Virus record (IMG/VR): IMGVR_UViG_3300002835_000025
Reading direction: 5' to 3' (one strand)
From: a virus
Length of the DNA: 64,000 nucleotides
Position numbers and translations under genes: made by a program
The notes under the pieces: generated by a model
What the model was told of the DNA's origin: nothing
Databases searched by the model: none
Seen by the model: only the letters and a program-made list of their open reading frames with translations
Shown here: piece by piece, positions 1 to 64,000 of the stretch
Numbering within the stretch: position 1 is the first letter of the stretch
Layout of the letters: every line of letters starts with the position of its first letter

Positions 1-1
1 T

Positions 2-577
2 ATAGTTTGCCGAGGCACTCAAGTTACCGAGTGGCAAGACATAGTTGCTGATATTAGATTCAAACTTGTGCCTAGTAGTTCTGGTATTGGTAAAGTCCAT
101 AAAGGATTCAAAGCATCCGTTGACCATATCTGGGACGATATAGTCAAACTTTTAAAGAAATATCCTAATCGTAGAGTGTATCTTACTGGACATTCATTAG
201 GTGCTGCAATGGCTACTCTTATGGCGGCAAGATGTCATCGAACAGAAGGTATGCCTAATCCAACACTGTATACCTTTGGTTCTCCTAGAGTCGGTAATCT
301 TACCTACATTAGATTCTTGAATAGTCTTAACATAGAACATTATCGGTTTGTTAATAATACTGATATTGTTACTCGTAATCCAATCTTTCCTTATAAGCAT
401 CATGGCAAATTGATGTACTTTGATCACTATGGTGACGTAAGAACCTTCAATAGTTGGCAAAGAATAAAAGACCGTGTAAAAGGATTCTGGTTTGGAATCA
501 AGAAGGGAAAACTGAATTTACTTGATAATCATTTTATGAATAACTATATCGAGAACATCAAGCGAAATTCTTTATAA
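2..577 (+). CDS. Class-3 lipase (alpha/beta hydrolase), 5'-truncated by window edge
   Basis: Frame is open from base 2 (IVCRGTQ..WQDIVAD). Motifs VHKGF, TGHSLGAA (GxSxG), YTFGSPRVG and RFVNNTDIV. Confidence 0.85.
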   Translation: MVCRGTQVTEWQDIVADIRFKLVPSSSGIGKVHKGFKASVDHIWDDIVKLLKKYPNRRVYLTGHSLGAAMATLMAARCHRTEGMPNPTLYTFGSPRVGNLTYIRFLNSLNIEHYRFVNNTDIVTRNPIFPYKHHGKLMYFDHYGDVRTFNSWQRIKDRVKGFWFGIKKGKLNLLDNHFMNNYIENIKRNSL

Positions 578-580
578 ATA
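573..580 (+). promoter_or_regulatory. T4-type late promoter (TATAAATA)
   Basis: Exact gp55 consensus upstream of the tail-module ORF at 612. Confidence 0.7.
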
Positions 581-611
581 GTCGTATAGATACTTTATAA
601 GGATATGAACA

Positions 612-842
612 ATGGCAACACTAACCCTAAGAAATGTTAAGGGTTCACCTCTTACAAATCAAGAAGCAGACGATAACTTATCGAATCTGAATACTGAACT
701 TGGTACTAAACAGAATGCACTAGTTTCGGGTACAAATATCAAAACTATTAACGGTGTATCATTATTAGGATCTGGTGACATCTCATCGAGTGGAGTCTCA
801 CTAGGAAAATCAATAGCAATGTCCATCGCCTTTGGGGGGTAA
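612..842 (+). CDS. Small tail-fibre-related protein
   Basis: LRxxKGSPLTNQEADDN and LVSGTNIKTING motifs typical of phage fibre proteins; AAGGA RBS. Confidence 0.5.
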   Translation: MATLTLRNVKGSPLTNQEADDNLSNLNTELGTKQNALVSGTNIKTINGVSLLGSGDISSSGVSLGKSIAMSIAFGG

Positions 843-845
843 TAT

Positions 846-1241
846 ATGGCAAATCCAAATATAATAAACATTACAGCAATGTATGGTAAGACTACATATC
901 TAACACCCGCGGTTACAACTGCGGTCGTATTATTGACAAACCCCAGTGGTAGCGGTAAAGTATATAAAGTAAATCAAATTTTAGCAGCTAATGTTGACGG
1001 GACAAATAGTATTAACGCCACTATATCAAATTATAGTAACGGTGCAGTAGCTCAAGGTTCTGCTCCTAGTGGCGGTACTGCATATCCATTAATTTATCTA
1101 GTGTCTGTTCCGGCAGGTGCAACTCTGAATGTAGTTGATAAATCTACTTCTATTTATCTGGAAGAAGGTACATCTATTACTGTAACTTCGGGAACAGCTA
1201 GTAAAATCACTTACACTATAAGTTATGAAGACATTTCATAA
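846..1241 (+). CDS. Hypothetical virion/tail-associated protein
   Basis: Beta-rich 131-aa ORF tightly packed in a late operon. Confidence 0.5.
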   Translation: MANPNIINITAMYGKTTYLTPAVTTAVVLLTNPSGSGKVYKVNQILAANVDGTNSINATISNYSNGAVAQGSAPSGGTAYPLIYLVSVPAGATLNVVDKSTSIYLEEGTSITVTSGTASKITYTISYEDIS

Positions 1242-1253
1242 GGAGACTTTCTA

Positions 1254-3179
1254 ATGGTTAATCGTTGGAAAGGTAATTTTGTTGTAGCAGCAGCAACTAC
1301 TTCTAGTGGTACGGATTACACTGGGAAAGCTAATGGTGCTTGGGGTTTAAATAGTCAACTGCAACAAAAGCAAGGTGGTCTTTGGGCTAAAGGAATTGGT
1401 GTACCTTCTGCACCGACTATTGGAACAGCCATAAAAGATAACGCTTCAGCAATAGTTTCTTTTACACCACCTTCAGATACAGGAGGACAACCTATTACTA
1501 GTTACACCGTAACAAGCTCTCCTAGTAATATAACCGCCACAGGTTCTTCTAGCCCAATTACAATAACAGGATTAACTAACGGAACAGCTTATACTTTTAC
1601 AGTAACCGCGACAAACTCAGTAGGTACAAGTCTGCCGTCCGCTGCTAGTAATAGTGTGACGCCAAGTATTCAACCAACAATAGGTCAAGCGTATGGAGGT
1701 GGTTTTTATGCTGGTCAGATTAATGATTCGGGTACAATCTACAATTTAGTTGTTGCACCTAAAGCTACTGGAAATGTTGGTAATACCACATGGGGTCCAA
1801 GTGGAGTAACAACTGGATTTACTTCAACAATTAATGGACCAGTAAACTCAGCGGGACTGGCTGCATTAGGAGCTACTTATCCTGCTGCTACATTCTGTGA
1901 GAACTTGACTATTGGTGGTTATAGCGATTGGTATTTACCGGCTAGAGATGAGCTTGAGGTTTGCTATTATTTCTTAAAACCGACAGCAGATAATAATGAT
2001 ATTCGGTCTGGAAGTAATGCTTATGCTATTGCACCAGAACCTATTAGTACAAATCACACTCCTACTTCACCTGCTCAGACGATTGCAGGTATTGGGTTTA
2101 GAGATGGTGAAACTAATGCGTTTACAATTTCTCCACAACATTATTACCGCACATCAACAGAATTAGATAGCACTAATGATATGCTTTTAAGTTTTCTTAC
2201 AGGATTTGTTAACTCTTACGGTAAAACTTGGAACGGTGGTTCAGTCAGAGCTATTCGTAGAATTTATAATTCTCCTTTTGTTCAACAAGAACCAAATGCT
2301 CCTACTATTACTAGTGTTACTGTAAATAATATTACTGCAACTATTAATTTTACAGCACCAAGTTTTGACGGAAATGCCATTATTATAAGTTATACAGCTA
2401 CAAGTTCTTTTGGAGAAACAGGAAGTGTAACTCAAAGAGGTAGTGGTTCTATAAATGTTAATATTCAAGCATTTAGAGATACTACATTTACTGTAGTAGC
2501 TACAAATTTGATAGGTAATAGTGCGCCAAGTAATACAAGTGCATCCATTAGCGGAGGTCCGCTTATCGGACAATCTTATGGTGGTGGATTCTACGCAGGT
2601 AAAATTTCTACTACAGCTAATGGCATCGCAACCCATGCGCTTATTGTTGCACCTAGAGCTACTGGTTTTGCAAGTAAAAAATGGGGTCCAACTGGAGTGA
2701 CTACAGGTATTGTTTCTCAGATAAATGGACCTGCTAATAGCGCATCTTTAGCTGCTTTAGGAAGCTCTTATGAAGGTGCCACTTTCTGCGAAGGATTAAC
2801 TATTGGTGGTTATACTGATTGGTACTTACCGGCTAAACTAGAAGTAGAAGTAATCTGGTGGTATTTAAGAACAGGTGTTGAAAATTCTCCTGCCCCTTAT
2901 GATGGAGTTACAGGTAAAAACCCATATGCCGTAGCACCAGAACCTATAGATACTGCTTATGTATGGTCGACTTCGTATCCACAATCTTGGATAAATACTT
3001 CGCCAACAATATTTAAATCTGGTGGTATAGAGGCTTACAATGATGATTTTACTTTAACAAGTACAGAAGCAAATTCGAATAGTTATGAAGCAGTTTATAT
3101 GTACACAGTTTGGTGGCATAATGATAATAAATTTACTCATGCTCGCCCAACTAGAGCAGTAAGAAGAATAGCGATATAA
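1254..3179 (+). CDS. Putative receptor-binding/adhesin protein: two tandem FN3 + Lcl/DUF1566 (CLec-like) units
   Basis: FN3 signature (PSAPT..ITSYTVT..GLTNGTAYTFTVTATN). Duplicated IGQxYGGGFYAG...DWYLPAxxExE...STE...RAxRRI. Confidence 0.7.
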   Translation: MVNRWKGNFVVAAATTSSGTDYTGKANGAWGLNSQLQQKQGGLWAKGIGVPSAPTIGTAIKDNASAIVSFTPPSDTGGQPITSYTVTSSPSNITATGSSSPITITGLTNGTAYTFTVTATNSVGTSLPSAASNSVTPSIQPTIGQAYGGGFYAGQINDSGTIYNLVVAPKATGNVGNTTWGPSGVTTGFTSTINGPVNSAGLAALGATYPAATFCENLTIGGYSDWYLPARDELEVCYYFLKPTADNNDIRSGSNAYAIAPEPISTNHTPTSPAQTIAGIGFRDGETNAFTISPQHYYRTSTELDSTNDMLLSFLTGFVNSYGKTWNGGSVRAIRRIYNSPFVQQEPNAPTITSVTVNNITATINFTAPSFDGNAIIISYTATSSFGETGSVTQRGSGSINVNIQAFRDTTFTVVATNLIGNSAPSNTSASISGGPLIGQSYGGGFYAGKISTTANGIATHALIVAPRATGFASKKWGPTGVTTGIVSQINGPANSASLAALGSSYEGATFCEGLTIGGYTDWYLPAKLEVEVIWWYLRTGVENSPAPYDGVTGKNPYAVAPEPIDTAYVWSTSYPQSWINTSPTIFKSGGIEAYNDDFTLTSTEANSNSYEAVYMYTVWWHNDNKFTHARPTRAVRRIAI

Positions 3180-3189
3180 AGGACAATCT

Positions 3190-3618
3190 ATGTATATACA
3201 ACTAACAAACATTGATGCAAATACTAAAATACTTTGCACACAAGAACCAATGAAAACTGGACCAGTTTTACCAGATGTAAAAGGTTTTCAATTTAACTTT
3301 GCTAATGAAAGTATCTATCCAATAGATACAAGTTCAGAAGGAACTTATTTAGAAACTCCTTTATACTATGGTACTTGTGATGATGACGCTGATACTTCTC
3401 TAACAGGAGTAGTTAAAGTGCTTACCGAAGCAGAGTTTAATGCAGATAAACAAGCAGAACATCAAGCTAGAAAACCATATCCTTCTTGGGTAGGTGACTT
3501 AGCTACTATGAGCTGGCAACCTCCAGTTCCTTATCCTCAAGATGGCAATTATTACTATTGGGGTGAACCTACTACTTCATGGGTATTAGTTAATGCTCAA
3601 TCTGCTCCTTCAGCTTAA
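3190..3618 (+). CDS. Tail-fibre-associated/assembly protein (putative)
   Basis: Follows the adhesin; C-terminal KPYPSW..WQPPVPYP..YYW.E...W motif common in phage fibre modules. Confidence 0.5.
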   Translation: MYIQLTNIDANTKILCTQEPMKTGPVLPDVKGFQFNFANESIYPIDTSSEGTYLETPLYYGTCDDDADTSLTGVVKVLTEAEFNADKQAEHQARKPYPSWVGDLATMSWQPPVPYPQDGNYYYWGEPTTSWVLVNAQSAPSA

Positions 3619-3630
3619 TCTTGAAAAGCT

Positions 3631-3820
3631 ATGGACTTTCTAAACTTTATCACTGAAGTAGGATTTCCAATAGCGGCTGCTTGCTTGGGGACAAAATGAT
3701 TCTGGTCAACTAGGACTAGGAAATATTACTAGCTATTCTAGTCCAAAACAAGTCGGTTCGCTAACATCATGGAGTAGGATATTATCAAGTAGACACAATC
3801 TTGCTTTACAAAATGCTTAA
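3631..3820 (+). pseudogene. Chimeric gene remnant: membrane-protein N-terminus joined out of frame to an RCC1-repeat C-terminus
   Basis: 3631-3699 encodes MDFLNFITEVGFPIAAACLGTK*. The +1 frame, 3686-3820, encodes WGQNDSGQLGLGNITSYSSPKQVGSLTSW...*, an RCC1 repeat consensus. Confidence 0.65.
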
Positions 3821-3823
3821 CAA

Positions 3824-3831
3824 TATAAATA
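3824..3831 (+). promoter_or_regulatory. T4-type late promoter
   Basis: TATAAATA upstream of the 3856 ORF. Confidence 0.65.
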
Positions 3832-3855
3832 TAGAGTAAGTTTACTATTTTAATA

Positions 3856-4062
3856 ATGAGGAATAATATGAGTTTAATTTTTACAACTAAAGGCGACCTT
3901 GAAGAATCTTTATTGGTCAAAACAGAAGGATCTGATGAATCTGAAAATGAAATTTCAAATTGGACTGAATATCATTTAGATGATGAACTTGTCAGACGTG
4001 ATGTTCATTTAATACTTAAACAACCCGCAGCATTTACAGATACCGTAATAGGAGAATTTTAA
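3856..4062 (+). CDS. Hypothetical protein (true start probably ATG 3868)
   Basis: ORF with GAGGA RBS before the second Met; coupled to the next gene. Confidence 0.55.
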   Translation: MRNNMSLIFTTKGDLEESLLVKTEGSDESENEISNWTEYHLDDELVRRDVHLILKQPAAFTDTVIGEF

Positions 4063-4520
4063 TGGCTAATACCCAAGCAATGGCAACAACTTTCAAACAA
4101 GATATTCTTAATGGCTTACACGCATTTGGTCCATCAGTGGTTCGTGCTACTACTACTGCAGATACATTTAAAGCGGCACTTTACCTAGCATCTGCTTCAC
4201 TTGGTGCTACAACTACTGCTTATACTTCTACTGGTGAAGTTACTGGTACAGGTTATACAGCCGGTGGTGTTACTGTAGCTACTGCAACTGCACCAAGCAA
4301 TGCTGGTACTACTGCTTTCTTCACACCTTCAGCTTCAATCGTATTCTCTGGTGTAACTTTATCAACATCATTTGATGCTGTGTTAATTTATAACAACACT
4401 GCTGCTGGTAAAAATGCTGTATCGGTTCACACATTTGGTGCTCAAACAGTAACCGCTGGAACATTTACTTTAACTATGCCTACTAACGATGCTACAAACG
4501 CTTTGATTAGAATTGCATAA
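4062..4520 (+). CDS. Hypothetical structural protein
   Basis: Ala/Thr-rich; highly expressed codon style; AGGAG RBS. Confidence 0.6.
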   Translation: MANTQAMATTFKQDILNGLHAFGPSVVRATTTADTFKAALYLASASLGATTTAYTSTGEVTGTGYTAGGVTVATATAPSNAGTTAFFTPSASIVFSGVTLSTSFDAVLIYNNTAAGKNAVSVHTFGAQTVTAGTFTLTMPTNDATNALIRIA

Positions 4521-4609
4521 TAAATAATAATGTCTCTTATATTATTATAGGTAATTACACCATGATATAAGATGTTAGTTAACTACTTTCAAAGGATGAA
4601 GACAAGTTA

Positions 4610-7600
4610 ATGGCTTTTATATCTGGTGCTAATTCATATTTTTTATCCGATTGGGTATCCTTAGATTATACTGTTCCTGGAGTATCACCTGCAGGAACAG
4701 TATACCTCAATTCAGTTTTTCCATCTACATCTTATACATTACTTTATAATTCTTCATCGGTATCAACAGGACTAGTTTCTAATAATACTACAGTTGATTC
4801 TTTTGGAATATCATCATCAATCCAGACAGTATCAGTATTACCAATAATATCAAGTGGTGTTATCGGTAATGCTTCTACATCTTTAAATTCTAGTCTTACA
4901 AATTCTAGTATTGGATTCTTATCAGGTAATACAGGTTCTACTTCCATAAGTAACGAACCAACTAATACTACAATATTACTACAAACTAATGCAAGTTACC
5001 TATCAGTAGGAATTCCTTATCCTGTTGTTTCTGGTCCAATAACTAATAATATTACTAACACATCAACTGGCGTGATTGGTAAAAATGTTACCGTTGGTTT
5101 ATCAGGAACATTAAGTACTGGTGCAGTATCATCTCCTATTGCTAATACTAATATCACTCCTAATAATGTCATTTCTAATGGACAAACAGGAACATTGATT
5201 GGTTCCAATTCTACATCTGTTACTGGTAATTCTGTAGCATTTACAATCAATGATATTAGCAATTTTGTATCAGGTTCATACAATAACCCAGCATACTTCT
5301 TGTCAGATTGGGTAAGTATTGATTACACCGTTTATTCTAATCTGGTTGTTGGTGTTACTAGAATTGGTTTTGTTTCTAATGGATACGAAGTTTCTATAAC
5401 AGGAAATGCTGCTTCTACTTCTGTTGGAATTGAACCTAATAATCTAATGGTTCAGGTACCTAGCATAATCAATCAGACTCAGATTGGTTCTGTAACAAAT
5501 TCAAGTACGAATTCCATTAGCGGTAATTCAACATCATCTAGTATAGGATCTGTAGTCCAATCGACTTCATTGTCTGTTGTTGGTAATCTTGCTACTGGTT
5601 CTATAGGAAACGAACCAACTTATACGACAACTTCAGTAACTGGAAATGGTGCATCAACTAGCATAAATTCAGTAATAGCATCAAGCACAAATTATATTAC
5701 TGGAAATCTTGCTACAACTTCTGTTGGTAATGAACCTACCTATACAAATACATCACTTACCGGAACATCAAGTTCAGTAATACTAAATCCATTAAGCTAT
5801 TCTTATACTACTTCTATAACAGGAAATCAAAGTAATACTTCAGTCGATTCTGTTATCAAAGCAGTTGTTGCTAGCATTACTGGTAATAGCACTTCTATTA
5901 CTGTAAATAGAATCTCAACATCAGTAACCGGAACGTACAACAATCCTGCTTATTATCTTTCTGATTGGATTGAATTAGATTATACCGTTTATTCTAATCT
6001 AATTGTTGGTATAACCAGAACAGGATCGTTATCCAAAGAATACGAAGTTTCTATAACAGGAAACATTGCTACTGCTTCTATAGGAACTGAACCCAATAAT
6101 ACTACTGTACAACTATCAGGTTCAATTGCATATACTGATACTGGTTCATTATATCCAGAAAACTATAATTCTAATACAGGTATTCTGAATTCGGTATCGA
6201 TAAGTTCATTAGCAAAAATCAATACCAATTCTATTATTGGCAATTTTGCTAATACATCTATAGGAACTGAACCTAACAATACTACAGTATCAATCTCGAA
6301 TAATTCAATCTATTCTAGTATTGGTTCTACAAGTATTTCTAGTACAAAATCTGTGTCAGGCAATACTGCAGTCATTTCTATTAGTAATGAACCAACTAAT
6401 ACAGTAGTTCAATTAACAAACAACATCGGTTCTGTTGGTATTGGTTCGATAGTAACTTCTAACACATTAACATCTAGTGGATTACTTGGTTCGACTAATA
6501 CTAATTCTGTAATAGCAATAGCATCAAATTCTATATCTGGTAATGAATTATCAACTGATATAGGATCTGTTGTTCAATCCTTTAGTAATCTGTCTGGAGG
6601 AATCAGTCAGTCATATTATCTTTCTGATTGGGTTGAATTAGATTATACCGTTTACTCACATCTTATTCTTGGTATCGGTAAACTAGGAAGACCTGATAAT
6701 TCTCATATAGTAGAATTGACTGGAACTTCAGCTACTGCTTATATTGGAATTGAATCTGATAGTGTAACTTACGTTATAACAGGCAATACTGCCAACACTA
6801 ACATCAATTCAGTAACTGGAATTGTATCGGTCAATGCTTATTTGACTGGTAATAGTAGTTCTTCAAGTGTTGGTCAATTAACGATTACTAATACTAATCC
6901 AGTTACTGGTAACGTAGGAACATTCCAATCCATTCCTGTTGAAAGAAAACTATCTAACGACACGACATATTATTCATCAGATTGGGTATCGTCAGATTAT
7001 ATCGAACCTGGCCATATCATTCTTGGTACTGGTCAGATTGGTTCAGTTACTGCTAATGTAATTGCTAATCCAGGTGATGTTTTCCTATATGGAACATCAG
7101 CAACTGCTAGTATAAATTCTGTAATACCATCGCAATCAATTACTGTTGTTGGTAATACTGCTGATGTCTTTATAGGTATTCAATCTGAACAGAATACACT
7201 TTCTGTAATTGGAACATCAAGTGCAACAGCAATAGGATCTGTTGTTAAATCTAGTTCTATCAATCTAGTAGGAAATATTGCTACTACTTTGATTGGTACA
7301 GAAACTTACGACATTACATTACCTATTTCTGGTAATGGTATTATAACATCAATCAACTCAGTCCAACAAGTATTGTCTGTTGATGCCGAGTCTAATATTA
7401 CATCAATTTCTACCAGTTCATTAGACAAATTTGCATTTACTAATCTTATAGGTAATGTTGGTTCTACTTCTATAGGCAATGAACCAAATTACTCTACAAC
7501 TTCGATTCAAGGTAATACTGGTTTAGTTGTAATTTCTGATGTTGCTCAATCTAATTCTATATCAATTAGTGGTAATACAATTTCTACTGCTGTAGGAACT

Positions 7601-10600
7601 GAACCAAATAGAACTACAATATTACTAACTGGATTTACTAATAGTGTTAATATTGGTATTCTAACTAATGATATTAAAGTTGCCGTATTAGGAAATGCTA
7701 CTACCGGGTTTGTATCATCTGTCACTAATGCAAAAGTATTATCGATTAGTGGTAATTTAAGTACGTCCTCTATTGGATCTGTTTCTCAAACTGGTTCTAG
7801 TGTTTCTTCTGGTGTATCAAGTTCATTCGATACAAATACAGTTCAGTATTCTACTATAACTGGATTGACTGGTAATACTGCTACCCTTTCTATTGCTAAT
7901 GAACCTACTAATGTTACTGTTTCATTATACGGAAACGGAATAACTTCAAATATTGGTTCGATTGTATCTAAATTTAACCAAACCAATATTGTTGGTAATG
8001 GATCATTAACTAGTATTGGTTCGATTACTGGTTATAGTGTCACTACTTCTATCAGAGGTAATACTGCTTCTTCTGCTGTCGGTTCACAACCTAATAACAT
8101 TGTTCTATCAATCAATAGTGTTGGTAATGACATATTCAGTAGCATTGGAAGTGTATCCAAATTCAGTGTAACTAATATAGTAGGTAATACTGCTACTACA
8201 TCAATAGGAATTGAATCTAATAATATTACTTTGAGAATTTCTGGAGTTGGAAGTACTACTTCAATCAACTCAACAGTATTCTCTAAAGTTGTTCCAATTA
8301 CTGGTTCAAGTTCATCTATTACTCTTGACCAAATTGATTATTACAATGTCAATTCCATTGTTGGTAATACTGCTACTACTGCACTTGCCAATGAATCTAC
8401 AAATTTAGTATTAGGACTATTCGGCAATGTTGGTACAATATCAACTAGTTCTTTACCTAAGTTCAGCAATACATCCATATCCAAAACTAGTGCTAATGCT
8501 TATCTAAATTCAATAGGTCATGATAATACTACTAGCATTACCGGTATTACTAGTACAACTTCTGTTGGTACTGAACCAAATAATACTACTTTATTGCTAT
8601 CAGGCAATCTGGGTAATATTACATCAGGCAATATAACACCAAATGCAATATCGACTGCTGTAGGTTCTAGTTTAACTTCTAGCATAAGCAATACTAAAGC
8701 ATTAAGTTATTCAGATACTAGTGGCAATGAACTATTAACTTTCTTAGGTAATATCCAAGAAGATGTTAAAGTTGCTATTATTGGCAATACTGGTTCTATA
8801 TCAGTTGGTTCTGAACTTAACAATACAACTAATTCAGTAACTGGAACGTCAAGTTATTCTGCTATAGGATCTGTTGCTAAATCTGTTGCTAATAATATCA
8901 CAGGATTATCAAATACCACATCTTCAGGATTAATAATCCAATCAGTTGATGTTGGTATAAGAGGTATTACTTCCGCATTTGCTATAGGAACTGAACCTAA
9001 TAATACTATCGTTTCTGTATCAGGAATATCAGCATATTCTAATCTTGGTTTTGCTACTGGTAATACAAGCACAGATTCCACTAATGCTATTGCTACTGGT
9101 TCAGTATCTACAGTAACTCAATCATCAGAATATGCATTAAATGGTTCTTCTAGTTTAATATCAGTATCAAGTACATTAGCTAATCTGATAACAGATTCAA
9201 CTGGTATTGTATCTTCTATTGATACTGGATTCGTATTACCACAAAGTTCAGGCAATATTACTGGTAATACTGGTTCTACTTCTGTAGGAACTGAACCTAC
9301 TAATACAATAATATCAATATCGAATGCATCTGCTCAAGGTGTTGTTGGATATTCAGTACCAACAAAAGTAGTCAATTTAAGCAATACCCTTTCTAGTACC
9401 AGTGTTGGTAATTCTGGTGTTAATGTCATTATTGGAATATTAGGAAATTCTGCTAAAGGAACCTTATTTGGTGATTCATCTACTGTAGAAAGCAATTCAG
9501 TTACAGTTGCATCGACTGGTAATTCTAGTAGTATAGTATTGGGTAATCTAACCAAAATATCATCTACTAATATCAATGGTAATTCGACATTAGGATCTAT
9601 TGGTAATACGCAAAATGGATTAAACTATACCATATTAGGTAATACTGCTACTGGATTAGTTGGTAATGAACCAACCAATACTACTCTTGTATTATCTGGC
9701 AACAGCATTAGTATCCAACAAGGAATTATATCCAAAACAAGTATTACTAATGTTACAGGTAATACTGCTACTGGATCTGTTGGTAATGAACCTACTAATA
9801 CAGTTTTAGCAATTACTAGTAACACTTCCACAAACTATGTGGGAGACGTTAATAAATCCAGTGATGTTGGAATACTTACTAATGTATTAACTTCAGCAGT
9901 AGGAACTACTGGAAAAGATACTAGCACTTCTATAACAGGTATTACTGGTGCTACTTCTGTAGGAACTGAACCTACCAATACAATTGTAACGCTTTCTGGT
10001 AATACACTATTCAGTTCAATTGGATTGCCACAAGTTACCAATGACAATACTGTCAATACCATTAGTTCTTCTGGTATTGCAGGTAATGTATTATCAAAAT
10101 TAGAAATATCTAACATTGGCAACATTGGTTCATTTGATGTTGGTAATGCTTTAGCAATAATCAGTAAAAATGTATCTGGTAATAGTAGTACAGGAAATAC
10201 TAATACCGTTTCAGTATCAAGAACAACTGATATTTTTGGTATAACTGGTGCTACTTCATTAGCAAATGAACCAACTAATACTATTGTTTCTATAACAGGA
10301 ACTTCTAGTTCAATATCATTAAGTTCAGTTGCTCAAATTGGTTCTAGTGATATTACAGGAATTCCATTAACTGGATTATTGGATTCTAATTTAGTTAAAT
10401 TTAGTGTTACTAATATCCAAGGCAATACTGGTTCAACTGCTATAAGCAAAGATCCTAGCAACACATTTGTTTCTATATTTGGTAATGCTGCTTCTAGTTC
10501 TATTGATAACGTAACAACATCAAATACCATTCTTGCTATCAGTAACGTAGCAACAGCATCGATTGGAATAAGACCTTCAAATACCACTATAGGAATTTCA

Positions 10601-13600
10601 GGTAACTCTGGTTCTTCTATAGCAAACAATCTGAATCAGATTGGGTCAAATGGTGCTAATGGATTTATAGGAACTACTGGATTATCTAGTGTTGTTCAAT
10701 CTAGTTCTATAATCTTATCAGGTATAACTGGTGCTACTTCATTAGCAAACGAACCAACTAATACTATTGTTTCTATAACAGGAACTTCTGGTTATGCTAT
10801 TGCTAACAATGTAATATTCACATTGTCTTATCCAGCTAATAGCAATGTAGGAACATTACAACAAGGAACATTACTAAATTCTAATAGCATTACTGCAAGA
10901 ACAATTACCGGTTATGGTGTTCTAGCAAATGCAAATCCAGTAGTATCAAGTCTACTTAATAGCGTTACTGGTACAACTTCATTAGCAAATCAACCAACAA
11001 ATAAAGTAATTCAATTAGCAGGTATATCGAGTACTGCATCTACCAAACCATTGAATCAAGTTGGTTCTGCTTTAGGTCAAAGCAATACCGGTATAACTTC
11101 AGTAAACGATTTATACCAAGTAGGTTCCGTTGAATTAAGAGGAAATACTGGTTCTATTGTAATTGGAACCGAACCTAATAATACTATCATATTATTGTCA
11201 GGATTGTCAAGTAATATACTAACTAGTAATCTGAAACAAGTTGGTTCTGCTCTTGGCGTTTCTGCTTCAGGCACAATACAAACTAGCAATCTAAATCAAA
11301 TTGGTTCTGCTAATGGTATCGGTAACCTTGCCACAACTCAAACTAGCAATCTGAAACAAGTTGGTTCTGCTAATGGTATTGGCAATACTGCTACTATAAC
11401 TATAGGAACAGATCCTGCTAATACAATAGTATTATTATCATCAGTAACTTCTTCTGTTATACCAAATAGTGTTGACCAGTCAACCTCCATCGTTCCTTCT
11501 AATAATTCTAGTATAGTTTCGATTGGTCAAGTTCAATCTAATATAATAGCAGATTCTACTGGTAATTCAGCATCAGGTTATACGGATTCAACCGATATTA
11601 TCAGTTCAGTAGTTCCTAATGGTATCATTGCTAACATAACTTCAGGATATACTTTATCCAGTATTAGTAAAGATGTTCAAGGTACACAAAGTACTTTTGA
11701 TATTGGTCAATTTGGAAAATCTGTTTCGTGTACAGTTTCATCTGTAATTGGTTCATTGTCGTTAGGAACTGAACCTACAAACTCTGCTATATCATTAACT
11801 GGTATTACATCTAATACAGAAACAGGATTAGTATCCAGATTTAGTTATAATGAACTTTCAAGCGTTACTGGTTCTATTGAATTAGGAAGTGTATCTGAAA
11901 TTGGTTCATCTATTGCTTCAAGCAATACATCAGTTGGTTCAGTTGGATTTGTATCTAAATCATCAACTGTTGCTCTTAATGGTGCATCGACTACAATATA
12001 CATTGGAGCTAATAATGATACTCCAAGTTCTAACAATGCTACCGTTGCTGCTACTGGTATTGCATCTACTGGTATAACCGGATTTGTATCTAAATCAAAT
12101 GTTACTGGCATTGTAGGTAACACATCTACATTTGCTATAGGAAATGATCCACTCAATATAACATTACCTTTATCTGGCACATCTGGTTCAGTAAGTCCAA
12201 ATACAGTTTCAAAATCTAGTAATATTACTGTTACTGGTAATACTATAACATCTTCTATAGGCAGAGATTCGACCAATTCAACTGTATTGCTTGGAGGAGT
12301 ATCCAATACAGTTTCTATCGGTAATGTACTAGGAATAATAAGTGCTGACGTATTCAACAACTATTCAATTGGTTATATTGGAAACGTAGGTAAGTATTCT
12401 GATGTAGGAGTTACTGGTAATACTTCAGCATTTGTTATAGGAACTGAACCTAATAATACTATAGTAGCACTGAATGGAATTCTAAGTTATGGATATGTTG
12501 GTGATATAGACAAAACATCATCTGTACCAAATTATGGAAATTCAAGTTATACAGTAACTGGAAACTTATCCAAAACAAGTACTACGTCAGTATCAAACAA
12601 TCTAGTTAGTACTAATGTTGGTAATACTGATATTCAAAGCAATGCTTTTGTTAGTGGTATCATTGCTACAATATCTTCTGGTGTAGATGAGAATAATGTT
12701 CAAATAGCAATATCTGGCAATAGCATATCTGGTCTGATAAAAGCATTACCACCAATAGTATCATCAACTCCAGCTAGCAATACAATATCAACTAATGTTG
12801 GTAATGTACTAATAGACAAACCAGTATCAATAAGCAATAATATATCTACTGCTGTTGCTGGAACATTGTCAAGTAATGTACTGTCGTCCATTCAAGGTAA
12901 TACAGGTTCAACATCAGTTGGTTCAGAACCTACTAATACCACATTAACACTTTCTGGTATAGCAACATCAGTTTCAGCCAAACAATTAAACATTGTTAGT
13001 TCTTATAATGCCAATGGAAATGCAATTGTAGCAAATGCAGGAACTATATCTAAATCAATTTCTGTTGATGTTTATGGAATAGATGCGAATATATCAATTG
13101 GTATTGAGCCAAATAATATATCAGTAGTTCTTCAAGGTACTACAGGAACAGTAAGCACTCCAATTCTAAATCAAATTGGAAGTGGTGATGGGATTGGTAA
13201 TCAAATTGTTGCTATTCCTGGAACAGTACAACCTGTCGTTTCTAGTGCAATTCTTGGTATAACATCAACCATTAGATTAGGAAATGAATCTGCTGTTGAT
13301 TTATTATTACTTAATGGCAATGTTGCTTTAGGTATTACTGGTAAAGTTATTCCAATAACAACAGCAAGATCTCTTGGAATACAATCAACAGTAACTATCG
13401 GTGAATCGATACCAGTAGTATCAGGAGTGTTGTTAGGCAATTCAGCAACTATCCAAACAGGAATATCAATACCAGATGCTGACAGATATGCATTCAGTAC
13501 AGGTGTAGATTCCTCTACTGAAGTTGGGGATGTAGGCACTTCATTATTCTTAGAATTATCGTCAGTAACTGGTAATACTAACATTGCTGATGCTTCTTTA

Positions 13601-14233
13601 ACAAGATTCCCAACAGGAATAACTGTTACTGGTTCAATAGGTAATACACAAACTAATATACTGAGTTTACTGAACAGCAATGAAGTAACTGTCGATACAA
13701 CTACACTAGAATTTACTAAAACTGGTCAAGTAGCACTGTCAGGTAACACTGCAGCAATTGCTATAGGAACTGAATTATCAGTATCATACCAGTCTATATC
13801 AGGTGTGGATACCGGAAGCAGTATCGGTTCTGTTACCAACAGTCAAATTGCTAATCCTATTGCCACAGAATCTGTTGCTGATATAAATAGTGTTATAAAC
13901 GAAACTGTTGTTAGTATATCAGGCAACACTAATATCTCGTTAGTATCAGGATTCAGTCCTAAATCTGAAATTGCACCAAAAAGTGCTGTAGCAACTAGTA
14001 ATATAAATACTATAAACGGTGCTAGTTCTAAAATACTATCAGGAGTATTAAGTAATTATAGATTAGGCGAATTTATAATTCTATATCCTCCAACAAGAAT
14101 TGTTGATGTTGGTAATATGACATTTACTATGGTTTCACCTTCTAATATAGAATTTACTCAAGTTATGGTAACAAAACCAATGGTATTTGCTGAAATAGTA
14201 AAAATGAATGTTCCTATAAAAGTTACTAATTAA
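4610..14233 (+). CDS. Giant (3207 aa) S/T/N/G/I/V-rich repetitive fibre-like virion protein
   Basis: Uninterrupted 9.6-kb ORF; about 20-aa degenerate repeat (SITGNxAxxSxG, GxEPxN); five YxxSDWxxxDY motifs. Confidence 0.7.
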   Translation: MAFISGANSYFLSDWVSLDYTVPGVSPAGTVYLNSVFPSTSYTLLYNSSSVSTGLVSNNTTVDSFGISSSIQTVSVLPIISSGVIGNASTSLNSSLTNSSIGFLSGNTGSTSISNEPTNTTILLQTNASYLSVGIPYPVVSGPITNNITNTSTGVIGKNVTVGLSGTLSTGAVSSPIANTNITPNNVISNGQTGTLIGSNSTSVTGNSVAFTINDISNFVSGSYNNPAYFLSDWVSIDYTVYSNLVVGVTRIGFVSNGYEVSITGNAASTSVGIEPNNLMVQVPSIINQTQIGSVTNSSTNSISGNSTSSSIGSVVQSTSLSVVGNLATGSIGNEPTYTTTSVTGNGASTSINSVIASSTNYITGNLATTSVGNEPTYTNTSLTGTSSSVILNPLSYSYTTSITGNQSNTSVDSVIKAVVASITGNSTSITVNRISTSVTGTYNNPAYYLSDWIELDYTVYSNLIVGITRTGSLSKEYEVSITGNIATASIGTEPNNTTVQLSGSIAYTDTGSLYPENYNSNTGILNSVSISSLAKINTNSIIGNFANTSIGTEPNNTTVSISNNSIYSSIGSTSISSTKSVSGNTAVISISNEPTNTVVQLTNNIGSVGIGSIVTSNTLTSSGLLGSTNTNSVIAIASNSISGNELSTDIGSVVQSFSNLSGGISQSYYLSDWVELDYTVYSHLILGIGKLGRPDNSHIVELTGTSATAYIGIESDSVTYVITGNTANTNINSVTGIVSVNAYLTGNSSSSSVGQLTITNTNPVTGNVGTFQSIPVERKLSNDTTYYSSDWVSSDYIEPGHIILGTGQIGSVTANVIANPGDVFLYGTSATASINSVIPSQSITVVGNTADVFIGIQSEQNTLSVIGTSSATAIGSVVKSSSINLVGNIATTLIGTETYDITLPISGNGIITSINSVQQVLSVDAESNITSISTSSLDKFAFTNLIGNVGSTSIGNEPNYSTTSIQGNTGLVVISDVAQSNSISISGNTISTAVGTEPNRTTILLTGFTNSVNIGILTNDIKVAVLGNATTGFVSSVTNAKVLSISGNLSTSSIGSVSQTGSSVSSGVSSSFDTNTVQYSTITGLTGNTATLSIANEPTNVTVSLYGNGITSNIGSIVSKFNQTNIVGNGSLTSIGSITGYSVTTSIRGNTASSAVGSQPNNIVLSINSVGNDIFSSIGSVSKFSVTNIVGNTATTSIGIESNNITLRISGVGSTTSINSTVFSKVVPITGSSSSITLDQIDYYNVNSIVGNTATTALANESTNLVLGLFGNVGTISTSSLPKFSNTSISKTSANAYLNSIGHDNTTSITGITSTTSVGTEPNNTTLLLSGNLGNITSGNITPNAISTAVGSSLTSSISNTKALSYSDTSGNELLTFLGNIQEDVKVAIIGNTGSISVGSELNNTTNSVTGTSSYSAIGSVAKSVANNITGLSNTTSSGLIIQSVDVGIRGITSAFAIGTEPNNTIVSVSGISAYSNLGFATGNTSTDSTNAIATGSVSTVTQSSEYALNGSSSLISVSSTLANLITDSTGIVSSIDTGFVLPQSSGNITGNTGSTSVGTEPTNTIISISNASAQGVVGYSVPTKVVNLSNTLSSTSVGNSGVNVIIGILGNSAKGTLFGDSSTVESNSVTVASTGNSSSIVLGNLTKISSTNINGNSTLGSIGNTQNGLNYTILGNTATGLVGNEPTNTTLVLSGNSISIQQGIISKTSITNVTGNTATGSVGNEPTNTVLAITSNTSTNYVGDVNKSSDVGILTNVLTSAVGTTGKDTSTSITGITGATSVGTEPTNTIVTLSGNTLFSSIGLPQVTNDNTVNTISSSGIAGNVLSKLEISNIGNIGSFDVGNALAIISKNVSGNSSTGNTNTVSVSRTTDIFGITGATSLANEPTNTIVSITGTSSSISLSSVAQIGSSDITGIPLTGLLDSNLVKFSVTNIQGNTGSTAISKDPSNTFVSIFGNAASSSIDNVTTSNTILAISNVATASIGIRPSNTTIGISGNSGSSIANNLNQIGSNGANGFIGTTGLSSVVQSSSIILSGITGATSLANEPTNTIVSITGTSGYAIANNVIFTLSYPANSNVGTLQQGTLLNSNSITARTITGYGVLANANPVVSSLLNSVTGTTSLANQPTNKVIQLAGISSTASTKPLNQVGSALGQSNTGITSVNDLYQVGSVELRGNTGSIVIGTEPNNTIILLSGLSSNILTSNLKQVGSALGVSASGTIQTSNLNQIGSANGIGNLATTQTSNLKQVGSANGIGNTATITIGTDPANTIVLLSSVTSSVIPNSVDQSTSIVPSNNSSIVSIGQVQSNIIADSTGNSASGYTDSTDIISSVVPNGIIANITSGYTLSSISKDVQGTQSTFDIGQFGKSVSCTVSSVIGSLSLGTEPTNSAISLTGITSNTETGLVSRFSYNELSSVTGSIELGSVSEIGSSIASSNTSVGSVGFVSKSSTVALNGASTTIYIGANNDTPSSNNATVAATGIASTGITGFVSKSNVTGIVGNTSTFAIGNDPLNITLPLSGTSGSVSPNTVSKSSNITVTGNTITSSIGRDSTNSTVLLGGVSNTVSIGNVLGIISADVFNNYSIGYIGNVGKYSDVGVTGNTSAFVIGTEPNNTIVALNGILSYGYVGDIDKTSSVPNYGNSSYTVTGNLSKTSTTSVSNNLVSTNVGNTDIQSNAFVSGIIATISSGVDENNVQIAISGNSISGLIKALPPIVSSTPASNTISTNVGNVLIDKPVSISNNISTAVAGTLSSNVLSSIQGNTGSTSVGSEPTNTTLTLSGIATSVSAKQLNIVSSYNANGNAIVANAGTISKSISVDVYGIDANISIGIEPNNISVVLQGTTGTVSTPILNQIGSGDGIGNQIVAIPGTVQPVVSSAILGITSTIRLGNESAVDLLLLNGNVALGITGKVIPITTARSLGIQSTVTIGESIPVVSGVLLGNSATIQTGISIPDADRYAFSTGVDSSTEVGDVGTSLFLELSSVTGNTNIADASLTRFPTGITVTGSIGNTQTNILSLLNSNEVTVDTTTLEFTKTGQVALSGNTAAIAIGTELSVSYQSISGVDTGSSIGSVTNSQIANPIATESVADINSVINETVVSISGNTNISLVSGFSPKSEIAPKSAVATSNINTINGASSKILSGVLSNYRLGEFIILYPPTRIVDVGNMTFTMVSPSNIEFTQVMVTKPMVFAEIVKMNVPIKVTN

Positions 14234-14236
14234 AAT

Positions 14237-14479
14237 ATGATATACTATAACACGAATGATGATGCTATAAATTTGGTTGGATTTACAGTAGTACATAATT
14301 TACCTGATGCTAAATTTATTACTCAAAAGAATGAGATTGGTAAATTCAATGCATTATTTGAAGTAAAATCTGATGTGATGTTTAGTAAACTTTCTAATCA
14401 AGAAATTGGATTCACAACTAATCATTTAGTAACAGATTCATTCGTTAACATATACAAAACAAAGGGAGAACTTTTATGA
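14237..14479 (+). CDS. Hypothetical protein
   Basis: 80-aa ORF coupled to both neighbours. Confidence 0.5.
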   Translation: MIYYNTNDDAINLVGFTVVHNLPDAKFITQKNEIGKFNALFEVKSDVMFSKLSNQEIGFTTNHLVTDSFVNIYKTKGELL

Positions 14480-14784
14480 CAGATTTTGTTCAAGGAGATA
14501 CTGGAAGTTCTATTCAGTTTACTTGTATAGATTCTAACACTTACGATCCAATGAATCTTGCCATATACACTGCTACTATAAATTGGAGAAATGCATCCAA
14601 TGTCCTAATTACTAGAAGTATGCAAAAACACGATTCCGCTAATGGTATTTTGAGATACACTTTTGGTACTGGAGAACTTGTAGCAGGAACGATGAAGTTT
14701 GATATTATTCTAACCAATATTAATACGAATCAGTATATCACATCCAGAGATGTTATTAGCATCGATGTAAGACAGAGACTATAA
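14476..14784 (+). CDS. BppU-like baseplate/fibre adaptor domain protein (putative)
   Basis: FVQGDTG..IQF..D....NL....A...D..NG.LRY.F..GEL..AG pattern. Confidence 0.45.
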   Translation: MTDFVQGDTGSSIQFTCIDSNTYDPMNLAIYTATINWRNASNVLITRSMQKHDSANGILRYTFGTGELVAGTMKFDIILTNINTNQYITSRDVISIDVRQRL

Positions 14785-14786
14785 GA

Positions 14787-15749
14787 ATGGCCACACACTC
14801 AAGAGAACAACTTAAACAATACTGTCTTCGTGCATTAGGTGCTCCCGTACTTGAAATCAATGTAGAGGATATGCAATTAGAAGACCGTATAGATGAAGCA
14901 CTGGAATATTGGAGACAGTATCATCCAGATGGGGTTGAAAAACTCTATATGAAACACAAGATTTCAGCATCCATCATAACATTAACTACACAGACTGCTA
15001 CTTCTTTTACTGTAGGTGAAACTGTCACAGGATTAACTTCTGGTGCTACTGCCGAAGTTGCTACAGAAATCTTCGAATCATCTTCTGGTGCTAGTCTAAT
15101 GACCAAAATGGTTAAAGGTACATTTGTACCAGGTGAACACATTGTTGGTTCTAAATCGGGATACGATACGACTATAGTATCTTGTGTTCTTGGTGTATAT
15201 GATAACAAGTACATCGAAATTCCCGATTTGGTTTATGGCATAAGCAACATTCTACCAATCAGCAACAGTACAACATCGACCAATACCGTTTTCAATCTTC
15301 AGTATCAATTAAGATTAAATGACCTACATGACTTGACTTCAACATCAATGATTTACTATACAACTGCTATGAGTTATCTTGACTTGATGTCTTTTGTGTT
15401 GAACAGAGCACCATCAATCAGATTCAATCGTATGCAAGGTAGATTACATTTAGATCTAAATTGGGAAACTGATGTTACTTTAGGAACCTATGTTATTGCA
15501 GAATGCTACCGTGCATTGGATCCAGCAGAATCTACTCAAGTATGGAACGAGAGATGGTTGAAACATTATACTACTGCTTTGTTCAAAAAACAGTGGGGGC
15601 AGAATTTATCTAAATTTTCTAATATGCTTTTACCGGGTGGTGTTTCTATAGATGGTCAAGGCATATACGATACAGCAACACAAGAAATAAAAGATTTAGA
15701 AGATGAATTAGTAACATTGGCAGCACCACTCTCATGGTTTATGGGCTGA
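14787..15749 (+). CDS. gp13: Neck protein gp13
   Basis: LKQYCLRALGAPVLEINV and KKQWGQNLSKF..M.LPGGVSIDG; synteny. Confidence 0.92.
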   Translation: MATHSREQLKQYCLRALGAPVLEINVEDMQLEDRIDEALEYWRQYHPDGVEKLYMKHKISASIITLTTQTATSFTVGETVTGLTSGATAEVATEIFESSSGASLMTKMVKGTFVPGEHIVGSKSGYDTTIVSCVLGVYDNKYIEIPDLVYGISNILPISNSTTSTNTVFNLQYQLRLNDLHDLTSTSMIYYTTAMSYLDLMSFVLNRAPSIRFNRMQGRLHLDLNWETDVTLGTYVIAECYRALDPAESTQVWNERWLKHYTTALFKKQWGQNLSKFSNMLLPGGVSIDGQGIYDTATQEIKDLEDELVTLAAPLSWFMG

Positions 15750-15753
15750 TACT

Positions 15754-16407
15754 ATGCCACGGAATAAATATTTTACAATGGGTACTACTTCCGAACAGAA
15801 TGTTTGGGAGGATATTATCATCGAATCATTAAAGATTTATGGTCAGGATGTTAGATACATTCCAAGAACTTTGATTGCTAAAGATGAAATACTTGGTGAG
15901 GATAGATTATCACAATTCAATAGTCAATATCCAATAGAAGCATACTTTGAGAATATAGATAACTTTGAAGGTCAAGGGTCATTCATTCAAAAGTTTGGTT
16001 TGATGGTTGAACAATCTGCTACATTAGTAATTGCTAGAAAGCGTTGGGAACAACTTATTGGAACTTTTGGAACTACCATTCTTCCAAACAGACCTTGTGA
16101 AGGTGATTTGATTTACTTTCCACTATCAAAGGGATTGTTTGAAATAAAGTTTGTGCAACATCAGGATCCATTCTATCAAATTGGAAAACTTTACGTTTAC
16201 AAACTGCAAATCGAATTGTTCCAATATGCTAGTGAAAAGATCAATACTGGTATTGATGAGGTTGATGTGTTTGAAACTTTGAAATCGTTTGATGTAGACA
16301 TTACTGCCAATACTGATACTCAACAATCTTATGGCGATAATGATAAGTTTATAGATAAAGCAACTGATGTTATCTTCTCAGAAACAAATCCATTCGGTGA
16401 ACTATAA
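15754..16407 (+). CDS. gp14: Neck protein gp14
   Basis: ESLKIYGQDVRYIPR, RPCEGDLIYFP and PFYQIGK; synteny. Confidence 0.92.
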   Translation: MPRNKYFTMGTTSEQNVWEDIIIESLKIYGQDVRYIPRTLIAKDEILGEDRLSQFNSQYPIEAYFENIDNFEGQGSFIQKFGLMVEQSATLVIARKRWEQLIGTFGTTILPNRPCEGDLIYFPLSKGLFEIKFVQHQDPFYQIGKLYVYKLQIELFQYASEKINTGIDEVDVFETLKSFDVDITANTDTQQSYGDNDKFIDKATDVIFSETNPFGEL

Positions 16408-17138
16408 TGCTAAATAATCCTCCATATTACCATGGTATTATAAAGAAAGCAATTGTAGCATTCGGACGGATGTTTTCAGAAATTCAAATTGAGCGAATGG
16501 ACGAAAATGGTGACGTATTACAAACCATAAACGTACCTATTGCTTATGGTCCTAAAGAAAAATGGCTAGTTCGACTGGAACAAGATCCATCATTGGATAA
16601 CAATGTTAATACTATACTTCCTAGAATGTCGTTTGAAATAGTTGGATATTCTTATGATGCAACTAGAAAGTCCAACAAAATGACAAAGGTTGCTAGTTAT
16701 AACCAAACTACATCTGTATTAAAGACTCAATTCAGTCCTGTACCATATAATCTAGATATAGAATTAAACTTGTTAACCAAAACAACAGAAGATGCATTAG
16801 CAGTAGTTGAACAAATCTTGCCAGTATTCACTCCAGACTATACATTATCAATTAATGCTATTCCAGACTTGAATATTGTTAATGATGTTCCTATTATATT
16901 GAATGGAGTTAGTTTCCAGGATTCTTATGATGGCGATTTTCAATCAAGACGGGAAATAGTTTATACCTTTAGCTTTACCATGAAAGTTAATATATTTGGA
17001 TCAATAACATCATCAGGCGTTATCAAGAAAGCCAATGTCACTTTACCAAATCAACCATTGGATTACTTTGTTAAGTCTAATGTACCAGATACTTTTATAA
17101 TAGATACTTGGTCAAATAATACACCAACTGGATTCTAA
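16407..17138 (+). CDS. gp15: Tail sheath stabiliser/terminator gp15
   Basis: VPIAYGPKEKW, LPRMSFEI, PVPYN and EQILPVFTP. Confidence 0.92.
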   Translation: MLNNPPYYHGIIKKAIVAFGRMFSEIQIERMDENGDVLQTINVPIAYGPKEKWLVRLEQDPSLDNNVNTILPRMSFEIVGYSYDATRKSNKMTKVASYNQTTSVLKTQFSPVPYNLDIELNLLTKTTEDALAVVEQILPVFTPDYTLSINAIPDLNIVNDVPIILNGVSFQDSYDGDFQSRREIVYTFSFTMKVNIFGSITSSGVIKKANVTLPNQPLDYFVKSNVPDTFIIDTWSNNTPTGF

Positions 17139-17139
17139 T

Positions 17140-17555
17140 GTTGATACACGAGCTTGCTCGCAACCATGAACGCAGTGAATGGTTGAACAGATTAATACTA
17201 ATATTGACCTTTTAATTCGCTCACTGCGTTCACGAATGGTGGATTGCTCACTGCGTTCGCAACCACTTGACTACTAGATTATTTGGTATTTTTCCAGCCC
17301 TACATTGATGGTTTATATAAACTGCGCCGTGTAGGTCCGATGCAAAAACTGGAATTCTGATAAAGAAACATCCGACCTGCGAATAATATTGAACTTTATC
17401 GTCCATGTCTGTATTGCTAGTTTTGCTATAACGACAGACTTATTTGTAGATTGGCTACTACAGGGTACAGGAAAATTCCCGATCCTCATCTGGCAGGGGT
17501 AGGTTCCTGCTCATGCAACTGGTGTCCCATTGTCCAGTAATTATATAGGCTATGT
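17140..17555 (-). ncRNA. Candidate structured non-coding RNA / origin-primer transcript
   Basis: No ORF of 60 aa or more; GC-richer than flanks; many stems (GTCTGT/ACAGAC, TGTAG/CTACA, GCAGG/CCTGC, AGGTC/GACCT); a dedicated minus-strand promoter points into it. Confidence 0.5.
17149..17262. repeat. Hairpin cluster with three copies of GAACGCAGTGA (one on +, two on -)
   Basis: caaccat-GAACGCAGTGA-atggttg (17161-85); attcgc-TCACTGCGTTC-acgaat (17215-37); ttgc-TCACTGCGTTC-gcaa (17244-62); palindrome cgagcttgctcg (17149-60). Confidence 0.85.
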
Positions 17556-17559
17556 GATA

Positions 17560-17589
17560 ATTATATCTTATTTATACGAAAAAGTAAAC
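17560..17589 (-). promoter_or_regulatory. Nested early (GTTTAC-N18-TATAAT) and late (TATAAATA, 17569-76) promoters on the minus strand
   Basis: Reverse complement reads GTTTAC TTTTTCGTATAAATAAGA TATAAT. Confidence 0.75.
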
Positions 17590-17596
17590 ACTAATT

Positions 17597-19180
17597 ATGG
17601 CTTCTTTGACATACAATTCAAATCCAAACCTAAAATCTATTGGGGTTTCTGTCGATTATACGGAATACCAAGTCCAAGAATACATTAAGTGTAAAGCAGA
17701 TCCAATATATTTCATTAAGAATTATATAAAGATTATTACTCTAGACTATGGATTGGTACCATTTGAACTATTCGATTACCAAATAGATTTTATCAACACC
17801 ATACACAATAATAGTCGTTCCATCGGCATGTTTCCGAGACAACACGGAAAGACAACAACTGTAGCTGCTTACCTAGTTTGGTACTGCGTATTCAATGAAA
17901 GTAAAAATGTAGCTATGTTGGGTAACAAAGTTGCTGCTGCTCGTGAAGTTATGGCACGGTTTCAACTTATGTATGAAGAACTTCCAATATGGCTTCAACA
18001 GGGTGTTGTCGAATGGAACAAAGGTTCAGTAGCTCTAGAGAACAAAAGCAAAGCATTTATTGCTGCCACAACTGCATCAGGTATTCGAGGCAAATCTGTC
18101 AATCTTTTATATCTTGATGAACTTTCATCTGTTCCTGGTACAGTAGCTGAAGAATTCTTTGCTTCAACTTATCCTACAATCTCATCTGGTGAATCTTCAA
18201 AGGTTATTATAACATCTACTCCTATAGGTTTCAACCATTTTTGGAAAATGTGGGATGAAGCAGAACGAAATATAAATGGATTTATTCACAAACGAGTTGA
18301 ATATTGGGAACATCCTTTACATAATGAAGAATGGGCAGCCAAACAGAAACAACTTTTAGGTGAAATTAAGTACAACCAAGAAGTTTTGATGCACTTTCTG
18401 GGTTCATCTTATACACTTATTGGTAGTGATGTAATGTCCAAAATGAGACCTATTTCTTATATACACTCCAATAATGGATTAGACATTATTGAATATCCAA
18501 TACAATTCCATAGTTATGTTATGGTTGTGGATACATCAAAAGGTGTTGGTGGTGACTATTCAGCATTTACAGTTATAGATGTTACCCAACTTCCATATAA
18601 AGTTGTGGCAAAATATAGAGATAATAACATAAGTCCACTTCTATATCCAAATGTCATCTATAAAATTGCTAATGACTATAATGAAGCATTTGTACTTATG
18701 GAGATAAATAGTTCTGAACAAGTTAGTTATATTCTCCATGCAGATCTTGAATATGAAAATATACTATCAGTTGGAAGAAATTCCAAAGGTCAATGTATTT
18801 CCGGTGGCTTTGGTGGACAATCAAGATTAGGTGTCAATACTGATAAGAAAATAAAGAGAATAGGTTGTAATAATCTTAAAACACTAATAGAAGAAAATAA
18901 ACTATTAGTATATGATGCTGATATCATTGCAGAATTCTCGACGTTTATCGAATCGAAAGGTTCTTATGCAGCCGACGATGGATATCACGATGATCTTGTC
19001 ATGACATTGGTTCTTTTTGCCTGGTTAACTACAGATCCATATTTTACCGCACTTAATAACATTGATATGAGAAAGTCAATCTATGAAGATAGAATGAAAC
19101 TTATAGACGAACAGATGGTACCTACTGGTTGGTTGAATGATGGTAATGAATCAGATAAAGAAATCTTGATGAATTTCTGA
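17597..19180 (+). CDS. gp17: Terminase large subunit gp17
   Basis: Walker A PRQHGKTT; Walker B LLYLDE; STPIGFNHF; nuclease motifs VDTSKGVGGDYS and HDDLVM. Confidence 0.96.
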   Translation: MASLTYNSNPNLKSIGVSVDYTEYQVQEYIKCKADPIYFIKNYIKIITLDYGLVPFELFDYQIDFINTIHNNSRSIGMFPRQHGKTTTVAAYLVWYCVFNESKNVAMLGNKVAAAREVMARFQLMYEELPIWLQQGVVEWNKGSVALENKSKAFIAATTASGIRGKSVNLLYLDELSSVPGTVAEEFFASTYPTISSGESSKVIITSTPIGFNHFWKMWDEAERNINGFIHKRVEYWEHPLHNEEWAAKQKQLLGEIKYNQEVLMHFLGSSYTLIGSDVMSKMRPISYIHSNNGLDIIEYPIQFHSYVMVVDTSKGVGGDYSAFTVIDVTQLPYKVVAKYRDNNISPLLYPNVIYKIANDYNEAFVLMEINSSEQVSYILHADLEYENILSVGRNSKGQCISGGFGGQSRLGVNTDKKIKRIGCNNLKTLIEENKLLVYDADIIAEFSTFIESKGSYAADDGYHDDLVMTLVLFAWLTTDPYFTALNNIDMRKSIYEDRMKLIDEQMVPTGWLNDGNESDKEILMNF

Positions 19181-19184
19181 TTAG

Positions 19185-19192
19185 TATAAATA
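19185..19192 (+). promoter_or_regulatory. T4-type late promoter
   Basis: TATAAATA upstream of gp18. Confidence 0.75.
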
Positions 19193-19270
19193 AATACAGA
19201 ACCAACTTTTACAATGTGATCTACAAATTTATAATAGATAATTTTAACCTTATTCCTAACGGAGACACAC

Positions 19271-21175
19271 ATGCCAATCCAATTATCTCCTGGTGTTGCA
19301 GTTGTAGAGAAGGATTTTACTAATGTTGTACCTACAATAGCATCTTCTGCAGCCGCAGTTGCTGGTGCTTATTCTTGGGGTCCTGTATTAGAACCTACTA
19401 CTATCTCATCAGAAAACGAACTTGTTGCTCAATTTGGTAAACCAACTGACACCAATGCTCAATCATGGTTTACTGCAGCAAACTTCTTATCTTATTCTAG
19501 TAACTTATTAAACATTCGTACTGGTACTACTGCTCAAAGAAATGCTGTTTCTTCAGGCACTGCTTCTACCATCAATAATAGAACAGTATATGAACAAAAT
19601 TTCATTGCTGGTACGGGCACAATTAAATTTACAGCAAAATATCCTGGTGCATTAGGTAATTCTATTGCAATTGCGGTTGCTGATGCTGCTACATTTAAAG
19701 CAGTTACTCTTTCAGGTACTGTCACTACTTTAACATCTGCTACTACCTTAACTGGTGGAACTTCAGGTGCGGCTCAAACTAAATTCTTAACTGAATTATA
19801 TGTTGGTGCTGTTGTAAAAGATACAACTGGTGCTACTGTTGGTACAGTTGCTTCAATTACTTCTGATAGCGTAGCTACTCTTTCTGCCAATGCTGCTATT
19901 GCATTAACAAACGGTGCTATTAAAGCTGATTGGCAATACGTAAGTCAATTCTCTACTGCTCCAGGTACTTCATCTTTTGCTACACAAAAAGGTGCTACTA
20001 CTGCTTCTGATGAATTGCATATTCTTATTATTGATTCTAAAGGTGAATGGACAGGCGTTCCTGGAACGATTCTTGAAAAATTCCCATTCGTTTCTAAAGC
20101 AGTTAATGCTAAAACCGATAACGGAACAAGCAGTTACTATAAAAATGTATTAAACAACCAATCTAACTATGTTTGGTGGACTTCTAAATTAGCAACAGAT
20201 TGGGATACTATATTAACTAGTACTACTGTTTATACTAATCTTACTGCTAATGCTACTTACCAATTGACTGGTGGTGTTAGTGACTTAACATCAACTTCAG
20301 CAAATCAATTAGAAGCATATAATTTAATTGCTAACCCAGAATTATATCCTATTGCTTACATTGCTGCTGGTAAAGCATCATCTGCAACTGTTACTTCATT
20401 AATTAGCAACATTGCTGAAGTTCGTAAAGATATTATCGTATTTGCTTCTCCAGAAGATACTACTGGCGATATTTTAATCGGCAATGGTTCTGATATTACT
20501 GCTAAAGTTTCAGCATACCGTGATGCACTTCCATCATCTTCTTATGCTGTTCTTGATTCTGGTTATAAATATCAGTATGACAGATATAATGACGTTTACC
20601 GTTGGATTCCATTAAATGGTGATACTGCTGGATTATGTGCTCGTACAGATGGCACAAATGATCCTTGGTTCTCTCCTGGTGGTTATACCCGCGGTCAAGT
20701 TAAAAATGTAGTTAAATTAGCTTACAATCCAGATAAAAGTGCTAGAGATGCAATTTATAGCAATGGCATTAACCCAGTGGTTTCTTTCCCTGGTCAAGGT
20801 GTGGTGCTTTATGGCGACAAAACTCTATTAGCTAAACCATCTGCTTTTGACCGTATTGGAACTCGTAGATTGTTCATCATTCTTGAAAGATCTATTTCAG
20901 TTGCGGCAAAATACCAATTGTTTGAATACAATGATTCTTTCACAAGAGCACAGTTCAAAAATATGCTTGAACCATTCTTGAGAGATATTCAAGGAAGACG
21001 TGGTATTACTGATTTCCAAGTGGTTTGTGATACGACTAACAATACAGCTGCTGTAATTGAAGGTTATAACTTCATTGCTGATATATACATCAAACCAAAC
21101 TACTCAATCAATTACATCACATTAAACTTCATCGCTACTCGTCAAAGCGTTGAGTTCTCAACTGTTGGTGCATAA
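19271..21175 (+). CDS. gp18: Tail sheath protein gp18
   Basis: LSPGVAVVEKD, WGPV, PWFSPGG..RG and SAFDRI..RRLF. Confidence 0.96.
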   Translation: MPIQLSPGVAVVEKDFTNVVPTIASSAAAVAGAYSWGPVLEPTTISSENELVAQFGKPTDTNAQSWFTAANFLSYSSNLLNIRTGTTAQRNAVSSGTASTINNRTVYEQNFIAGTGTIKFTAKYPGALGNSIAIAVADAATFKAVTLSGTVTTLTSATTLTGGTSGAAQTKFLTELYVGAVVKDTTGATVGTVASITSDSVATLSANAAIALTNGAIKADWQYVSQFSTAPGTSSFATQKGATTASDELHILIIDSKGEWTGVPGTILEKFPFVSKAVNAKTDNGTSSYYKNVLNNQSNYVWWTSKLATDWDTILTSTTVYTNLTANATYQLTGGVSDLTSTSANQLEAYNLIANPELYPIAYIAAGKASSATVTSLISNIAEVRKDIIVFASPEDTTGDILIGNGSDITAKVSAYRDALPSSSYAVLDSGYKYQYDRYNDVYRWIPLNGDTAGLCARTDGTNDPWFSPGGYTRGQVKNVVKLAYNPDKSARDAIYSNGINPVVSFPGQGVVLYGDKTLLAKPSAFDRIGTRRLFIILERSISVAAKYQLFEYNDSFTRAQFKNMLEPFLRDIQGRRGITDFQVVCDTTNNTAAVIEGYNFIADIYIKPNYSINYITLNFIATRQSVEFSTVGA

Positions 21176-21185
21176 GGAGATATAA

Positions 21186-21782
21186 ATGGCACAAATTAAT
21201 GATTTCAAAAGCACCTTAAAGGGTGGCGGTGCTAGAGCTAATCACTTTAGAGCAATGTTATCAATGCCAAGTTGGGTTGGTGGTGGTTCTGGTTTATTAG
21301 CTGCACAAGAATCTCAATTCTTATGTCATGCTGCTCAATTACCAGCATCTACTATACAGGATATTCCTGTTCAATACCGCGGTCGTGACGTTCATATTGC
21401 TGGGGAACGTACTTACGAACCTTGGACAGTAAGCATCTATAATGATACAAACTTCAATATCCGTAACCGATTTGAAGAATGGATTGAAGGTATCCAAAAT
21501 GCTGCTTCTACTACAGGTATCGTTAATCCATTAGCTTATCAAGTTCAATTGAGAGTAGAACAACTTGATAGAAATGGCGATACTATGAAACAGTACACAT
21601 TCATCAATGCATTTCCACAAATGATTGGTTCTATTGAATTAAGTTATGAAGCAGGTACAGCAATCGAATCTTTCGATGTTACTTTCTTATATGACTATTG
21701 GACTTCTAATACAACCAAACCAGGTAATGGATTTGGTGTTAATGTATCAATAGATACTCCATTCGGAACAGTTAGTCTATAA
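21186..21782 (+). CDS. gp19: Tail tube protein gp19
   Basis: GGARANHF, AQLPAS, RGR...IAGERTYEPW and IESFDVTFLYDYW. Confidence 0.95.
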   Translation: MAQINDFKSTLKGGGARANHFRAMLSMPSWVGGGSGLLAAQESQFLCHAAQLPASTIQDIPVQYRGRDVHIAGERTYEPWTVSIYNDTNFNIRNRFEEWIEGIQNAASTTGIVNPLAYQVQLRVEQLDRNGDTMKQYTFINAFPQMIGSIELSYEAGTAIESFDVTFLYDYWTSNTTKPGNGFGVNVSIDTPFGTVSL

Positions 21783-21798
21783 CTAATAAAGGTATATA

Positions 21799-23304
21799 AT
21801 GGAAATTTTTGGAATTAATTTAACCAAAAAGAAAGCGAATCAAAAGGCGGTGGTGGCTTCAGTAGTGCCACCGTCTCTTGAAGACGGTTCTGCTTTGGTA
21901 TCTGCTGCAAATTACTATGGTCTTTCTGTAGATTTAGATGGCGGCATTAAAAACGAAAATGATCTAATTCGGAAATATCGTGAAATCAGTCAATATCCAG
22001 ATTGCGATTCAGCAATTGAAGATATTGTCAACGAAGCAATCGTTACTAGTGATACTGGCCAAACTGTCGATATCGTTCTTGACGATACTAAAGTTTCCGA
22101 TGGCATCAAAAAGAAAATTAGAGATGAATTTGAGAATGTACTTACTCTATTGAAGTTCAATGATAGAGGTCATGACATTTTTAGAACTTGGTATATTGAT
22201 GGTAGAATCTATTATAACATCATGCTTGATGAGAATAATAAGAAATCTGGCATTACTGAATTAAGAATCATCGAACCCCAAAAAATCAGACGTGTTAAAG
22301 TTGTAAAATCTTCACGTTCTCCTAAAGGTGTAGAACTTACAAGTATCCAAGAAGAATACTACCTATACAATGATAAGGGATTAACTGCCCAGACCACTCA
22401 AGGCGTTCGTATGAGTTTGGATTCAGTTGCCTATTGTCATTCTGGTATTCTTGATGGTAATACTAATATGGTTATGGGATACTTGCATAAAGCAATCAAA
22501 CCTACAAACCAATTGAAAATGATTGAGGATGCTCTAGTAATTTACAGAGTATCAAGAGCACCAGAACGTAGAGTATTTTATATTGATGTTGGTAATTTAC
22601 CTAAACTGAAAGCTGAACAATACGTTCAAGACATTATGAATAAGTTTAGAAACAAACTTGTTTATGATGCTGTTACGGGTGAAGTTAAAACTGATAAGAA
22701 AAATCTTTCTATGATGGAAGATTTCTGGATGCCTAGAAGAGAAGGTGGTAAAGGTACTGAAATTACTACTCTAGACGGTGCACAGAATCTTGGTCAAATT
22801 GAAGATATCAACTACTTCCAAAATAAACTATTCCAAGCACTTAATGTTCCTATTTCAAGACTTAGACCAGATACTGGTTTCTCTCTTGGTAGAAGTTCAG
22901 AAATTACTCGTGACGAGATTAAGTTTAGTAAGTTTATAAATAGATTAAGAAATAAGTTTTCTAATGTATTCAATGAAATTTTAAGAATCCAACTTGTTGC
23001 AAAGGGTATCATTCGTGAAGATGAATGGGATGAATTTGCTAATAGTATAAGATACGATTTCAACCAGGATAATCATTTCCAAGAAATGAAAGATACTGAA
23101 ATTCTGCAAAACAGACTTCAGACTCTCCAACTATTGGATCCTTATGTTGGTAAATATTTCTCAGTTGAATGGGTACAGAAAACTGTATTGATGCAATCAG
23201 AAAAAGATATTAAAGAGATTGCTGCTCAGATTAAAAAGGAACCTGCTCCAGTAGATCAAGAACAAGATTCTGGGCAAGTTACTCAAGATACAACACAACA
23301 ATAG
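21799..23304 (+). CDS. gp20: Portal protein gp20
   Basis: IYRVSRAPERRVFYIDVGNLP and EDFWMPRREGGKGTEITTL. Confidence 0.97.
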   Translation: MEIFGINLTKKKANQKAVVASVVPPSLEDGSALVSAANYYGLSVDLDGGIKNENDLIRKYREISQYPDCDSAIEDIVNEAIVTSDTGQTVDIVLDDTKVSDGIKKKIRDEFENVLTLLKFNDRGHDIFRTWYIDGRIYYNIMLDENNKKSGITELRIIEPQKIRRVKVVKSSRSPKGVELTSIQEEYYLYNDKGLTAQTTQGVRMSLDSVAYCHSGILDGNTNMVMGYLHKAIKPTNQLKMIEDALVIYRVSRAPERRVFYIDVGNLPKLKAEQYVQDIMNKFRNKLVYDAVTGEVKTDKKNLSMMEDFWMPRREGGKGTEITTLDGAQNLGQIEDINYFQNKLFQALNVPISRLRPDTGFSLGRSSEITRDEIKFSKFINRLRNKFSNVFNEILRIQLVAKGIIREDEWDEFANSIRYDFNQDNHFQEMKDTEILQNRLQTLQLLDPYVGKYFSVEWVQKTVLMQSEKDIKEIAAQIKKEPAPVDQEQDSGQVTQDTTQQ

Positions 23305-23313
23305 GAACATATT

Positions 23314-23475
23314 ATGACAGAATTTACTTCAAATTTAGTTGATGCTATTATTTCTGGTAAAGCAACTGATATCGAGAACTCTTTTCAAGCGGTGATGGCT
23401 GATAAGATTTCATCTGCTATTGATGATAGAAAAATTGAAGTTGCTCAAACTATGTTTAAAGACACGGACGACTAA
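23314..23475 (+). CDS. Prohead core protein gp67-like (53 aa, below ORF-track cutoff)
   Basis: MTEFTSNLVDAIISGKATDIENSFQAVMADKISSAIDDRKIEVAQTMF; RBS present; position right after the portal gene. Confidence 0.7.
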   Translation: MTEFTSNLVDAIISGKATDIENSFQAVMADKISSAIDDRKIEVAQTMFKDTDD

Positions 23476-23825
23476 TGAACTATTCAACTTTTGTACAATA
23501 TATTGGTACCAAAAAGAATATATCAAATTCTATAAAAGAACATTACGGCATTGAAGCAAGTCCATCTTTAATTGAATCTTATTCTTCGTTATTGGAAACC
23601 AATAGATTTACAGTTGATCCAGTAATATTGGAGTTAAGAGAGAAACAATCTTCATTAAGTTGTCGGTTTGAATATACTTTGGATGATGGTTCTTGTGTTT
23701 CGATTACAGAAGAAACTCAGAATCTCCTAAATCAGATTTTAATAAATAATACTAAAGCAATTAATTTTATGAATGAATCTAAAGATAACTTCTTTAGTGT
23801 TATTCAAGAAACAATTAAGGAATAA
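23475..23825 (+). CDS. Hypothetical head-region protein
   Basis: ORF coupled between gp67-like and gp21. Confidence 0.55.
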   Translation: MNYSTFVQYIGTKKNISNSIKEHYGIEASPSLIESYSSLLETNRFTVDPVILELREKQSSLSCRFEYTLDDGSCVSITEETQNLLNQILINNTKAINFMNESKDNFFSVIQETIKE

Positions 23826-23828
23826 AAG

Positions 23829-24236
23829 ATGGCTGTAACTATAACAGTTGTATCAAAAACCTATAGCGATGTTGTTGTTAAAGTTGCAGGCACTGCTGGT
23901 TCAGCAACACTTAACTTGACAACGGATATCCTTGCAGTAAACGAAGCACTGAATGGTGCTACTCAGAAAGTTAATATTGCTAATCTATTTTGGTCTGGCA
24001 ATGCTGATTGTACTATTGCTATTGATAGAAATTCTGTAAGGTCATATACCTTCCAATCTAATACTATTGGCAGTATTAATTTATCAGAAGCTGGATTTGC
24101 TAACGATCCAATCAATAATACATATCCATTAGTGTTTACTGTTACTGGTACTGGCAATATGGAACTTTGGGTTAGACTTAAAAAAGTGTCTGGTTATAAA
24201 AATACAGACCAATTAAGTACTATCCAATCAATCTAA
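23829..24236 (+). CDS. Hypothetical head-region protein
   Basis: Beta-rich ORF with RBS upstream of gp21. Confidence 0.55.
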   Translation: MAVTITVVSKTYSDVVVKVAGTAGSATLNLTTDILAVNEALNGATQKVNIANLFWSGNADCTIAIDRNSVRSYTFQSNTIGSINLSEAGFANDPINNTYPLVFTVTGTGNMELWVRLKKVSGYKNTDQLSTIQSI

Positions 24237-24244
24237 GGACAGAT

Positions 24245-24886
24245 ATGAAATTAATCACAGAACAAGTAATGGATGTGCAATATCTGGTCGAATCAGATGG
24301 CACAAAGAAATCCCATTACATCAGTGGTGTTTTTATGCAAGCCGATACTCCTAATAGAAATGGAAGAACTTATCCTAAGTCTATTATGGAATCAGAACTT
24401 CAAAAATACCAATCTTCTATAAAAGAAAAACGCTCACTTGGCGAACTTGGTCATCCAGATTCACCATCGCTTAATCTTGATAAAGTATCTCACTTGATTA
24501 CTGAATTAAGATTTGATGGTAATGACATTGTTGGTAAAGCTAAAATCCTTGATACTCCTATGGGTAAGATTGCTCAGAACTTTCTTGATGAAGGTGTTAA
24601 GTTAGGTGTATCTTCAAGAGGACTTGGTTCCGTTGTTCGCAAAGGTAACATCAATGAAGTCCAAAATGATTTCAGATTGGCTACTGTAGATATTGTCCAC
24701 GAACCAAGTGGTATTGACTGTTGGGTTAATGGTATCATGGAAGGTAAAGAATGGGTGTACGTTAATGGTGTCTTTACTGAACGCCATATTGATGATGCTC
24801 GCAAAGCAATTTCAGGTGCCAAATCTAGTTTAATAAATGAAGTATCACTGAAAGAATTTCAAAATTTCTTAACACGTATTAAGTAA
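24245..24886 (+). CDS. gp21: Prohead protease gp21
   Basis: NRNGRTYP, LGELGHP and LGVSSRGLGS. Confidence 0.96.
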   Translation: MKLITEQVMDVQYLVESDGTKKSHYISGVFMQADTPNRNGRTYPKSIMESELQKYQSSIKEKRSLGELGHPDSPSLNLDKVSHLITELRFDGNDIVGKAKILDTPMGKIAQNFLDEGVKLGVSSRGLGSVVRKGNINEVQNDFRLATVDIVHEPSGIDCWVNGIMEGKEWVYVNGVFTERHIDDARKAISGAKSSLINEVSLKEFQNFLTRIK

Positions 24887-24905
24887 CTATAACAAGGGAG
24901 ACACA

Positions 24906-26447
24906 ATGTCTATAGAAGATAAAATTGCAGATTTATTAAGAGAATCTGAAGCATTGCAAGTTGCTGAAGCATGCAAAACCAAAATGAAAGAACAAGATTG
25001 TGAAGATGAAGACGATTTAGATGAAGATTATATTCTTGATTTAGATGAAGCATTTGCTGTACATAGACATGGAGGTTCTATAGGAAGTGGTGGTCCAACT
25101 CATTATAGCACTCATGAAACTAAAGAAGAAGCTAAAGAAGAAGCTAAACGATTAAACAAAGGGTTGTCTCCTGGAGACAAGAAATATTATGGCATTAAAT
25201 ATAAAGTATCTCAGGTCAAAGGTGTTAAAGAAGGATATGAAGTTTTAGAACTTGATGAAGAACAACTTGACGAATTGTCTAAGAAAACTTTGGGTTCTTA
25301 TGCTAAAAAAGCAAGTGGTAATATTGCAAATCATGCTTTACATGCAAATATTGCTATTAATAAAAATGATATTGCTAATACAGAATATCATTCTAGAAAA
25401 TTAATGAAAAGAAAAGCTGGTGTTGGTAAAGCAATTGATAAATTGACTAAAGAAGATTTTGAAGATTTTTCAGTTGAAGAATTAGAAGACTTTATGATGT
25501 CAGAAGATTATGAACAACTTGACGAATTGTCAAAAAAGACTTTAGGTTCTTATGTCAAGAAAGCATCTGATAAAATGAGAAATGCAGAATATTACAGTGG
25601 TTTGAATGATTCATCAAGTGCGGGTCATGGAACTTCTGAAAAAGATAAACAAAGATTTAGAGATACTGCTTCTAAACGTAGCAAAGGAATTAAAACCGCA
25701 GTCGACAAATTGACTAAAGAAGATATCGATGCCGATGTTGATGCTTTAATGAATGGCGAAAACCTTACAGAAGAATTCAGAGAAAAAGCTACTGCAATCT
25801 TTGAAGCTGCTGTAATGTCAAGAGTGACTCAAGAAGTTGAATCATTAGAAGAAGAATTCCAAGACCGCCTCGTAGAATACTATGAAGGTGCTAAAGAAGA
25901 AATTGTTGAAAAAGTTGATGGATACCTCAACTATGTTGTTGAGCAGTGGATGAATGATAATGAACTTGCCGTTACAACCGGCATTAAAAATGACATTCTT
26001 GAAGGATTTGTTAGTGGAATGAAAAATTTATTCCAAGAACATTATATTGAAGTTCCAGATGAAAAACTTGATCTTGTTGCTGAATTACAAGAATCAGTAG
26101 CTACTTTGGAATCTAAACTTGATGAATCTTTGGAATCGAATGTTACGATGTCTAAGTACATCAATTATGTAGAAAGAAATACAATCACAGAAGAATTCTG
26201 CAAATCAATGACTGATACTGAAGTAGAGAAATTCAAATCTCTTGCTGAAGAATTGAGCTTTGAAGATTCAGACACATATTCTTCTAAATTGCAAATCATC
26301 AAAGAAAATTACTTTGGTAAAAAACCCACTGCTGGTAATGTCCGTTCAATCGTAACTGATTCGCCAGTACAACTTACTGAAAGTGTACAAAACATTGATC
26401 CAAATGTAGCTCAATATTTAGAAACTTTTAACAGAATTAAACTTTAA
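24906..26447 (+). CDS. gp22: Prohead scaffold gp22 with extended modular N-terminus
   Basis: C-terminal half is gp22-like (LTEEFREKATAIFEAAV, VDGYLNYVVEQWM, LFQEHYIEVP); N-terminal half carries repeats. Confidence 0.88.
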   Translation: MSIEDKIADLLRESEALQVAEACKTKMKEQDCEDEDDLDEDYILDLDEAFAVHRHGGSIGSGGPTHYSTHETKEEAKEEAKRLNKGLSPGDKKYYGIKYKVSQVKGVKEGYEVLELDEEQLDELSKKTLGSYAKKASGNIANHALHANIAINKNDIANTEYHSRKLMKRKAGVGKAIDKLTKEDFEDFSVEELEDFMMSEDYEQLDELSKKTLGSYVKKASDKMRNAEYYSGLNDSSSAGHGTSEKDKQRFRDTASKRSKGIKTAVDKLTKEDIDADVDALMNGENLTEEFREKATAIFEAAVMSRVTQEVESLEEEFQDRLVEYYEGAKEEIVEKVDGYLNYVVEQWMNDNELAVTTGIKNDILEGFVSGMKNLFQEHYIEVPDEKLDLVAELQESVATLESKLDESLESNVTMSKYINYVERNTITEEFCKSMTDTEVEKFKSLAEELSFEDSDTYSSKLQIIKENYFGKKPTAGNVRSIVTDSPVQLTESVQNIDPNVAQYLETFNRIKL

Positions 26448-26465
26448 AATAAGGAAATTACAAAA

Positions 26466-27809
26466 ATGCAAACTCGTCCTGAATTAGTAAAAAAATGGGC
26501 TCCTATCTTAGAGCACGAATCTTTAAGTCCTATCAAAGACAACTACCGTAAAGAAGTTACTGCGGTATTATTAGAAAACCAAGAAAAAGCAATGCGTGAA
26601 GAAGGTTCAATGAGCATGGGCTTATATGAAACACACAATAACGCTGGTGGTTCATCTATCGCTTTAGGTTCTGCTGGTTGGGCTGCTGGTGCAACTACTG
26701 CTGCCGTTCAAGGTTATGATCCAGTATTAATCTCATTAGTACGTCGTGCAATGCCACAAATGATCGCTTATGATATCTGTGGTGTTCAACCAATGACTCA
26801 ACCTACCGGTTTGATTTTTGCTATGAAATCACGTTACACATCACAAAATGGTGCTGAAGCGTTGGTTAACGAAGCAAATACTCAATTCTCTGGTGCAACT
26901 ACATTGTTTGACGGTACTGGTACTCCTGCTTCTGGTACACAATCAGCATTAACAGATATCTTTAACGCTACTACAGGTTATGGTATGACTACTGCTGATG
27001 GCGAAGCAACTACTTTCGCTGAAATGGCATTCTCAATCGAAAAAACATCTGTAACTGCTCAAACTCGTGCGTTGAAAGCAGAATACACAGATGAATTAGC
27101 ACAAGATCTTAAATCAGTTCATGGTTTAGATGCCGCTGCTGAATTGAGCAACATCTTAACTCAAGAAATTCTTGCTGAAATCAACCGTGAAGTTGTTCGT
27201 CGCGTTTATATCTCTGCAAAAGTTGGTGCTCAAACTGGTACTGCTGTTGCTGGTTCATTCGATCTTGATATCGATTCAAATGGTCGTTGGTCAGTTGAAA
27301 AATTCAAAGGTTTATTGTTCCAAATTGAACGTGAAGCAAATGCTGTTGGCCAATTAACACGTCGTGGTAAAGCTAACTTCATCATCACTTCTGCTGACGT
27401 AGCATCTGCACTTGCTATGGCTGGTGTACTTGATTATGCTCCTGCATTATCTACTTCATTGAATGTTGATGATACTTCAACAACTTTTGCTGGTATCTTA
27501 AACGGTCGTTATAAAGTTTATGTTGATCCATATGCTGCAAACAGTTCAGCTACACAATTCTTTGTTGCTGGTTATAAAGGTAGTTCAGCATTCGATGCTG
27601 GTTTATTCTACTGCCCATATGTACCATTGCAATTAGTTCGTGCAACTGATCCTAATACATTCCAACCAAAAATTGGCTTCAAAACTCGTTATGGTATTGC
27701 TAGCAATCCATTCGCTGTAGCTGATTATACAGGTCCACAAGATCCAAATGGTTTGTATGCTAATGCAAACTCATATTATCGCAAAGTGGCCGTTGCTAAC
27801 TTGATGTAG
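26466..27809 (+). CDS. gp23: Major capsid protein gp23
   Basis: DICGVQPMTQPTGLIFAM, RALKAEY..ELAQDLK and FQPKIGFKTRYG. Confidence 0.98.
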   Translation: MQTRPELVKKWAPILEHESLSPIKDNYRKEVTAVLLENQEKAMREEGSMSMGLYETHNNAGGSSIALGSAGWAAGATTAAVQGYDPVLISLVRRAMPQMIAYDICGVQPMTQPTGLIFAMKSRYTSQNGAEALVNEANTQFSGATTLFDGTGTPASGTQSALTDIFNATTGYGMTTADGEATTFAEMAFSIEKTSVTAQTRALKAEYTDELAQDLKSVHGLDAAAELSNILTQEILAEINREVVRRVYISAKVGAQTGTAVAGSFDLDIDSNGRWSVEKFKGLLFQIEREANAVGQLTRRGKANFIITSADVASALAMAGVLDYAPALSTSLNVDDTSTTFAGILNGRYKVYVDPYAANSSATQFFVAGYKGSSAFDAGLFYCPYVPLQLVRATDPNTFQPKIGFKTRYGIASNPFAVADYTGPQDPNGLYANANSYYRKVAVANLM

Positions 27810-27834
27810 GATTGAAATAAATCTGCATTAACTG

Positions 27835-27859
27835 AAAGGAGTCTTCGGACTCCTTTTTT
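27835..27859 (+). terminator. Intrinsic terminator with UUCG loop
   Basis: AAAGGAGTC-TTCG-GACTCCTTT followed by TTT, after gp23. Confidence 0.9.
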
Positions 27860-27898
27860 ATTGTCTAATAAATAGTTCAAACATCGTAAGGAACTATT

Positions 27899-28423
27899 AT
27901 GGCAATCTCTCTTATACCAGAAAATCTAAATCCATTATCTCCTAATGGATTCCAATTTGTTATTCAGAAAATACCTGAAATGGTTTACTTTACTCAAGAA
28001 GTACCATTGCCAGGCATATCACTTCCTAGAATGGATATGGATACTCCATTCACTCAGATAAAACTTCCTAGTACTAAAATGGAATTCGAACCATTGACTA
28101 TTAATTTCCTAGTTGATGAGAATATGGCAAACTATCTTGCTATCTTTAACTGGATTGCTGGATTAGGTCATCCTCAAGAATATGAACAGTACACTTCATT
28201 TCAAAATAGAAATCCAAAGTTTGTTATGTCTGATTCAGCAAGAAACTTTTCAGACGGCACACTTGAGATTTTAGGTTCAAATAACACGGTGGTCCAAACA
28301 GTAAGATTTGTTGATTTGATTCCTACTAATCTGTCAGGATTAACTTTTGCTACTACTAACACAGACGTCACATATATAACTGCATCAGCTACATTTGAAT
28401 ACACATACTTTATTTTTGAGTAA
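27899..28423 (+). CDS. gp3: Tail tube terminator/completion gp3
   Basis: NPLSPNGFQF, V.LPGISL, FLVDENM.NY..I.NW and P..LSGL.F. Confidence 0.85.
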   Translation: MAISLIPENLNPLSPNGFQFVIQKIPEMVYFTQEVPLPGISLPRMDMDTPFTQIKLPSTKMEFEPLTINFLVDENMANYLAIFNWIAGLGHPQEYEQYTSFQNRNPKFVMSDSARNFSDGTLEILGSNNTVVQTVRFVDLIPTNLSGLTFATTNTDVTYITASATFEYTYFIFE

Positions 28424-28438
28424 ATTATTGGAGATATT

Positions 28439-28876
28439 ATGACACTTGATGAAATCCAAGCAAATTGGGAAATTGACTGTGAAATCAATAACGACCACCT
28501 AGATACGGAATCTGTAAAAACTGCAAAACTTCACGCCAAATATATTAGACTACTAATTGACGCCAAACTTAGATTAAGTAAAATTAAAAATGATTTTGTT
28601 GTATTAAAGAAAACTAAATTTCGTTATTATCGTGGTGAATTATCTCGTCAAGAATTAATAGATTTAGGATGGGAACAATGGCAATATGCAAAACCATTAA
28701 AAAATGAAATGGAACAATTGCTAGAAGGTGATACTGAAATTGCTAATATGAAATTAAAAATAGAATATATTGATACTATGATTTATCTTTTAGAATCGAT
28801 TCTAAAATCAATTTCTGATAGAACATGGTCAATTAAAAATTCTATTGGTTTCAAACAATTTCTAGCTGGTGCATAA
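28439..28876 (+). CDS. uvsY: Recombination mediator UvsY
   Basis: LD.ES.K..KLHAKY, RYY.G and R.WSIKN.I....F.AG. Confidence 0.9.
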   Translation: MTLDEIQANWEIDCEINNDHLDTESVKTAKLHAKYIRLLIDAKLRLSKIKNDFVVLKKTKFRYYRGELSRQELIDLGWEQWQYAKPLKNEMEQLLEGDTEIANMKLKIEYIDTMIYLLESILKSISDRTWSIKNSIGFKQFLAGA

Positions 28877-30360
28877 TGACAATTATTAAAGTCGAAAAAT
28901 ACAATGAAGCCTTTATTAGAATATTCTCTGACAGAGGAGTTGAACAGGAACTTTCAGAGTTTTTTAAATTTGCTGTTCCTGGAGCAAAGTACATGCCTAA
29001 ATTTAAAGCCAAAATATGGGATGGATATTGCAGACTTTATAATACTCAAACAAAAACCCTATATGCTGGACTAATAAATTATGTAAAAGAATTTGCAGAA
29101 AGAAATGATTATGAATTACAAATTGATGACGGAATTACTTACGACAATGGAATAAAGCTAAATCATGTAGAAGACTTTGCTAAATTATTGAAACTTCATT
29201 CAAAGAATAAGCCAATAGAATTACGCGATTATCAATTCAATGCAATACATAAGGCATTGAATGAATGCAGAACATTATTGATAAGTCCTACTTCAAGTGG
29301 AAAATCAGCAATCATTTACACTCTAATAAGATGGTTCACTGCAAAGAATTTAAAGTGTCTAATAATCGTTCCTAATACGTCATTAGTAGAACAATTATAC
29401 TCAGATTTTGAGGATTATTCTTCTCATAATGGTTGGTCAATTGAGAACAACTGTCAAAAATTATATTCAGGGCTGTCTAAGGATTTCAAAAAAAACGTAC
29501 TATTAACAACATGGCAATCAACATTTAAATTGTCCAAAGAATGGTGTAATCAATTTGACGTAGTAATTTCAGATGAAGCACATTTAGCAAAGGCTACAAG
29601 TCAAACTTCAATGTTTGAAAAAATGACAGATGTAAAGTATAGAATTGGAACTACTGGTACAATAGACAATACACAAATTTCACAACTTCAATTAGAAGGA
29701 ATACTTGGTCCAGTTCACCGAGTAATTACTACTAAAGAATTAATGGATTCAAACCGAGTAGTCAATCTTTCTATAAAATGTTTGTTGTTAAAATACCCTG
29801 AAGAAATTAGAAAGATTATGTGCTCTGCTAAATACCAAGCAGAAATGGACTATATTATTTCAAATGAAAAACGTAATAAATTCATAGTTAATTTAGCATT
29901 ACAACAGTCAGGAAATACTCTAATACTTTTCCAATTTGTTGAGAAACATGGAAAAGTATTACAAAAAATGATTAATGAAAAAATAGACAACAATAGAAAA
30001 GTTTATTATATAAGTGGTGAAACTGCTACAGAAGAAAGAGAACTAATAAGACATACTGCTGAAAAAGAATCTAATGCTATTATTCTTGCAAGTTTTGGAA
30101 CAATGTCTACTGGTGTAAATATGCCATCAATAGAAAATATTATCTTCTCTAGTCCTTCAAAATCAAAAATTAGAAATTTACAATCCATTGGTAGAGGACT
30201 AAGATTAAAAGAAGGAAAGAATAGTTGTAATCTGTATGACATTGCTGATAACTTTTCTTATAAATCAAAATCTAATCATACTTTAGGTCATTTAGCAGAA
30301 AGAATTAAGACTTATACAAATGAAGAATTTGATATGAAAATTATTAATATTAATCTTTAA
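28876..30360 (+). CDS. uvsW: SF2 helicase UvsW
   Basis: WDG..RL, LRDYQ, SPTSSGKS, DEAH and LQSIGRGLR. Confidence 0.95.
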   Translation: MTIIKVEKYNEAFIRIFSDRGVEQELSEFFKFAVPGAKYMPKFKAKIWDGYCRLYNTQTKTLYAGLINYVKEFAERNDYELQIDDGITYDNGIKLNHVEDFAKLLKLHSKNKPIELRDYQFNAIHKALNECRTLLISPTSSGKSAIIYTLIRWFTAKNLKCLIIVPNTSLVEQLYSDFEDYSSHNGWSIENNCQKLYSGLSKDFKKNVLLTTWQSTFKLSKEWCNQFDVVISDEAHLAKATSQTSMFEKMTDVKYRIGTTGTIDNTQISQLQLEGILGPVHRVITTKELMDSNRVVNLSIKCLLLKYPEEIRKIMCSAKYQAEMDYIISNEKRNKFIVNLALQQSGNTLILFQFVEKHGKVLQKMINEKIDNNRKVYYISGETATEERELIRHTAEKESNAIILASFGTMSTGVNMPSIENIIFSSPSKSKIRNLQSIGRGLRLKEGKNSCNLYDIADNFSYKSKSNHTLGHLAERIKTYTNEEFDMKIININL

Positions 30361-30422
30361 TTAGTATTGATAAAACCAGTTAATAGAATTATACATCATT
30401 TCCGGTCAAAAGTAAACATTAT
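30359..30422 (-). repeat. Minus-strand early promoter with conserved leader, copy 1
   Basis: Near-identical to 57176-57238; GTTTAC-N18-TATAAT on - (30388-30417). Confidence 0.75.
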
Positions 30423-30642
30423 GAAATAATTATTTTTAATGAAAATGGTAACTTTAATATAAGTTAATGATATGTAATGGATTTATTCAGAACGGGTCAA
30501 CCAGACACACTTTTTTAAAAATAAGACATATATTCCATCATCTTCAAGAAAATCATGAAAAACTAGTCCCTAAGTCAATGATTCTATTACTAGTAATTTC
30601 ATGAAAAACACACGGTTCTGACTATCTTACGAAAATCATAAT

Positions 30643-30672
30643 GTTTACAAATGTGTGTTTGTATTATATAAT
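30643..30672 (+). promoter_or_regulatory. Early sigma70-like promoter
   Basis: GTTTAC-N18-TATAAT. Confidence 0.75.
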
Positions 30673-30702
30673 AAAGAATACAAAACTAATTGGAGTTATA
30701 TC

Positions 30703-31245
30703 ATGGCAGATTATATAGACAACAAAGCCTTCTATGAAGCTATTGTAGAAAGAAAACAACTATTAAAATTATCAGAGGAACGGGGTCTTCCTAAACCGGT
30801 CATTACTGAATACCTTGGTGAATGCATCTTACTAATCGCCTCAAAATTAGCAGCAAAAGGCAATTTTAATGGTTATTCATTCAAAGACGAAATGATTTCT
30901 GATGCTATTGAAAACTGTATACTATACTTTGATAAATTCGATCACGAAAAATATTCTAATCCATTTGCATACTTTACTCAAATAGTCTATTTTGCTTATC
31001 TTAGAAGAATTGCAAAAGAAAAACATCAATTTCTTCTTAAACACAAAATTATACAATCTGTTGGAAATAAAGTCTTAGATCTGCAGGGGCATGATGACGA
31101 CATAGAATTTGTGAATTCTTACAGAGAATTCTTACAACAATTTTCTAATGTTGAACAACCAGAAGTATTAAAAAAAGATAAAGTATTAAAAGAGAAATTA
31201 TTAAGCACTTCTACTCTTGATTCATTATACGGAGAATTAGTATGA
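30703..31245 (+). CDS. gp55: Late sigma factor gp55
   Basis: YIDNK.F, NF.GYSFKDEMISDAIENC and NPFAYFTQ..YFAYLRRI.KEK; start moved to the ATG after the GGAG RBS. Confidence 0.95.
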   Translation: MADYIDNKAFYEAIVERKQLLKLSEERGLPKPVITEYLGECILLIASKLAAKGNFNGYSFKDEMISDAIENCILYFDKFDHEKYSNPFAYFTQIVYFAYLRRIAKEKHQFLLKHKIIQSVGNKVLDLQGHDDDIEFVNSYREFLQQFSNVEQPEVLKKDKVLKEKLLSTSTLDSLYGELV

Positions 31246-32297
31246 AGATTGCTATTCTTGGTGATACTCATTTTGGTGTACGGAATGGAAGTCCTGCTTT
31301 CCATGAATTATTCGAATCATTCTATTCTGAATTGTTTATTCCATACTTAAAAGAAAATAACATCACCCAAGTATTCCAATTGGGTGACCTATTTGACCAA
31401 CGTAAAAAAATCGATTTCAATTCTCTGTCTGAATGCAAAAGATATTTCTTTCAACCTCTAGAAGAAGCCGGAATAGAACTATCTACACTGTTAGGCAATC
31501 ACGACTTGTACTTTCGTGAATCACTTAAAATCAGTTCAACTGGTCTGATTCTTGGTGAATTTTCTAACATCAATGTCTATGATGATATTGAAACTGTTAT
31601 TTTAGGTGACGGAACCACTATTGATATTATTCCCTGGATATGTAAAGAAAACGAAGAAAAATTTATAAATTATGTAAAGAAAAGTAAATCAGATCTATGT
31701 TTTGGGCATTTCGAAATACAAAACTTCGCAATGTATAAAAATATGGAATCTCAACACGGAATCCCTTCTTCTCTATTTGAAAGATATGAAGGAGTTTATT
31801 CTGGTCATTATCACACAAAATCATCAAGAGACAATATTCATTATGTTGGCACTCCTTATGAAATGACTTGGTCTGACTATAATGATCCTAAAGGTTTCCA
31901 TGTATTTGATACAGTAACTAGGAAATTAGAATTTATAGAAAGCCAATTTACAATTTTCCATAGACATGAATATAATGATGAAATAAATGATTATTCTAAA
32001 TTTGACATTACTAATTTCCAAAAGAAATATATCAAATTAGTAGTTGAAAACAAAACTGACTTTTATAAATTTGACCAATTTATTAACAAGTTATATGACT
32101 CTAATATTCATGAACTAAAAATACTAGAAGACCTTTCAGACTTCTCTGAAGGAGATATTGATTCGGAATCCATCAATATAGAAAATACTCTTGATGTATT
32201 AGAAAATTATATTGATTCTATTGCCGATGAATCTAACAAGTCTGATATTAAACTATTTCTTAGAACGTTATATTTGGAAGCTCAGGAGTCATTATGA
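31242..32297 (+). CDS. gp47: Recombination nuclease gp47 (Mre11/SbcD-like)
   Basis: GDTHFG, LGDLFD, GNHD and SGHYH. Confidence 0.95.
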   Translation: MKIAILGDTHFGVRNGSPAFHELFESFYSELFIPYLKENNITQVFQLGDLFDQRKKIDFNSLSECKRYFFQPLEEAGIELSTLLGNHDLYFRESLKISSTGLILGEFSNINVYDDIETVILGDGTTIDIIPWICKENEEKFINYVKKSKSDLCFGHFEIQNFAMYKNMESQHGIPSSLFERYEGVYSGHYHTKSSRDNIHYVGTPYEMTWSDYNDPKGFHVFDTVTRKLEFIESQFTIFHRHEYNDEINDYSKFDITNFQKKYIKLVVENKTDFYKFDQFINKLYDSNIHELKILEDLSDFSEGDIDSESINIENTLDVLENYIDSIADESNKSDIKLFLRTLYLEAQESL

Positions 32298-34006
32298 TAC
32301 AGTTCAAGTCAATAGAATGGTCAAATTTATTATCAACCGGTAATGTTCCTAATAGAATCCAATTAGATAGTCATAACACTACTCTTATTATTGGAAAAAA
32401 TGGTAATGGAAAATCGACAGTTCTTGACGCATTAACTTTCGTGTTATTCGGGAAATCATTCAGAAGCATTAGCAAGAACCAATTGATAAATTCCATCAAT
32501 GGAAAAAATACTAAAGTTTCGGTAGAATTTGATACAAATGGAAGTTCTTACAAAGTAATTCGTGGAATAAAACCAAACATTTTTGAAATATACAAAAATG
32601 AAGAATTATTAACACAAGACGCCGCATTAAAAGATTATCAACTAATCCTTGAACAACAAATTCTTAAAATGAATTATAGAGCATTCACTCAAGTGGTAAT
32701 TCTTGGTTCATCATCATTCGTTCCTTTCATGCAATTATCAACAGGGAATCGAAGAGAAGTCATAGAAGATATTCTTGACATACGAATTTTTAGTACTATG
32801 AATTCTTTACTAAAAGAAAAAATCCAAACCACTAAAAGAGAATTGGAATTAGTAGACAATACTATTAATAGATCAAAGTCTGAAATTGAAAGCCAAAAGT
32901 CCATAATAAAGAATTTAGAAACTAGCAAAAATAAACATGTTGATAGTATCAGAACCCGAATAGATAGTAATATTACTGAGATTAACGATACTAATGAATC
33001 TATATCAAAAATTGAATCTGAAGTTGATTCATTAGTAATGAGCATATCCGATGCAAATACAATCACTGAAGTCATATCACATGCTAAATCTTTATTAAGA
33101 ACTCATACTCATAATAATGATCTATTGGATAAGACTATAAAATTCTTTGACAATAATGAAAACTGTCCTCAGTGTTCACAGGAAATTCCTCATGAACATA
33201 AATTTTCCATAAAGGACAATCTAGTCTTAGAATATGAAATGAACAAATCAGAAATTGAAAGCATAACTTCAGAGATTACTAGTTATGTTCAAAGACAAAA
33301 AGAAATAGAGCAAATAGATAATAAAATTCGTCAATTGAGAAATGAAATATATACTTACAATTCAAAATTAGAAATATTAACTTCTCAAAACATATCACTA
33401 CAATCTGACATTGATAACCTTCAATTAGACAAGGGTGATATAGATAAAGAGAAATTAAAATTAAAAGAATTAGCAAACATTGCTATGGAAAATGTTAAAC
33501 AAAAAACTTCTCTACAAGAAAGAAGAAATATTGAAGACATATCATCAATTCTTTTAAAAGATACTGGTATAAAATCTGCAGTTATTCGTGAATACTTACC
33601 AGTAATGAATACACTAATAAATAAGTACCTTTCTGCAATGGATTTTTATGTTAAATTTGAACTTGATGAAACATTCTCAGAAACTATAAAATCAAGACAC
33701 CGCGACGATTTTACATATTCTAGCTTTTCTGAAGGTGAAAAGAATCGCATAGATTTAGCATTACTGTTTGCATGGAGAGAAATAGCAAAACTTAAGAACT
33801 CTGCAAATACTAATCTATTATTACTGGATGAGGTATTAGATGGTAGTCTTGATGTTAATGGTACAGATTTCATTATAAATTTATTGACTCAACTTGGTGA
33901 TATTTGTAATGTGTTCGTTATTAGCCACAATATAGATCAAATAGTCGATAAATTTGACAGAGTATTAACCGTAGAAAAAAGAAATGATTTTAGTGTAATT
34001 ATTTGA
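32294..34006 (+). CDS. gp46: Recombination ATPase gp46 (Rad50/SbcC-like)
   Basis: GKNGNGKST, CPQC hook, FSEGEK and LLDEVLDGSLD. Confidence 0.95.
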   Translation: MIQFKSIEWSNLLSTGNVPNRIQLDSHNTTLIIGKNGNGKSTVLDALTFVLFGKSFRSISKNQLINSINGKNTKVSVEFDTNGSSYKVIRGIKPNIFEIYKNEELLTQDAALKDYQLILEQQILKMNYRAFTQVVILGSSSFVPFMQLSTGNRREVIEDILDIRIFSTMNSLLKEKIQTTKRELELVDNTINRSKSEIESQKSIIKNLETSKNKHVDSIRTRIDSNITEINDTNESISKIESEVDSLVMSISDANTITEVISHAKSLLRTHTHNNDLLDKTIKFFDNNENCPQCSQEIPHEHKFSIKDNLVLEYEMNKSEIESITSEITSYVQRQKEIEQIDNKIRQLRNEIYTYNSKLEILTSQNISLQSDIDNLQLDKGDIDKEKLKLKELANIAMENVKQKTSLQERRNIEDISSILLKDTGIKSAVIREYLPVMNTLINKYLSAMDFYVKFELDETFSETIKSRHRDDFTYSSFSEGEKNRIDLALLFAWREIAKLKNSANTNLLLLDEVLDGSLDVNGTDFIINLLTQLGDICNVFVISHNIDQIVDKFDRVLTVEKRNDFSVII

Positions 34007-34014
34007 AAATAAAT

Positions 34015-34044
34015 GTTTACTTTTCGATAAGCATATAGTATAAT
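34015..34044 (+). promoter_or_regulatory. Early promoter
   Basis: GTTTAC-N18-TATAAT. Confidence 0.75.
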
Positions 34045-34081
34045 AGACTCATATTAAATAACCATGAAGAGTAATTAAATT

Positions 34082-34285
34082 ATGAAAACCCAAACTGTAG
34101 AAGCTGAAGTTTTAGAAGTAAGAGCTTATATGACAAGCAAATCATATACTGCAAAAGTTTATATTCCAATCGAAGGTTGTCTCTCAATGGACAAGATGTA
34201 CTTCAATGGTAATACTAAAACTGAAGCAAAACAAAAAGCAAGAAATACTTTAAAAGTTAAAGGTTTTGCTGTAAAGTTTGTATAA
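34082..34285 (+). CDS. Hypothetical early protein
   Basis: 67-aa basic ORF downstream of a promoter. Confidence 0.6.
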   Translation: MKTQTVEAEVLEVRAYMTSKSYTAKVYIPIEGCLSMDKMYFNGNTKTEAKQKARNTLKVKGFAVKFV

Positions 34286-34293
34286 GGAATAGA

Positions 34294-34370
34294 GGGCCTC
34301 TAGCTCAATTGGTTAGAGCATCCGACTCATAATCGGCAGGTTTCAGGTTCAAGTCCTGAGTGGCCCACCA
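34294..34370 (+). tRNA. tRNA with CAT anticodon (likely Ile2; Met not excluded)
   Basis: Cloverleaf; CT-CAT-AA loop; GGTTCAAGTCC; encoded CCA. Confidence 0.88.
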
Positions 34371-34373
34371 AAT

Positions 34374-34491
34374 GGCATCATCGGAATTACTGTAAAATTC
34401 CTTAGCCTATCGGGAATTAAATAAGATAGGAGTGCACCGAACCAGCTTGTGCACAATGAGTGGACTGGTGACAGCTTGGAAAGACAAGCAC
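34374..34491 (+). ncRNA. Small structured RNA in the tRNA cluster (C4-antisense-like 3' hairpin)
   Basis: Hairpins GGAATT/AATTCC, CCTATC/GATAGG and ACCAG/CTGGT, then GTGACA-GCTT-GGAAAGAC-AAGC. Confidence 0.45.
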
Positions 34492-34501
34492 ATTATAATT
34501 T

Positions 34502-34576
34502 CTCCATGTAGCATAATGGTAGTGTGTGGGTCCGCAAAACCTTAAGGTATCGGTTCAAATCCGGTCATGGAGTCCA
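34502..34576 (+). tRNA. tRNA-Cys(GCA), atypical C33
   Basis: Acceptor CTCCATG/CATGGAG; U73; CCA; loop CC-GCA-AA. Confidence 0.78.
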
Positions 34577-34597
34577 ATTGCATAAATACGAAATAAT

Positions 34598-34681
34598 GGA
34601 GGTCGAGCGGCATAGGTGACTGCGGCGGACTGTAAATCCGTGCCCAAAGGGCACCTGGTTCGAATCCAGGGATCTCCACCA
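34598..34681 (+). tRNA. tRNA-Tyr(GTA)
   Basis: CT-GTA-AA loop; long variable arm; GGTTCGAATCC; ACCA. Confidence 0.88.
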
Positions 34682-34701
34682 ATTACAAAGACTTATTAGG
34701 T

Positions 34702-34775
34702 GTGACTATGACGGAATTGGTAGACGTCCTCGATTGTGATTCGAGATTTTGTGGGTTCAAGTCCCACTAGTCACC
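34702..34775 (+). tRNA. tRNA-His(GTG), no encoded G-1 or CCA
   Basis: Acceptor GTGACTA/TAGTCAC; C73; TT-GTG-AT loop. Confidence 0.82.
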
Positions 34776-34792
34776 CCTAATAAGTTTTAAAT

Positions 34793-34867
34793 GCCCTATT
34801 AGTATAATGGTTATTACAATTGACTTGTAATCTTTAGATTTCGGTTCGATTCCGGAATGGGGCTCCA
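34793..34867 (+). tRNA. tRNA-Thr(TGT)
   Basis: CT-TGT-AA loop; GGTTCGATTCC; CCA; imperfect anticodon stem. Confidence 0.8.
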
Positions 34868-34925
34868 AATGTAGAAATGGTGCTAGGCGTGGCCCACGTT
34901 AAAAACAGAATACGCCCTTTATATT

Positions 34926-34999
34926 GCGGGATTAGTTTAATGATAGAACAGCAGATTTCCAATCTCCTAGTAAGGGTTTGATTCCCTTATCCCGCTCCA
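34926..34999 (+). tRNA. tRNA-Gly(TCC)
   Basis: GCGGGAT/ATCCCGC acceptor; U73; CCA; TT-TCC-AA loop; D and T loops atypical. Confidence 0.8.
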
Positions 35000-35026
35000 A
35001 TCACTCTCCTAAGGTGACAACACTAT

Positions 35027-35054
35027 AGCTCAATTAAATATTGAGCTTTTTTTT
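35027..35054 (+). terminator. Intrinsic terminator after the tRNA cluster
   Basis: AGCTCAAT-TAAAT-ATTGAGCT followed by a T run. Confidence 0.85.
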
Positions 35055-35083
35055 GTGTACAATCTGGAAAATTAGTGTATAAT
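35055..35083 (+). promoter_or_regulatory. Early promoter
   Basis: GTGTAC-N17-TATAAT. Confidence 0.7.
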
Positions 35084-35101
35084 GGTACCATACTAACTTA
35101 A

Positions 35102-35509
35102 ATGGGAATTATAATGAATAAGAAATTATCAAAAGAAGCCAAATTGAAACATGATTGGATGGACTTTAATAAACAATACAGAGGCCAACCAAAATTGAAA
35201 ATGACGTTTGACGAATATACTAATTGGATTTTTGGTAAAACGCCTAAACCTAAAGCATCTAACAAAGCAATAATAGTTGGAAGACCTTGTTGGGCAACTA
35301 AAGATAATATACCATCATTGATAGGAAATTCTAAAGCTAGTCTAGGTAAAAATTCAATGGTAGAAAAAGTAACACAAGGAAAAATTACGGGCGATGCTGC
35401 AGAAAAAATTATTCGTAATTCCAAAAGAATAGGAATAGCATATAATAAGGGTAGTTATCAGTATATCACTGATGAAACAGATGCTAAAACTATTGGAAAA
35501 AAGATTTAA
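35102..35509 (+). CDS. Conserved hypothetical T4-like protein
   Basis: Basic ORF with C-terminal AYNKGSYQYIT motif. Confidence 0.6.
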   Translation: MGIIMNKKLSKEAKLKHDWMDFNKQYRGQPKLKMTFDEYTNWIFGKTPKPKASNKAIIVGRPCWATKDNIPSLIGNSKASLGKNSMVEKVTQGKITGDAAEKIIRNSKRIGIAYNKGSYQYITDETDAKTIGKKI

Positions 35510-35517
35510 GGACATAT

Positions 35518-35808
35518 ATGTTGTGCATTTCAGATCAAATAGTTTCAATGGTTACACTCTTCTTCTCATCGTTTTTCATAATAATGTTATTAGGAGTTCA
35601 ATCACAATTAGTCAAAAATAAGGAAGTACTGCCGTCATTCTGTACAGCATTAATGGTAGGTTCTTTACAATTATTCTTATACAAAGCAACACCAAATGCT
35701 GGACTAGCAGAATCTGCATGTTATATCATTGGAGGTGCTTTAGGATTAGTTTCATCAATCTATGTTCATAATCTATGGCTAAAAATAACCGGACAAACTG
35801 AAAAATAA
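35518..35808 (+). CDS. Small membrane protein (3 predicted TM segments)
   Basis: Hydrophobic stretches; AAGGA RBS. Confidence 0.6.
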   Translation: MLCISDQIVSMVTLFFSSFFIIMLLGVQSQLVKNKEVLPSFCTALMVGSLQLFLYKATPNAGLAESACYIIGGALGLVSSIYVHNLWLKITGQTEK

Positions 35809-35809
35809 A

Positions 35810-35839
35810 GTGTACATATTCACGGAACATGTATATAAT
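35810..35839 (+). promoter_or_regulatory. Early promoter
   Basis: GTGTAC-N18-TATAAT; leader similar to the 34015 promoter. Confidence 0.7.
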
Positions 35840-35876
35840 AGACTCATACTAAATAAACTTGAAGAGGAACTACATC

Positions 35877-36254
35877 ATGGCTACATATTATAAAGACGAA
35901 ATATATGTCGGAAAATTTTCATACCCAAATGGCAAACAATCGCACATAATTCTTGCTTGTAAAGAAACTGAATATTCTGAAACTTGGAAAACTTGCATTG
36001 ATAGACCATTGATACTAACAGGAACATTAGATGAAGAACGTCATTATGACTATCGTTTACCAACTATTGAAGAATGGGATTTCATTTTTGACACTCTTCC
36101 AGAAGAAGAATTTTCATTAGGAGCTCATTGGTCGAGTACTAAATACCTATATGACCAAATATGGGGAAGATCTACAATGGGAATTAGTTATGGACCAATG
36201 ACAGAACTCCACATTTGTAGAAAAATTCGTACTGTTGATTTAGGAGCTGAATAA
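35877..36254 (+). CDS. Stand-alone Lcl/DUF1566-like protein
   Basis: DYRLPTIEEW...HWSST...CRKIR; ATG after GAGGA. Confidence 0.55.
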   Translation: MATYYKDEIYVGKFSYPNGKQSHIILACKETEYSETWKTCIDRPLILTGTLDEERHYDYRLPTIEEWDFIFDTLPEEEFSLGAHWSSTKYLYDQIWGRSTMGISYGPMTELHICRKIRTVDLGAE

Positions 36255-36700
36255 TGAGAATTGAAGACTTTCCAGAAATTATTGAAGTTCAGGATTATTT
36301 TAGTGGTAATTATTTTACTGAACATAAAAATATTTTGTCCAATACTACTTATCGTGAACTTGAACCTAAAAGTGGTTACACCTTAACCATTAAGAACAAT
36401 AATGATTATGAAGAACTAGTAAAAGAATCTAATTTATTTCAATTCTATCATGCAAACGAATATCTTGGAGCTTGGTCATATTATAAAGCACAATTGCCAA
36501 TTTATATTGAAGGCAACTTTACCGATGTTCTATATGAAGATAAGATAAAATTCGAACAGGAATATGGCATCAAATTAGTAACTGGAGTTGTTGATCGATT
36601 CTATAGTGGAAATTATTGCAATGCTGGTAATGTGCAATTTCCATATCGCCTTTACATTTATGAAGATTATGAATTAGGAGACTACAAAAATGATTACTAA
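36254..36700 (+). CDS. Hypothetical protein
   Basis: AGGAG RBS; coupled ORF. Confidence 0.6.
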   Translation: MRIEDFPEIIEVQDYFSGNYFTEHKNILSNTTYRELEPKSGYTLTIKNNNDYEELVKESNLFQFYHANEYLGAWSYYKAQLPIYIEGNFTDVLYEDKIKFEQEYGIKLVTGVVDRFYSGNYCNAGNVQFPYRLYIYEDYELGDYKNDY

Positions 36701-36773
36701 TACTACGATGATTGCTGCCATTATTATCTTTACAATTATCATTATGGAATTTTACGATGACAACTTCCGTTGA
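36690..36773 (+). CDS. Small hydrophobic peptide (27 aa)
   Basis: MITNTTMIAAIIIFTIIIMEFYDDNFR with AGGAG RBS. Confidence 0.4.
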   Translation: MITNTTMIAAIIIFTIIIMEFYDDNFR

Positions 36774-36963
36774 GATTTACCCATATTGGGCTCGATATAT
36801 AGCAAAGGATGCTGATGGACAATGGAACTGTTTTGAATATTCACCAACATATGATGGTATAAAATGGACTTCGCCATATAAGACAAAACGGATGAAAATT
36901 AAGAATGTTAACACCGTGGACCCGGAAAAATCTTATACGGTTCTACCTCAACGAGGAAGATGA
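36757..36963 (+). CDS. Hypothetical protein
   Basis: WARYIAKDADGQW..FE..P motif seen in small phage proteins. Confidence 0.55.
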   Translation: MTTSVEIYPYWARYIAKDADGQWNCFEYSPTYDGIKWTSPYKTKRMKIKNVNTVDPEKSYTVLPQRGR

Positions 36964-36964
36964 T

Positions 36965-37369
36965 ATGAGTTTAGCGTTTTCAGATGACTATGACAGAGGA
37001 GCAAGAATGACTCAATTTGAATATGATCAGAAATATGTTTCAAAATTAAATGATGTAAAAGCATCGCAAACAGCTACTACTGGTGGAAGAAAATTTGATG
37101 GTGGTAAACCAGAGTTTGGTCTTATTCCACCATTAGCACTTACTGAAACTGCCAGAGTAATGACTTATGGTGCTCATAAATATGAACCTGATAACTGGAT
37201 TCATGTACCAGATGCTAAACGCAGATATTTTAATGCTGCTCAAAGACACCAATGGGAATATCGTGAAGGTGAGGAATTAGATTCCGAATCTCAACTTCAT
37301 CATATTGCTCATGCTATCTGCAATTTAATGTTCCTTTATGAACATGTAGTAAAATATTCAAAGGAATAA
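36965..37369 (+). CDS. dATP/dGTP diphosphohydrolase-like protein (DUF5664)
   Basis: KFDGGKP...IPP, GAHKYEPDNW, AAQRH and DSESQLHHIAHAICNLMFL. Confidence 0.8.
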   Translation: MSLAFSDDYDRGARMTQFEYDQKYVSKLNDVKASQTATTGGRKFDGGKPEFGLIPPLALTETARVMTYGAHKYEPDNWIHVPDAKRRYFNAAQRHQWEYREGEELDSESQLHHIAHAICNLMFLYEHVVKYSKE

Positions 37370-37370
37370 T

Positions 37371-37400
37371 GTTTAAAATTTAAGCAAACTGTGATATAAT
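37371..37400 (+). promoter_or_regulatory. Early promoter
   Basis: GTTTAA-N18-TATAAT with TG extension. Confidence 0.6.
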
Positions 37401-37426
37401 ATCATTTTATTAATTATGGAGTTATT

Positions 37427-38089
37427 ATGAAACTTAGCAAAGACACGTTATCTGTATTAAAAAACTATAGTAGTATTAATCAAAATATTTTATTTTCTCC
37501 TGGAAATATTCTAAAAACCAGAACAATCCAAAACACTCTATTATCAACAGCAACAGTATCTGACACATTCCCTATTGAATTTGGCATTTACGATCTATCA
37601 GAGTTCCTTAGTGTATTATCATTATTTCAAAATCCTGAATTAGAATTTAATGAAAAATATGTTAAAATCTTTGAAGAAAATAATTCCATAAAATATTATG
37701 CTGCTGATGAATCGGTTCTTGAAGTTCCAAAAAAGGACATCAATTTTCCAGAAGCAGAGATTCAGTTGTTACTCACTGCTGAAAATTTATCACTTATCAG
37801 TAAAACTGCATCAGTATTAAAAGCGTCTGATGTGTCATTTGTTGGTCAAGATGGTCAAGTCAAAATTGTAGTTGCTGATAAGAAAAATGACACTTCAAAT
37901 TCTTTTGAATTGGAACTTGGTAATACAGACTTAGAATTCAAAGTTAATGTTAAAGTTGACATGCTAAAATTTATCCCAGGAGAATATCAAGTTTCTATTT
38001 CTTCTAAAAGAGTATCAAGATTCTCTTCAACAACATCTGATTTAGTCTATTATGTCGGTATCGAGGCAGATTCTACTTTTAATATCTAA
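37427..38089 (+). CDS. gp45: Sliding clamp gp45
   Basis: MKLSKDTLSVLKNYSSIN and FGIYDLSEFL. Confidence 0.95.
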   Translation: MKLSKDTLSVLKNYSSINQNILFSPGNILKTRTIQNTLLSTATVSDTFPIEFGIYDLSEFLSVLSLFQNPELEFNEKYVKIFEENNSIKYYAADESVLEVPKKDINFPEAEIQLLLTAENLSLISKTASVLKASDVSFVGQDGQVKIVVADKKNDTSNSFELELGNTDLEFKVNVKVDMLKFIPGEYQVSISSKRVSRFSSTTSDLVYYVGIEADSTFNI

Positions 38090-38104
38090 TAGGAACTTTA
38101 TATA

Positions 38105-39055
38105 ATGAACACTATTGACAATCAATTCTTATGGGTAGAAAAATACCGTCCTCAAAATATAGAAGACTGCATTCTTCCTGAATCTCTCAAAACAACATTT
38201 AAAGAATTTGTAAGCAAATCACAACTTCCAAATTTTCTTTTATCAGGAACTGCTGGCGTTGGTAAAACAACAATAGCAAAAGCTCTATGTAATGAAATTG
38301 GTGCTGAATATATTGTCATTAATGGATCAGATGAAGGAAGATCCATTGAAGTATTAAGAGGTACTATTCGAAGTTTTGCTTCAACTGTATCTCTTACTGA
38401 TTCTAAAAAGGTAATCATTATTGATGAAGCTGATTATATGAATCCCAATTCTGTCCAACCGGCTTTGCGTTCATTTATGGAAGAATTCTCTGCTAATTGC
38501 AGATTCATATTCACTTGTAATTTCAAAGATAGAATTATTGAACCACTTCACAGCAGATGCACATGCATTGAGTTTAAAATTTCTAATAAAGATAAACAAT
38601 TAATAGCTGCATTATTCTTTAAAAGAGTAACACAAATCTTAAAATCAGAAAATGTTGAATTTGATGCTAAGGTTGTATCTGAATTGGTCATCAAACACTT
38701 TCCAGATTATAGAAGAATATTGAATGAACTTCAAAGGTATTCTGTATCAGGTAAAATTGACGTTGGATTATTAGTGAATCTTTCTGATGATAATTTTTCT
38801 AATCTTGTTAAATTATTAAAAGAAAAGAACTTCACTGAGGTTCGTAAATGGGTAAGCAGTAATACTGACTCGGAACCTAGTGAAATTTATAGAAAACTAT
38901 ATGACAAAGCAATTGACTATTTGGAACAACCTAGCATTCCTGAAATTGTTCTAATTCTTGGCGAATGGGGATATCGTAATGCATTTGCCATTGACCGTGA
39001 AATTAACACAATGGCATGTTTGACTGAAATTATGGCAACCTGTAGGTTTAAATAG
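38105..39055 (+). CDS. gp44: Clamp loader ATPase gp44
   Basis: LWVEKYRP, GTAGVGKTT, IIDEAD and PLHSRC. Confidence 0.96.
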   Translation: MNTIDNQFLWVEKYRPQNIEDCILPESLKTTFKEFVSKSQLPNFLLSGTAGVGKTTIAKALCNEIGAEYIVINGSDEGRSIEVLRGTIRSFASTVSLTDSKKVIIIDEADYMNPNSVQPALRSFMEEFSANCRFIFTCNFKDRIIEPLHSRCTCIEFKISNKDKQLIAALFFKRVTQILKSENVEFDAKVVSELVIKHFPDYRRILNELQRYSVSGKIDVGLLVNLSDDNFSNLVKLLKEKNFTEVRKWVSSNTDSEPSEIYRKLYDKAIDYLEQPSIPEIVLILGEWGYRNAFAIDREINTMACLTEIMATCRFK

Positions 39056-39063
39056 GATATATT

Positions 39064-39447
39064 ATGACTAAGCCATTTGAATTTGTTAATGCTATAAATT
39101 ATACTAAGGAATACTTGTTTAATGACCCACAATCTGAAAAGGATTACAATTCATTTTTGGTAAATAGAAGTCTGTCATACTTTGTTGATACTATCATGTT
39201 TGCTTCAGAAATGAATAGGTATCCTCAATTGACAAACAAACAACAATTCGACTATTATATAAATATCATTGCAAGGAAAAAGCGTTTCTCGAAGTGGGCT
39301 GAAAAGGAATCAAAATCTGATAACTTAGATGCGGTCTGTTCATATTATGGATATTCTAAACAGAGAGGTAAAGATGTTTTGGATATGCTAAGCAGTGAAC
39401 AGATCAAGTTCATAAAAGAGAAACAATATACAGGTGGTCGAAAATGA
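39064..39447 (+). CDS. gp62: Clamp loader small subunit gp62
   Basis: Y..FLVNRSLSY..DT...A.EMN and KRFSKW; synteny. Confidence 0.9.
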   Translation: MTKPFEFVNAINYTKEYLFNDPQSEKDYNSFLVNRSLSYFVDTIMFASEMNRYPQLTNKQQFDYYINIIARKKRFSKWAEKESKSDNLDAVCSYYGYSKQRGKDVLDMLSSEQIKFIKEKQYTGGRK

Positions 39448-39860
39448 TTGAAAACTATGACAACTTGACCGATAATATGTTAGAGATTGCCATACCTGAG
39501 CCAGACAGTTTTTTAAAAATAAAAGAAACTCTGTCACGTATTGGGGTTGCTTCAAAAAAGGACAATATATTATATCAGTCATGCCACATACTACACAAAC
39601 AAGGAAGATATTATTTAGTTCATTTCAAAGAATTATTTGCTCTTGACGGAAAGGAATCTAATATTTCTCAAGATGATATCGAAAGAAGAAATGCAATTGC
39701 TATATTATTACAAGATTGGAATCTGTTAAAAGTTATTGATGCTAATAAAGTTATTAAGAGAGCTTCATTATCGTCTATTAAAATTTTAACATACCAAGAA
39801 AAATCAGAATGGACATTAACCCCGAAATATAATATTGGTGTTAGAAAACAATCCAAATAA
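39444..39860 (+). CDS. regA: Translational repressor RegA
   Basis: FLKIKETLSRIGVAS and LYQSCHILHKQGRYYLVHFKELF. Confidence 0.96.
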   Translation: MIENYDNLTDNMLEIAIPEPDSFLKIKETLSRIGVASKKDNILYQSCHILHKQGRYYLVHFKELFALDGKESNISQDDIERRNAIAILLQDWNLLKVIDANKVIKRASLSSIKILTYQEKSEWTLTPKYNIGVRKQSK

Positions 39861-39861
39861 T

Positions 39862-39891
39862 GTTTACAATTCGTTATTTGTATGATATAAT
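39862..39891 (+). promoter_or_regulatory. Early promoter
   Basis: GTTTAC-N18-TATAAT. Confidence 0.75.
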
Positions 39892-39920
39892 TATTTTTTA
39901 TTAACAAACTGGAATATAAT

Positions 39921-40109
39921 ATGACACAACCTTTAGATGAAAATACTACAGAATTGAACATCGTCTTAACAATCACTGATGTAAATAAATTACTAGCAAT
40001 TCTAGGCAAATATCCATTCGATGAAATTAATGCGTTAATTGGTAAAATTTATGCTCAAGGCGAGGCACAGATTAAAGAACTATTGCCGACAGAAGAGCCA
40101 ACAGAATAA
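39921..40109 (+). CDS. Hypothetical protein
   Basis: 62-aa ORF behind a promoter. Confidence 0.6.
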   Translation: MTQPLDENTTELNIVLTITDVNKLLAILGKYPFDEINALIGKIYAQGEAQIKELLPTEEPTE

Positions 40110-40110
40110 G

Positions 40111-40207
40111 TTGTTTGTTCTGATGGGGAACATTAAAACTCATCAAAAACAAATCACGTCTTCGGAGTGATTATTACTAAAATCTCGCTGAAAAGGAGAA
40201 CATTATG
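40111..40207 (+). promoter_or_regulatory. ROSE-like RNA thermometer in the hsp20 5' UTR
   Basis: TCTCGCT-GAAA-AGGAGA (40183-99) pairs UCGCU with the SD through a bulged G; two upstream hairpins. Confidence 0.6.
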
Positions 40208-40657
40208 TTAGCAAATCAATTAGTTCAATTCGATAAAGAACTCTTAAAATTCTTTGTAGGATTTGATACACATTCAGAAGCAATTAGAAAAGCCACTGAA
40301 AATCTTAAAAATCAGAAGTCTTATCCTCCGTATAATATTAAAACGGTTGGTGATAATTCTTACATAATTGAGATTGCTGTTGCTGGTTTTAGCCGTAATG
40401 ATATTGATGTGGAACTTTATAACAGAACACTGACTGTGACTGGTAAATCCGCGGAACCAGATGATAGTGTTTACTTGTATAAAGGATTGGCATCAAGAGC
40501 ATTTACTAGAACTTTTACAATTGCTGAAAATGTGGTAGTATCTGAAATTAAGTTAAACGATGGTATGTTGCGTATCTTTCTTGACCATATCATCCCAGAG
40601 GAACTTCGTCCTCGTAAACTTGAAATCAATACTTCCAATAATTTGTTGTTAGGTTAA
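40205..40657 (+). CDS. hsp20: Small heat-shock protein (Hsp20/IbpA-like)
   Basis: YPPYNI, IEIAVAGF, YKGLASRAFTRTF and DGML. Confidence 0.93.
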   Translation: MLANQLVQFDKELLKFFVGFDTHSEAIRKATENLKNQKSYPPYNIKTVGDNSYIIEIAVAGFSRNDIDVELYNRTLTVTGKSAEPDDSVYLYKGLASRAFTRTFTIAENVVVSEIKLNDGMLRIFLDHIIPEELRPRKLEINTSNNLLLG

Positions 40658-40665
40658 ATTTTATA

Positions 40666-40692
40666 GGGGGAATAGTTATCCCCCTTCTTTTT
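40666..40692 (+). terminator. Intrinsic terminator
   Basis: GGGGGA-ATAGTTA-TCCCCC with T-rich tail. Confidence 0.8.
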
Positions 40693-40707
40693 CTTTATGG
40701 ATATATT

Positions 40708-41013
40708 ATGACACAAACAATACTCGCATTTCGTTTATTATCAGGCGATGAAGTTATTTCTATCATTGCTTCAGAAACTGATACAACTTACGAACTAGAA
40801 AACCCCGCTCAAATTGCAACTCAAATGACAGAATCTGGCAAGATTGGTCTTATGATTGCCGCTTTCCAACCTTATGCAGAATCAAATATCACTCTTAATA
40901 AACATGCTATTGCTTCTATTTGTATTCCTGCCCAAGGTCTTGCTGATGAATATAAATCAAAGTTTGAAGAGTCTCTAATCATCACTCCTCCTAATCAAAA
41001 AATTATCGTTTAG
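40708..41013 (+). CDS. Conserved T4-like hypothetical protein (Sm-like)
   Basis: RLLSGDEVI...L.NP motif; usual position before gp43. Confidence 0.6.
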   Translation: MTQTILAFRLLSGDEVISIIASETDTTYELENPAQIATQMTESGKIGLMIAAFQPYAESNITLNKHAIASICIPAQGLADEYKSKFEESLIITPPNQKIIV

Positions 41014-41027
41014 ATTGGAGAAATAGA

Positions 41028-41588
41028 ATGCTAGTATTGGATATTGAAACTCTTGATATTGAATCAACTGCCGTAGTATTATCAGCATCAATGGTATACT
41101 TTGACGAAAATGATACTTGGTCAAGTTTATTGAAAAAGGCAGTATTTGTAAAATTTGATGCAAAAGAACAAGTTCAAAAATATAAAAGAACTATATCTAA
41201 AGACACTCTGTCATGGTGGAATACTCAATCTGATGCAGCAAGAGAAGTATCATTTAAACCAAAGCCTGATGATCTTACTGTAGAACAAGGAATTTCTTTA
41301 TTAAGAGAATACTTAAGTAATGATACTAATCCTACTAAGATTATTTGGGTAAGAGGAAGTCTTGATCAAATGGTAATTGATAGTTTATGCCGATCTGCAA
41401 AATTAGAACCATTAGCAAGATATAACCATTACAGAGACATTAGGACTGGAATTGATATACTATCAGAATCTTCTGTAAACGGATACTGCAAAGTCAATTG
41501 CGAAGACTTTAACATTGACTGGGTAGATAAACATAATCCAATACACGACATTGCTTACGACGCATTGCAACTGCTTCACCCAAACTAA
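41028..41588 (+). CDS. dexA: DEDDh 3'-5' exonuclease (DexA-like)
   Basis: LDIETL, TLSWW..Q, W.RGS.D, RDIRT and HNPIHD.AYD. Confidence 0.8.
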   Translation: MLVLDIETLDIESTAVVLSASMVYFDENDTWSSLLKKAVFVKFDAKEQVQKYKRTISKDTLSWWNTQSDAAREVSFKPKPDDLTVEQGISLLREYLSNDTNPTKIIWVRGSLDQMVIDSLCRSAKLEPLARYNHYRDIRTGIDILSESSVNGYCKVNCEDFNIDWVDKHNPIHDIAYDALQLLHPN

Positions 41589-41589
41589 T

Positions 41590-41628
41590 ATGTACACAGA
41601 GGGCTATTAATGATATAATAGCCCTTTT
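41590..41628 (+). promoter_or_regulatory. Early promoter overlapped by an inverted repeat (terminator or operator) before gp43
   Basis: ATGTAC-N18-TATAAT; AGGGCTATTA/TAATAGCCCT stem followed by a T run. Confidence 0.6.
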
Positions 41629-41645
41629 TATATCATGAGGAAAAA

Positions 41646-42632
41646 ATGATGATTAACGAATTTTATACAAATGCAATCCAATATGGTAATAAAATACTTG
41701 TCAGATCTATTAGAGATGGATTGCCACAAAAGCAGAAAATCGATTTTTACCCTACCTTATATACCACATCAGGAAAATCTTCAGAATCTTCTTCATTCAA
41801 GTCTTTACATGGAGTAGAATTATACGAAATAAAACCGGGTACCATAAATGATTGCAAAGATTTCATAAAAACTTACGAAAATGCGATGCCTGTGTATGGA
41901 CAAACAAACTATGCATATCAATATATTGAAGAAAATTACAAAACCGATATAAAGTTTGATTCTGACTTATTAAAAATCATTGCTATCGATATAGAAACTG
42001 CAAATGAAGAATCTGGTTTTCCTCATCCAAAATACGCTAATGAAGAAATTCTACTAATTACTGTCAGAGATCTTAAAACTAAATCTACAAAAATATTTGG
42101 ATCTAGACCTTATGAAGGAAAACATAAAGCAGATTTTGTCCTTTGTAAAGACGAAAATCAATTACTTCAGCAATTTGTGACTCATTGGCAACAAAGAATC
42201 CCTGACATTATTACGGGTTGGAATATTGACAACTTTGATATTCCGTACATTATTAATAGACTACTAAGAACTATAGGAGAAGATTATGTTAAAAAACTTT
42301 CTCCATGGAATATAGTCAATGAACGTTCTAAAAAGGTTAATAACGTAGAACAACAGACTTATGAAATACTCGGTGTGTCATCTTTAGACTATATTGAACT
42401 CTATAAGAAATATTCTAAAAAAAACCAGGAGTCATACAGACTAGACCATATAGCATTTGTAGAACTTGGTGAAAGAAAACTGGATCATAGCCAATGGAAT
42501 ACTTTCAAGGAATTTTACTCTGGTGAATATGACACTCATAAAATTAGGCCAGAGTATGAAAATTCGGATACAAAGTCTTATAGAAGAACACAGATAAAAT
42601 TAGAGTTAATTAGACGCGGACTAACAGTTTAA
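41646..42632 (+). CDS. gp43: DNA polymerase gp43, N-terminal fragment (N domain, Exo I and II)
   Basis: [19 protein letters not shown] and [15 protein letters not shown]; stops before Exo III. Confidence 0.92.
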
Positions 42633-43470
42633 ATTGTTTACAGTTTGTGCCATGCCATCTATTATAATTAAGAGGATCAAAACTGCAGTTGCAATATTCA
42701 CAAAGTATTGATTCTTTCTTTTTCATAGGTGGCAATTCTATTTCAGATTTGAATACATTTAAAGAACTGTCAAATATTGTCCAAGTTTTAGAAACTAGTC
42801 TTGTATTTCCTAGTGTTAAATTATATATTTTCTGTGGGCTTATTTTTGTTAATTGATGAAATTCTGATATAGTCATATCAAATACATCTTTAGTTATTAC
42901 ATTTTTAAATTTGAAAATGTCTTTTTTAAACCAAGGTTTACTTTGCTTTGCAATTTTACCAAAATTAATATTTTTACATTCAATAGAACATAATTTCTGG
43001 CTAATATTATGTGTAATTATTTCTTTATTACATACGGAACAATTTATAGTGATATACTTTCTGTTCGATAGCGCTTTCAATGATCTATTCTGTTTAATTA
43101 TTTCTTTAGTACACGATCTAGAACAACAATTACTGCATCCGCTAAATTCTTTATAACAATATTTGCAAATTTTCATTGGCTTAAGTTTTTTAACTCCAGT
43201 ATTTCCATCTCCGCCATCAGTCTTATTTAGGAGTATACCTGTCCCAATGTCTTTTCGCCCATGCCATCTTATCATTCTTCTTTCTATTGCTAATGCTCCA
43301 ACTTCAGATAAATTCGTTTCTAGGAATATTATCTTTGTTCTATCCTTTGGCACAGATATTCCTTTATGAATATCATAGGCTCTAGTATTCTTACCTTTTC
43401 CAATGTAATATGGTGTTCCGTCTGACTTTCTAATATATGCATACACGTAATATATAAGATCGCTGGTCAT
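42610..43470 (-). mobile_element. Free-standing GIY-YIG-like homing endonuclease inserted antisense within gp43
   Basis: [15 protein letters not shown]...RA, conserved E, N.TDGGDG, multiple CxxC fingers and C-terminal CxxC..RWH..NC. Confidence 0.85.
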
Positions 43471-43561
43471 GATAGTTCCTTGAATTGTCTTAAGAATGAT
43501 TAGTGCTACTGGAGCCTAGGAACTCGCGAGTAGCTTTTTTAGTTTGTACAATCTATTTATA
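43471..43561 (-). promoter_or_regulatory. Late promoter and structured leader of the endonuclease
   Basis: TATAAATA on - (43554-61); GCTACT..AGTAGC stem; AAGGA RBS. Confidence 0.65.
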
Positions 43562-43573
43562 ATATCAATAGAT

Positions 43574-43603
43574 GTTTACTTTTTGTTGTTATTGTGATAT
43601 TAT
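43574..43603 (+). promoter_or_regulatory. Early promoter for the gp43 C-terminal fragment
   Basis: GTTTAC-N18-TATTAT with TG extension; AGGAG RBS follows. Confidence 0.7.
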
Positions 43604-43627
43604 ATACATTTATTATAGGAGAACATT

Positions 43628-45307
43628 ATGTTTAGTGATATATCAGATAAAGATTTATTAGATGAATATTATAAATTAGATAAAGAAATAAAGCAAGAAT
43701 CATGGACTACATATACTGATTACAATTATCATGACGTATTGCTTATTGATAAATTGGATGAGCAATTAAAGTTTATCGAGTTACAACTCACAATGGCATA
43801 TACTGCCAAGATTAATTATCAAGAAGCATTTAGTCCGGTTAGACTATGGGACTCTACAATCTATCACTATCTTATTAATAAGAACATTATTATTCCTAAC
43901 ATGGACAGAAATGTTAAAGGAGAATTAATGGGTGCCTATGTAAAGACTCCTATTACTGGCATTCATAAATGGATCGCGTCATTCGATTTGGCATCATTAT
44001 ATCCTCATCTAATAATGCAATACAATATCAGCCCAGAAACATTAACAACTACGAAATTGTCATTCACTATTGATAATTTATTAGACAAAATTGAACTTCC
44101 AAAAGTTGATTATGCAATTACTGCTAATGGTTGGTGCTATTCTAAAGATAAGCGCGGATTCCTACCAGAGTTGATGGACACTATGTATGCAAATCGTTCT
44201 ATGCATAAGAAACAAATGTTAAAGCATGAACAGCAATACGAGAGTGATAAGAACAATAAGGAACTATCAAAAGAAATTTCAAGACTTAATAACTTGCAAC
44301 TAGCTCTAAAGGAAACACTAAACAGTGCATACGGAGCTATTGGAATGCCATACTTCCGATATTATGATTTGAGAATGGCAGAATCCATAACATCATCTGG
44401 ACAGTTCTCGATAAAATGGATAGCAAACAGAATTAACAAATATTTGAATTCAGCTTTGAAAACAAATAACACCGATTATATTATTGCTTCGGATACCGAT
44501 TCTGTGTACGTGTCATTGGAAACTTTGGTCGAAACGACTCAAGGTGAAAAATCGACAGAAGATAAAATCAAATTCATGGATTCATTCTGCGGCAAAGTCT
44601 TAACTCCGTTAATAGAAAAATCATATATCGAGTTAGCAGAGTACATGAATGCCTATGAACAAAAGATGCAAATGAAACGAGAAGTACTTGCTGATAAAGG
44701 TTTGTGGACGGCTAAGAAAAGATATGCATTAAGAGTTCATAACTCTGAAGGTGTTCAGTATGATAAACCAAAAATGAAAATTATGGGCATTGAGATTGTA
44801 AAGTCATCGACTCCAACTGCCATAAGAGAAAAATTGAAGTCAACTATTGATATTATTTTTAATGACACTAATTTGGACCTCATAAGATTCATTGAAGACA
44901 CTAGACAGGAATTTAAAACATTAGCAGTAGAAGATATTGCTATTCCAAGTACAGTTAATGGAATGATAAAATTTTCTAATGACAAAACTATTTATTCTAA
45001 AGGCTGTCCGATTTATGTCAGAGGAGGTTTATTATACAATAAAGTTGTTAAAGATATGAAACTTGATCAGAAGTATCCTTTAATAGGCGCAGGAGACAAA
45101 TTAAAATATGTTTATTTGAAACTCCCAAATACTATTAAAGAAGATGTTATTGGATTCCCTACTGAATTACCAATGGAATTCGGATTACATAAGTATATTG
45201 ACTACAACACTCAGTTTGAAAAAGTGTTCTTGAATCCATTAGAAAAGATTGTCGATGCTATTGGTTGGAATTTAAAAGAGCAATCGACTTTAGATGCATT
45301 CTTCTAA
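43628..45307 (+). CDS. gp43: DNA polymerase gp43, C-terminal fragment (Exo III plus polymerase)
   Basis: YNYHD (Exo III), SFDLASLYP, K..LNSAYG, ASDTDS, KKRY and clamp-binding TLDAFF. Confidence 0.95.
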   Translation: MFSDISDKDLLDEYYKLDKEIKQESWTTYTDYNYHDVLLIDKLDEQLKFIELQLTMAYTAKINYQEAFSPVRLWDSTIYHYLINKNIIIPNMDRNVKGELMGAYVKTPITGIHKWIASFDLASLYPHLIMQYNISPETLTTTKLSFTIDNLLDKIELPKVDYAITANGWCYSKDKRGFLPELMDTMYANRSMHKKQMLKHEQQYESDKNNKELSKEISRLNNLQLALKETLNSAYGAIGMPYFRYYDLRMAESITSSGQFSIKWIANRINKYLNSALKTNNTDYIIASDTDSVYVSLETLVETTQGEKSTEDKIKFMDSFCGKVLTPLIEKSYIELAEYMNAYEQKMQMKREVLADKGLWTAKKRYALRVHNSEGVQYDKPKMKIMGIEIVKSSTPTAIREKLKSTIDIIFNDTNLDLIRFIEDTRQEFKTLAVEDIAIPSTVNGMIKFSNDKTIYSKGCPIYVRGGLLYNKVVKDMKLDQKYPLIGAGDKLKYVYLKLPNTIKEDVIGFPTELPMEFGLHKYIDYNTQFEKVFLNPLEKIVDAIGWNLKEQSTLDAFF

Positions 45308-45308
45308 T

Positions 45309-45338
45309 GTGTACATTATAATCGATATAGTGTATAAT
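45309..45338 (+). promoter_or_regulatory. Early promoter
   Basis: GTGTAC-N18-TATAAT. Confidence 0.7.
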
Positions 45339-45367
45339 ATTATTTTATTATTTAAAAAGGAAATATT

Positions 45368-46231
45368 ATGTCAGAATTATTAGCAAAAATTAAAAAGACT
45401 TGTACCATTAAAGATTCTTCTGTATTGAGTGCATCAAAATATTTTAATAAAAAGGATATGATTCAAACTCAGATTCCTGCATTAAATGTTGCATTATCTG
45501 GAGAATTGGATGGAGGTTTTGTTCCTGGTCTGACATTATGGTGTGGTCCAAGTAAACATTTCAAATCGATGTTTTCATTAATCATGGCTAAAGCTTACAT
45601 GGACAAATATCCTGAAGCAATTATGATTTTTTATGATTGCGAATTTGGAACTCCAACTGCGTATTTTAGTTCTCTTAATATTGATACAAATAGAATTCTT
45701 CATGTTCCTGTAATGAATATGGAAGAATTCAAATTTGATGTCATTAAACAATTAGAAGGACTTGATAGAGGAGATAGGGTAATTTTTATCATTGACTCTC
45801 TAGGTAATATGTCTTCCAAAAAAGAAATGGAAGATGCTATTGATGGAAAATCAGTACAAGATATGTCTAGAGCTAAACAAATGAAATCAATTTTTAGAAT
45901 GATTACGCCATATCTTAATAGATTAGACATTCCAATGGTAGCAGTTAACCACATCTATATGTGTGGAACAGAAGAAATGGAAGTTATTTCGGATAATGGT
46001 GCAATTAGTCTAAAAAATATCACGCCGGGAATGTTAGTGGAAACTACCAATGGACTTCAACCCGTCACTAATGTATTTAAGTATGAGGACGCGTATGTGT
46101 CTGATATTGAAATGGAAGACGGCACAATACTATCATTTACACAAGGACATAGATTCATGGTAAATGGAGAATGGGTCTTTGTAGAGGATCTTCAAGAAGG
46201 AATGGAACTTGATATAAAACCCATCTCGTAA
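45368..46231 (+). CDS. uvsX: UvsX recombinase N-extein fused to split-intein N half
   Basis: GPSKHFKS, IIDSLGN, DMSRAK and VNHIYM, followed by intein C1 at 45962. Confidence 0.92.
   Translation: MSELLAKIKKTCTIKDSSVLSASKYFNKKDMIQTQIPALNVALSGELDGGFVPGLTLWCGPSKHFKSMFSLIMAKAYMDKYPEAIMIFYDCEFGTPTAYFSSLNIDTNRILHVPVMNMEEFKFDVIKQLEGLDRGDRVIFIIDSLGNMSSKKEMEDAIDGKSVQDMSRAKQMKSIFRMITPYLNRLDIPMVAVNHIYMCGTEEMEVISDNGAISLKNITPGMLVETTNGLQPVTNVFKYEDAYVSDIEMEDGTILSFTQGHRFMVNGEWVFVEDLQEGMELDIKPIS
45962..46228 (+). mobile_element. Split intein N-fragment (89 aa)
   Basis: Block A CGTEEMEV; block B TQGHRF; W..VEDL.EG. Confidence 0.88.
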
Positions 46232-46272
46232 TTGCAATAAATAATTCATATATACATTTTAAAGGGTTTTAT

Positions 46273-47073
46273 ATGAATTATTTGAAACATTACGAATTAT
46301 TAATTACTAGAGCAAAATCTAGAAGTAAAATTTTAGAGTATATTGAGAAACATCATATAGTTCCAAAGTGTTTAGGTGGAAATAATGATATTGACAATAT
46401 TGCTGAACTAACACCAGAGGAACATTATTTTGCCCATCAACTACTAGCAAAAATATATCCAGATAATTGCGGGTTAATTAGTGCATGTAAATTGATGGGA
46501 GGAAGTATTTCGGGAAAAAGAAGTAATAATAAAATCTATGGGTGGATAAGAAGAAAATCTAATATATTGATGGGACAGTCAATTAGGAAACTTCATATTG
46601 ATAAAAGAGATATGAAGTCTATATCATTAGGATTTGAAAATTATATTGATATGTCTAAGTCTATATGGGATTTATTCATAACCCATAAATTACATTATAC
46701 TTCTATAGAAGAAAAATTTGGGGTTAGTCGGCATTTTATAAAAAGATCTTTAGAAGTATATGCTAAAGATAATGACTTATTAGATGAGTTAGCTCAAGGT
46801 TATTATGATCTTAAGTCAAGCAGTCAAAAACTAGGCAGATCTAAATTTACTGAAGATCAAGAAAGCAATAGAATAACAGCATTAAAAAATATTGACTATG
46901 CCGCTAGATCATTAAAAACCGGTTCTAGAAAAGGATCATTAAATCCAACATTTGGTAAAACTTGGTCTCATATTAAAATGATGTGCCCATATTGTAATAA
47001 AGAAGTCGGCGGAAAGCGTTGGCATTTTGATAACTGCAGGAGTAAAAATGAAAATCAAATCAATAAAATTTAA
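46273..47073 (+). mobile_element. Free-standing HNH homing endonuclease between the split-intein halves
   Basis: EKHHIVPKCLGG.N...N...LT.EEH..AH.LL; NPTFGK; CPYC..RWH..NC. Confidence 0.88.
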
Positions 47074-47152
47074 TACACGTAAGGCAGATGTTTACGACAT
47101 TGAAACTCCTACACACGATTATATATTAAAAAACGGAATAATTTCTCATAAT
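47048..47152 (+). mobile_element. Split intein C-fragment (35 aa)
   Basis: MKIKSIK...VYDIET..HDY...NGIISHN followed by Thr+1. Confidence 0.9.
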
Positions 47153-47656
47153 ACACAGGAGCTTTACAGCAAACCTGTAGTTTCTGGTGGAACTGGTGTT
47201 TACTTATCTGCTGATAATATTTTTATTCTTGGAAGACAACAAGAAAAAGAAGGAACAGAAGTCATTGGTTATAACTTTATCATCAATGTAGAAAAATCAA
47301 GATATGTAAGAGAAAAATCAAAAATTCCAATTAGTGTTCTATTTGAAGGTGGTGTTTCTAAATGGTCAGGATTATTAGAAATGGCATTAGAATCTGGTCA
47401 TGTCATTAAGCCAAATAATGGTTGGTATTCTAGAGTAGATAAAATTACTGGTGAGCTTGAAGATAAACGATATAGATTAAAAGATACTATCAATAAAGAA
47501 TTCTGGCTTCCTATATTAGCAAAAAAGGATTTCCAACAATGGATAAAAGAATCTTATAAATTGACAGAATCAGAAATGCTATCTGATTCAGTAATTGAAT
47601 CAGAATTATCAAAGGTTGAATTAGAGGATTTGGAAAAAATTTCTGAATTAGTTTAA
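47048..47656 (+). CDS. uvsX: Split-intein C half fused to UvsX C-extein
   Basis: AGGAG RBS with ATG 47048; extein TQELYSKPVVSGGTG..SAD and NVEKSRYVREKS. Confidence 0.9.
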   Translation: MKIKSIKFNTRKADVYDIETPTHDYILKNGIISHNTQELYSKPVVSGGTGVYLSADNIFILGRQQEKEGTEVIGYNFIINVEKSRYVREKSKIPISVLFEGGVSKWSGLLEMALESGHVIKPNNGWYSRVDKITGELEDKRYRLKDTINKEFWLPILAKKDFQQWIKESYKLTESEMLSDSVIESELSKVELEDLEKISELV

Positions 47657-47679
47657 CTGTGTTGAGAGTGTATGCCAGT

Positions 47680-47708
47680 GTGTACACTCTCTATTTTTAT
47701 GATATAAT
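47680..47708 (+). promoter_or_regulatory. Early promoter
   Basis: GTGTAC-N17-TATAAT; -35 lies in one arm of the inverted repeat GAGAGTGTA/TACACTCTC. Confidence 0.65.
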
Positions 47709-47725
47709 AACATTTTGAGAATATT

Positions 47726-48016
47726 ATGACTACTAAATTCGAAACATATAACTACTTTGATGCTTCTGGAACAGAAGTTGTTGCATTAGAAATCCTAGAA
47801 GATAAATTCAAAGGCTCTATCTTTTCATTTGGAAAAGTAGAATTTCCAGACCCTAACGAACCAATCCTTAATTTTGAATATACTCTTCATCAAGGATATA
47901 TCTCTGATGATAATAAGGAAGATTTCAAAAATTGCTTGGGTGATATATTAGTACAAATTTTAGAAGAATCTCTTAAAGACAAAACTACTGTTTTTAAAGG
48001 TGGCATTGATGAGTAA
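47726..48016 (+). CDS. Conserved protein in the gp40 position
   Basis: Between uvsX and gp41; FKG...FGKV.F...L.FEY...GDILV. Confidence 0.6.
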   Translation: MTTKFETYNYFDASGTEVVALEILEDKFKGSIFSFGKVEFPDPNEPILNFEYTLHQGYISDDNKEDFKNCLGDILVQILEESLKDKTTVFKGGIDE

Positions 48017-49376
48017 GATAGAAACTACTATTTTATCTAATTTAATTCATAACGCTGAATATAGTCAAAAAGTTCTTCCATTTATTAAAAGAGAATATTT
48101 TAAAGAAAGACCTGAAATTATTGTAACTGAAGAAATTCTGTCTTTTGTTGATCAGTTCAATAAGATGCCAACTCAGGAAATCCTGTCAATTCAAGCATCA
48201 AACCGTCAGGATGTCAATGACCAAACTTTAGTAGAAGTTGAATACTTAATTAAGTCATTAGAGAATCAACCAACAAATGACGAATGGCTTATTGAAGAAA
48301 CCGAGAAATTTTGCAAAAACAGGGCAGTATTCAATGCAATCATTTCTTCAATGCAAATCATTGATGGCAAAGATAAAAAATATACTCAGGAAGCAATTCC
48401 AACCTTATTATCAGAAGCTCTTAGTATTTGTTTTGATACTAATGTTGGCCATGATTTCTTCGAAGATTCTGACTCTAGATTTGAATATTATAGAAGAGTA
48501 GAAGAAAAGATTCCGTTTGATATTGATATACTAAACAAAATTACTAATGGTGGTCTAGCAAGAAAATCTCTCAATATATTACTTGCGGGAACTGGTGTTG
48601 GGAAATCTTTGGTGATGTGCCATTTTGCTGCTGCAGCTCTAATGCAAAGTAAGAATGTGTTATACATTACTATGGAAATGGCAGAAGAAAGAATTGCTGA
48701 ACGTATTGATGCTAATCTTCTAAACCTAGGAATGTCAGAATTAAAGACTATAGAGCAGAATATTTTCTCTTCTCGTGTTAATAAGCTTAAACAGAAGTCT
48801 CATGGCACATTAATCATTAAAGAATATCCGACATCTACTGCTCATACCGGCCATTTTAGAGCATTGATTGAAGAATTAAAATCAAAGAAAAGTTTCTCTC
48901 CAGATATAATCTTTGTTGATTACTTAAACATTTGTTCTTCACAACGAATGAAATACGGAGCAGGCGTAAACAGTTATTCTTATGTGAAAGCAATTGCTGA
49001 AGAATTACGAGGATTAGCAGTAGAGTATAATGTTCCACTTGTTAGTGCTACTCAATCTAATAGAGAAGGTATCAATAGTTCAGATTTAGATTTGACAAAT
49101 ACTTCTGAAAGTATTGGTCTTCCTCAGACATGCGATTTGATGCTAGCATTAATTTCTACAGAAGAATTAACAAATCTTGGTCAAATAATGATTAAGCAAT
49201 TAAAGAATCGGTATAATGATCCAAGTTATTACAGCAAATTCATGGTAGGAATAGACAGAAATAAAATGAGGATATTTGATGTTGAATCAGAAGCTCAAAC
49301 TGGAATTTCTAATCACACTCCATTTGTAGCAAGATCTAACAAACAAGAAAAAGATACCTCAGGATTTGTATTCTAA
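48009..49376 (+). CDS. gp41: Replicative helicase gp41
   Basis: AGTGVGKS, ITMEMAEERIAERIDAN, IKEYPT, VDYLNI, SATQ and KQLKNRY. Confidence 0.96.
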   Translation: MSKIETTILSNLIHNAEYSQKVLPFIKREYFKERPEIIVTEEILSFVDQFNKMPTQEILSIQASNRQDVNDQTLVEVEYLIKSLENQPTNDEWLIEETEKFCKNRAVFNAIISSMQIIDGKDKKYTQEAIPTLLSEALSICFDTNVGHDFFEDSDSRFEYYRRVEEKIPFDIDILNKITNGGLARKSLNILLAGTGVGKSLVMCHFAAAALMQSKNVLYITMEMAEERIAERIDANLLNLGMSELKTIEQNIFSSRVNKLKQKSHGTLIIKEYPTSTAHTGHFRALIEELKSKKSFSPDIIFVDYLNICSSQRMKYGAGVNSYSYVKAIAEELRGLAVEYNVPLVSATQSNREGINSSDLDLTNTSESIGLPQTCDLMLALISTEELTNLGQIMIKQLKNRYNDPSYYSKFMVGIDRNKMRIFDVESEAQTGISNHTPFVARSNKQEKDTSGFVF

Positions 49377-49415
49377 AATTGATAAATAATTTATTATTGT
49401 CGAAATGGAATCAAA

Positions 49416-49907
49416 ATGAAAACGTATAAAAATTTTATTGCAGAACAAGACCCATGTTGGAAAGGATATGAACAATATGGAATGAAAAAGAAAAATGGAA
49501 AAAAGGTCCCTAATTGTATTCCCGAAAGTTTAGAAGAACAGTTTGATTTAATTGAAGAAGTAATTGAAGAACTATCATTAGAACACGGAATCGATTCTGA
49601 AATCTTTTGGGAAAACTTTGAAGAATTTACTGATGAAGAACTACTAGAATATGCTATTGATGCAAAAGGTCATAAAAGTTCTACTGGCGGATTAACTCAA
49701 AAAGGAGTTGATGCCTATAATAGAAAAACCGGCGGTCATCTACAAACTGCTGTTACTACTCCACCTTCAAAACTGAAACCTGGAAGTAAGGCCGCAAAAC
49801 GAAGAAAATCATTTTGTGCTCGCATGAGCGGAGTTGATGGACCTATGAAAGATAAAGACGGAAATCCAACTAGAAAAGCATTAGCCCTCAAAAAATGGAA
49901 TTGTTAA
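49416..49907 (+). CDS. Putative capsid-internal protein (DUF6321-like C-terminus)
   Basis: N-terminus MKTYKNFIAE resembles the T4 capsid-targeting sequence; PCWKGY..G.K..VPNC; GGLTQKG...RRKSFCARM. Confidence 0.65.
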   Translation: MKTYKNFIAEQDPCWKGYEQYGMKKKNGKKVPNCIPESLEEQFDLIEEVIEELSLEHGIDSEIFWENFEEFTDEELLEYAIDAKGHKSSTGGLTQKGVDAYNRKTGGHLQTAVTTPPSKLKPGSKAAKRRKSFCARMSGVDGPMKDKDGNPTRKALALKKWNC

Positions 49908-49929
49908 TATTATTTGGGTTCTAAAAATT

Positions 49930-49937
49930 TATAAATA
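49930..49937 (+). promoter_or_regulatory. T4-type late promoter
   Basis: TATAAATA. Confidence 0.7.
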
Positions 49938-49965
49938 GATTATTACTGTTATAGATGGAACCCAA

Positions 49966-51660
49966 ATGAAAACATACCAATCATTATTTAATCCAAAGAC
50001 TAATAAGATAGATTTTAAAAAGGTTGATCTCATTGAGTCTTTGGATAATTCTCCATATTCAAAGCATTCTAATCCAAATATCGAATTTGAAAAAACCACT
50101 GAATTAGATACTATTCGTGAGCAATACTTTCGCGGAGAAATCTTTAATGTGGGAGATATAGTTGAATCCAATGATACATATTTGGAAATACTTAGTAGAG
50201 GTAGCAATTACCTTACAGTTACAGATTCTGATGGTAATATACAACGCAAATGGCTTGTAGAAGTTAAGATGGTTGATGAAGAAACTAGTAATCTTTTAAA
50301 AGAAGATTTTGGTAATGTCACAACAAACCAAGTTACATATAAAGGATTTACTACTAAGAATTTTGATATAAGTAAAGAAGCAATCTTTGAATACACGAAA
50401 TTAACTCAAACACCGAACATTGATCCCGTAGCATTGCTTAATGCTATTAAGGCAACTGACCAAGCATTCGGTATTCAAAAAAGCATCGTATCGGGTTCAT
50501 TATCTATAGATGATTTCCATACATTCCAAAGAGCTCAACAAGTAGCCGTGGATATTCTTAAAAGATTGGGTGTCTATCTTCATCACGAAGATTACTTAAT
50601 GAATTCATATCACAAAATGGAATTAGCAGTATCCGATTATGGAAGCCAAGATTCTTATTCAGCAGGAAAAATACAAGAAATGACATACTCAAGTTCAGAC
50701 AAACTAAAAATTGCCAAGATTGTTGCTGGTACTCTTGGTGTTGATTCTGATTCTTCATCACCAGAAGAACTTATCAATAAGGCACTCAAAACACTTTCAA
50801 AGAATCCACTGAAATCTGATTCATTAAAGATTCTTAAAAATATGTTGAATACTGCCACTGAAGCAGGAATCATGTATGATAAGAAACTTATGCCGGCATT
50901 AGTAAAAGAAGATTCATCCAAATTAGTAAGCTCACAAAAAGTAAAAAGAGTTACTAATCCAGACCAAGTTCACCCAAACGATAGTGACGAAGATGACAAT
51001 GGCGGTCCAGGAGATCAAGATTCCGATGATTCAAAAAATACTCAAAGTGATTTTGACGATGAAAGCAAAGGTTCTCATAGAGTTGGAAGTACTATAGAAC
51101 CAAATGGAGATAAAGACTCTTTACGCAGAATGAAAATCAAATATAAATTACATGAAGATTCTGAAGAAGATGATTCTGAAATGTCGGATGACGAATTGGA
51201 TGATATGCTCAATTCCGTGTCTGATGAAGATATTCTAAGTACCTATGACGACGATGAACTTCATGTAGTTGACGATGAAGGAAACCATGTTGCTCATGTT
51301 AAAGACCTTGATGGAATGAACGAATCATATCTTACTGAAGTATTATCAAGAATGGAACGCATCAAAGCTGCTATAAGATTCAAACAGTCTCAAGGTAAAC
51401 GTATGCGTAAGATGAAGATTGCTTTGCATACTCGTTCTAGTCCACAAAGAATTAATCATCGAGCGCGTAATGCCGCAATCAATGCACTTAAAGCAAAACT
51501 TGCAAGGAAACCTTTGAGTCAATTGACCGTCCAAGAAAAAGAACGTATTGAAAGAATCGTAGCTAAGAAAAAGAAACTAATCGATAAAGCAGCAATGAAG
51601 TTAGTGCCTAAAATTAGAAAAATTGAAAATGCTCGTCTTCATCCAATCAACAGAGACTAA
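49966..51660 (+). CDS. Large modular late/head protein
   Basis: REQYFRGEIFNVGD domain; acidic linkers; many LxE sites; very basic C-terminal domain. Confidence 0.6.
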   Translation: MKTYQSLFNPKTNKIDFKKVDLIESLDNSPYSKHSNPNIEFEKTTELDTIREQYFRGEIFNVGDIVESNDTYLEILSRGSNYLTVTDSDGNIQRKWLVEVKMVDEETSNLLKEDFGNVTTNQVTYKGFTTKNFDISKEAIFEYTKLTQTPNIDPVALLNAIKATDQAFGIQKSIVSGSLSIDDFHTFQRAQQVAVDILKRLGVYLHHEDYLMNSYHKMELAVSDYGSQDSYSAGKIQEMTYSSSDKLKIAKIVAGTLGVDSDSSSPEELINKALKTLSKNPLKSDSLKILKNMLNTATEAGIMYDKKLMPALVKEDSSKLVSSQKVKRVTNPDQVHPNDSDEDDNGGPGDQDSDDSKNTQSDFDDESKGSHRVGSTIEPNGDKDSLRRMKIKYKLHEDSEEDDSEMSDDELDDMLNSVSDEDILSTYDDDELHVVDDEGNHVAHVKDLDGMNESYLTEVLSRMERIKAAIRFKQSQGKRMRKMKIALHTRSSPQRINHRARNAAINALKAKLARKPLSQLTVQEKERIERIVAKKKKLIDKAAMKLVPKIRKIENARLHPINRD

Positions 51661-51663
51661 AAC

Positions 51664-52101
51664 ATGGATAAGTTAATTGCAACCTCAAGAATAGTATTTG
51701 CTAACAACTTTGTGTTATACTTTAAAAGTGCTTCATATCATTGGAATGTAGAATCTTTCTATTTTCCACAATTCCACAATTTCTTTGGTGATTTCTATGC
51801 TGCCACTTATGGTGCTATAGATACATTAGCTGAATTCATTAGAACTTTTGATGCTTATGCTCCTATTAGTTTGACTGAATTGACTAGATACAAAACAATC
51901 AATGAAGATATGGTTAAACCAGATAATGTGAATGCTATGTTGGTTAATCTATATGAAGCTAATGTGTTGATGATTGAATCGTTGGAATCTGCATTTCAAG
52001 TATCACAAGAAGTAAATGAACAAGGTTATGCTAATTTCTTAGCAGACCGTTTAACAGCACATAAAAAGCATCAGTGGATGCTTAAATCAATTTTAAAATA
52101 A
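51664..52101 (+). CDS. dps: Dps/ferritin-like DNA-protection protein
   Basis: YHWNVE...F.QFH, D.LAE.IR and H.KH.WML. Confidence 0.88.
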   Translation: MDKLIATSRIVFANNFVLYFKSASYHWNVESFYFPQFHNFFGDFYAATYGAIDTLAEFIRTFDAYAPISLTELTRYKTINEDMVKPDNVNAMLVNLYEANVLMIESLESAFQVSQEVNEQGYANFLADRLTAHKKHQWMLKSILK

Positions 52102-52111
52102 GGAGAACTAA

Positions 52112-52975
52112 ATGTACACATCAGAATTAGAAGCATTACAATCAATCCAAGAAACTTATATTACTATGAATGAGTTATCAACAGCAACTCTTAAAAGTTA
52201 TAAAGATAAAGTACACAACACTTCGGGCAATGATGATAGAAAGGCAGGAAGTGATATGGCTTTCTCTAAAATGGTTTCGCATGGGGATCCTAAAGTCCAA
52301 TCTTCAGAAATTATTAGTAAAGCAAAATCTGAAATAAAAGGATTGATAGATCCTAAACATCACTCGAAATATCCTATAGATAAAATTACAGGCAATGAAA
52401 GCGCACGTAAAATTTATAAGCAAGCACACAGTGCTGGGCACTTAAAAGAAGATGTAATGGATGAATCAACTCATGATCTAAGTAATGTCAAGACTGATAC
52501 CTTGACAAGTCTTCACGCATTACATGCAAAAGAACCTAAAGGTACTCGTAGTTATGACCAAAGACAAAGAGTTGCAGCGGAACTCAAGAAACGTGGCATT
52601 AAAGTACAAGAAGATGTAATGGACGAAAAATTTGCTCATCCTAATCATAAGAAATTGGATGCTAATGATAACGGTAAAGTAGATGCTCAAGATTTTGCAT
52701 TGCTTCGTAAAAAGAAAGGAATGAAAAACTTTAAAGAGTTTAAAGAATCATTAGAACAACTTGATGAATTGTCAAAGAAAACTTTAGGTTCTTATGTCAA
52801 GAAAGCTAGTGCAGAATCAAATTTTGCTTCTAAAGTTGCAGGCAGTGCTAGTGCTGGAGAATATTCTAAAGATGCAATTGCCAAAGAAAAAGAACATTTA
52901 GCACTTGCTAAAAAACGTAGAACTGGCATTAATAAAGCAGTTGATAAATTGACTAAAGAAGATCTTGAAGATTGA
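52112..52975 (+). CDS. Putative capsid-internal polyprotein
   Basis: Repeated EDVMDE linkers; EF-hand-like DANDNGKVD; EQLDELSKKTLGSY module shared with gp22. Confidence 0.6.
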   Translation: MYTSELEALQSIQETYITMNELSTATLKSYKDKVHNTSGNDDRKAGSDMAFSKMVSHGDPKVQSSEIISKAKSEIKGLIDPKHHSKYPIDKITGNESARKIYKQAHSAGHLKEDVMDESTHDLSNVKTDTLTSLHALHAKEPKGTRSYDQRQRVAAELKKRGIKVQEDVMDEKFAHPNHKKLDANDNGKVDAQDFALLRKKKGMKNFKEFKESLEQLDELSKKTLGSYVKKASAESNFASKVAGSASAGEYSKDAIAKEKEHLALAKKRRTGINKAVDKLTKEDLED

Positions 52976-52976
52976 T

Positions 52977-53162
52977 ATGATTACCTTCAAAGAATTCATT
53001 ACTGAAGAAATGAAACTTGTCAACGGGAAACTTGCCATGACTTCTAAGAAGACCGGCAAGGTTCTTGCCTATTATAAAGGTCAACACAAGCATACTGACA
53101 GATGGTTTACTTCTCAGAATAAAAAAGAAGAATACGTTCCACCAATTACGGTTGAAAAGTAA
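52977..53162 (+). CDS. Small internal-protein-like, paralog 1
   Basis: MITFKEFITE leader; similar to the next ORF. Confidence 0.65.
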   Translation: MITFKEFITEEMKLVNGKLAMTSKKTGKVLAYYKGQHKHTDRWFTSQNKKEEYVPPITVEK

Positions 53163-53344
53163 TGATTACCTTCAAAGAATATCTTGAAGAAGTATTGAAA
53201 CAAGTAGACGGCAAGTGGGCAATTGTTTCTAAGAAATCCGGTAAACCTCTCGCATATTATAAAGGTGAGGGGAAACCTTCCGAAGAATGGTTCAATAAGC
53301 AAGAAAAGCGTATTGGATACTTCAAACATTTAAACAAAGGGTAA
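53162..53344 (+). CDS. Small internal-protein-like, paralog 2
   Basis: MITFKEYLEE leader; SKK.GK.LAYYKG shared with the previous ORF. Confidence 0.65.
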   Translation: MITFKEYLEEVLKQVDGKWAIVSKKSGKPLAYYKGEGKPSEEWFNKQEKRIGYFKHLNKG

Positions 53345-53348
53345 TCAA

Positions 53349-54089
53349 ATGGCAGAATTTGGTGATTTCCTAAAATTGATGTCTGATGCCAAATTGGCAA
53401 AGATACAAGAGCAATCTGAAAAAGAAAATAGATTGACTGAAATATCAGAACGGGTAAAGGAATCAAATCCATTCAAGTTTCATACGCTTGAAGAAGTTTA
53501 TATTGAACCAGAACCTATTATGGAGGAATTACCAGAATCTGTTTTAACCCCAGAACTAACTAAATTATTCAACGAACAATCTTATCAACAACCAGAAGTC
53601 GGTCCTGTTGATAATGATGTTAGACAAATTAGAGATAAGTTAAAATTCATAGAGCAATGGATGGGTAAGATTTCTCTTGCTGGTCCTGGTGGTGGTGAAG
53701 TGAATCTTCGTTATCTTGATGACATTGTAAGAAGTTCAATCTATGATGGTAGATATCTGAGATACAATGCAACCTTAAAGAAATTTGAGTTTGCTGAAGT
53801 TAATCCTCATGATATAGTTTATACTACCAACAATGTAACGACTTCTACATATACTATCTCATCTGATGATTATTATGTTGGTGTTACCTATAACGGACCA
53901 ACTACTATTACTTTACCTAGCAATCCAAGTTCTGGTCGAATGTTGATAATCAAAGATGAATCCGGTAATGCTTCAGTTAATCCAATAACTGTTTTAGGAA
54001 CTGTTGATAATGATCCAACCGGTTTCATTATTCAATTAGACAATGGTGCAATTCAATTACTTTATAGAAATGGCTGGAGAATAGTGTGA
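53349..54089 (+). CDS. Hypothetical structural protein
   Basis: GGGEVNLRYLDD and ITLP...GR.LIIKDESG.A..NPI fibre-like motifs. Confidence 0.55.
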   Translation: MAEFGDFLKLMSDAKLAKIQEQSEKENRLTEISERVKESNPFKFHTLEEVYIEPEPIMEELPESVLTPELTKLFNEQSYQQPEVGPVDNDVRQIRDKLKFIEQWMGKISLAGPGGGEVNLRYLDDIVRSSIYDGRYLRYNATLKKFEFAEVNPHDIVYTTNNVTTSTYTISSDDYYVGVTYNGPTTITLPSNPSSGRMLIIKDESGNASVNPITVLGTVDNDPTGFIIQLDNGAIQLLYRNGWRIV

Positions 54090-54703
54090 GTTACCTTTTT
54101 ACAAACAATCAAGAAATTAAAAATGATGTTGGAAATCCTATACCAGTATCGGGCACAGTAACAGCAAATGTTGGTAATATTATAACAGTTGTTACTTCTG
54201 AAGAAGCTGGTGAGTTGTATGCATTTAATAATCATGCTACGAATACTAATCGTGGCTGGACTATGGATAATACTATGAGACCATTGATTAGTTTTCAAAA
54301 TGGTAGTGCTAATTCTGCTGATATAATTAAAATTATGGAATACGAAATTGGTAATAATAATGCTAATCAATCTACTATTATCTATGAGTGGTATGAAGGT
54401 CCGTTGAATATTGCTGGTACAACTGTACCAGCTTGGACTACATTTGGAATCCATAGTCAATACCGAGTGTATCAGGATGTTTATTCTAGTAACCAAGGTA
54501 ATACATTTACTGTACCAAATGGAAATGGAACCTATATGAGACACAGTGGAGTTATTATTGGAAAGAATACTTCAGGTGATGAAGGTCCAGCAAGCATGCA
54601 TGGTGGAGGAAGTCCAAATATGTTAACACTTTGCATTAGACGGGTTGATAATGCCACTAAATTAGATGTTTGGTTTGCATTTACAGTTAAAGAACTAACT
54701 TAA
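54086..54703 (+). CDS. Hypothetical protein
   Basis: GTG start overlapping the upstream stop; GNPIPVSGTV motif. Confidence 0.55.
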   Translation: MSYLFTNNQEIKNDVGNPIPVSGTVTANVGNIITVVTSEEAGELYAFNNHATNTNRGWTMDNTMRPLISFQNGSANSADIIKIMEYEIGNNNANQSTIIYEWYEGPLNIAGTTVPAWTTFGIHSQYRVYQDVYSSNQGNTFTVPNGNGTYMRHSGVIIGKNTSGDEGPASMHGGGSPNMLTLCIRRVDNATKLDVWFAFTVKELT

Positions 54704-54744
54704 TATATTAAATAAATATATCTACAATCAATAAGGAGATAACA

Positions 54745-55329
54745 ATGAGTTTATGGGGAAAAACGGACGCTGATGCTAGCGTCCCAAAATATTTAAACGA
54801 AGAACAACGTGCAAAAGCAATCTTCATTGATAATACTGAAGCCGCTGATGCAGATACAAAAGCAAAAGGTATTACTGGTCCAGGTTGGTGGTTGTATGAA
54901 CAGTATAAAAATGCGGCTGGAGCAATCCGTCACAAAGCAGAATGCTTGATTCCAATGACCGTTACTGCAGTTGCTGCTGGCGACCGTACTAATGATGCTG
55001 GTATCGACACTGCGGGAACTTATGATATTACTTTAACAACTAAACCAGTTGCACGTTCTGTAACAGCTCCCGCTGCTACTACATTTGCAGTTGTTGCTGC
55101 AATCAGTTCTGGTGGTGGTGCATTGTCTTATCAGTGGCAAAGATCAACAGTTGCTAATGGCAACACTTATGCTAACGTGACTGATGCTGGTGTTTATACT
55201 GGTGCTACTACTGCTACATTAGCAATCAGTGCAACAACTGGTCTAAACGGATTCAAATATCGTGTTATTGTTTCGGCTACTAATGCTGTAAGTGAAACAT
55301 CACCCGCAGTCAAACTTACTGTAGCATAA
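54745..55329 (+). CDS. Virion protein with C-terminal Ig-like domain
   Basis: MSLWG start; LSYQWQ...GATTATL...NG.KYRVIVS; AGGAG RBS. Confidence 0.7.
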   Translation: MSLWGKTDADASVPKYLNEEQRAKAIFIDNTEAADADTKAKGITGPGWWLYEQYKNAAGAIRHKAECLIPMTVTAVAAGDRTNDAGIDTAGTYDITLTTKPVARSVTAPAATTFAVVAAISSGGGALSYQWQRSTVANGNTYANVTDAGVYTGATTATLAISATTGLNGFKYRVIVSATNAVSETSPAVKLTVA

Positions 55330-55330
55330 G

Positions 55331-55678
55331 ATGAAATTAAGCACTGAGAATTTTATACAATTTGCAATGAATTGCTATGAAAACCCTCAGTGCTTTTCCA
55401 TTAGAGAATTCGAATCAGACCTATGTAGATTCGATTATATAAATAAATTATTCAAGCGGTACGTTGAACAAGATACACTGAGAGAACGATTGATTCTGAA
55501 TCATATAATTGTTCTCTACAATGTATTTGGTGATAATGCTACCAAAATGTTACTTTTTAAAATAGATGATAGTTATGGTGATATGTTATTGCCATTCTTA
55601 TTGTATCTTAACAGAATACCAGAACAAGATTTAGGTCATCTGGATCCAACTATAATATCTGTACTTCGGAAACTATAA
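55331..55678 (+). CDS. Conserved T4-like hypothetical protein
   Basis: YENPQC...EF..DL and LRERLILNHII.LYNVFG. Confidence 0.7.
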   Translation: MKLSTENFIQFAMNCYENPQCFSIREFESDLCRFDYINKLFKRYVEQDTLRERLILNHIIVLYNVFGDNATKMLLFKIDDSYGDMLLPFLLYLNRIPEQDLGHLDPTIISVLRKL

Positions 55679-56184
55679 TGAGAATTATCGACAATCTCCT
55701 AGCCTATAGAATACTTTCAATGTTAGTAACTCCATTTGAAGAATCAGATGCATTCAAGTTGGGTATTATAGATGCTAAGGGTAAAATCCTCAAAAAGCAA
55801 AATCAACTCACTACTCCAGAAGAAAAGGATGCTTACACGTATCTTCAACGTCTAGTATTCAATCTTAAAAGATTACTCAATAAGTTACCAGGTGGAGACA
55901 AATACACCAAGAATCTTATTGCTGCTTATTTCCTAATCAAAGAATCATACCAACATAATGACGATTCAAATTTAGAATCAAGATTTACTACATTACTTGA
56001 AACCATTGACCAAAAGAATATCATATTGGTTGAAGAAGAAATCCTCGTTAAGAAATTCCTCGATGAAGAAGGTGGAGTACTTCCTGCTAATAATACTTCA
56101 GGTGTTGCTAATCCCGAATTCAAATTAGGCCAAAAGAAAGTCATTAAGAGAAAAGCTAATGTTCCTACTGAATCTAATTCCTGA
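55678..56184 (+). CDS. Conserved T4-like hypothetical protein
   Basis: LVTPF...AFKLGIID..G and AYT...RLVFNLKRLL. Confidence 0.7.
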   Translation: MRIIDNLLAYRILSMLVTPFEESDAFKLGIIDAKGKILKKQNQLTTPEEKDAYTYLQRLVFNLKRLLNKLPGGDKYTKNLIAAYFLIKESYQHNDDSNLESRFTTLLETIDQKNIILVEEEILVKKFLDEEGGVLPANNTSGVANPEFKLGQKKVIKRKANVPTESNS

Positions 56185-56740
56185 GTGGTTAACCTACCTT
56201 CTTAGTGGCATCTCATTCTTAGGACTTGTTCTAGGTGTATTGATACCAATTCCTGCTCATTACAAGATGGCTCTGTATTCTGGGTTAGGCATGTTACTAT
56301 GCCTGAATTCATTTGCTATAGGAGTTTCGGTAAACGAAGCAAACTGGCAAGTAAAAGTTAAAGATATGCAAATCCAGATTGCACAACTAGAAACCAAAAC
56401 TGCTGAAGTGACGACAAAAGTTGTTACTGAATATATAGAAAAAGTCAAAATAGTGGAAGGCAAAACTCATGTTATCATTAAGAAAGTTCCTGAATATATT
56501 ACCAAAGAATCTGATGCTAAGTGTAGTATCAATACTGGTGCTATCGAGTTGCTCAACGCTGCCGCAGAAAACAAAGTTCCCGAATCCTCCAGAACTTCTT
56601 ATGAAGGACCCTCCGATGTTAAACTCTCTACCCTTGTTGAATCCGTCAGTGGAAACTACGGTACGTACTATCAAGTAGTAGAACAACTTAAATCACTCCA
56701 AGATTGGATTAGAAAACAAAAGGATTTGAACAATGAGTGA
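56159..56740 (+). CDS. Inner-membrane spanin (Rz-like)
   Basis: N-terminal TM segments; coiled coil; IIKKVPEY...D..C; C-terminal QL..LQDWI. Confidence 0.75.
   Translation: MFLLNLIPEWLTYLLSGISFLGLVLGVLIPIPAHYKMALYSGLGMLLCLNSFAIGVSVNEANWQVKVKDMQIQIAQLETKTAEVTTKVVTEYIEKVKIVEGKTHVIIKKVPEYITKESDAKCSINTGAIELLNAAAENKVPESSRTSYEGPSDVKLSTLVESVSGNYGTYYQVVEQLKSLQDWIRKQKDLNNE
56469..56678 (+). CDS. Outer-membrane lipoprotein spanin (Rz1-like) embedded in the +1 frame
   Basis: Signal peptide with lipobox LSSC; Pro-rich mature part FPNPPELLM; start could be 56514. Confidence 0.75.
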   Translation: MLSLRKFLNILPKNLMLSVVSILVLSSCSTLPQKTKFPNPPELLMKDPPMLNSLPLLNPSVETTVRTIK

Positions 56741-57170
56741 CCATAATTCACCATGTAATGACCTTAATAAACTTGTAACTGAAGTAGCTGTTCTGCAGAA
56801 TGTAGTTTACAAGATAGATAATACAGTTGCAGAAATTGCTAAAGCATCGTCAGAAGTATCAAGATTATTAATAGTACACGACAACAGACTAAACAATCTT
56901 GAGAATAATAATAAAGAAACTACAACTGATGTCAAGGATCTATACAAGAAAATGGAAGAAACTACTAAAGAGATTGTGGATAAGTTAGATGATATGGAAT
57001 TTCGTATTGAATCTAAACTTAAAGAACATGAAGAAAAATCAGATGAATATAGAGAAGATATTTCTGAAAGGTTGAATGCATTAGAAACTTGGAAGTGGTT
57101 AGTAGTTGGTGGCAGTATAGTAATTGGATACCTTATTGACCATTCAGATATATTGAAACTATTCAAATAA
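56733..57170 (+). CDS. Coiled-coil protein with C-terminal membrane anchor
   Basis: Heptads; RL..LE.WKW.VVGG TM segment. Confidence 0.6.
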   Translation: MSDHNSPCNDLNKLVTEVAVLQNVVYKIDNTVAEIAKASSEVSRLLIVHDNRLNNLENNNKETTTDVKDLYKKMEETTKEIVDKLDDMEFRIESKLKEHEEKSDEYREDISERLNALETWKWLVVGGSIVIGYLIDHSDILKLFK

Positions 57171-57175
57171 TAATA

Positions 57176-57238
57176 AATTAGTATTGATAAGACCAGTTAA
57201 TTTATTATACATCAAACCCAGTCAAAAGTAAACATTAT
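57176..57238 (-). repeat. Minus-strand early promoter with conserved leader, copy 2
   Basis: Near-identical to 30359-30422; GTTTAC-N18-TATAAT on - (57204-57233). Confidence 0.75.
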
Positions 57239-57308
57239 TCCCTAAAATAATTCAACAGTTATCACTTTATAGGTGATGCTGTGTCACGAGTAAAATTTGC
57301 TAAATAGT

Positions 57309-57337
57309 GTGTACAAATATCAAAAATATGATATAAT
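57309..57337 (+). promoter_or_regulatory. Early promoter for the modification operon
   Basis: GTGTAC-N17-TATAAT. Confidence 0.7.
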
Positions 57338-57368
57338 ATAATCTTTATTCTACTACAAAAGGTGATCT

Positions 57369-58475
57369 ATGAAATTAGCAGTATTGAAATTAGGCGCAAG
57401 AATTGTTTTTGGCCAAAAGGTTGGATCAAGCGGAGGATCAGGTGAAGCTGCTTCTTTAATAGAAATGATGGTTGAAGGTGGATGTGAAGTTGACTGTTAT
57501 ACTAAGGTATTGTCTTCAGATCAACAAAACAGATCAGTCAACGTGCTTAATATTGAAGACCATTATGAGAATATTACCAGTAATGTATACGATGCATTAG
57601 TAGTCATTAATGGCGCTGTTAATTTCTTTGGTGGCCAAGAAGACAGACCACAGATTCTTAATTATAAAGCAATAAACAACTTTAATGGAAAAATCATTTA
57701 CTTGTACTGTGACCCGAATTTATCTCTAAAACAAATTTGGCCTTCTATTGAGAAGAAACCCTGGGCTTCAAATTGGAATAAGGAAGATATTAATATTACA
57801 AAGCCTATTAATGTGATTTCGCAATCATACAATTTAGAAAAAAATAAAGCACTATTTGAGAAAAATGGATATCCTGTAGAATCTATTGTGCAATATGATT
57901 TCCAAAAATTCCCAATGATGAAACCAAGAGAAACTTCTATTCTAGGAAAGACTGTTGATTTGTCTTATGGAGGAACCTTTAGATCTGGTAGAAGAGAAAA
58001 GAAATTAATAGAATTCTATTTTGGACTCCCAGAAGATATTTCGGTAGAAGTATTCGGTAAAATTAAAATTACGGACTTTAATGAGAAAAAAGTAACCGGA
58101 TTACGTCCGCCAAAGTTTCTTCCTCCAGTCGATTATAATAATATGATTCAGAAAATGTCTTCTTCTAAAACCCATATTGCTATTGGTGATAATCAATACC
58201 CAGATTTTGAAATGATCTCTCAAAGAGTATATGAATCTATTATGGCGGGAACTTTATTATTCATTGATAATGAATTTGATAAGAATAAAAGAATTTTTGG
58301 AAACAATACTGAACTTTCCAATTTGCTATATATCAATGACAGAAATCAATTTGCAGATAGATTAAAATCATTGTCAGATTCTGATTACGAATCACTAATA
58401 GAACTTCAACATTCATGTGTAGATTTTAATAAATCAGAATATTGTTTAAACTTTGTAAAACTTTTGGAGGTATAA
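57369..58475 (+). CDS. bgt: DNA beta-glucosyltransferase homologue (GT-B)
   Basis: T4 BGT-like motifs YD.L.V.N...NFFGG, WP....PW, YGG.FRSG.RE.K..EF, IGD..Y and RV.E......ID.EFD. Confidence 0.85.
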   Translation: MKLAVLKLGARIVFGQKVGSSGGSGEAASLIEMMVEGGCEVDCYTKVLSSDQQNRSVNVLNIEDHYENITSNVYDALVVINGAVNFFGGQEDRPQILNYKAINNFNGKIIYLYCDPNLSLKQIWPSIEKKPWASNWNKEDINITKPINVISQSYNLEKNKALFEKNGYPVESIVQYDFQKFPMMKPRETSILGKTVDLSYGGTFRSGRREKKLIEFYFGLPEDISVEVFGKIKITDFNEKKVTGLRPPKFLPPVDYNNMIQKMSSSKTHIAIGDNQYPDFEMISQRVYESIMAGTLLFIDNEFDKNKRIFGNNTELSNLLYINDRNQFADRLKSLSDSDYESLIELQHSCVDFNKSEYCLNFVKLLEV

Positions 58476-58476
58476 T

Positions 58477-59289
58477 ATGGAACAAGAAAAAGACGTATTT
58501 GATGACAGTTCAGCAGTATTTTTTAAAAATGGATTCCTTGGTAAAATAAAATTTTCCAGTGCATGGCATATTGCATTCATTAGCAGATATACTTCAACAT
58601 GCACAGAAATTACCAAAATCAAAAGAAAAAATACTGAAGATTATGTTACTATATTAGATGTTGGGTGTGGTAATAAAACATTCTATCAATTTTGGTCTAA
58701 AAGTTTTGAAAGTTTATTGCGTCCCAGAGTGGATTACTTGGGTTTAGAATATGAACAATCTGTTGTAGATGAAGCAAATTCACCAACTGGAAGAGAATCT
58801 GTCAACAAATACAAAGTCATTCACTGTGATCTAAATACTACTTCATTTCATGACATTAAGCATCACGACAAATATGACGTAATTCTGTTGCAGGAAATTC
58901 TAGAACATATTCCAAAAGAAACTGCATTGAAACTTATAAAAGAAGCATCTGAATTGGTATCAGATAGAGGATTTATTGTCATATCATCTCCTAATCCAAA
59001 AAAGGACGAAGGTCAAGAATTTGTATGGCCAGAGAATCACATTCAAGAGTTTACTTTGGACGAAATGCATGATATGATAACCACTAATGGATTAAGTATC
59101 AGAAGAGTCAATGGGTGGTTAGGTAAAGCCAGATATTTTAAAAAGCATTTGAGTTCTAACAATATGGCTCTATATAACCAATTAAAAGGGATTTCGCAAG
59201 GATTCGCGGCAAGTACGATAGCATTTCTAAATCCAAAGATTGCAGAATGTTATATTTTTATTGCAGAAAAAAATAAGGGTATATTATGA
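58477..59289 (+). CDS. Class I SAM-dependent methyltransferase
   Basis: ILDVGCG, YLGLE, YDVILLQEILEHI, ISSPN and HIQEFT. Confidence 0.85.
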   Translation: MEQEKDVFDDSSAVFFKNGFLGKIKFSSAWHIAFISRYTSTCTEITKIKRKNTEDYVTILDVGCGNKTFYQFWSKSFESLLRPRVDYLGLEYEQSVVDEANSPTGRESVNKYKVIHCDLNTTSFHDIKHHDKYDVILLQEILEHIPKETALKLIKEASELVSDRGFIVISSPNPKKDEGQEFVWPENHIQEFTLDEMHDMITTNGLSIRRVNGWLGKARYFKKHLSSNNMALYNQLKGISQGFAASTIAFLNPKIAECYIFIAEKNKGIL

Positions 59290-60998
59290 AAATCGTAATA
59301 TTTTCAGGTGGCACTGGTTCAGTTCAATTACAGAAAGGTCTATATGAAACATTTGGTAAAGATGTATTAGACTATACGGTCATTACAAACTTAGCGGATA
59401 ACGGTCTTTCTACTGGAGAATGCAGAAAAGTTATGGATGGAAAAATTATGGGTCCGTCCGATTTAAGAAAGAATCAAATGCTAAGAGCAAAACTGGAAAA
59501 TAGTATATCAGAAAAATTGTATGAATTCCTAAATGACAGAATAACTATTTCTGCCGATGAAGTTCAATCGGTGCTTTTAGACAGAATCCATAAACTAGAC
59601 ATTGATATGTTTTATAGAGGTGTATTAGCTTCTGGAGTGAATCAATTCTTTGATAGCCAGTTATCATCACAGATAGATTATATTGACTTTTCAATTTCTA
59701 ATATCATTTATTCTGGAATAGCAAAGAAACATAACTATTCATTGGATTCTGCAGGAAAAGTATTTGAAGGAATATTAGACATTCCAGAGAATAGTGTAAT
59801 TTCTAATACTGATTCTCCGATGTATCTTATGGCTAAAACCCAATCTGGTTATATTATACATGACGAAGCTGATATAGTATCATGGAATAATCCTGATGAT
59901 AAAATCGTAGATTGTTTCTTTGTTGATAACCATAATAAGCCAGTAATTCCAGAATTATCAGAACTTTCGAAATCTGTAATATTATCAGCAGACATTATAA
60001 TTTTTTCATCCGGGACTCAATGGTCATCTCTTATTCCGACATATAAATCCATAGGATTCTCTGAAACTATATCAGAATCGAAAGCAAAGAAATATTTAAT
60101 TCTTAATGCTAGTCAAGATGCTGATATGAAAGGTGTATCTGGTGACGAATTGATTAATATTCTTATGGGTTATTTACCAAAAGATACTACTATCATTTCT
60201 GCTTTAGACGGTGACCCTTTATTAATTCCTGATTCGTATCAAAAAATCTCAGCTTTCTTACTTAATCAGGGTAAACACGACGGGAAGGCATTGGTAAAAA
60301 CTATTTTTGACCACTATTATAATTACCCAAAGATTAGTGACCAATACGTTTTCGATTATGATGATACTATTGTTGCTAGAGGCTCGCAGCACTCTAAAGT
60401 ATCTAAATCCAATGTCAAAAGAGTTCAAGAACTTTATAATAAGACTAATAATGTTTGGATATCTACTGGAAATACTATCAATGCTTTGCATGGAAATTTT
60501 TCTAATATTAAAGCATTAGCAGATGGTGGTGTTAATCTATACAAATTTAATAAAGAAGGAATTCCGCAATTCGAAAAATGCCTAGATAATGATTTACTTT
60601 TCTCTAAAAATGATATAGAATATATTACGGCAGATATTGTAGACTGTGGAATTGATATTACTAAAATCCAAATACGTGGAAAGGTAATGATTTCTATCAA
60701 ACCAATATCTCCTGAATACAGACATAGCATTAAATTATTATTAGAATCTAAACTAAGCAAATACGATCTATTAATTAGAATGTCTGGAAGAACAACGATT
60801 GACATTACAAAACCAAACTTGGATAAAATTTTAGCAACAGAAACTCTATTCGTTAATGATTTTACTTATATTGGTGATGAAGGTGAATCTGGCAATGACC
60901 ACCAAATATCACAATGTGGACATTGCAATTTTATACCAGTTAAAGATGTCAAAGATACTAACATGTACTTAGCAATTCTATTGGGAAAAGATGATTAA
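59286..60998 (+). CDS. CofD/YvcK(GlmR)-family domain fused to a HAD-IIB (phosphomannomutase/phosphatase-like) domain
   Basis: N-terminal FSGGTG, DNGLSTG, GPSDLR and ADIIIFSSGTQWSSLIP; C-terminal VFDYDDT, ISTG, SGRTTIDI and YIGDEGESGND. Confidence 0.8.
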   Translation: MKIVIFSGGTGSVQLQKGLYETFGKDVLDYTVITNLADNGLSTGECRKVMDGKIMGPSDLRKNQMLRAKLENSISEKLYEFLNDRITISADEVQSVLLDRIHKLDIDMFYRGVLASGVNQFFDSQLSSQIDYIDFSISNIIYSGIAKKHNYSLDSAGKVFEGILDIPENSVISNTDSPMYLMAKTQSGYIIHDEADIVSWNNPDDKIVDCFFVDNHNKPVIPELSELSKSVILSADIIIFSSGTQWSSLIPTYKSIGFSETISESKAKKYLILNASQDADMKGVSGDELINILMGYLPKDTTIISALDGDPLLIPDSYQKISAFLLNQGKHDGKALVKTIFDHYYNYPKISDQYVFDYDDTIVARGSQHSKVSKSNVKRVQELYNKTNNVWISTGNTINALHGNFSNIKALADGGVNLYKFNKEGIPQFEKCLDNDLLFSKNDIEYITADIVDCGIDITKIQIRGKVMISIKPISPEYRHSIKLLLESKLSKYDLLIRMSGRTTIDITKPNLDKILATETLFVNDFTYIGDEGESGNDHQISQCGHCNFIPVKDVKDTNMYLAILLGKDD

Positions 60999-61743
60999 TT
61001 TAATTATTATAGCTGCTGGAAACGGCAAAAGAATGGGAAACATTAATGTTCCAAAAGTATTATATCCAGTAAATGGAGTTCCTAATTTAAAAAGAATTAT
61101 TACTAATGCTATAGAGTCCGAAGTATTTGACTCTATAGATTTAGTAATTAAAGATTCTGCAGTAAAAAGTTTTAAAGAATTTTTGGATAATAGTGAATTT
61201 GATATTAAAATAAATCTAATTCCTATAAATTCGGGACTAGGAGATGGACATGCAATTCTTTCCATGTATAAGAATGCTCATCAATATAACAATTCTATAT
61301 TGGTATGGGGCGATGTTTATATTGATAGTCCAATGATATTCAAAGAATTGAAAGATGTTGGAAGTTCTACTGGTAATAACTTTTCAAGCGCAGTAATTCC
61401 GGTATGTACTGAAAAGAATCCTTACGTTACTATATTGACTGATTCTAATATGAACGCATTATCAGCAGACTTCTCTAAACTTGGAGAAACTCATTTGGAA
61501 GGATTCCACGATCAGTCTATATTCTATATCAATAACGATGTAATATATGATAGTCTTCAAAAAATGCATGAAGTGTTATGGAAAAATGGACAATACATTA
61601 CTCAATCAAAAGAATTAAATTTCTTACATATTCTTCATTATTTAAGAAATATTAATTACCCAGCAAATTGTTATATTACTGAGTACCCAACAAAGTCGTT
61701 TAATAGTATTGAAGAATTGACAAAATTGGAAAATTCATTATGA
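60991..61743 (+). CDS. GT-A-fold nucleotidyltransferase (GlmU/MobA-like)
   Basis: IIAAGNGKRMG...PKVL, GDGHAI, VWGD and FNS.EEL. Confidence 0.85.
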   Translation: MINLIIIAAGNGKRMGNINVPKVLYPVNGVPNLKRIITNAIESEVFDSIDLVIKDSAVKSFKEFLDNSEFDIKINLIPINSGLGDGHAILSMYKNAHQYNNSILVWGDVYIDSPMIFKELKDVGSSTGNNFSSAVIPVCTEKNPYVTILTDSNMNALSADFSKLGETHLEGFHDQSIFYINNDVIYDSLQKMHEVLWKNGQYITQSKELNFLHILHYLRNINYPANCYITEYPTKSFNSIEELTKLENSL

Positions 61744-62054
61744 TAAAAACCGATAAAAAATATATCCTATTGGGATCATCGAGACTTAGAAATTTTAAAC
61801 AAGTTAATGATTCTGCTTGGAGATTCTCTTGCAATTATTGTGGTGATTCTGTAAAGAATCCAAAGAAGACCCGCGGAAATATATACATGAAACACCACAA
61901 ATTTCTTTATAAGTGTTTTAACTGCGGAATTTCTAAATCTATTTCTGAATTCATTAAAGATTTGGATTCTAATTTGCATACAAAATATGAAATGGAAAAT
62001 TATAAAGAAGGATCCTCAATCTCACCAGATTTATCAATGTTCGGAGTAAAATGA
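61740..62054 (+). CDS. Primase gp61 zinc-binding domain only (no TOPRIM domain)
   Basis: F.C.YCGDS.KN..K.RG and YKCFNCG...S...F; ends at 104 aa. Confidence 0.75.
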   Translation: MIKTDKKYILLGSSRLRNFKQVNDSAWRFSCNYCGDSVKNPKKTRGNIYMKHHKFLYKCFNCGISKSISEFIKDLDSNLHTKYEMENYKEGSSISPDLSMFGVK

Positions 62055-62128
62055 AACTTTTGTTGCATCAACTATTAATTCCATTAATTACTTCCATAGT
62101 AATAACATACATAATTTACATATTGTAA
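62051..62128 (+). CDS. Possible 25-aa hydrophobic peptide
   Basis: MKLLLHQLLIPLITSIVITYIIYIL; ATGA overlap and GGAG RBS. Confidence 0.35.
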   Translation: MKLLLHQLLIPLITSIVITYIIYIL

Positions 62129-62155
62129 GGAATCGCATGACACACAGGGGAATAC

Positions 62156-63148
62156 ATGGCTATTAGAATCTTAAGCCCAAAGAGTGAATATATTACTGAT
62201 TATCCAACTGCTATAGAATTTTCAGAACAACAGGCATCAATAATTTGGTTTCCAGATGAAATAGAAGTAGAAAAGGATCTTCATGATCTGAAGACGAATT
62301 GCACAGAATCAGAGTATCACGGCGTAATATCAACACTGAAATTATTCACTCTATATGAATTAAATGTTGGTAATGATTACTGGCAAAATTATGTCAGTAA
62401 AGTCTTTCCTAGACCAGATATTCAAAGAATGGCCTCTACCTTCTCGTTTATGGAATTAGGAGTACACGCTCCATTCTATAATAAAATCAACGAAGTTCTT
62501 GGATTAGATAATGTTGACTTTTATAACTCTTACAAAGAAGATGAAGTACTAGCCAATAGAATGAATTGGATTGCAAAAAGAACTACTAAAAAAGATTCTG
62601 TGTACAATGTCCTAAAATCGGTTGGAGTGTTTTCAATGATTGAAGGAGCTATTCTTTATAGTTCATTTGCATTTCTTAAACATTTCAACTCGGCAGGAAA
62701 AAATAAACTCATCAATATAAATGCTGGAATAAATTTTTCAGCAATTGATGAAACCTTACACTCACAAGCAGGCGCATGGTTATTCAGAACATTAAAGTCA
62801 GAAGCTTTCGCCGATGAACAATTGACCTCTATTGAGTTAGTTGGCCTCAAAGAAGAATTGATAGAAACCGCAAGAGTTATTCTAGAGCACGAATCAATTA
62901 TTATTGATAAAATTTTTGAGAAGGGCCATATTAAGGGAATAACAAACACCCAATTAAAAAACTTTGTTGAATCTAGATTAGATATATGTCTAGAAAATCT
63001 TTCATATAGTGGAATATTTAAACCGTCTTATAACCCAATTAAAACCTGGTTCTATAAAGATATTGAAAGCTCAACTTTACATGACTTCTTTTCAAGTCAA
63101 GGTAATGATTATAGTCGCAATTGGTCAGAAGGAAAATTTCAATGGTAA
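62156..63148 (+). CDS. nrdB: Ribonucleotide reductase class I beta subunit
   Basis: W.P.EI, E..VH..FY, EG..LYSSFA, DE.LH and DFF. Confidence 0.93.
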   Translation: MAIRILSPKSEYITDYPTAIEFSEQQASIIWFPDEIEVEKDLHDLKTNCTESEYHGVISTLKLFTLYELNVGNDYWQNYVSKVFPRPDIQRMASTFSFMELGVHAPFYNKINEVLGLDNVDFYNSYKEDEVLANRMNWIAKRTTKKDSVYNVLKSVGVFSMIEGAILYSSFAFLKHFNSAGKNKLININAGINFSAIDETLHSQAGAWLFRTLKSEAFADEQLTSIELVGLKEELIETARVILEHESIIIDKIFEKGHIKGITNTQLKNFVESRLDICLENLSYSGIFKPSYNPIKTWFYKDIESSTLHDFFSSQGNDYSRNWSEGKFQW

Positions 63149-64000
63149 GAGAATTATCAATCTATGAAGAATTAGGTGAAGAACGTAAACTACTACAAGA
63201 GAATGGTTCTCTTCCCCATTGGTGCACTACTGCCGCATGGCAAATGCTAAAAGAAAATTATCTTTCAAACAAATATACTGATTTGAAGTCTGTATATTCT
63301 AGAATAGCAAAACACGCGGCAACATATACTAATGATCCAGCAACATGGGAATTAAAGTTCTTTGACTTATTATGGAATGGTTGGTTAGCAGCATCAACAC
63401 CAGTGTTATCTAATATGGGAACTGGTATTGGATGTCCTGTATCATGCTCAGGCGGATTCATTAGTGATTCTGTCTATTCATTTTATGAATCACAAAAGGA
63501 AGCTGCGGTATTATCAAAAAATGGATTTGGAACTTCTGGTTATTTAGGTGACATCAGACCAAGAGGATCTAAAATATCTGGAATAAAAGGAAGTTCGTCT
63601 GGAGTTCTTCCAGTATTCAAAGACTTTGTTCAAATGTCAAGAGACATTAGCCAAGGAAGTCAACGACGCGGAGCTTGGGCAGGTTATATAGAAATTGACC
63701 ATCCAGATTTCCATGAACTAGTCAATTATATTAACAAACAACCAGATGATGCAAATATTGGTTGGAATATTAGTAATGACTTTATTAAAAGATTAGATGC
63801 CGGAGATAAAGATGCTATTGAAAGATATCAAAAGGCATTGAAATTAAAAATGATTACAGGAAAAGGTTATTTTGAATTCATTGATAAAGTTAACGAACAA
63901 AATCCTGCAATGTATAAAGATTTGGGCCTTACAGTAAAAGCTTCCAATCTCTGTTCGGAAATACAATTATTCTCAGATGACGAACATACTTTTAGTTGCG
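63142..64000 (+). CDS. nrdA: Ribonucleotide reductase class I alpha subunit, 3'-truncated
   Basis: Open from ATG 63142 to the window end; STPVLSN, PVSC, IRPRGS, QGSQRRGA and SNLCSEI. Confidence 0.93.
   Translation, partial: MVRELSIYEELGEERKLLQENGSLPHWCTTAAWQMLKENYLSNKYTDLKSVYSRIAKHAATYTNDPATWELKFFDLLWNGWLAASTPVLSNMGTGIGCPVSCSGGFISDSVYSFYESQKEAAVLSKNGFGTSGYLGDIRPRGSKISGIKGSSSGVLPVFKDFVQMSRDISQGSQRRGAWAGYIEIDHPDFHELVNYINKQPDDANIGWNISNDFIKRLDAGDKDAIERYQKALKLKMITGKGYFEFIDKVNEQNPAMYKDLGLTVKASNLCSEIQLFSDDEHTFSC

Follow-up and report, generated by a model that had tools for sequence, protein, structure and literature searches.

The DNA analysed here, a stretch of 64,000 nucleotides referred to as the window, comes from an uncultured T4-like myovirus, and nearly all of its genes lie on the plus strand. 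The closest cultured phages are cyanomyoviruses, with which the TerL identity is only 47-49%. The order around the region of interest is gp13 (14787-15749), gp14 (15754-16407), gp15 (16407-17138), a gap of 458 bp (17139-17596), the large terminase gene terL or gp17 (17597-19180), gp18, gp19 and gp20. The left neighbour of the gap, gp15, codes on the plus strand for the tail sheath stabiliser (PF16724, E 3.9e-70; phrog_227), and the right neighbour, also on the plus strand, codes for an intact large terminase, TerL (PF03237 and PF17289, Terminase_6N/6C; phrog_5989).

A preliminary description of this DNA had reported that the 458 bp hold no sizeable ORF, and this was borne out: stop codons fill all three plus-strand frames, and the short minus-strand ORFs are lost in related phages because 1-nt and 4-nt indels disrupt them. 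The gap is real and non-coding. Among the candidates that were considered and set aside is a leader peptide encoded by an 8-codon ORF at 17308, where the related contig L084 has a frame shift (judged by eye on the alignment). An interrupted gene or intron was also rejected; gp15 and terL are both complete, and alignment of the terL N-terminus with that of sister phages begins at residue 1. No match to a group I or group II intron, or to a mobile-intron remnant, was obtained in the gap with Rfam at E values up to 10.

Alignment with three IMG/VR contigs, L083, L084 and L082 (also numbered L002, L003 and L004, respectively), revealed that the gap consists of three parts, namely a variable spacer (17139-17295), a conserved core (17296-17553) and a linker (17554-17596). 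A further sequence, L086, from a JGI metagenome, is a duplicate identical to L084 in which the locus is cut inside the RNA. The gap had been presented as one unit of 458 bp; conservation is limited to 17296-17596, and the first 157 bp are lineage-specific. The G+C content of 17100-17500, 0.40-0.41, exceeds that of the surrounding DNA, about 0.30-0.35.

The conserved core is recognised by a covariance model, R1, which scores 320-329 bits in the window, L083, L084 and L082 and whose match in the window extends to 17571; its strand is ambiguous, the promoter described below favouring minus and the closing helix favouring plus. The core is divided into two domains. The first, at 17296-17389, is nearly invariant in sequence and comprises a CCCUACA edge, one strand of helix P1, helix P2 and the P3 hairpin (17330-17381); these 94 nt are 94.5-100% identical to the relatives against 70-94% for the flanking coding DNA. 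The P3 stem has 12-13 bp (17330-17342 with 17369-17381) and encloses a loop of 26 nt. The second domain, at 17390-17538, carries five hairpins, P4 (17390-17405), P5 (17407-17439), P6 (17462-17486), P7 (17492-17511) and P8 (17518-17538), each of them a compensated helix, and all double-sided changes fall here. Over the 164 nt of the 3' domain (17390-17553) the identity to L084 and L082 is 71-76%, yet every helix is retained. At least four stems had been claimed for 17330-17510, and P3 to P8 are indeed present and kept in the relatives, with compensatory changes in P4 to P8.

The P8 helix reads ACUGG/CCAGU, GUCAG/CUGAC and GUUGG/CCAAC in the three lineages, and P7 reads GGCAGG/CCUGCU in the window against ACAUCG/CGAUGU in L084. 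The nearly identical L083 sequence differs from the window at four positions within the element, two of which together exchange a U-A pair of P5 for C-G, a compensated change. A putative long-range helix of 13 bp, P1, would close the whole core by pairing 17308-17320 with 17541-17553; its 3-4 G.U pairs restrict it to the plus strand. P1 varies by a single substitution, which turns U-A into U.G, and by an indel, L084 and L082 having an additional A in each of its two strands, at mirrored positions; since P1 has no double-sided changes it is unproven as a helix.

Two consensus models were compared with respect to covariation. The plus-strand model (RNAalifold, P1-P8) has 60 pairs, with 99.6% of the cells paired and 13 pairs that show double changes, and the minus-strand model has 56 pairs, with 99.1% of the cells paired and 12 pairs with double changes. 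The covariation test that had been proposed for homologous gp15-gp17 regions thus gave a positive answer, the compensatory changes exceeding those of shuffled and slid controls: none of 500 shuffles matched the double-change count, and slid partners gave 0-2 such pairs (0-1 for the plus-strand model). These counts derive from four sequences that represent only three independent lineages, in an alignment fitted to the covariance model, so that the statistics are weak and indicative. Taken as a single sequence, the core has an unexceptional fold energy (z about -1), and the evidence for structure is therefore comparative. On this comparative evidence the core is a conserved folded RNA structure.

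The variable spacer (17139-17295) accommodates the hairpin cluster of the preliminary description, which corresponds to 17149-17266; its folding z-score is -3.5 for both strands. The first hairpin, a small one, lies at 17149-17160 and is followed by a long imperfect one, with arms at 17167-17197 and 17202-17232, and by a third at 17238-17266. The 11-mer GAACGCAGTGA occurs three times in the spacer (once on the plus and twice on the minus strand, in the order plus, minus, minus) against 0.3 occurrences expected. The spacer is identical in L083; in L084, L082 and L086 its place is taken by 75 bp of unrelated sequence with a single 7-bp hairpin. It is possible that the spacer acts as a terminator or 3' end region for a minus-strand RNA, or as a 3' stabiliser for the gp15 mRNA. 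No canonical terminator with a U-tract was found on either strand of the gap. The pentamer CTAAT is present at both ends of the element in the window and was not seen in L084.

The 43-bp linker (17554-17596) is AT-rich and carries a predicted minus-strand promoter; only TATA..TTATTTATA is conserved. Nested early and late promoter motifs firing leftward had been claimed here, and both were recovered above chance, TTTACT-17-TATAAT at 17588-17560 and TATAAATA at 17576-17569. The predicted early-type promoter, TGTTTACTTTT-N14-TATAAT (17560-17590, minus strand), is a perfect copy of a motif that recurs in the window: the 31-nt motif, with at most two mismatches allowed, was found six times against 0.10 expected, and none of 100 shuffles reached six. 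Its 10-mer core has five exact copies in the window, all five of them intergenic. Since the plus-strand copies precede the tRNA cluster (34014) and the DNA polymerase gene (43573), the motif looks like a working early promoter class; a third plus-strand copy, at 39861, lies before 40205. The start predicted from the gap promoter, about 17553, all but coincides with the edge of the conserved block, from which it is at most about 2 nt away.

Nested in the spacer of this early promoter is a T4-type late box, TATAAATA (17569-17576, minus strand), which is exact in L084 and L082. Of the twelve TATAAATA boxes in the window six lie between genes, this one included, and each of the remaining five intergenic boxes faces a downstream ORF. 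The linkers of L084 and L082 retain the -10 hexamer together with the late box and are otherwise poorly conserved, the -35 part of the early promoter being degenerate (TTGTTA). The window contains two further matched minus-strand promoter cassettes, neither of which is followed by a gene that it could drive. Overlapping early and late promoters have been described for the MotA-less T4-like phages RB49, S-PM2 and Syn9 (PMC2984593), and these are sigma-70-type promoters with a nested TATAAATA late box, the same arrangement as in the gap promoter (PMC2984593). In those phages, however, the arrangement drives protein genes (PMC2984593), whereas the predicted gap promoter lies on the strand that does not carry the genes and points into a non-coding element.

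In more distant relatives the gap position is occupied by the small terminase gene. Gene gp16 was found in 53 related loci, in most of them immediately upstream of terL, and in cyanophage S-SM2 it directly follows gp15. The statement that no gp16-like gene is recognisable in the window was upheld by tblastn with the S-SM2 gp16 and by an HMM built from 34 gp16 sequences of related loci, which detected the positive control L010; with the same approaches (tblastn, HMM) no small terminase gp16/TerS, either PF11053 or marine gp16, was found in the window or in L002-L006. The 53-kb record of L005 yielded no gp16, and the control record L010 has it. A hidden or broken gp16 in the gap was considered and rejected, there being stops in all frames and no similarity.

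That gp16 normally precedes gp17 is correct for the more distant relatives but fails in the nearest sister phages, L005 and L006 (TerL identity 64-67%), in which gp15 and terL adjoin directly, the stop codon of the one overlapping the start codon of the other (TTAATGG). The conserved RNA element is also absent from L005 and L006. Because these two phages have neither gp16 nor the RNA at this place, the gp16 slot was already empty in the wider clade and the element is a later insertion; for the same reason, namely that the sister clade does without both at the junction, the element does not replace TerS. As judged from these alignments, the element is an insertion at the gp15-terL junction. The gp16 slot can thus stand empty without replacement, which corrects the tempting story of a compensating element. 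About 17 gp15 clusters of the element's clade are present in the protein database.

Searches of the whole window with Rfam 15 (4227 models) at gathering thresholds returned only five tRNAs. The Rfam check recommended for the gap was in agreement, since 17100-17650 at E values up to 10 gave three noise matches (mir-19, pan and a snoRNA), all far below thresholds. ARAGORN predicted six tRNAs only, at 34.3-35.0 kb. The core was found in three other environmental phage contigs (L083, L084 and L082) and in the duplicate L086; three gapped patterns run against IMG/VR and one run against the JGI metagenomes recovered only these same sequences. No further copies were detected with the covariance model in the window, in other T4-like terL loci or in five whole viral records, nor in cultured phages (blastn) or GTDB genomes (two patterns). 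Two GTDB and two extra IMG/VR pattern matches were dismissed as chance, having no model score. Of the readings offered in the preliminary description, that of an unknown phage ncRNA is the one that agrees with the conserved fold, its 12-13 compensatory pairs and the lack of an Rfam match. By the searches made here the element is a new, narrowly distributed phage RNA family; it spans three lineages, a very narrow distribution, and its strand preference is putative.

Which strand carries the functional RNA was examined from the pairs themselves. The alifold energies are nearly equal for both strands and the pair counts given above amount to a tie. Some pairs favour the minus strand: the central pair of P4 is G.U on the minus strand against A.C on the plus strand, and the inner part of P6 forms on the minus strand a series of G-C, G.U and A-U pairs across lineages that passes through A.C on the plus strand. 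A 3-bp extension of P6 covaries in the minus-strand model, and a UUCG loop and a GAAA loop occur on the minus strand only, in L084 and L082 (by eye on the alignments). Other pairs favour the plus strand, since P1, P2 and outer P3 require plus-only G.U pairs, with 26 G.U cells against 11 A.C cells, and one-sided changes in P1 and P7 preserve pairing on the plus strand only. Among the variable pairs, G.U-type and A.C-type mismatches are about equally common.

The claim that the RNA is read from the minus strand is consequently upheld in part, being supported by the promoter motif and its conserved boxes, while the covariation fits the plus strand equally. We judge the minus strand to be the functional one with slightly better than even confidence and the plus strand to be a substantial but distinctly smaller possibility; what is left falls to a function of both strands or to a role at the level of DNA. 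All neighbouring genes lie on the plus strand, which is an observation against the minus-strand reading. No plus-strand late box was found between 14002 and 19185, and the terL mRNA must for this reason read through the element. Since terL expression requires plus-strand transcription, a minus-strand RNA can be called likely as a prediction only.

The explanation that we favour, with a confidence that is about evenly balanced, is that the gap represents a small self-contained non-coding RNA gene, probably an independent one on the minus strand, inserted at the gp15-terL junction of one clade. The promoter at 17590-17560, of the phage's own early class and with its nested late TATAAATA box, would provide expression through much of the infection. 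Transcription would start near 17553 and run leftward, and would yield a folded RNA of about 260 nt. An RNA of about 400 nt had been suggested before; the conserved RNA is shorter than this, unless the transcript continues through the variable hairpins. These stable hairpins (17266-17149) would probably form or protect the 3' end of the RNA. With regard to what is expected of a small RNA gene, a promoter motif is present and stable hairpins follow on the minus strand, with no U-tract terminator, and the transcript itself is predicted only.

Such an RNA would probably act as a folded molecule from the minus strand, and its invariant domain, with the 13-bp hairpin and 26-nt loop, may provide a specific binding surface for a protein or another partner. 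Over its whole length a minus-strand RNA is complementary to the late mRNA between gp15 and terL, so that it may also pair with this leader, which could alter processing or terL expression. No trans target was found by complementarity in the window above chance, the best match being 12 nt (E 0.8). A bolder form of the proposal sees in the element the first member of a new phage RNA class, a folded molecule of about 260 nt that an overlapping promoter would produce both early and late, opposite to the direction of the operon, and whose invariant domain would bind a specific partner; this we hold to be unlikely. If it were true, the RNA might be a terminase cofactor or regulator in a lineage whose small-terminase gene has left the operon, or a decoy for host defence.

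The most serious alternative is a cis-acting leader on the plus strand, in which the fold would lie within the gp15-terL intercistronic part of the late mRNA and set the translation, processing or stability of terL; we consider it possible, at a level well short of even. The leader would be a closed multi-helix domain, with P1 enclosing P2-P8, that ends 44 nt before the terL start codon, would replace the gp15-terL translational coupling of the sister phages, and might be riboswitch-like or protein-binding. It would account for the element sharing its orientation with every neighbouring gene, and the necessary transcription of the element for terL expression, given the lack of a plus-strand late box in the gap, speaks in the same direction. 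The plus-strand model with its 60 pairs and 13 double changes, the formation of P1, P2 and outer P3 on this strand only, and the single-A indel mirrored in both P1 strands are all points in its favour, as is the abundance of A in the P3 loop when it is read on the plus strand. Predictions made from IMG/VR also include candidate structured RNAs located before large-terminase genes (PMC10690425). Against it, P1-P3 do not vary, apart from the single U-A to U.G change of P1, and so are unproven; the plus-strand P4 has its central A.C mismatch and inner P6 goes through A.C; and the linker conserves exactly the boxes of the minus-strand promoter. A sense fold is possible; neither a terminator, nor a conserved pairing that hides the terL start region, nor a match to a known riboswitch class in Rfam was seen.

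The remaining alternatives fare worse. A selfish insert, or one in decay, whose action would be on the level of DNA, either as single-strand DNA hairpins or as the remnant of a mobile promoter and stem-loop cassette with no RNA function, is improbable. It would agree with the location at a gene junction, as for an insertion, with the amplified hairpin motifs of the spacer and with the nearly equal numbers of G.U-type and A.C-type mismatches among the variable pairs; in addition, the intergenic block is 99-100% identical between the window and L083 against about 87% in both flanks, which suggests a recent cassette exchange. Decay, however, would have erased the 13 compensated pairs and the near-invariant block of 94 nt among lineages whose terL DNA differs by 18-30%, and no accompanying transposase, endonuclease or clear target duplication was found beside the element.

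Still less probable is the folded origin primer of the preliminary description, in which a leftward RNA would either stay hybridised to the DNA, as at T4 oriF/oriG, or fold and prime as ColE1 RNA II. A promoter motif firing into a non-coding region is what such an origin would show, as far as motifs go, and the two matched minus-strand cassettes that have no gene could be counted as further instances. This reading is nevertheless contradicted by the cumulative GC skew, which shows no turn near 17.3 kb, and by the DNA downstream of the promoter, which is the most G+C-rich of the neighbourhood and not an AT-rich unwinding element. The absence of the element from the sister clade also counts against it, and the compensatory changes indicate an RNA fold rather than an RNA-DNA hybrid.

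Least probable of all is a packaging element, a pac-like site or a terminase RNA cofactor that would offset a relocated or lost TerS: although the element lies directly before terL, and gp16 is absent from the window and the L005 53-kb contig against its presence in 53 related loci, L005 and L006 lack gp16 there and the element too, compensatory changes are unexpected for a double-stranded DNA recognition site and argue for single-strand folding, and there is no similarity to phi29 pRNA. As far as sequence tells, the element is not supported as a TerS substitute, a pac site or a replication origin. The candidate RNA gene is compact, its predicted promoter, its folded body and its 3' hairpins all fitting into 458 bp, and because of this compactness, the comparative support for its fold and its clear insertion history it is directly testable.

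To our knowledge few ncRNAs have been described in T4-like phages, the T4 RNAs C and D being the familiar case other than CfrI of S-PM2. RNAs C and D, and the large orphan phage RNAs GOLLD and ROOL, lie beside tRNA genes or are several hundred nt long, and they have Rfam models. The element is like them a phage-borne structured RNA that has no known function, and none of their Rfam models matches it. The T4 origins oriF and oriG are of the R-loop type, and ColE1 RNA II is a folded primer RNA of several stems. The element shares with both a promoter that points into non-coding DNA, and with RNA II the multi-stem fold; it differs in lacking an AT-rich unwinding element and a skew signal, and its conservation is confined to one small clade. 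Like the phi29 pRNA (RF00044), the element is a folded phage RNA beside DNA-packaging genes. The RF00044 model, however, gave no match in the gap, and unlike phi29 the motor here is T4-type (TerL and the gp20 portal) and sister phages do without the element. We know of no use of RNA by a T4-type packaging motor.

The pre-terminase RNA candidates from IMG/VR are, as here, conserved structures found by comparison directly before terL-type genes in uncultured phages (PMC10690425). Those candidates, compared with the element by description only, are located before a psiM2_ORF9-type terminase and are taken to be sense regulators (PMC10690425). The antisense RNA CfrI of cyanophage S-PM2, of about 225 nt, was in 2010 the first to be reported in the T4-like group (PMC2984593). 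Like CfrI, an RNA to which no function has been assigned (PMC2984593), the element is a T4-like phage ncRNA of about 200-260 nt that would run against the surrounding genes. A difference is that CfrI extends over coding sequence, namely psbA and the gene of a homing endonuclease (PMC2984593), whereas the element has no sequence match in cultured phages, occupies an intergenic insert of its own and has a conserved multi-helix fold.

The nucleotide sequences of window positions 16407-19180, from gp15 through the large terminase gene terL, were compared with those of three IMG/VR relatives, L083, L084 and L082 (contigs L002, L003 and L004, respectively). In gp15 the nearest relative was L084, with 94% nucleotide identity, while L083 shared just 88% with the window; the intergenic block between gp15 and terL (17139-17596) was closest to L083 (99-100%), as was the 3' part of terL (95%). 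By sequence comparison the relationships of the window to the three relatives are thus mosaic, and since the nearest relative and the identity differ among gp15, the block and terL, they point to putative breakpoints of recombination where the block adjoins gp15 and where it adjoins terL. The compared part of a fourth locus, L086 (Ga0214168_1000016, range 42554-47226 of a 68.9-kb JGI metagenome contig), starts inside the RNA element, the conserved structured core of the block, and is identical to L084; on the RNA-element side the contig extends 42 kb further.

The hairpin spacer, the lineage-variable gp15 side of the block, contained three copies of the 11-mer GAACGCAGTGA within 17149-17266, one on the plus and two on the minus strand (0.3 expected), and the motif was limited to the window and L083. 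On reading the sequence, the copies cap three hairpins whose stems differ; it looks as if a hairpin motif had been amplified locally.

Two near-identical 60-bp cassettes were identified at 30360-30420 and 57175-57235, just 3' of the stop codons of two plus-strand genes, of which one encodes a gp41-like helicase and the other a phrog_451 protein. Both share the plus-strand sequence TTAGTATTGATAA.ACCAGTTAAT...AAAAGTAAACATTAT, and each carries on its minus strand a perfect early-type promoter motif, TGTTTACTTTT-N14-TATAAT, aimed back into the 3' end of the preceding gene. No credible minus-strand ORF for these cassette promoters to drive was found.

A further late-plus-early promoter arrangement, in that case on the plus strand, was observed ahead of gp18 (19181-19235), where a T4-type late box TATAAATA at 19185 is followed 16 nt on by TTTACA-16-TATAAT (19208-19235). 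The phrog_15526 gene (42610-43470), the sole sizeable minus-strand gene in the window, is served by a separate TATAAATA box on the minus strand (43554-43561). This box and the promoter of the DNA polymerase gene, which is on the plus strand, are arranged back to back.

The window terL is intact, unlike that of two relatives, in which the gene is broken up at the same place (L003:2345-5329, and L002; window equivalent 17851/17852), after the P-loop motif FPRQHGK. In both, the first part carries a terminal short piece of about 32 aa with Cys at its start, an ORF of 334 aa that encodes a DUF559/Vsr-type endonuclease domain stands on its own between the parts, and the opening piece of the second part ends ...SHN, followed by TTTVAAY, with a weak Intein_splicing match. 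Judged from these features, the arrangement resembles a 'fractured gene', in which the intein is split and the homing endonuclease is free-standing. Identity between the window and L083 terL was 87% in the first 255 nt and 95% beyond, and the lower value in the first 255 nt is as expected from co-conversion during homing.

Follow-up and report, generated by a model that had tools for sequence, protein, structure and literature searches.

A putative homing-endonuclease cassette divides the DNA polymerase gene of a freshwater T4-like phage between Exo II and Exo III

A two-piece gp43 gene

The 64,000 nucleotides of DNA analyzed here, referred to below as the window, come from a freshwater, T4-like phage in which gp43, the family B DNA polymerase, is encoded in two pieces with an antisense open reading frame (ORF) between them. 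A first-pass annotation had described this split gene, and the observation was confirmed as a whole, with both gp43 ORFs and the antisense ORF located where it had placed them. The polymerase genes and their exonuclease motifs are as follows.

41646..42632, plus strand: gp43 fragment 1 (ORF), 328 aa; N-terminal domain plus the exonuclease domain up to and including Exo II, followed by a 36-residue tail
41988..41996, plus strand: Exo I motif (D115-I-E117); D115, I116, and E117 are invariant columns in the fragment 1 alignment; aligned with the RB69 Exo I region
42222..42239, plus strand: Exo II motif (N193...F197-D198); invariant columns N193 and D198, with F197 almost invariant; matched to the RB69 Exo II region in the alignment
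43628..45307, plus strand: gp43 fragment 2 (ORF), 559 aa; Exo III, remaining N-terminal domain, palm, fingers, and thumb
43721..43735, plus strand: Exo III motif (Y32-N-Y-H-D36); Y32, N33, and D36 are invariant; aligned with RB69 YNIID, in the alignment to RB69 residues 311 onward

Fragment 1 matches the Pfam family DNA_pol_B_exo1 (E 1e-26), and its residues 4-282 align with residues 2-306 of RB69 gp43. Fragment 2 matches Pfam DNA_pol_B and aligns, from its residue 20, with RB69 residues 311-897. Based on these alignments, Exo I and Exo II reside on fragment 1 and Exo III resides on fragment 2, an assignment that had been claimed previously and with which the invariant motif residues agree. 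The Tyr and Asp of Exo III in fragment 2 are residues that we take to be the catalytic Y323 and D327 of RB69 gp43. The break occurs at residue 293, around RB69 residues 306-315, and as it separates Exo II from Exo III, the proofreading site is itself composite. When joined, the two fragments carry Exo I, II, and III, the polymerase motifs, and full-length homology to RB69 and T4 gp43, as is characteristic of a T4 gp43-type family B polymerase.

An insert that is present or absent among related phages

The window was compared by blastn with contig L038, which encodes an intact gp43 of 827 aa and is 99% identical to the window over 9.6 kb. The flanks align with 99.0% and 99.6% identity and the breakpoints lie at 42521/43703, where the window carries a large insert in place of 6 bp (AATGAC, Asn-Asp) of the intact allele. 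At the protein level, the intact FKEFYS-ND-WTTYTDYNYHD (from an allele that is 99% identical) corresponds in the window to FKEFYS-G and the tail at the end of fragment 1, and to the head and ES-WTTY at the start of fragment 2, which places the breakpoints proposed in the first-pass annotation within one or two residues of the actual ones. Compared to the intact protein P0121, fragment 1 is ∼98% identical (291/297) as far as FKEFYS and fragment 2 is 100% identical from W26 onward. The features associated with the insert are listed below.

42522..43702, no strand assigned: putative mobile cassette, 1181 bp, delimited by blastn against L038; tail codons, stop, antisense endonuclease gene, spacer with Shine-Dalgarno (SD) sequence, ATG, and head codons
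42522..42629, plus strand: C-terminal tail of fragment 1 (G293-V328); acidic linker that includes an invariant Pro, followed by a basic amphipathic helix, net +4
42610..43470, minus strand: putative free-standing homing endonuclease gene, GIY-YIG-like (ORF), 286 aa; its 3' end shares 23 nt with the tail codons
43554..43561, minus strand: TATAAATA, a T4 late-promoter consensus read from the sequence, ∼85 nt upstream of the endonuclease ATG and presumably functional
43575..43603, plus strand: sigma-70-like match TTTACT-17-TATTAT upstream of fragment 2; candidate
43617..43621, plus strand: SD sequence AGGAG, 6 nt before the fragment 2 ATG
43628..43702, plus strand: N-terminal head of fragment 2 (M1-S25); acidic amphipathic helix SDKDLLDEYYKLDKEIKQ, net -4

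The antisense orientation of the intervening gene had been recognized previously; its likely identity is a point that the first-pass annotation lacked. In tblastn searches, the encoded protein matches Seg-like endonucleases (38-55% identity) and intron-associated endonucleases, and homologs occupy the same place in L034, L037, and L039. It matches phrog_15526 (E 4e-20), although the PHROG families matched carry no annotation, and it gave no Pfam match even at E<=10. The best match to a solved GIY-YIG protein has an E value of 0.029, and a motif YVYAY...YYIGKG can be read in the sequence, which weakly suggests that this putative homing endonuclease is GIY-YIG-like. Neither the endonuclease gene nor its leader occurs a second time within the window.

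The same insertion site, with conserved tail and head, was found in contigs L034, L037, L039, L040, L041, and L042, in the contig encoding P0100, and in others, which together represent at least 18 protein clusters. L037 carries both the split before Exo III and a split at the tip of the fingers, resulting in a three-piece gp43. The endonuclease gene is full length in some loci (286, 280, 322, and 263 aa), decayed in others (88 + 129, 210, and 77 aa), and absent from L041, which contains only a 54-bp spacer. The gap between the halves is 54 nt in L041 and 714-1093 nt in the other six of seven loci. The tail, stop, SD sequence, ATG, and head are retained in every one of these states. In the polymerase tree, which includes the contig-truncated intact protein P0058 placed beside P0062, five split genes have close intact sisters, and well-supported branches force at least seven changes of state. 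The whole insert thus appears to be a mobile presence/absence cassette, an aspect absent from the first-pass annotation.

The split arrangement is no assembly artifact, as it is bridged at 100% identity in the lake metagenomes X8 and X10. These derive from other samples and studies, were counted apart from runs that are possibly the window's own source, and contain contigs that span one or both junctions with a word depth of 20-30x at the deepest. None of the contigs from four sequencing runs skipped 42522-43702; because contigs drop rare variants, this does not imply that the intact allele is missing. The metagenomes also bear on whether the broken gp43 is non-functional, in which case the phage would be defective or would rely on the polymerase of a co-infecting relative. 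The halves in the window are ∼99-100% identical to the intact allele, too close for a direct test of selection in this strain, and would be compatible with such a scenario. However, the split allele recurs at the above depth in lake metagenomes dated 2016 to 2024, the halves in other lineages have diverged to 41-66% identity while keeping all catalytic residues and open frames, and split forms have outlasted the loss of the endonuclease in L041. We therefore regard a non-functional polymerase as very improbable.

Conceivably, the insert could also be a group I intron that carries the endonuclease gene in antisense, with splicing restoring a single gp43 mRNA. Group I introns are frequent in phage DNA-metabolism genes, phage 25 reportedly has one in its 43B gene, and the insert has ∼310 nt beyond the endonuclease ORF. 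However, a cmscan search against Rfam returned no intron at E<=1 either in positions 40500-48500 of the window or in the endonuclease-less L041. In addition, substitutions in the tail and head are coding-like, with pS far above pN, the stop, SD sequence, and ATG are conserved in six to seven loci, and the tail and head sequence is translated within the protein in two distant polymerases, P0245 and P0246. This comparative evidence supports the earlier claim of two polypeptides and no intron, and makes splicing of the mRNA highly unlikely.

A single polymerase chain would likewise result if a split intein ligated the fragments, or if ribosomes bypassed the gap in the manner of T4 gene 60. A true split intein is located 700 bp downstream in uvsX, and the gap in L041 is near the 50-nt gap of gene 60. 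With regard to the intein, however, the tail and head together amount to ∼60 aa, which is below the size of a Hint fold, the junctions (S/G and S/W) lack Cys/Ser/Thr, there is no terminal His-Asn, and neither fragment has a Pfam intein match while the adjoining uvsX pieces do; gp43 thus contains no intein, as the first-pass annotation had stated. With regard to bypass, the gap is far larger in six of the seven loci, one to four variable codons separate a conserved Gly from the stop, no matching pair of take-off and landing codons was found, and an SD sequence precedes the ATG. We consider the chance that either process joins the fragments to be vanishingly small.

The SD sequence AGGAG that had been assigned to fragment 2 was borne out, and SD sequences of the GGAG or AGGA type precede the head ATG in six of seven loci. 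The promoter that had also been ascribed to fragment 2 was not established: sigma-70-like matches were no more common here than in shuffled sequence (8 found, 8.9 expected), and therefore the match upstream of fragment 2 is a candidate only.

The tail and head peptides

The basic tail helix and acidic head helix described in the first-pass annotation are real and are conserved across loci. The tail is conserved in 18 clusters (pS 0.73-0.86, pN 0.13-0.36). In the head, L10, Y14, and D18 are invariant in seven loci, a hydrophobic stripe (L10, Y14, L17, and I21) is conserved, and pS again exceeds pN. For the two peptides together, pS is 0.7-0.86, which is near saturation, as compared to a pN of 0.11-0.37. 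This pattern indicates that the tail and head are under purifying selection at the protein level. The charges are opposite in seven of seven loci, ranging from +2 to +6 for the tail helix and from -3 to -7 for the head, with the divergent L042 type included.

We considered where these peptides could have come from. The proposal that an insertion found in close intact relatives predated the split and was cut into the two peptides was rejected, as extra residues were found in 0 of 109 intact homologs, in all of which the spacing at the site is invariant (31-32 residues). A duplication of flanking gp43 sequence was rejected as well, with hhalign comparison of the profiles to the native region giving E values of about 0.5-0.6. 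Visually, there is a likeness between the beginning of the tail and Exo III, and between the head and the stretch that precedes the break.

An uninterrupted counterpart of the two peptides was found only in P0245 and P0246, in which tail, a turn of four to six residues, and head occur in one open frame. The AF2 model of P0246 contains a helix at 476-493, a turn at 494-497, and a helix at 498-537 (pLDDT 92-97). The first of these helices is homologous to the tail helix, and the second continues as the Exo III helix. For fragment 2 from the window, the AF2 model likewise shows a helical head that passes without a break into the helix of Exo III (H7-62). The first-pass annotation had proposed that the tail and head form a peptide zipper. 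Their match to the paired helices of a hairpin that two homologs carry without interruption supports this proposal indirectly; helix pairing and association of the fragments would follow from it. Complex prediction was also run on the two ends alone, the tail being extended by 13 native residues (49 aa) and the head by the Exo III helix (45 aa), each as a seven-row alignment; the resulting ipSAE of 0.10, below the mark of 0.32, speaks neither for nor against pairing.

The tails could instead be passengers, with the native interface alone reassembling the fragments and the tail and head being tolerated leftovers or serving in folding, solubility, or protection from proteolysis. Mapping onto RB69 suggests a large native interface between fragment 1 and the part of fragment 2 that contains Exo III and the N-terminal domain. 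General helix-capping rules also give an acidic N-terminus and a basic, Gly-containing C-terminus, and therefore the charge pattern, which is consistent with these rules, is by itself no proof of pairing. The end motifs RRG(L/I) and SDxEL are also found at fingers-tip splits. In Aeh1 NrdA, the element-derived basic and acidic tails are essential for activity but dispensable for heterodimer formation (Crona et al. 2011, PMC3045599), and the term docking may thus misdescribe the role of the tails. Passenger tails are at odds, however, with the strong purifying selection on both peptides, the conserved hydrophobic stripe of the head, the retention of both peptides after endonuclease loss in L041, and the confident modeling of both helices as one hairpin in an uninterrupted homolog. 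On this evidence, we find it unlikely that the tails are passengers.

Proposed assembly and relation to known systems

Overall, the interpretation put forward in the first-pass annotation is supported. Our current hypothesis, to which we assign a probability of roughly 0.75, is that gp43 is a two-subunit polymerase produced by an endonuclease-cassette split and reassembled through its native interface and a bisected hairpin. On this hypothesis, the cassette occupies, in frame, a loop on the surface of the exonuclease domain immediately ahead of the Exo III helix and turns one gene into two cistrons. It supplies 36 codons and a stop, such that fragment 1 ends in a linker and basic amphipathic helix, the antisense GIY-YIG-like endonuclease gene with its own upstream region, an SD sequence and ATG for fragment 2, and 25 codons for an acidic helix that would prolong the Exo III helix at the N-terminus of fragment 2. 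The two polypeptides would be translated separately and would re-form an RB69-like polymerase, as a heterodimer, by way of the extensive native interface that the N-terminal and exonuclease domains provide. The tail and head helices may then pack antiparallel as a bisected helix-turn-helix hairpin, whereby the Exo III Tyr and Asp of fragment 2 would adjoin Exo I and Exo II of fragment 1. In mixed infections, the endonuclease presumably cuts cassette-free alleles, and repair would copy the entire cassette, helices included, so that the insertion would be cheap for the phage.

The closest precedent is the 'genes in pieces' arrangement of Aeh1 nrdA-a / mobE / nrdA-b (Friedrich 2007; Crona et al. 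2011, PMC3045599). In both systems, an essential gene of DNA metabolism is interrupted within its active site by the free-standing gene of a homing endonuclease (here a putative one), without an intron or intein, and active-site residues are divided between two polypeptides; as in Aeh1, the gene split here is contiguous in a close relative (L038). Element-derived, oppositely charged tails have already been published for Aeh1 NrdA (PMC3045599), which the first-pass annotation did not mention. The host protein is gp43 here and NrdA in Aeh1, and the endonuclease gene is antisense and GIY-YIG-like here whereas that of Aeh1 is sense and HNH. The Aeh1 tails are from a single phage and have no database matches, whereas those described here form a conserved family of at least 18 clusters that includes endonuclease-less and uninterrupted hairpin forms. 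Function was established biochemically for Aeh1, while the gp43 split is known from sequences and models.

T4-like gp43 is also encoded as two cistrons in the Aeromonas phages 44RR2.8t and 25 (Petrov et al. 2006, 2010; reviewed in PMC2988022), and split gp43A and gp43B fragments co-purify and are active (PMC2988022). In phage 25 the halves flank a seg-like GIY-YIG gene, in 44RR they are separated by just a short spacer, as in L041, and the ends of 44RR gp43A and gp43B likewise resemble a basic, RG-containing tail and an acidic head. However, the 44RR proteins (498 + 391 aa in the GenBank record) are broken at the tip of the fingers with the exonuclease domain whole, whereas the break in the window, just before Exo III, is ∼200 residues earlier. 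The window is therefore not a 44RR-type split, in agreement with the earlier claim of a different split site. Fingers-tip splits are a common natural form of two-piece gp43 in marine and freshwater cyanophages (e.g., Synechococcus phage ACG-2014f, 491 + 325 aa), in which the N-terminal piece ends in ...E(M/L)(K/R)(K/R)RG(L/I) and the next piece begins with an acidic SDEEL-type helix. Their site and intervening genes differ from those of the window, and judged by eye their tails presumably correspond to the long tip that is native to the RB69 fingers and not to an added hairpin.

T4 gene 39 / mobA / gene 60 is another endonuclease-associated split of a replication enzyme, for which tail-like extensions were noted by Crona et al. 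(PMC3045599). Gene 60 uses a 50-nt translational bypass, whereas no bypass signals were found at gp43 of the window. In 'fractured genes' with split inteins, a phage gene for replication or recombination likewise has its halves separated by a free-standing endonuclease (Dassa et al. 2009, PMC2677866), but those halves are ligated by protein trans-splicing and gp43 here is without an intein. The uvsX gene that adjoins gp43 in the window is itself a fractured gene with a split intein.

A more speculative idea, which we regard as possible but doubtful, is that the helix-turn-helix is a portable 'split-and-dock' adaptor that belongs to the mobile element and not to the polymerase. Because such a cassette would bring its own complementary helices, it could split an essential gene at a surface loop nearly free of cost. 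If true, this would be a third general solution beside introns and inteins, the ends shared by the pre-Exo III and fingers-tip sites (basic ...ELxRRGL-stop and Met...SDxELLxxY) would go back to one modular ancestor, and uninterrupted hairpins, among them those of P0245 and P0246, would have been left behind when the endonuclease was lost and the pieces then fused.

The split gp43 would be a second and far better sampled natural case of the Aeh1 principle, in which a selfish endonuclease brings a peptide 'antidote' to its own gene break. The case concerns a replicative polymerase, with the catalytic residues of its 3'-5' exonuclease shared out over two polypeptides. The intact allele, the split alleles with live, decayed, or no endonuclease, and the uninterrupted hairpin provide a natural series for studying the function and origin of the tails, and the tail and head are a candidate small, natural, heterodimerizing helix pair that may be usable in split-protein engineering. 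For genome annotation, T4-like phages of fresh and marine waters often encode gp43 in two or three genes, which should not be labeled as pseudogenes or assembly errors.

Organization of the divided gp43 gene

The region from 41646 to 45307 is filled by three ORFs:

41646-42632, + strand, gp43 fragment 1, 328 aa, Pfam DNA_pol_B_exo1
42610-43470, - strand, antisense ORF (endonuclease), 286 aa, without a Pfam match
43628-45307, + strand, gp43 fragment 2, 559 aa, Pfam DNA_pol_B

When compared with the solved RB69 gp43, residues 4-282 of fragment 1 align with RB69 2-306, and the alignment of fragment 2 starts at its residue 20 (RB69 residue 311) and continues to the C-terminus. Fragment 1 carries Exo I (D115, E117) and Exo II (N193...D198), and Exo III (Y32...D36) is located on fragment 2, which is the division of exonuclease motifs over two polypeptides that the first-pass annotation had described. 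Its account of an antisense intervening gene and no intein also holds, as the endonuclease ORF lies on the minus strand and neither polymerase piece has a Pfam intein match; Rfam returned no intron at E<=1. An AGGAG precedes the fragment 2 ATG at 6 nt as proposed, but the promoter assigned to this fragment did not stand, the upstream sigma-70-like site being no better than chance. Directly upstream of gp43 is a gene for an Rv2179c-like 3'-5' exoribonuclease domain (41028-41588), a synteny kept in L003, L034, L038, L039 and the P0100 contig.

The boundaries of the insert were defined using L038, a metagenome-assembled contig whose two flanks share 99.0% and 99.6% identity with the window and which encodes an uninterrupted gp43 of 827 aa (P0121). 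The window has 1181 bp (42522-43702) in place of 6 bp (AATGAC, Asn-Asp) of the L038 allele, such that FKEFYS-ND-WTTY becomes FKEFYS followed by G, 35 residues and a stop (the tail, G293-V328), then Met, 22 residues and ES before WTTY (the head, M1-S25, being the start of fragment 2). Flanking divergence from L038 does not rise close to the junctions. The gp43 insert is a mobile cassette, and its boundaries are exact.

The junction stretch occurs, complete or in part, in 20 freshwater/lake metagenome runs from 18 studies (2016 to 2025), and junction contigs were examined in four runs (2016 and 2024). In two of the four, which may be the window's own source, a 32-kb contig (word depth 30x and 20x) matches the stretch over its full extent without a single difference. 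Separate contigs from other samples and studies bridge both junctions (run X8) or the right one (run X10); the first-pass annotation had called for a check of read support. The arrangement is not an assembly artefact, and the split between Exo II and Exo III is real and well supported.

A second clean insertion, of 1191 bp (45962-47152), separates the window from L038 in uvsX, which is uninterrupted in L038. In the window, a split intein fractures uvsX (45368-47656), and the two halves flank a free-standing HNH endonuclease gene (46273-47073), as in the "fractured gene" organization that Dassa et al. 2009 described. An intein-N-like segment closes the N-piece, and the C-piece opens with an intein-C-like segment whose last residues, SHN, precede TQELYSK; both have weak Pfam Intein_splicing matches, under the gathering score. 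In addition, window 43462-43512, upstream of the gp43-associated endonuclease gene, has a counterpart with 3 mismatches and 2 gaps on another contig, of 4384 bp, in three of the four lake metagenomes examined; no second copy was found elsewhere within the window.

Recurrence and conservation of the tail and head

Numerous N-fragments of 322-331 aa, retrieved by a search for proteins of comparable length, end at the same place as fragment 1 and carry a tail ending ...Y-x-R-T-Q-x-K-x-E-L-x-R-R-G-L. Body identity of the tail-bearing fragments to the window is only 41-66%. A tail profile searched against 1.8 billion representatives matched 16 proteins, and pooling all searches gave 18 distinct tail-bearing clusters in three subtypes.

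Table. Content between the gp43 halves in the window and related loci.
Window: antisense endonuclease, 286 aa
L039: antisense endonuclease, 280 aa
L040: 322 aa; N-terminal domain different, C-terminal domain shared
L042: 263 aa, NUMOD3 type
L034: decayed, 88 + 129 aa
L037: 210 aa
P0100 contig: 77 aa
L041: no gene, 54-bp spacer

The tail, stop, ATG and head are kept in all seven loci examined as DNA (those tabulated except the P0100 contig), with a GGAG-type Shine-Dalgarno in six and the head consensus M-(F/Y)-x-x-x-S-D-x-x-L-L-x-x-Y-x-x-L-D-x-x-I-K-Q-x-S-W. The P0100 contig has the same gene layout, and the tail is present on P0100. In L040 (3146-6052), the end of the second gp43 piece (427 aa) bears no relation to gp43, and the ORF after next has a weak intein match; this gp43 may contain an additional intein or endonuclease insertion downstream of its pre-Exo III split.

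Comparisons between cassettes show synonymous sites close to saturation in the tail and head (pS 0.7-0.86) and few non-synonymous differences, with pN of 0.11 for the window against L034 and 0.34-0.37 when the pair is distant. The last seven tail codons are overlapped by the minus-strand endonuclease C-terminus, which is itself not conserved, and the constraint is therefore on the plus strand. Both peptides are under protein-level selection. In every locus the charge lies between +2 and +6 for the tail helix and between -3 and -7 for the head, and L042 keeps the opposite charges although its sequences are otherwise different.

A probable bisected hairpin and alternating gene states

In two more distant gp43 homologues, P0245 and P0246, the tail, a turn of 4-6 residues and the head lie in one open frame just before Exo III; the string YRRTQIK is identical in the window and one of the two. 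An AlphaFold2 model of P0246 (60-row alignment, pLDDT 92-97) has a short native helix (FKDFYT), an ordered linker, a counterpart of the tail helix (476-493), a turn (494-497) and a single long helix (498-537) in which the head runs straight into the Exo III helix. Fragment 2 modelled alone forms one helix over residues 7-62, where confidence is only moderate, as expected since its partner was left out; complex prediction with the two ends only gave no answer. Tail and head thus correspond to the pair of helices of a single hairpin. Extra residues at the split site are absent from all 109 intact close relatives, and therefore the hairpin comes and goes with the cassette. The first-pass annotation had proposed to check whether the tails are halves of a pre-existing insertion; the close relatives have none, and the uninterrupted form occurs only in P0245 and P0246. 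P0246 (L044, 186-2405), a 739-aa N-piece of gp43, has sizeable additional insertions near Exo I besides the uninterrupted hairpin. Its end lies at the fingers tip, and the genes that follow encode the clamp and clamp loader and not its C-terminal half, so the polymerase half must be encoded elsewhere.

A quick tree of the N-terminal 290 polymerase residues places a nearby intact sister beside five split genes (P0001/P0121; P0003/P0127; P0002/P0125; P0004/P0146; P0005/P0174), and its well-supported branches force at least seven state changes, a count that one mislabelled row does not alter. A single ancient fission is at odds with this alternation. Between cassettes, the endonuclease catalytic domain (89, 85 and 69% identity) is more similar than the polymerase body (66, 65 and 47%). 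This pattern fits homing of the cassette into alleles that lack it, its loss by recombination, or a combination of the two.

Proposed model and relation to known split genes

Most likely, two polypeptides are made that rebuild an RB69-like N-terminal and exonuclease module, so that the proofreading site would be composite, with the bisected hairpin as an added clasp at the cut. A minus-strand, late-type TATAAATA probably drives the endonuclease gene, whose product would spread the whole unit. Here we infer fragment association, helix pairing and endonuclease activity. The two-subunit, in-trans interpretation of the first-pass annotation is supported.

That annotation had also judged the split point to be unlike known gp43A/B, and it is: gp43 of Aeromonas phages 44RR and 25 also comes in two pieces, with the break at the fingers tip (498 + 391 aa), a split common to many cyanophages, whereas the window break lies between Exo II and Exo III. 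Our literature search found no paper on a gp43 split at this position.

L037 (5001-9229) has a three-piece gp43 (328 aa + 220 aa + 365 aa), with an antisense GIY-YIG gene at the pre-Exo III break and a sense HNH/NUMOD3-type gene at the fingers tip, where a basic tail (...EEKTRRKLV) and an acidic head (...SLSDEELIQ) occur. Fingers-tip N-pieces (the ~487 aa class P0006-P0118, ACG-2014f and 44RR) all end ...E(M/L)(K/R)(K/R)RG(L/I/V), and the second pieces begin with an acidic SDEEL/EEEL helix (loci include L001 2031-5047 and L043 1997-4718). The sameness of end motifs at the two breaks may reflect shared origin or shared helix-capping rules. A third N-piece class, of ~423 aa, ends ...LNNRIAELEKML.

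The principle of element-derived tails at an endonuclease-split gene is already published for Aeh1, where nrdA is split by mobE and activity requires two unique tails "derived from the mobile element", one basic and C-terminal, the other acidic and N-terminal; the authors foresaw such tails in other fragmented genes (PMC3045599). The gp43 system goes further than this precedent in three respects: an exonuclease site that would be composite; a tail/head family that is conserved and widespread and includes forms lacking the endonuclease as well as uninterrupted ones; and a presence/absence polymorphism in several lineages.

Follow-up and report, generated by a model that had tools for sequence, protein, structure and literature searches.

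The 64,000-nucleotide stretch of IMG/VR record IMGVR_UViG_3300002835_000025 analysed here (the window) belongs to a freshwater T4-like phage with a T4-like virion and replication module. Four co-oriented genes form a cassette at 57369-61743, with the following features in and around it:

56733-57170, + strand: DUF7201 gene of the upstream flank (PF23831, 3e-11)
57310-57337, + strand: sigma-70-like promoter candidate (TGTACA, 16 nt, TATAAT, extended -10 with upstream TG)
57369-58475, + strand: T4 BGT-family (GT63) glycosyltransferase, 368 aa (PF09198, phrog_7922, identity to T4 BGT)
58477-59289, + strand: class I SAM-dependent methyltransferase (MT) of small-molecule type, 270 aa (Methyltransf_31/23/12/25/11)
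59286-60998, + strand: YvcK/GlmR-like + HAD fusion, 570 aa
59286-60320, + strand: YvcK/GlmR/CofD-superfamily domain, fusion residues 1-345 (profile, Foldseek, invariant residues)
60330-60998, + strand: HAD-IIB domain of phosphomannomutase/alpha-phosphoglucomutase (PMM/alpha-PGM) type, fusion residues 349-570 (profile, motifs)
60991-61743, + strand: sugar-1-phosphate nucleotidyltransferase (NT), GlmU N-domain-like, 250 aa (NTP_transf_3, IspD, PDB profile)
61740-62054, + strand: gp61-type primase zinc-binding N-terminal domain, 104 aa (phrog_47/451)

The spacing between the four ORFs is +1, -4 and -8 bp, and a purine-rich ribosome-binding-like motif is located 5' of every start. These coordinates agree with a sequence-only reading of the locus, which described four tightly coupled genes (1-bp gap, 4-bp and 8-bp overlaps) behind a single early promoter. 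The count should be extended, since the NT gene and the primase-remnant ORF overlap by 4 bp, giving five coupled genes. The promoter candidate, within the 198-bp gap 5' of the BGT gene, is plausible only: 39 sigma-70-like sites are observed in the region versus 35.1 +/- 6.6 in shuffled sequence, i.e. no enrichment. No terminator-like site was found in the promoter/terminator scan of the region.

The DUF7201 protein matches gene 37 of phage Melnitz and phage HTVC008M (tblastn). In Melnitz, a cultured Methylophilales phage, the DUF7201 homologue lies immediately 5' of the gp61 primase. The primase remnant is 54% identical to residues 5-91 of the Melnitz primase; no match to the TOPRIM part or the remaining primase was found in the window or 21 kb downstream. 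Melnitz (host Methylophilales OM43) and HTVC008M (host Pelagibacter) are the nearest cultured relatives, and both infect streamlined hosts. In the window the cassette comes after lysis- and structure-like genes.

The first cassette protein matches PF09198 (T4-Gluco-transf, 2.7e-30) and phrog_7922 (2e-62) and shares a full-length identity of 29% with T4 BGT. Residues E22, D100, R191, R195, Y261 and R269 of T4 BGT are all invariant in the alignment; the window homologue retains its catalytic residues, the catalytic base among them, and those that bind UDP. To our knowledge, all characterised members of the PF09198/GT63 family are DNA-modifying. The protein is predicted to be a 5hmC-DNA glycosyltransferase, DNA binding being assumed via family and context. 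The clade's BGT-like proteins have acidic pI values (5.6-6.5 versus 9.0 for T4 BGT), and those linked to the module of fusion and NT are 40-65% identical to one another versus 29% to T4 BGT.

The gene for the acceptor base, noted earlier as missing from the window, is located about 16.6 kb downstream on the same contig. It encodes a gp42-type dCMP hydroxymethylase (54% identical to T4 gp42), and a MazG-like pyrophosphatase and a dCMP deaminase are encoded there as well. An acceptor-base pathway, whose absence would have spoken against DNA modification, is thus present in this genome. Among the residues diagnostic for base choice (PMC13326640), the enzyme has Asp at the T4 D179 position and also keeps Asp at the E. 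coli D169-equivalent. Because Asp169 is kept, 5hmC would be the expected base. The domain matches, the intact residues and the hmC genes on the same contig uphold the earlier proposal of a DNA-modification cassette around a BGT homologue.

The fusion predicted from the letters alone as CofD/YvcK-HAD is confirmed, with a PMM-type HAD domain and an N-terminal domain nearer to YvcK than to CofD. PF01933 (CofD) is matched at 5e-21 over residues 3-330; a Hydrolase_3 match is weak. Profile comparison with the PDB gives YvcK-type 2ppv (2.7e-24), and also 2q7x and 2hzb, for the N-domain. The N-domain model (pLDDT 93.7) reaches Foldseek TM values of 0.76-0.78 to YvcK structures versus 0.61-0.67 to CofD/FbiA. 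YvcK/GlmR (UPF0052, TIGR01826; PDB 2ppv, 2o2z, 2hzb, 2q7x) is the best match in sequence and modelled fold, with the GGTGS loop, D-N-G-x-S-T-G (GlmR D40/D41 region), GPSD and GT(Q)WSS motifs in common. In contrast to YvcK/GlmR, the N-domain scores 60 bits against the family cut-off of 196, has a ~47-residue insertion (about 89-135), has a PMM-type mutase as its fusion partner and pairs with an NT and a glycosyltransferase instead of lying in a yvcJ-glmR-yvcL operon. Its invariants include D38, S42, T43, R47, D59, R61 and K62, and its median pI is a strongly acidic 5.0.

The HAD domain matches PMM (7myv, 1e-12), alpha-PGM (4bnd, 1e-12) and PMM2 (1e-9) structures. The PMM/alpha-PGM match spans the full domain, including the sugar-phosphate-binding Arg/Lys block, and the motifs D357xD359xT361, K514, G530-D-E...G-N-D538 and a PMM-like R464/K472/R479 block are present. 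Natural three-domain YvcK-PMM-NT proteins exist, as does a GT2-YvcK-PMM protein. None of the cassette proteins reaches an NCBIfam equivalog cut-off.

NTP_transf_3 and IspD are the domain calls for the NT, and its motif AAGxGxR...PK is invariant. Its profile matches GlmU (9e-14), IspD (2e-11) and TarI (1e-9) in the PDB, and CofC is absent among these matches. By these sequence comparisons, in which the GlmU N-domain, IspD and TarI come nearest, the NT is of the GlmU-like sugar-1-phosphate type and not CofC-like.

The MT matches class I methyltransferase families at 3e-10, with conserved motif I LDVGCG and LQEILEH, and its profile gives weak matches to Hen1 and type-12 methyltransferases. The model (pLDDT 70) has generic fold matches only. 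The family is small (16 clusters, all on contigs also carrying the fusion). The MT is an accessory cassette member and a candidate sugar methylase; sugar methylation by it is plausible.

The neighbourhood of the fusion was scored in 40 IMG/VR loci, with BGT and gp42-like genes counted within 10 kb. The co-occurrence looked for across phages is conserved: the NT adjoins the fusion in 39/40 phage loci (and in 34/36 genome loci), BGT is found in 34, a gp42-like gene in 23, directly adjacent in several, and the MT in 4. The gp42-bearing loci often also have a dNMP kinase, MazG or dCMP deaminase. The BGT/fusion/NT trio is contiguous in the Ralstonia jumbo phage RsoM2USA, in LR756500 and in several 150-370 kb contigs. 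Since unrelated phages show the same gene order, the arrangement is no chance juxtaposition.

In gut Clostridia, glycan loci hold the fusion+NT pair next to a GT2 or GT8 glycosyltransferase, and the invariant active-site residues there are the same. A GT2 synthase is present in 14 of these bacterial loci and GT8, LicD or Bac_transf in others. They are without BGT or gp42, yet the YvcK-like domain has about 20 invariant polar positions common to phage and bacterial contexts, which points to a shared small-molecule reaction and not to action on DNA. The glucofuranan island of Mycoplasma fermentans comprises a GT2 synthase, a CofD-family gene and an NDP nucleotidyltransferase (PMC11658790), and the 14 Clostridia loci (GT2 synthase, fusion, NT) have the same three-gene logic by description, not sequence. 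In that island, by contrast, the CofD-family gene is reportedly split into two pseudogene fragments and DNA modification is not involved (PMC11658790).

The cassette is best read as a DNA hypermodification unit, in which a nucleotide-sugar donor module serves a BGT-family enzyme acting on 5hmC, with the MT as accessory tailoring; we give this reading a slightly better than even chance. It is built on how the genes are arranged, on the domains they encode, whose catalytic motifs are intact, on an hmC pathway encoded by the same genome and on co-occurrence conserved across loci; the substrates of all the enzymes, which sugar and which nucleotide are used, and what is methylated are inferred. The PMM-type HAD domain would convert host hexose-6-phosphate into hexose-1-phosphate, from which the GlmU-like NT would produce NDP-hexose, probably UDP-hexose. 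The YvcK/CofD-like domain would act further on either the sugar phosphate or the sugar nucleotide; it may transfer a second uridylyl group, an activity reported for GlmR, or convert the donor into an unusual one. The BGT-like enzyme would then move the sugar onto 5hmC of the phage's own DNA. Phages with the MT, among them the one studied here, probably add a methyl group to the sugar, at the donor stage or once it is on DNA. That the phage makes its own donor, as proposed earlier, is very probable given the PMM-type mutase and the sugar-1-phosphate NT. This mutase/NT core of the earlier scheme is borne out by domain matches; the sugar O-methylation step in it would be accessory, the MT being restricted to 4/40 loci. 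A pathway with two nucleotidyltransferase-like activities would contain a redundancy, and this counts against a donor module, as do the acidity of the BGT-like proteins, the NCBIfam scores below equivalog cut-offs, the ability of the RsoM2USA host to make UDP-glucose, the merely generic fold matches of the MT and its lack in most loci.

In another scheme, a refined form of the earlier CofC/CofD-like one, the mutase and NT make NDP-hexose, from which the YvcK/CofD-like domain puts hexose-1-phosphate or another phospho-metabolite onto a hydroxyl of glucosyl-5hmC or 5hmC; NMP is released, the decoration is phosphodiester-linked and BGT uses host UDP-glucose. Membership of the N-domain in the CofD superfamily and the invariant D38 and D59, which lie in two motifs common to GlmR/YvcK in the alignment, are consistent with it. 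One of these motifs holds GlmR D40/D41 (PMC10128056), and D38/D59 were also read, without alignment, as counterparts of the FbiA metal ligands Asp45/Asp57 (PMC7253369). CofC and CofD (FbiD/FbiA, coenzyme F420 biosynthesis) form a coupled NT-transferase pair comparable to the adjacent, sometimes fused, NT here, and some bacterial neighbourhoods hold LicD-type phosphotransferases. However, both proteins stand apart from that pair in their nearest matches, the annotated parts show no F420 genes, and the partners here are glycosyltransferases. Bacterial glycan loci, whose acceptors are quite different, have identical polar invariants, and the acidity of the YvcK-like domain argues weakly in the same direction. 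Because the constant bacterial neighbour is a Leloir glycosyltransferase, the module product is probably consumed as NDP-sugar. Phospho-sugar transfer is considered quite unlikely, and the earlier proposal behind it is the less supported one.

The module could instead do no more than raise or provide UDP-glucopyranose where host pools are small or missing, and the DNA would carry plain beta-glucosyl-5hmC like that of T4; in this case the YvcK-like domain would be an accessory uridylyltransferase or a regulator of the GlmR kind, and the MT would be unrelated to DNA. Such a role, judged unlikely, agrees with the streamlined hosts of Melnitz and HTVC008M, with PMM/alpha-PGM-type mutases working on glucose or mannose phosphates, with the retained UDP-contact residues and with uridylyltransferase activity reported for GlmR orthologues (PMC10128056). 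However, a two-step UDP-glucose route needs no very strongly conserved extra YvcK-like domain, the MT family occurs only with the module, the module-linked BGTs resemble each other far more than T4 BGT, and the module is also found in the Ralstonia jumbo phage and Clostridia glycan loci. The Ralstonia and Clostridia hosts are assumed to make UDP-glucose via the standard pgm/GalU route. Since its Ralstonia host can make UDP-glucose, a simple supply role gives no obvious explanation for the module in RsoM2USA. Glycosylation of virion proteins or host envelope glycans, the hmC link reflecting a shared "nucleotide metabolism" neighbourhood, is highly improbable: the glycan synthesis served by the bacterial pair, the acidic BGT-like proteins and the location 3' of lysis- and structure-like genes fit it, but the BGT family is, as far as known, DNA-modifying only, the catalytic base and UDP-binding residues are retained, and gp42-type genes are found near more than half of the phage fusions, as counted above.

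The donor-module reading resembles the T4 hmC pathway in the BGT catalytic and UDP-binding residues, the gp42 homologue with its cytosine-specifying Asp, and the dCMP deaminase and NTP pyrophosphatase in the same genome. In contrast, T4 uses host UDP-glucose, with no mutase, NT, YvcK-like enzyme or MT beside bgt; its BGT is distant and not acidic, and the dCTPase role here is probably played by the MazG-like protein instead of gp56. In line with the earlier view of the partner genes as undescribed, no paper describing the module was found in the literature searched. A DNA glycosyltransferase with donor-making partners is nevertheless not unprecedented: UDP-arabinofuranose is synthesized by RB69, DLP3 and HY126, and UDP-Galf mutase is encoded in Pootjesviridae (PMC13326640). 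The UDP-arabinofuranose cassettes comprise arabinose-5-P isomerase, the kinase/nucleotidyltransferase AfhE and the HAD phosphatase AfhF, which turn host sugar phosphate into UDP-sugar and are encoded next to DNA glycosyltransferases and a base-modifying enzyme of the ThyA family (PMC13326640). A HAD-family enzyme and a GT-A-fold nucleotidyltransferase are shared with the window; the acceptor there is 5-hydroxycytosine, formed via a D169N ThyA variant, whereas Asp169 is kept here. The glycosyltransferases there are not BGT-type, the HAD enzyme is a phosphatase paired with a kinase and not a PMM-type mutase, and neither a YvcK/CofD-like domain nor a methyltransferase is present. The enzyme set that this phage carries next to its T4-type DNA sugar-transferase is widespread and most likely makes the activated sugar; if the MT tailors that sugar, the DNA base of this phage may be new.

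The four reading frames proposed in the sequence-only reading are located exactly where it placed them, with a 1-bp gap, a 4-bp overlap and an 8-bp overlap between consecutive genes, and a purine-rich motif is found 5' of every ORF start in the cassette. The features of the region are the following:

57310-57337, predicted sigma-70-like site with an extended -10, in the 198-bp gap before the BGT ORF
57369-58475, plus strand, T4 beta-glucosyltransferase family homologue (BGT)
58477-59289, plus strand, class I SAM methyltransferase (MT)
59286-60998, plus strand, fusion of a YvcK/GlmR-like N-domain with a phosphomannomutase (PMM)-type HAD C-domain
60991-61743, plus strand, sugar-1-phosphate nucleotidyltransferase (NT)
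61740-62054, fifth ORF, gp61-type primase zinc-binding domain of 104 residues, with a 4-bp overlap with the NT gene

The fusion and the NT, together referred to as the module, are best read as a putative donor-synthesis unit, since their constant partner is a Leloir glycosyltransferase in every context and their active site is unchanged with the acceptor. The PMM-type domain would convert hexose-6-phosphate into hexose-1-phosphate, from which the NT would produce an NDP-hexose. One further step could be performed by the YvcK-like domain, and the sugar would be transferred to 5-hydroxymethylcytosine (5hmC) by the BGT-like enzyme.

The BGT ORF belongs to PF09198 (CAZy GT63; 105.7 bits at a cut-off of 27), matches phrog_7922 over residues 1-351 (2e-62) and is 29% identical to T4 BGT over the full length. 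When T4 BGT is aligned with five module-linked homologues, its residues E22, D100, R191, R195, Y261 and R269 do not vary. In T4 BGT, Asp100, with Glu22, is the catalytic base, and Arg191, Arg195, Arg269 and Tyr261 bind UDP. Since the UDP-contacting residues are kept, the donor of the BGT-like enzyme is likely a UDP-sugar. Isoelectric points are a poor guide to DNA binding here, because the BGT-like enzymes are themselves acidic: the module-linked homologues have values of 5.6-6.5, whereas T4 BGT is basic (9.0).

As had been noted, a hydroxymethylase is not encoded in the window (no ThyA-family ORF in 64 kb), and the search for a dCMP hydroxymethylase elsewhere in the genome was successful. The 77.6-kb contig that carries the cassette also has an hmC cluster, 16.6 kb downstream of the NT gene. 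This cluster encodes a 222-aa ThyA-family protein, 54% identical to T4 gp42 and with Asp at the T4 D179 position, together with a MazG/PRA-PH-like protein and a dCMP deaminase. Because these three genes share the contig with the cassette, the genome does not lack an acceptor pathway, and by genomic inference 5hmC DNA would be available to the BGT as the acceptor. Asp at the T4 D179 position specifies cytosine, and E. coli D169 serves as the criterion for a 5-hydroxycytosine synthase (PMC13326640). The gp42 homologue has retained the Asp that corresponds to E. coli D169 and, by this criterion, is thus predicted not to be a 5-hydroxycytosine synthase. A T4 endonuclease IV-like gene (PF26887) stands beside the gp42 homologue (17373-17915 of L019, the part of the contig past the window end). 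It is known from precomputed Pfam annotation only, the match being absent from a second Pfam scan whose copy perhaps lacks that model. Given its role in T4, such a gene would presumably suit a phage excluding cytosine from its own DNA. The cluster also contains a 326-aa ORF without a Pfam match (L019 16343-17323).

The fusion protein gave an AlphaFold model with a pLDDT of 93.7. In profile searches against the PDB, its N-domain matched YvcK-type proteins (2.7e-24 to 8e-14), whereas no CofD match reached E<=0.01; Foldseek TM-scores were 0.76-0.78 for YvcK/UPF0052 versus 0.61-0.67 for CofD/FbiA. Assignment to CofD proper (2-phospho-L-lactate transferase) was rejected, as YvcK is closer by both profile and fold. 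Pairing with a CofC-type guanylyltransferase and F420 genes is likewise not observed: the partner NT matches GlmU, IspD and TarI, and the neighbours of the fusion are BGT, hmC genes or glycan genes. The threshold of the curated YvcK/GlmR family TIGR01826 is not reached (60.4 bits, cut-off 196), and relative to YvcK about 47 extra residues are inserted in the N-domain. The GGTGS loop is kept, as are the D38-N-G-x-S-T-G, G-P-S-D59 and GTQWSS motifs. We read D38 and D59 as counterparts of FbiA Asp45 and Asp57, which is our own reading and does not come from an alignment. The two FbiA residues are metal ligands (PMC7253369). The putative GlmR active-site motif is recognizable, YDNGLSTG (D38 invariant) being aligned to ADNGGSTG of 2ppv. 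In the alignment D38 falls on the D40/D41 region of GlmR, mutated in the study from which the residue roles are taken (PMC10128056).

The C-domain matches eukaryote-type phosphomannomutases and the Lactococcus alpha-phosphoglucomutase over the full length at 1e-12 (7myv, 1e-12 over positions 2-224 of 231; 4bnd, 1e-12; PMM2, 1e-9), and its PMM matches in Foldseek reach 3e-10. This relation came from the profile search; a single-sequence PDB search returned chance matches only. HAD motifs I-IV are present, with D357, D359, T361, K514 and G530-D531-E532...G536-N537-D538 invariant, and the R464/K472/R479 block aligns to the PMM '...R.N..isPiG....eeR' region, the sugar-phosphate-binding block of the cap domain.

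The NT carries the N-terminal nucleotide-binding signature AAGxGxR...PK, in which A8, A9, G10, G12, R14, P21 and K22 are invariant. Its nearest relative is the uridylyltransferase (N-) domain of GlmU (9e-14), followed by IspD and TarI, with further matches to NDP-sugar pyrophosphorylases; CofC is not among the profile matches against the PDB. The NT does not fall into a named equivalog (GlmU, IspD, RmlA or MobA), its NCBIfam scores being 20-45 bits against cut-offs of 150-725, and no cassette protein exceeds any curated NCBIfam cut-off.

The MT is a class I SAM enzyme of the small-molecule type (motif I LDVGCG). It matches Methyltransf_31/23/12/25/11 and, weakly, UbiG and Hen1/type-12 methyltransferases, and profile searches gave no match to the DNA methyltransferase families (C5, N4/N6). 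Its model (pLDDT 69.9) has only generic class I methyltransferase matches in Foldseek. The family is small, with 16 clusters on contigs that also bear the fusion, and the gene always lies close upstream of the fusion, mostly between BGT and fusion and in one locus upstream of BGT.

The conserved co-occurrence that the sequence-only reading had proposed to look for is observed. Of 40 IMG/VR fusion loci, 39 have the NT directly beside the fusion; within 10 kb, 34 have BGT, 23 a gp42-like gene and four the MT. From these counts and the individual gene orders, the core consists of BGT, fusion and NT, and the MT is an accessory gene of few lineages. Individual loci have dNMP-kinase-like, MazG-like and dCMP deaminase genes beside the trio, and in one widespread contig type gp42, deaminase, BGT, MT, a small ORF, fusion, NT and dUTPase stand in a row. 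In the phage database, the fusion is found in only two records, the Ralstonia jumbo phage RsoM2USA (cultured) and the uncultured 462-kb phage LR756500. The same two records contain the NT and the best BGT matches, and in both a dCMP-type ThyA homologue is near the genes; in RsoM2USA, which has no MT with the trio, BGT, fusion and NT are contiguous across the record ends. The cassette is widespread and is present in both T4-like and jumbo phages. The RsoM2USA BGT adjoins gene 3 of the Hsp20 family (L001 6175-6810), to which a small heat-shock protein of the window (40205-40657) is 31% identical.

A scan of species genomes gave 36 loci, mostly in metagenome-assembled genomes of gut Clostridia, where the fusion adjoins an NT homologue and neither BGT nor gp42 was found. 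The neighbours in these bacterial loci are glycan genes, among them a Wzx-type flippase and a GT2 synthase (L043) or Bac_transf, GT8, LicD and WavE (L040). The 14 loci of one clade share a fixed block of three genes, composed of GT2 synthase, fusion and NT. In the YvcK-like domain, about 20 polar positions that do not vary among the phage proteins are also invariant in 37 bacterial homologues. A full HMMER scan gave 431 clusters (50% identity) at E<=1e-30, including natural YvcK-PMM-NT three-domain proteins and one GT2-YvcK-PMM protein. On a quick tree, the window belongs to a well-supported 21-member clade in which 20 sequences are BGT-linked, and the BGT link requires at least three changes.

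The proposal that the phage makes its own NDP-sugar for BGT, to be O-methylated afterwards, thus stands in essence as far as the PMM-type domain and NT would be the donor makers. Transfer of a phospho-metabolite onto the base by a CofC/CofD-like pair, suggested alongside it, is disfavoured by the affinity of the N-domain to YvcK and of the NT to GlmU and by an active site that is the same whatever the acceptor. The module could also simply supply plain UDP-glucose, which suits the streamlined hosts of the nearest relatives, but this leaves the conserved extra domain and the module-specific MT unexplained, and the module is also present in organisms that presumably make UDP-glucose already. Donor synthesis could instead yield something unusual: tentatively, and with the balance against it, the DNA of this phage may contain an undescribed cytosine derivative, in which 5hmC carries a sugar that is not beta-D-glucopyranose and that the MT also O-methylates, with the YvcK/CofD-like domain making the donor unusual. 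If so, it would be the first time that a catalytic role in nucleotide-sugar synthesis falls to this branch of the YvcK/GlmR superfamily.

A precedent for phage donor-making genes serving a DNA sugar is found in the UDP-arabinose cassettes of RB69, DLP3 and HY126 (PMC13326640). In Mycoplasma fermentans, the Clostridia-derived island of the beta-1,6-glucofuranan synthase also includes a CofD-family gene, reported as two pseudogene pieces, and an NDP nucleotidyltransferase proposed by the authors for UDP-glucofuranose synthesis (PMC11658790). Its gene logic (GT2 synthase, CofD-family gene, NT) is that of the 14 Clostridia loci, as compared by gene description. By analogy, glucofuranose is one concrete candidate for the unusual donor sugar and not a finding.

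Literature searches on CofD, UPF0052 or phosphomannomutase with phage hmC glycosylation did not turn up a paper on the module, and annotation in the RsoM2USA paper is limited to BGT and two ThyA homologues. Through the module, a YvcK/GlmR/CofD-family enzyme is connected with a modified nucleoside, an output that is well defined and simple to read. The reaction of the enzyme thereby becomes directly testable, and the same module in glycan loci of gut Clostridia would be explained at the same time. The biochemistry of these enzymes is still debated. Glycosylated hydroxymethylcytosine protects the DNA of phages against CRISPR nucleases as well as restriction enzymes, and it also shapes type IV restriction; the sugar chosen by the phage decides which defences see its DNA.

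The cassette behaves as a movable insert in this region, judging from a comparison of the window with the related contig L021 and with Methylophilales phage Melnitz. In Melnitz, a DUF7201-like gene is followed directly by a full gp61 primase and then by ribonucleotide reductase genes. In the window, the DUF7201 gene and the primase, shortened to the 104-residue zinc domain, are separated by the cassette and the gap upstream of it, and in L021 a cassette without MT follows the full-length primase. The full primase has 339-340 aa in L021 and Melnitz (primase coordinates: L021 4867-5886, L059 5989-7008), and its TOPRIM part was not found in the window or in 21 kb downstream. Splitting of one phrog_451 gene by the cassette was rejected, the flanks being separate genes in relatives (DUF7201 gene and gp61 primase). 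The G+C content of the cassette is slightly lower than that of the window (30.9% versus 33.1%), and the region had no megablast match among 50,697 phage records. Of the single early promoter claimed for the cassette, one candidate site in the gap remains. Transcription from it is only plausible, since sigma-70-like sites are no more frequent in the region than in shuffled sequence and the promoter/terminator scan found no terminator-like site.

The phage is a T4-like (Kyanoviridae-like) myovirus. The window encodes terminase, sheath, portal, scaffold, SbcCD, clamp loader, a DnaB-like helicase, UvsX, a split family-B polymerase and a major head protein, which shares 61% identity with its counterpart in Synechococcus phage S-WAM1. 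The closest cultured relatives of the flanking genes are Melnitz and Pelagibacter phage HTVC008M. Identical cassette proteins are found on many metagenome contigs of up to 143 kb from several samples. The genome was walked through exact-protein look-ups, and gene order runs on between both ends of the 143-kb contig and the 77.6-kb contig, pointing to a genome size of about 143 kb.

Elsewhere in the window, the exonuclease and polymerase portions of the family-B DNA polymerase are separate (41646-42632 and 43628-45307), and between them lies a minus-strand phrog_15526 ORF of no assigned function (42610-43470). The UvsX-like recombinase is seemingly interrupted (45368-46231, 46273-47073, 47027-47656): the match of the first ORF covers just the N-terminal part of UvsX, and a homing-endonuclease-like ORF and then a 209-aa ORF follow. 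A single ORF of 3207 residues (4610-14233) lies upstream of the packaging and head genes. A 564-aa protein (49966-51660) has a weak cytidyltransferase-like PHROG match at residues 36-108 only, and its gene is directly followed by a ferritin-like gene (51664-52101; precomputed Pfam PF00210). The large ribonucleotide reductase ORF has 908 aa in a 95-100% identical variant contig (L004 9430-12156) and 568 aa, followed by an SNase-like ORF, in the contig type of the window (L010 13857-15563); the difference could be due to an insertion, an intein or another gene end.
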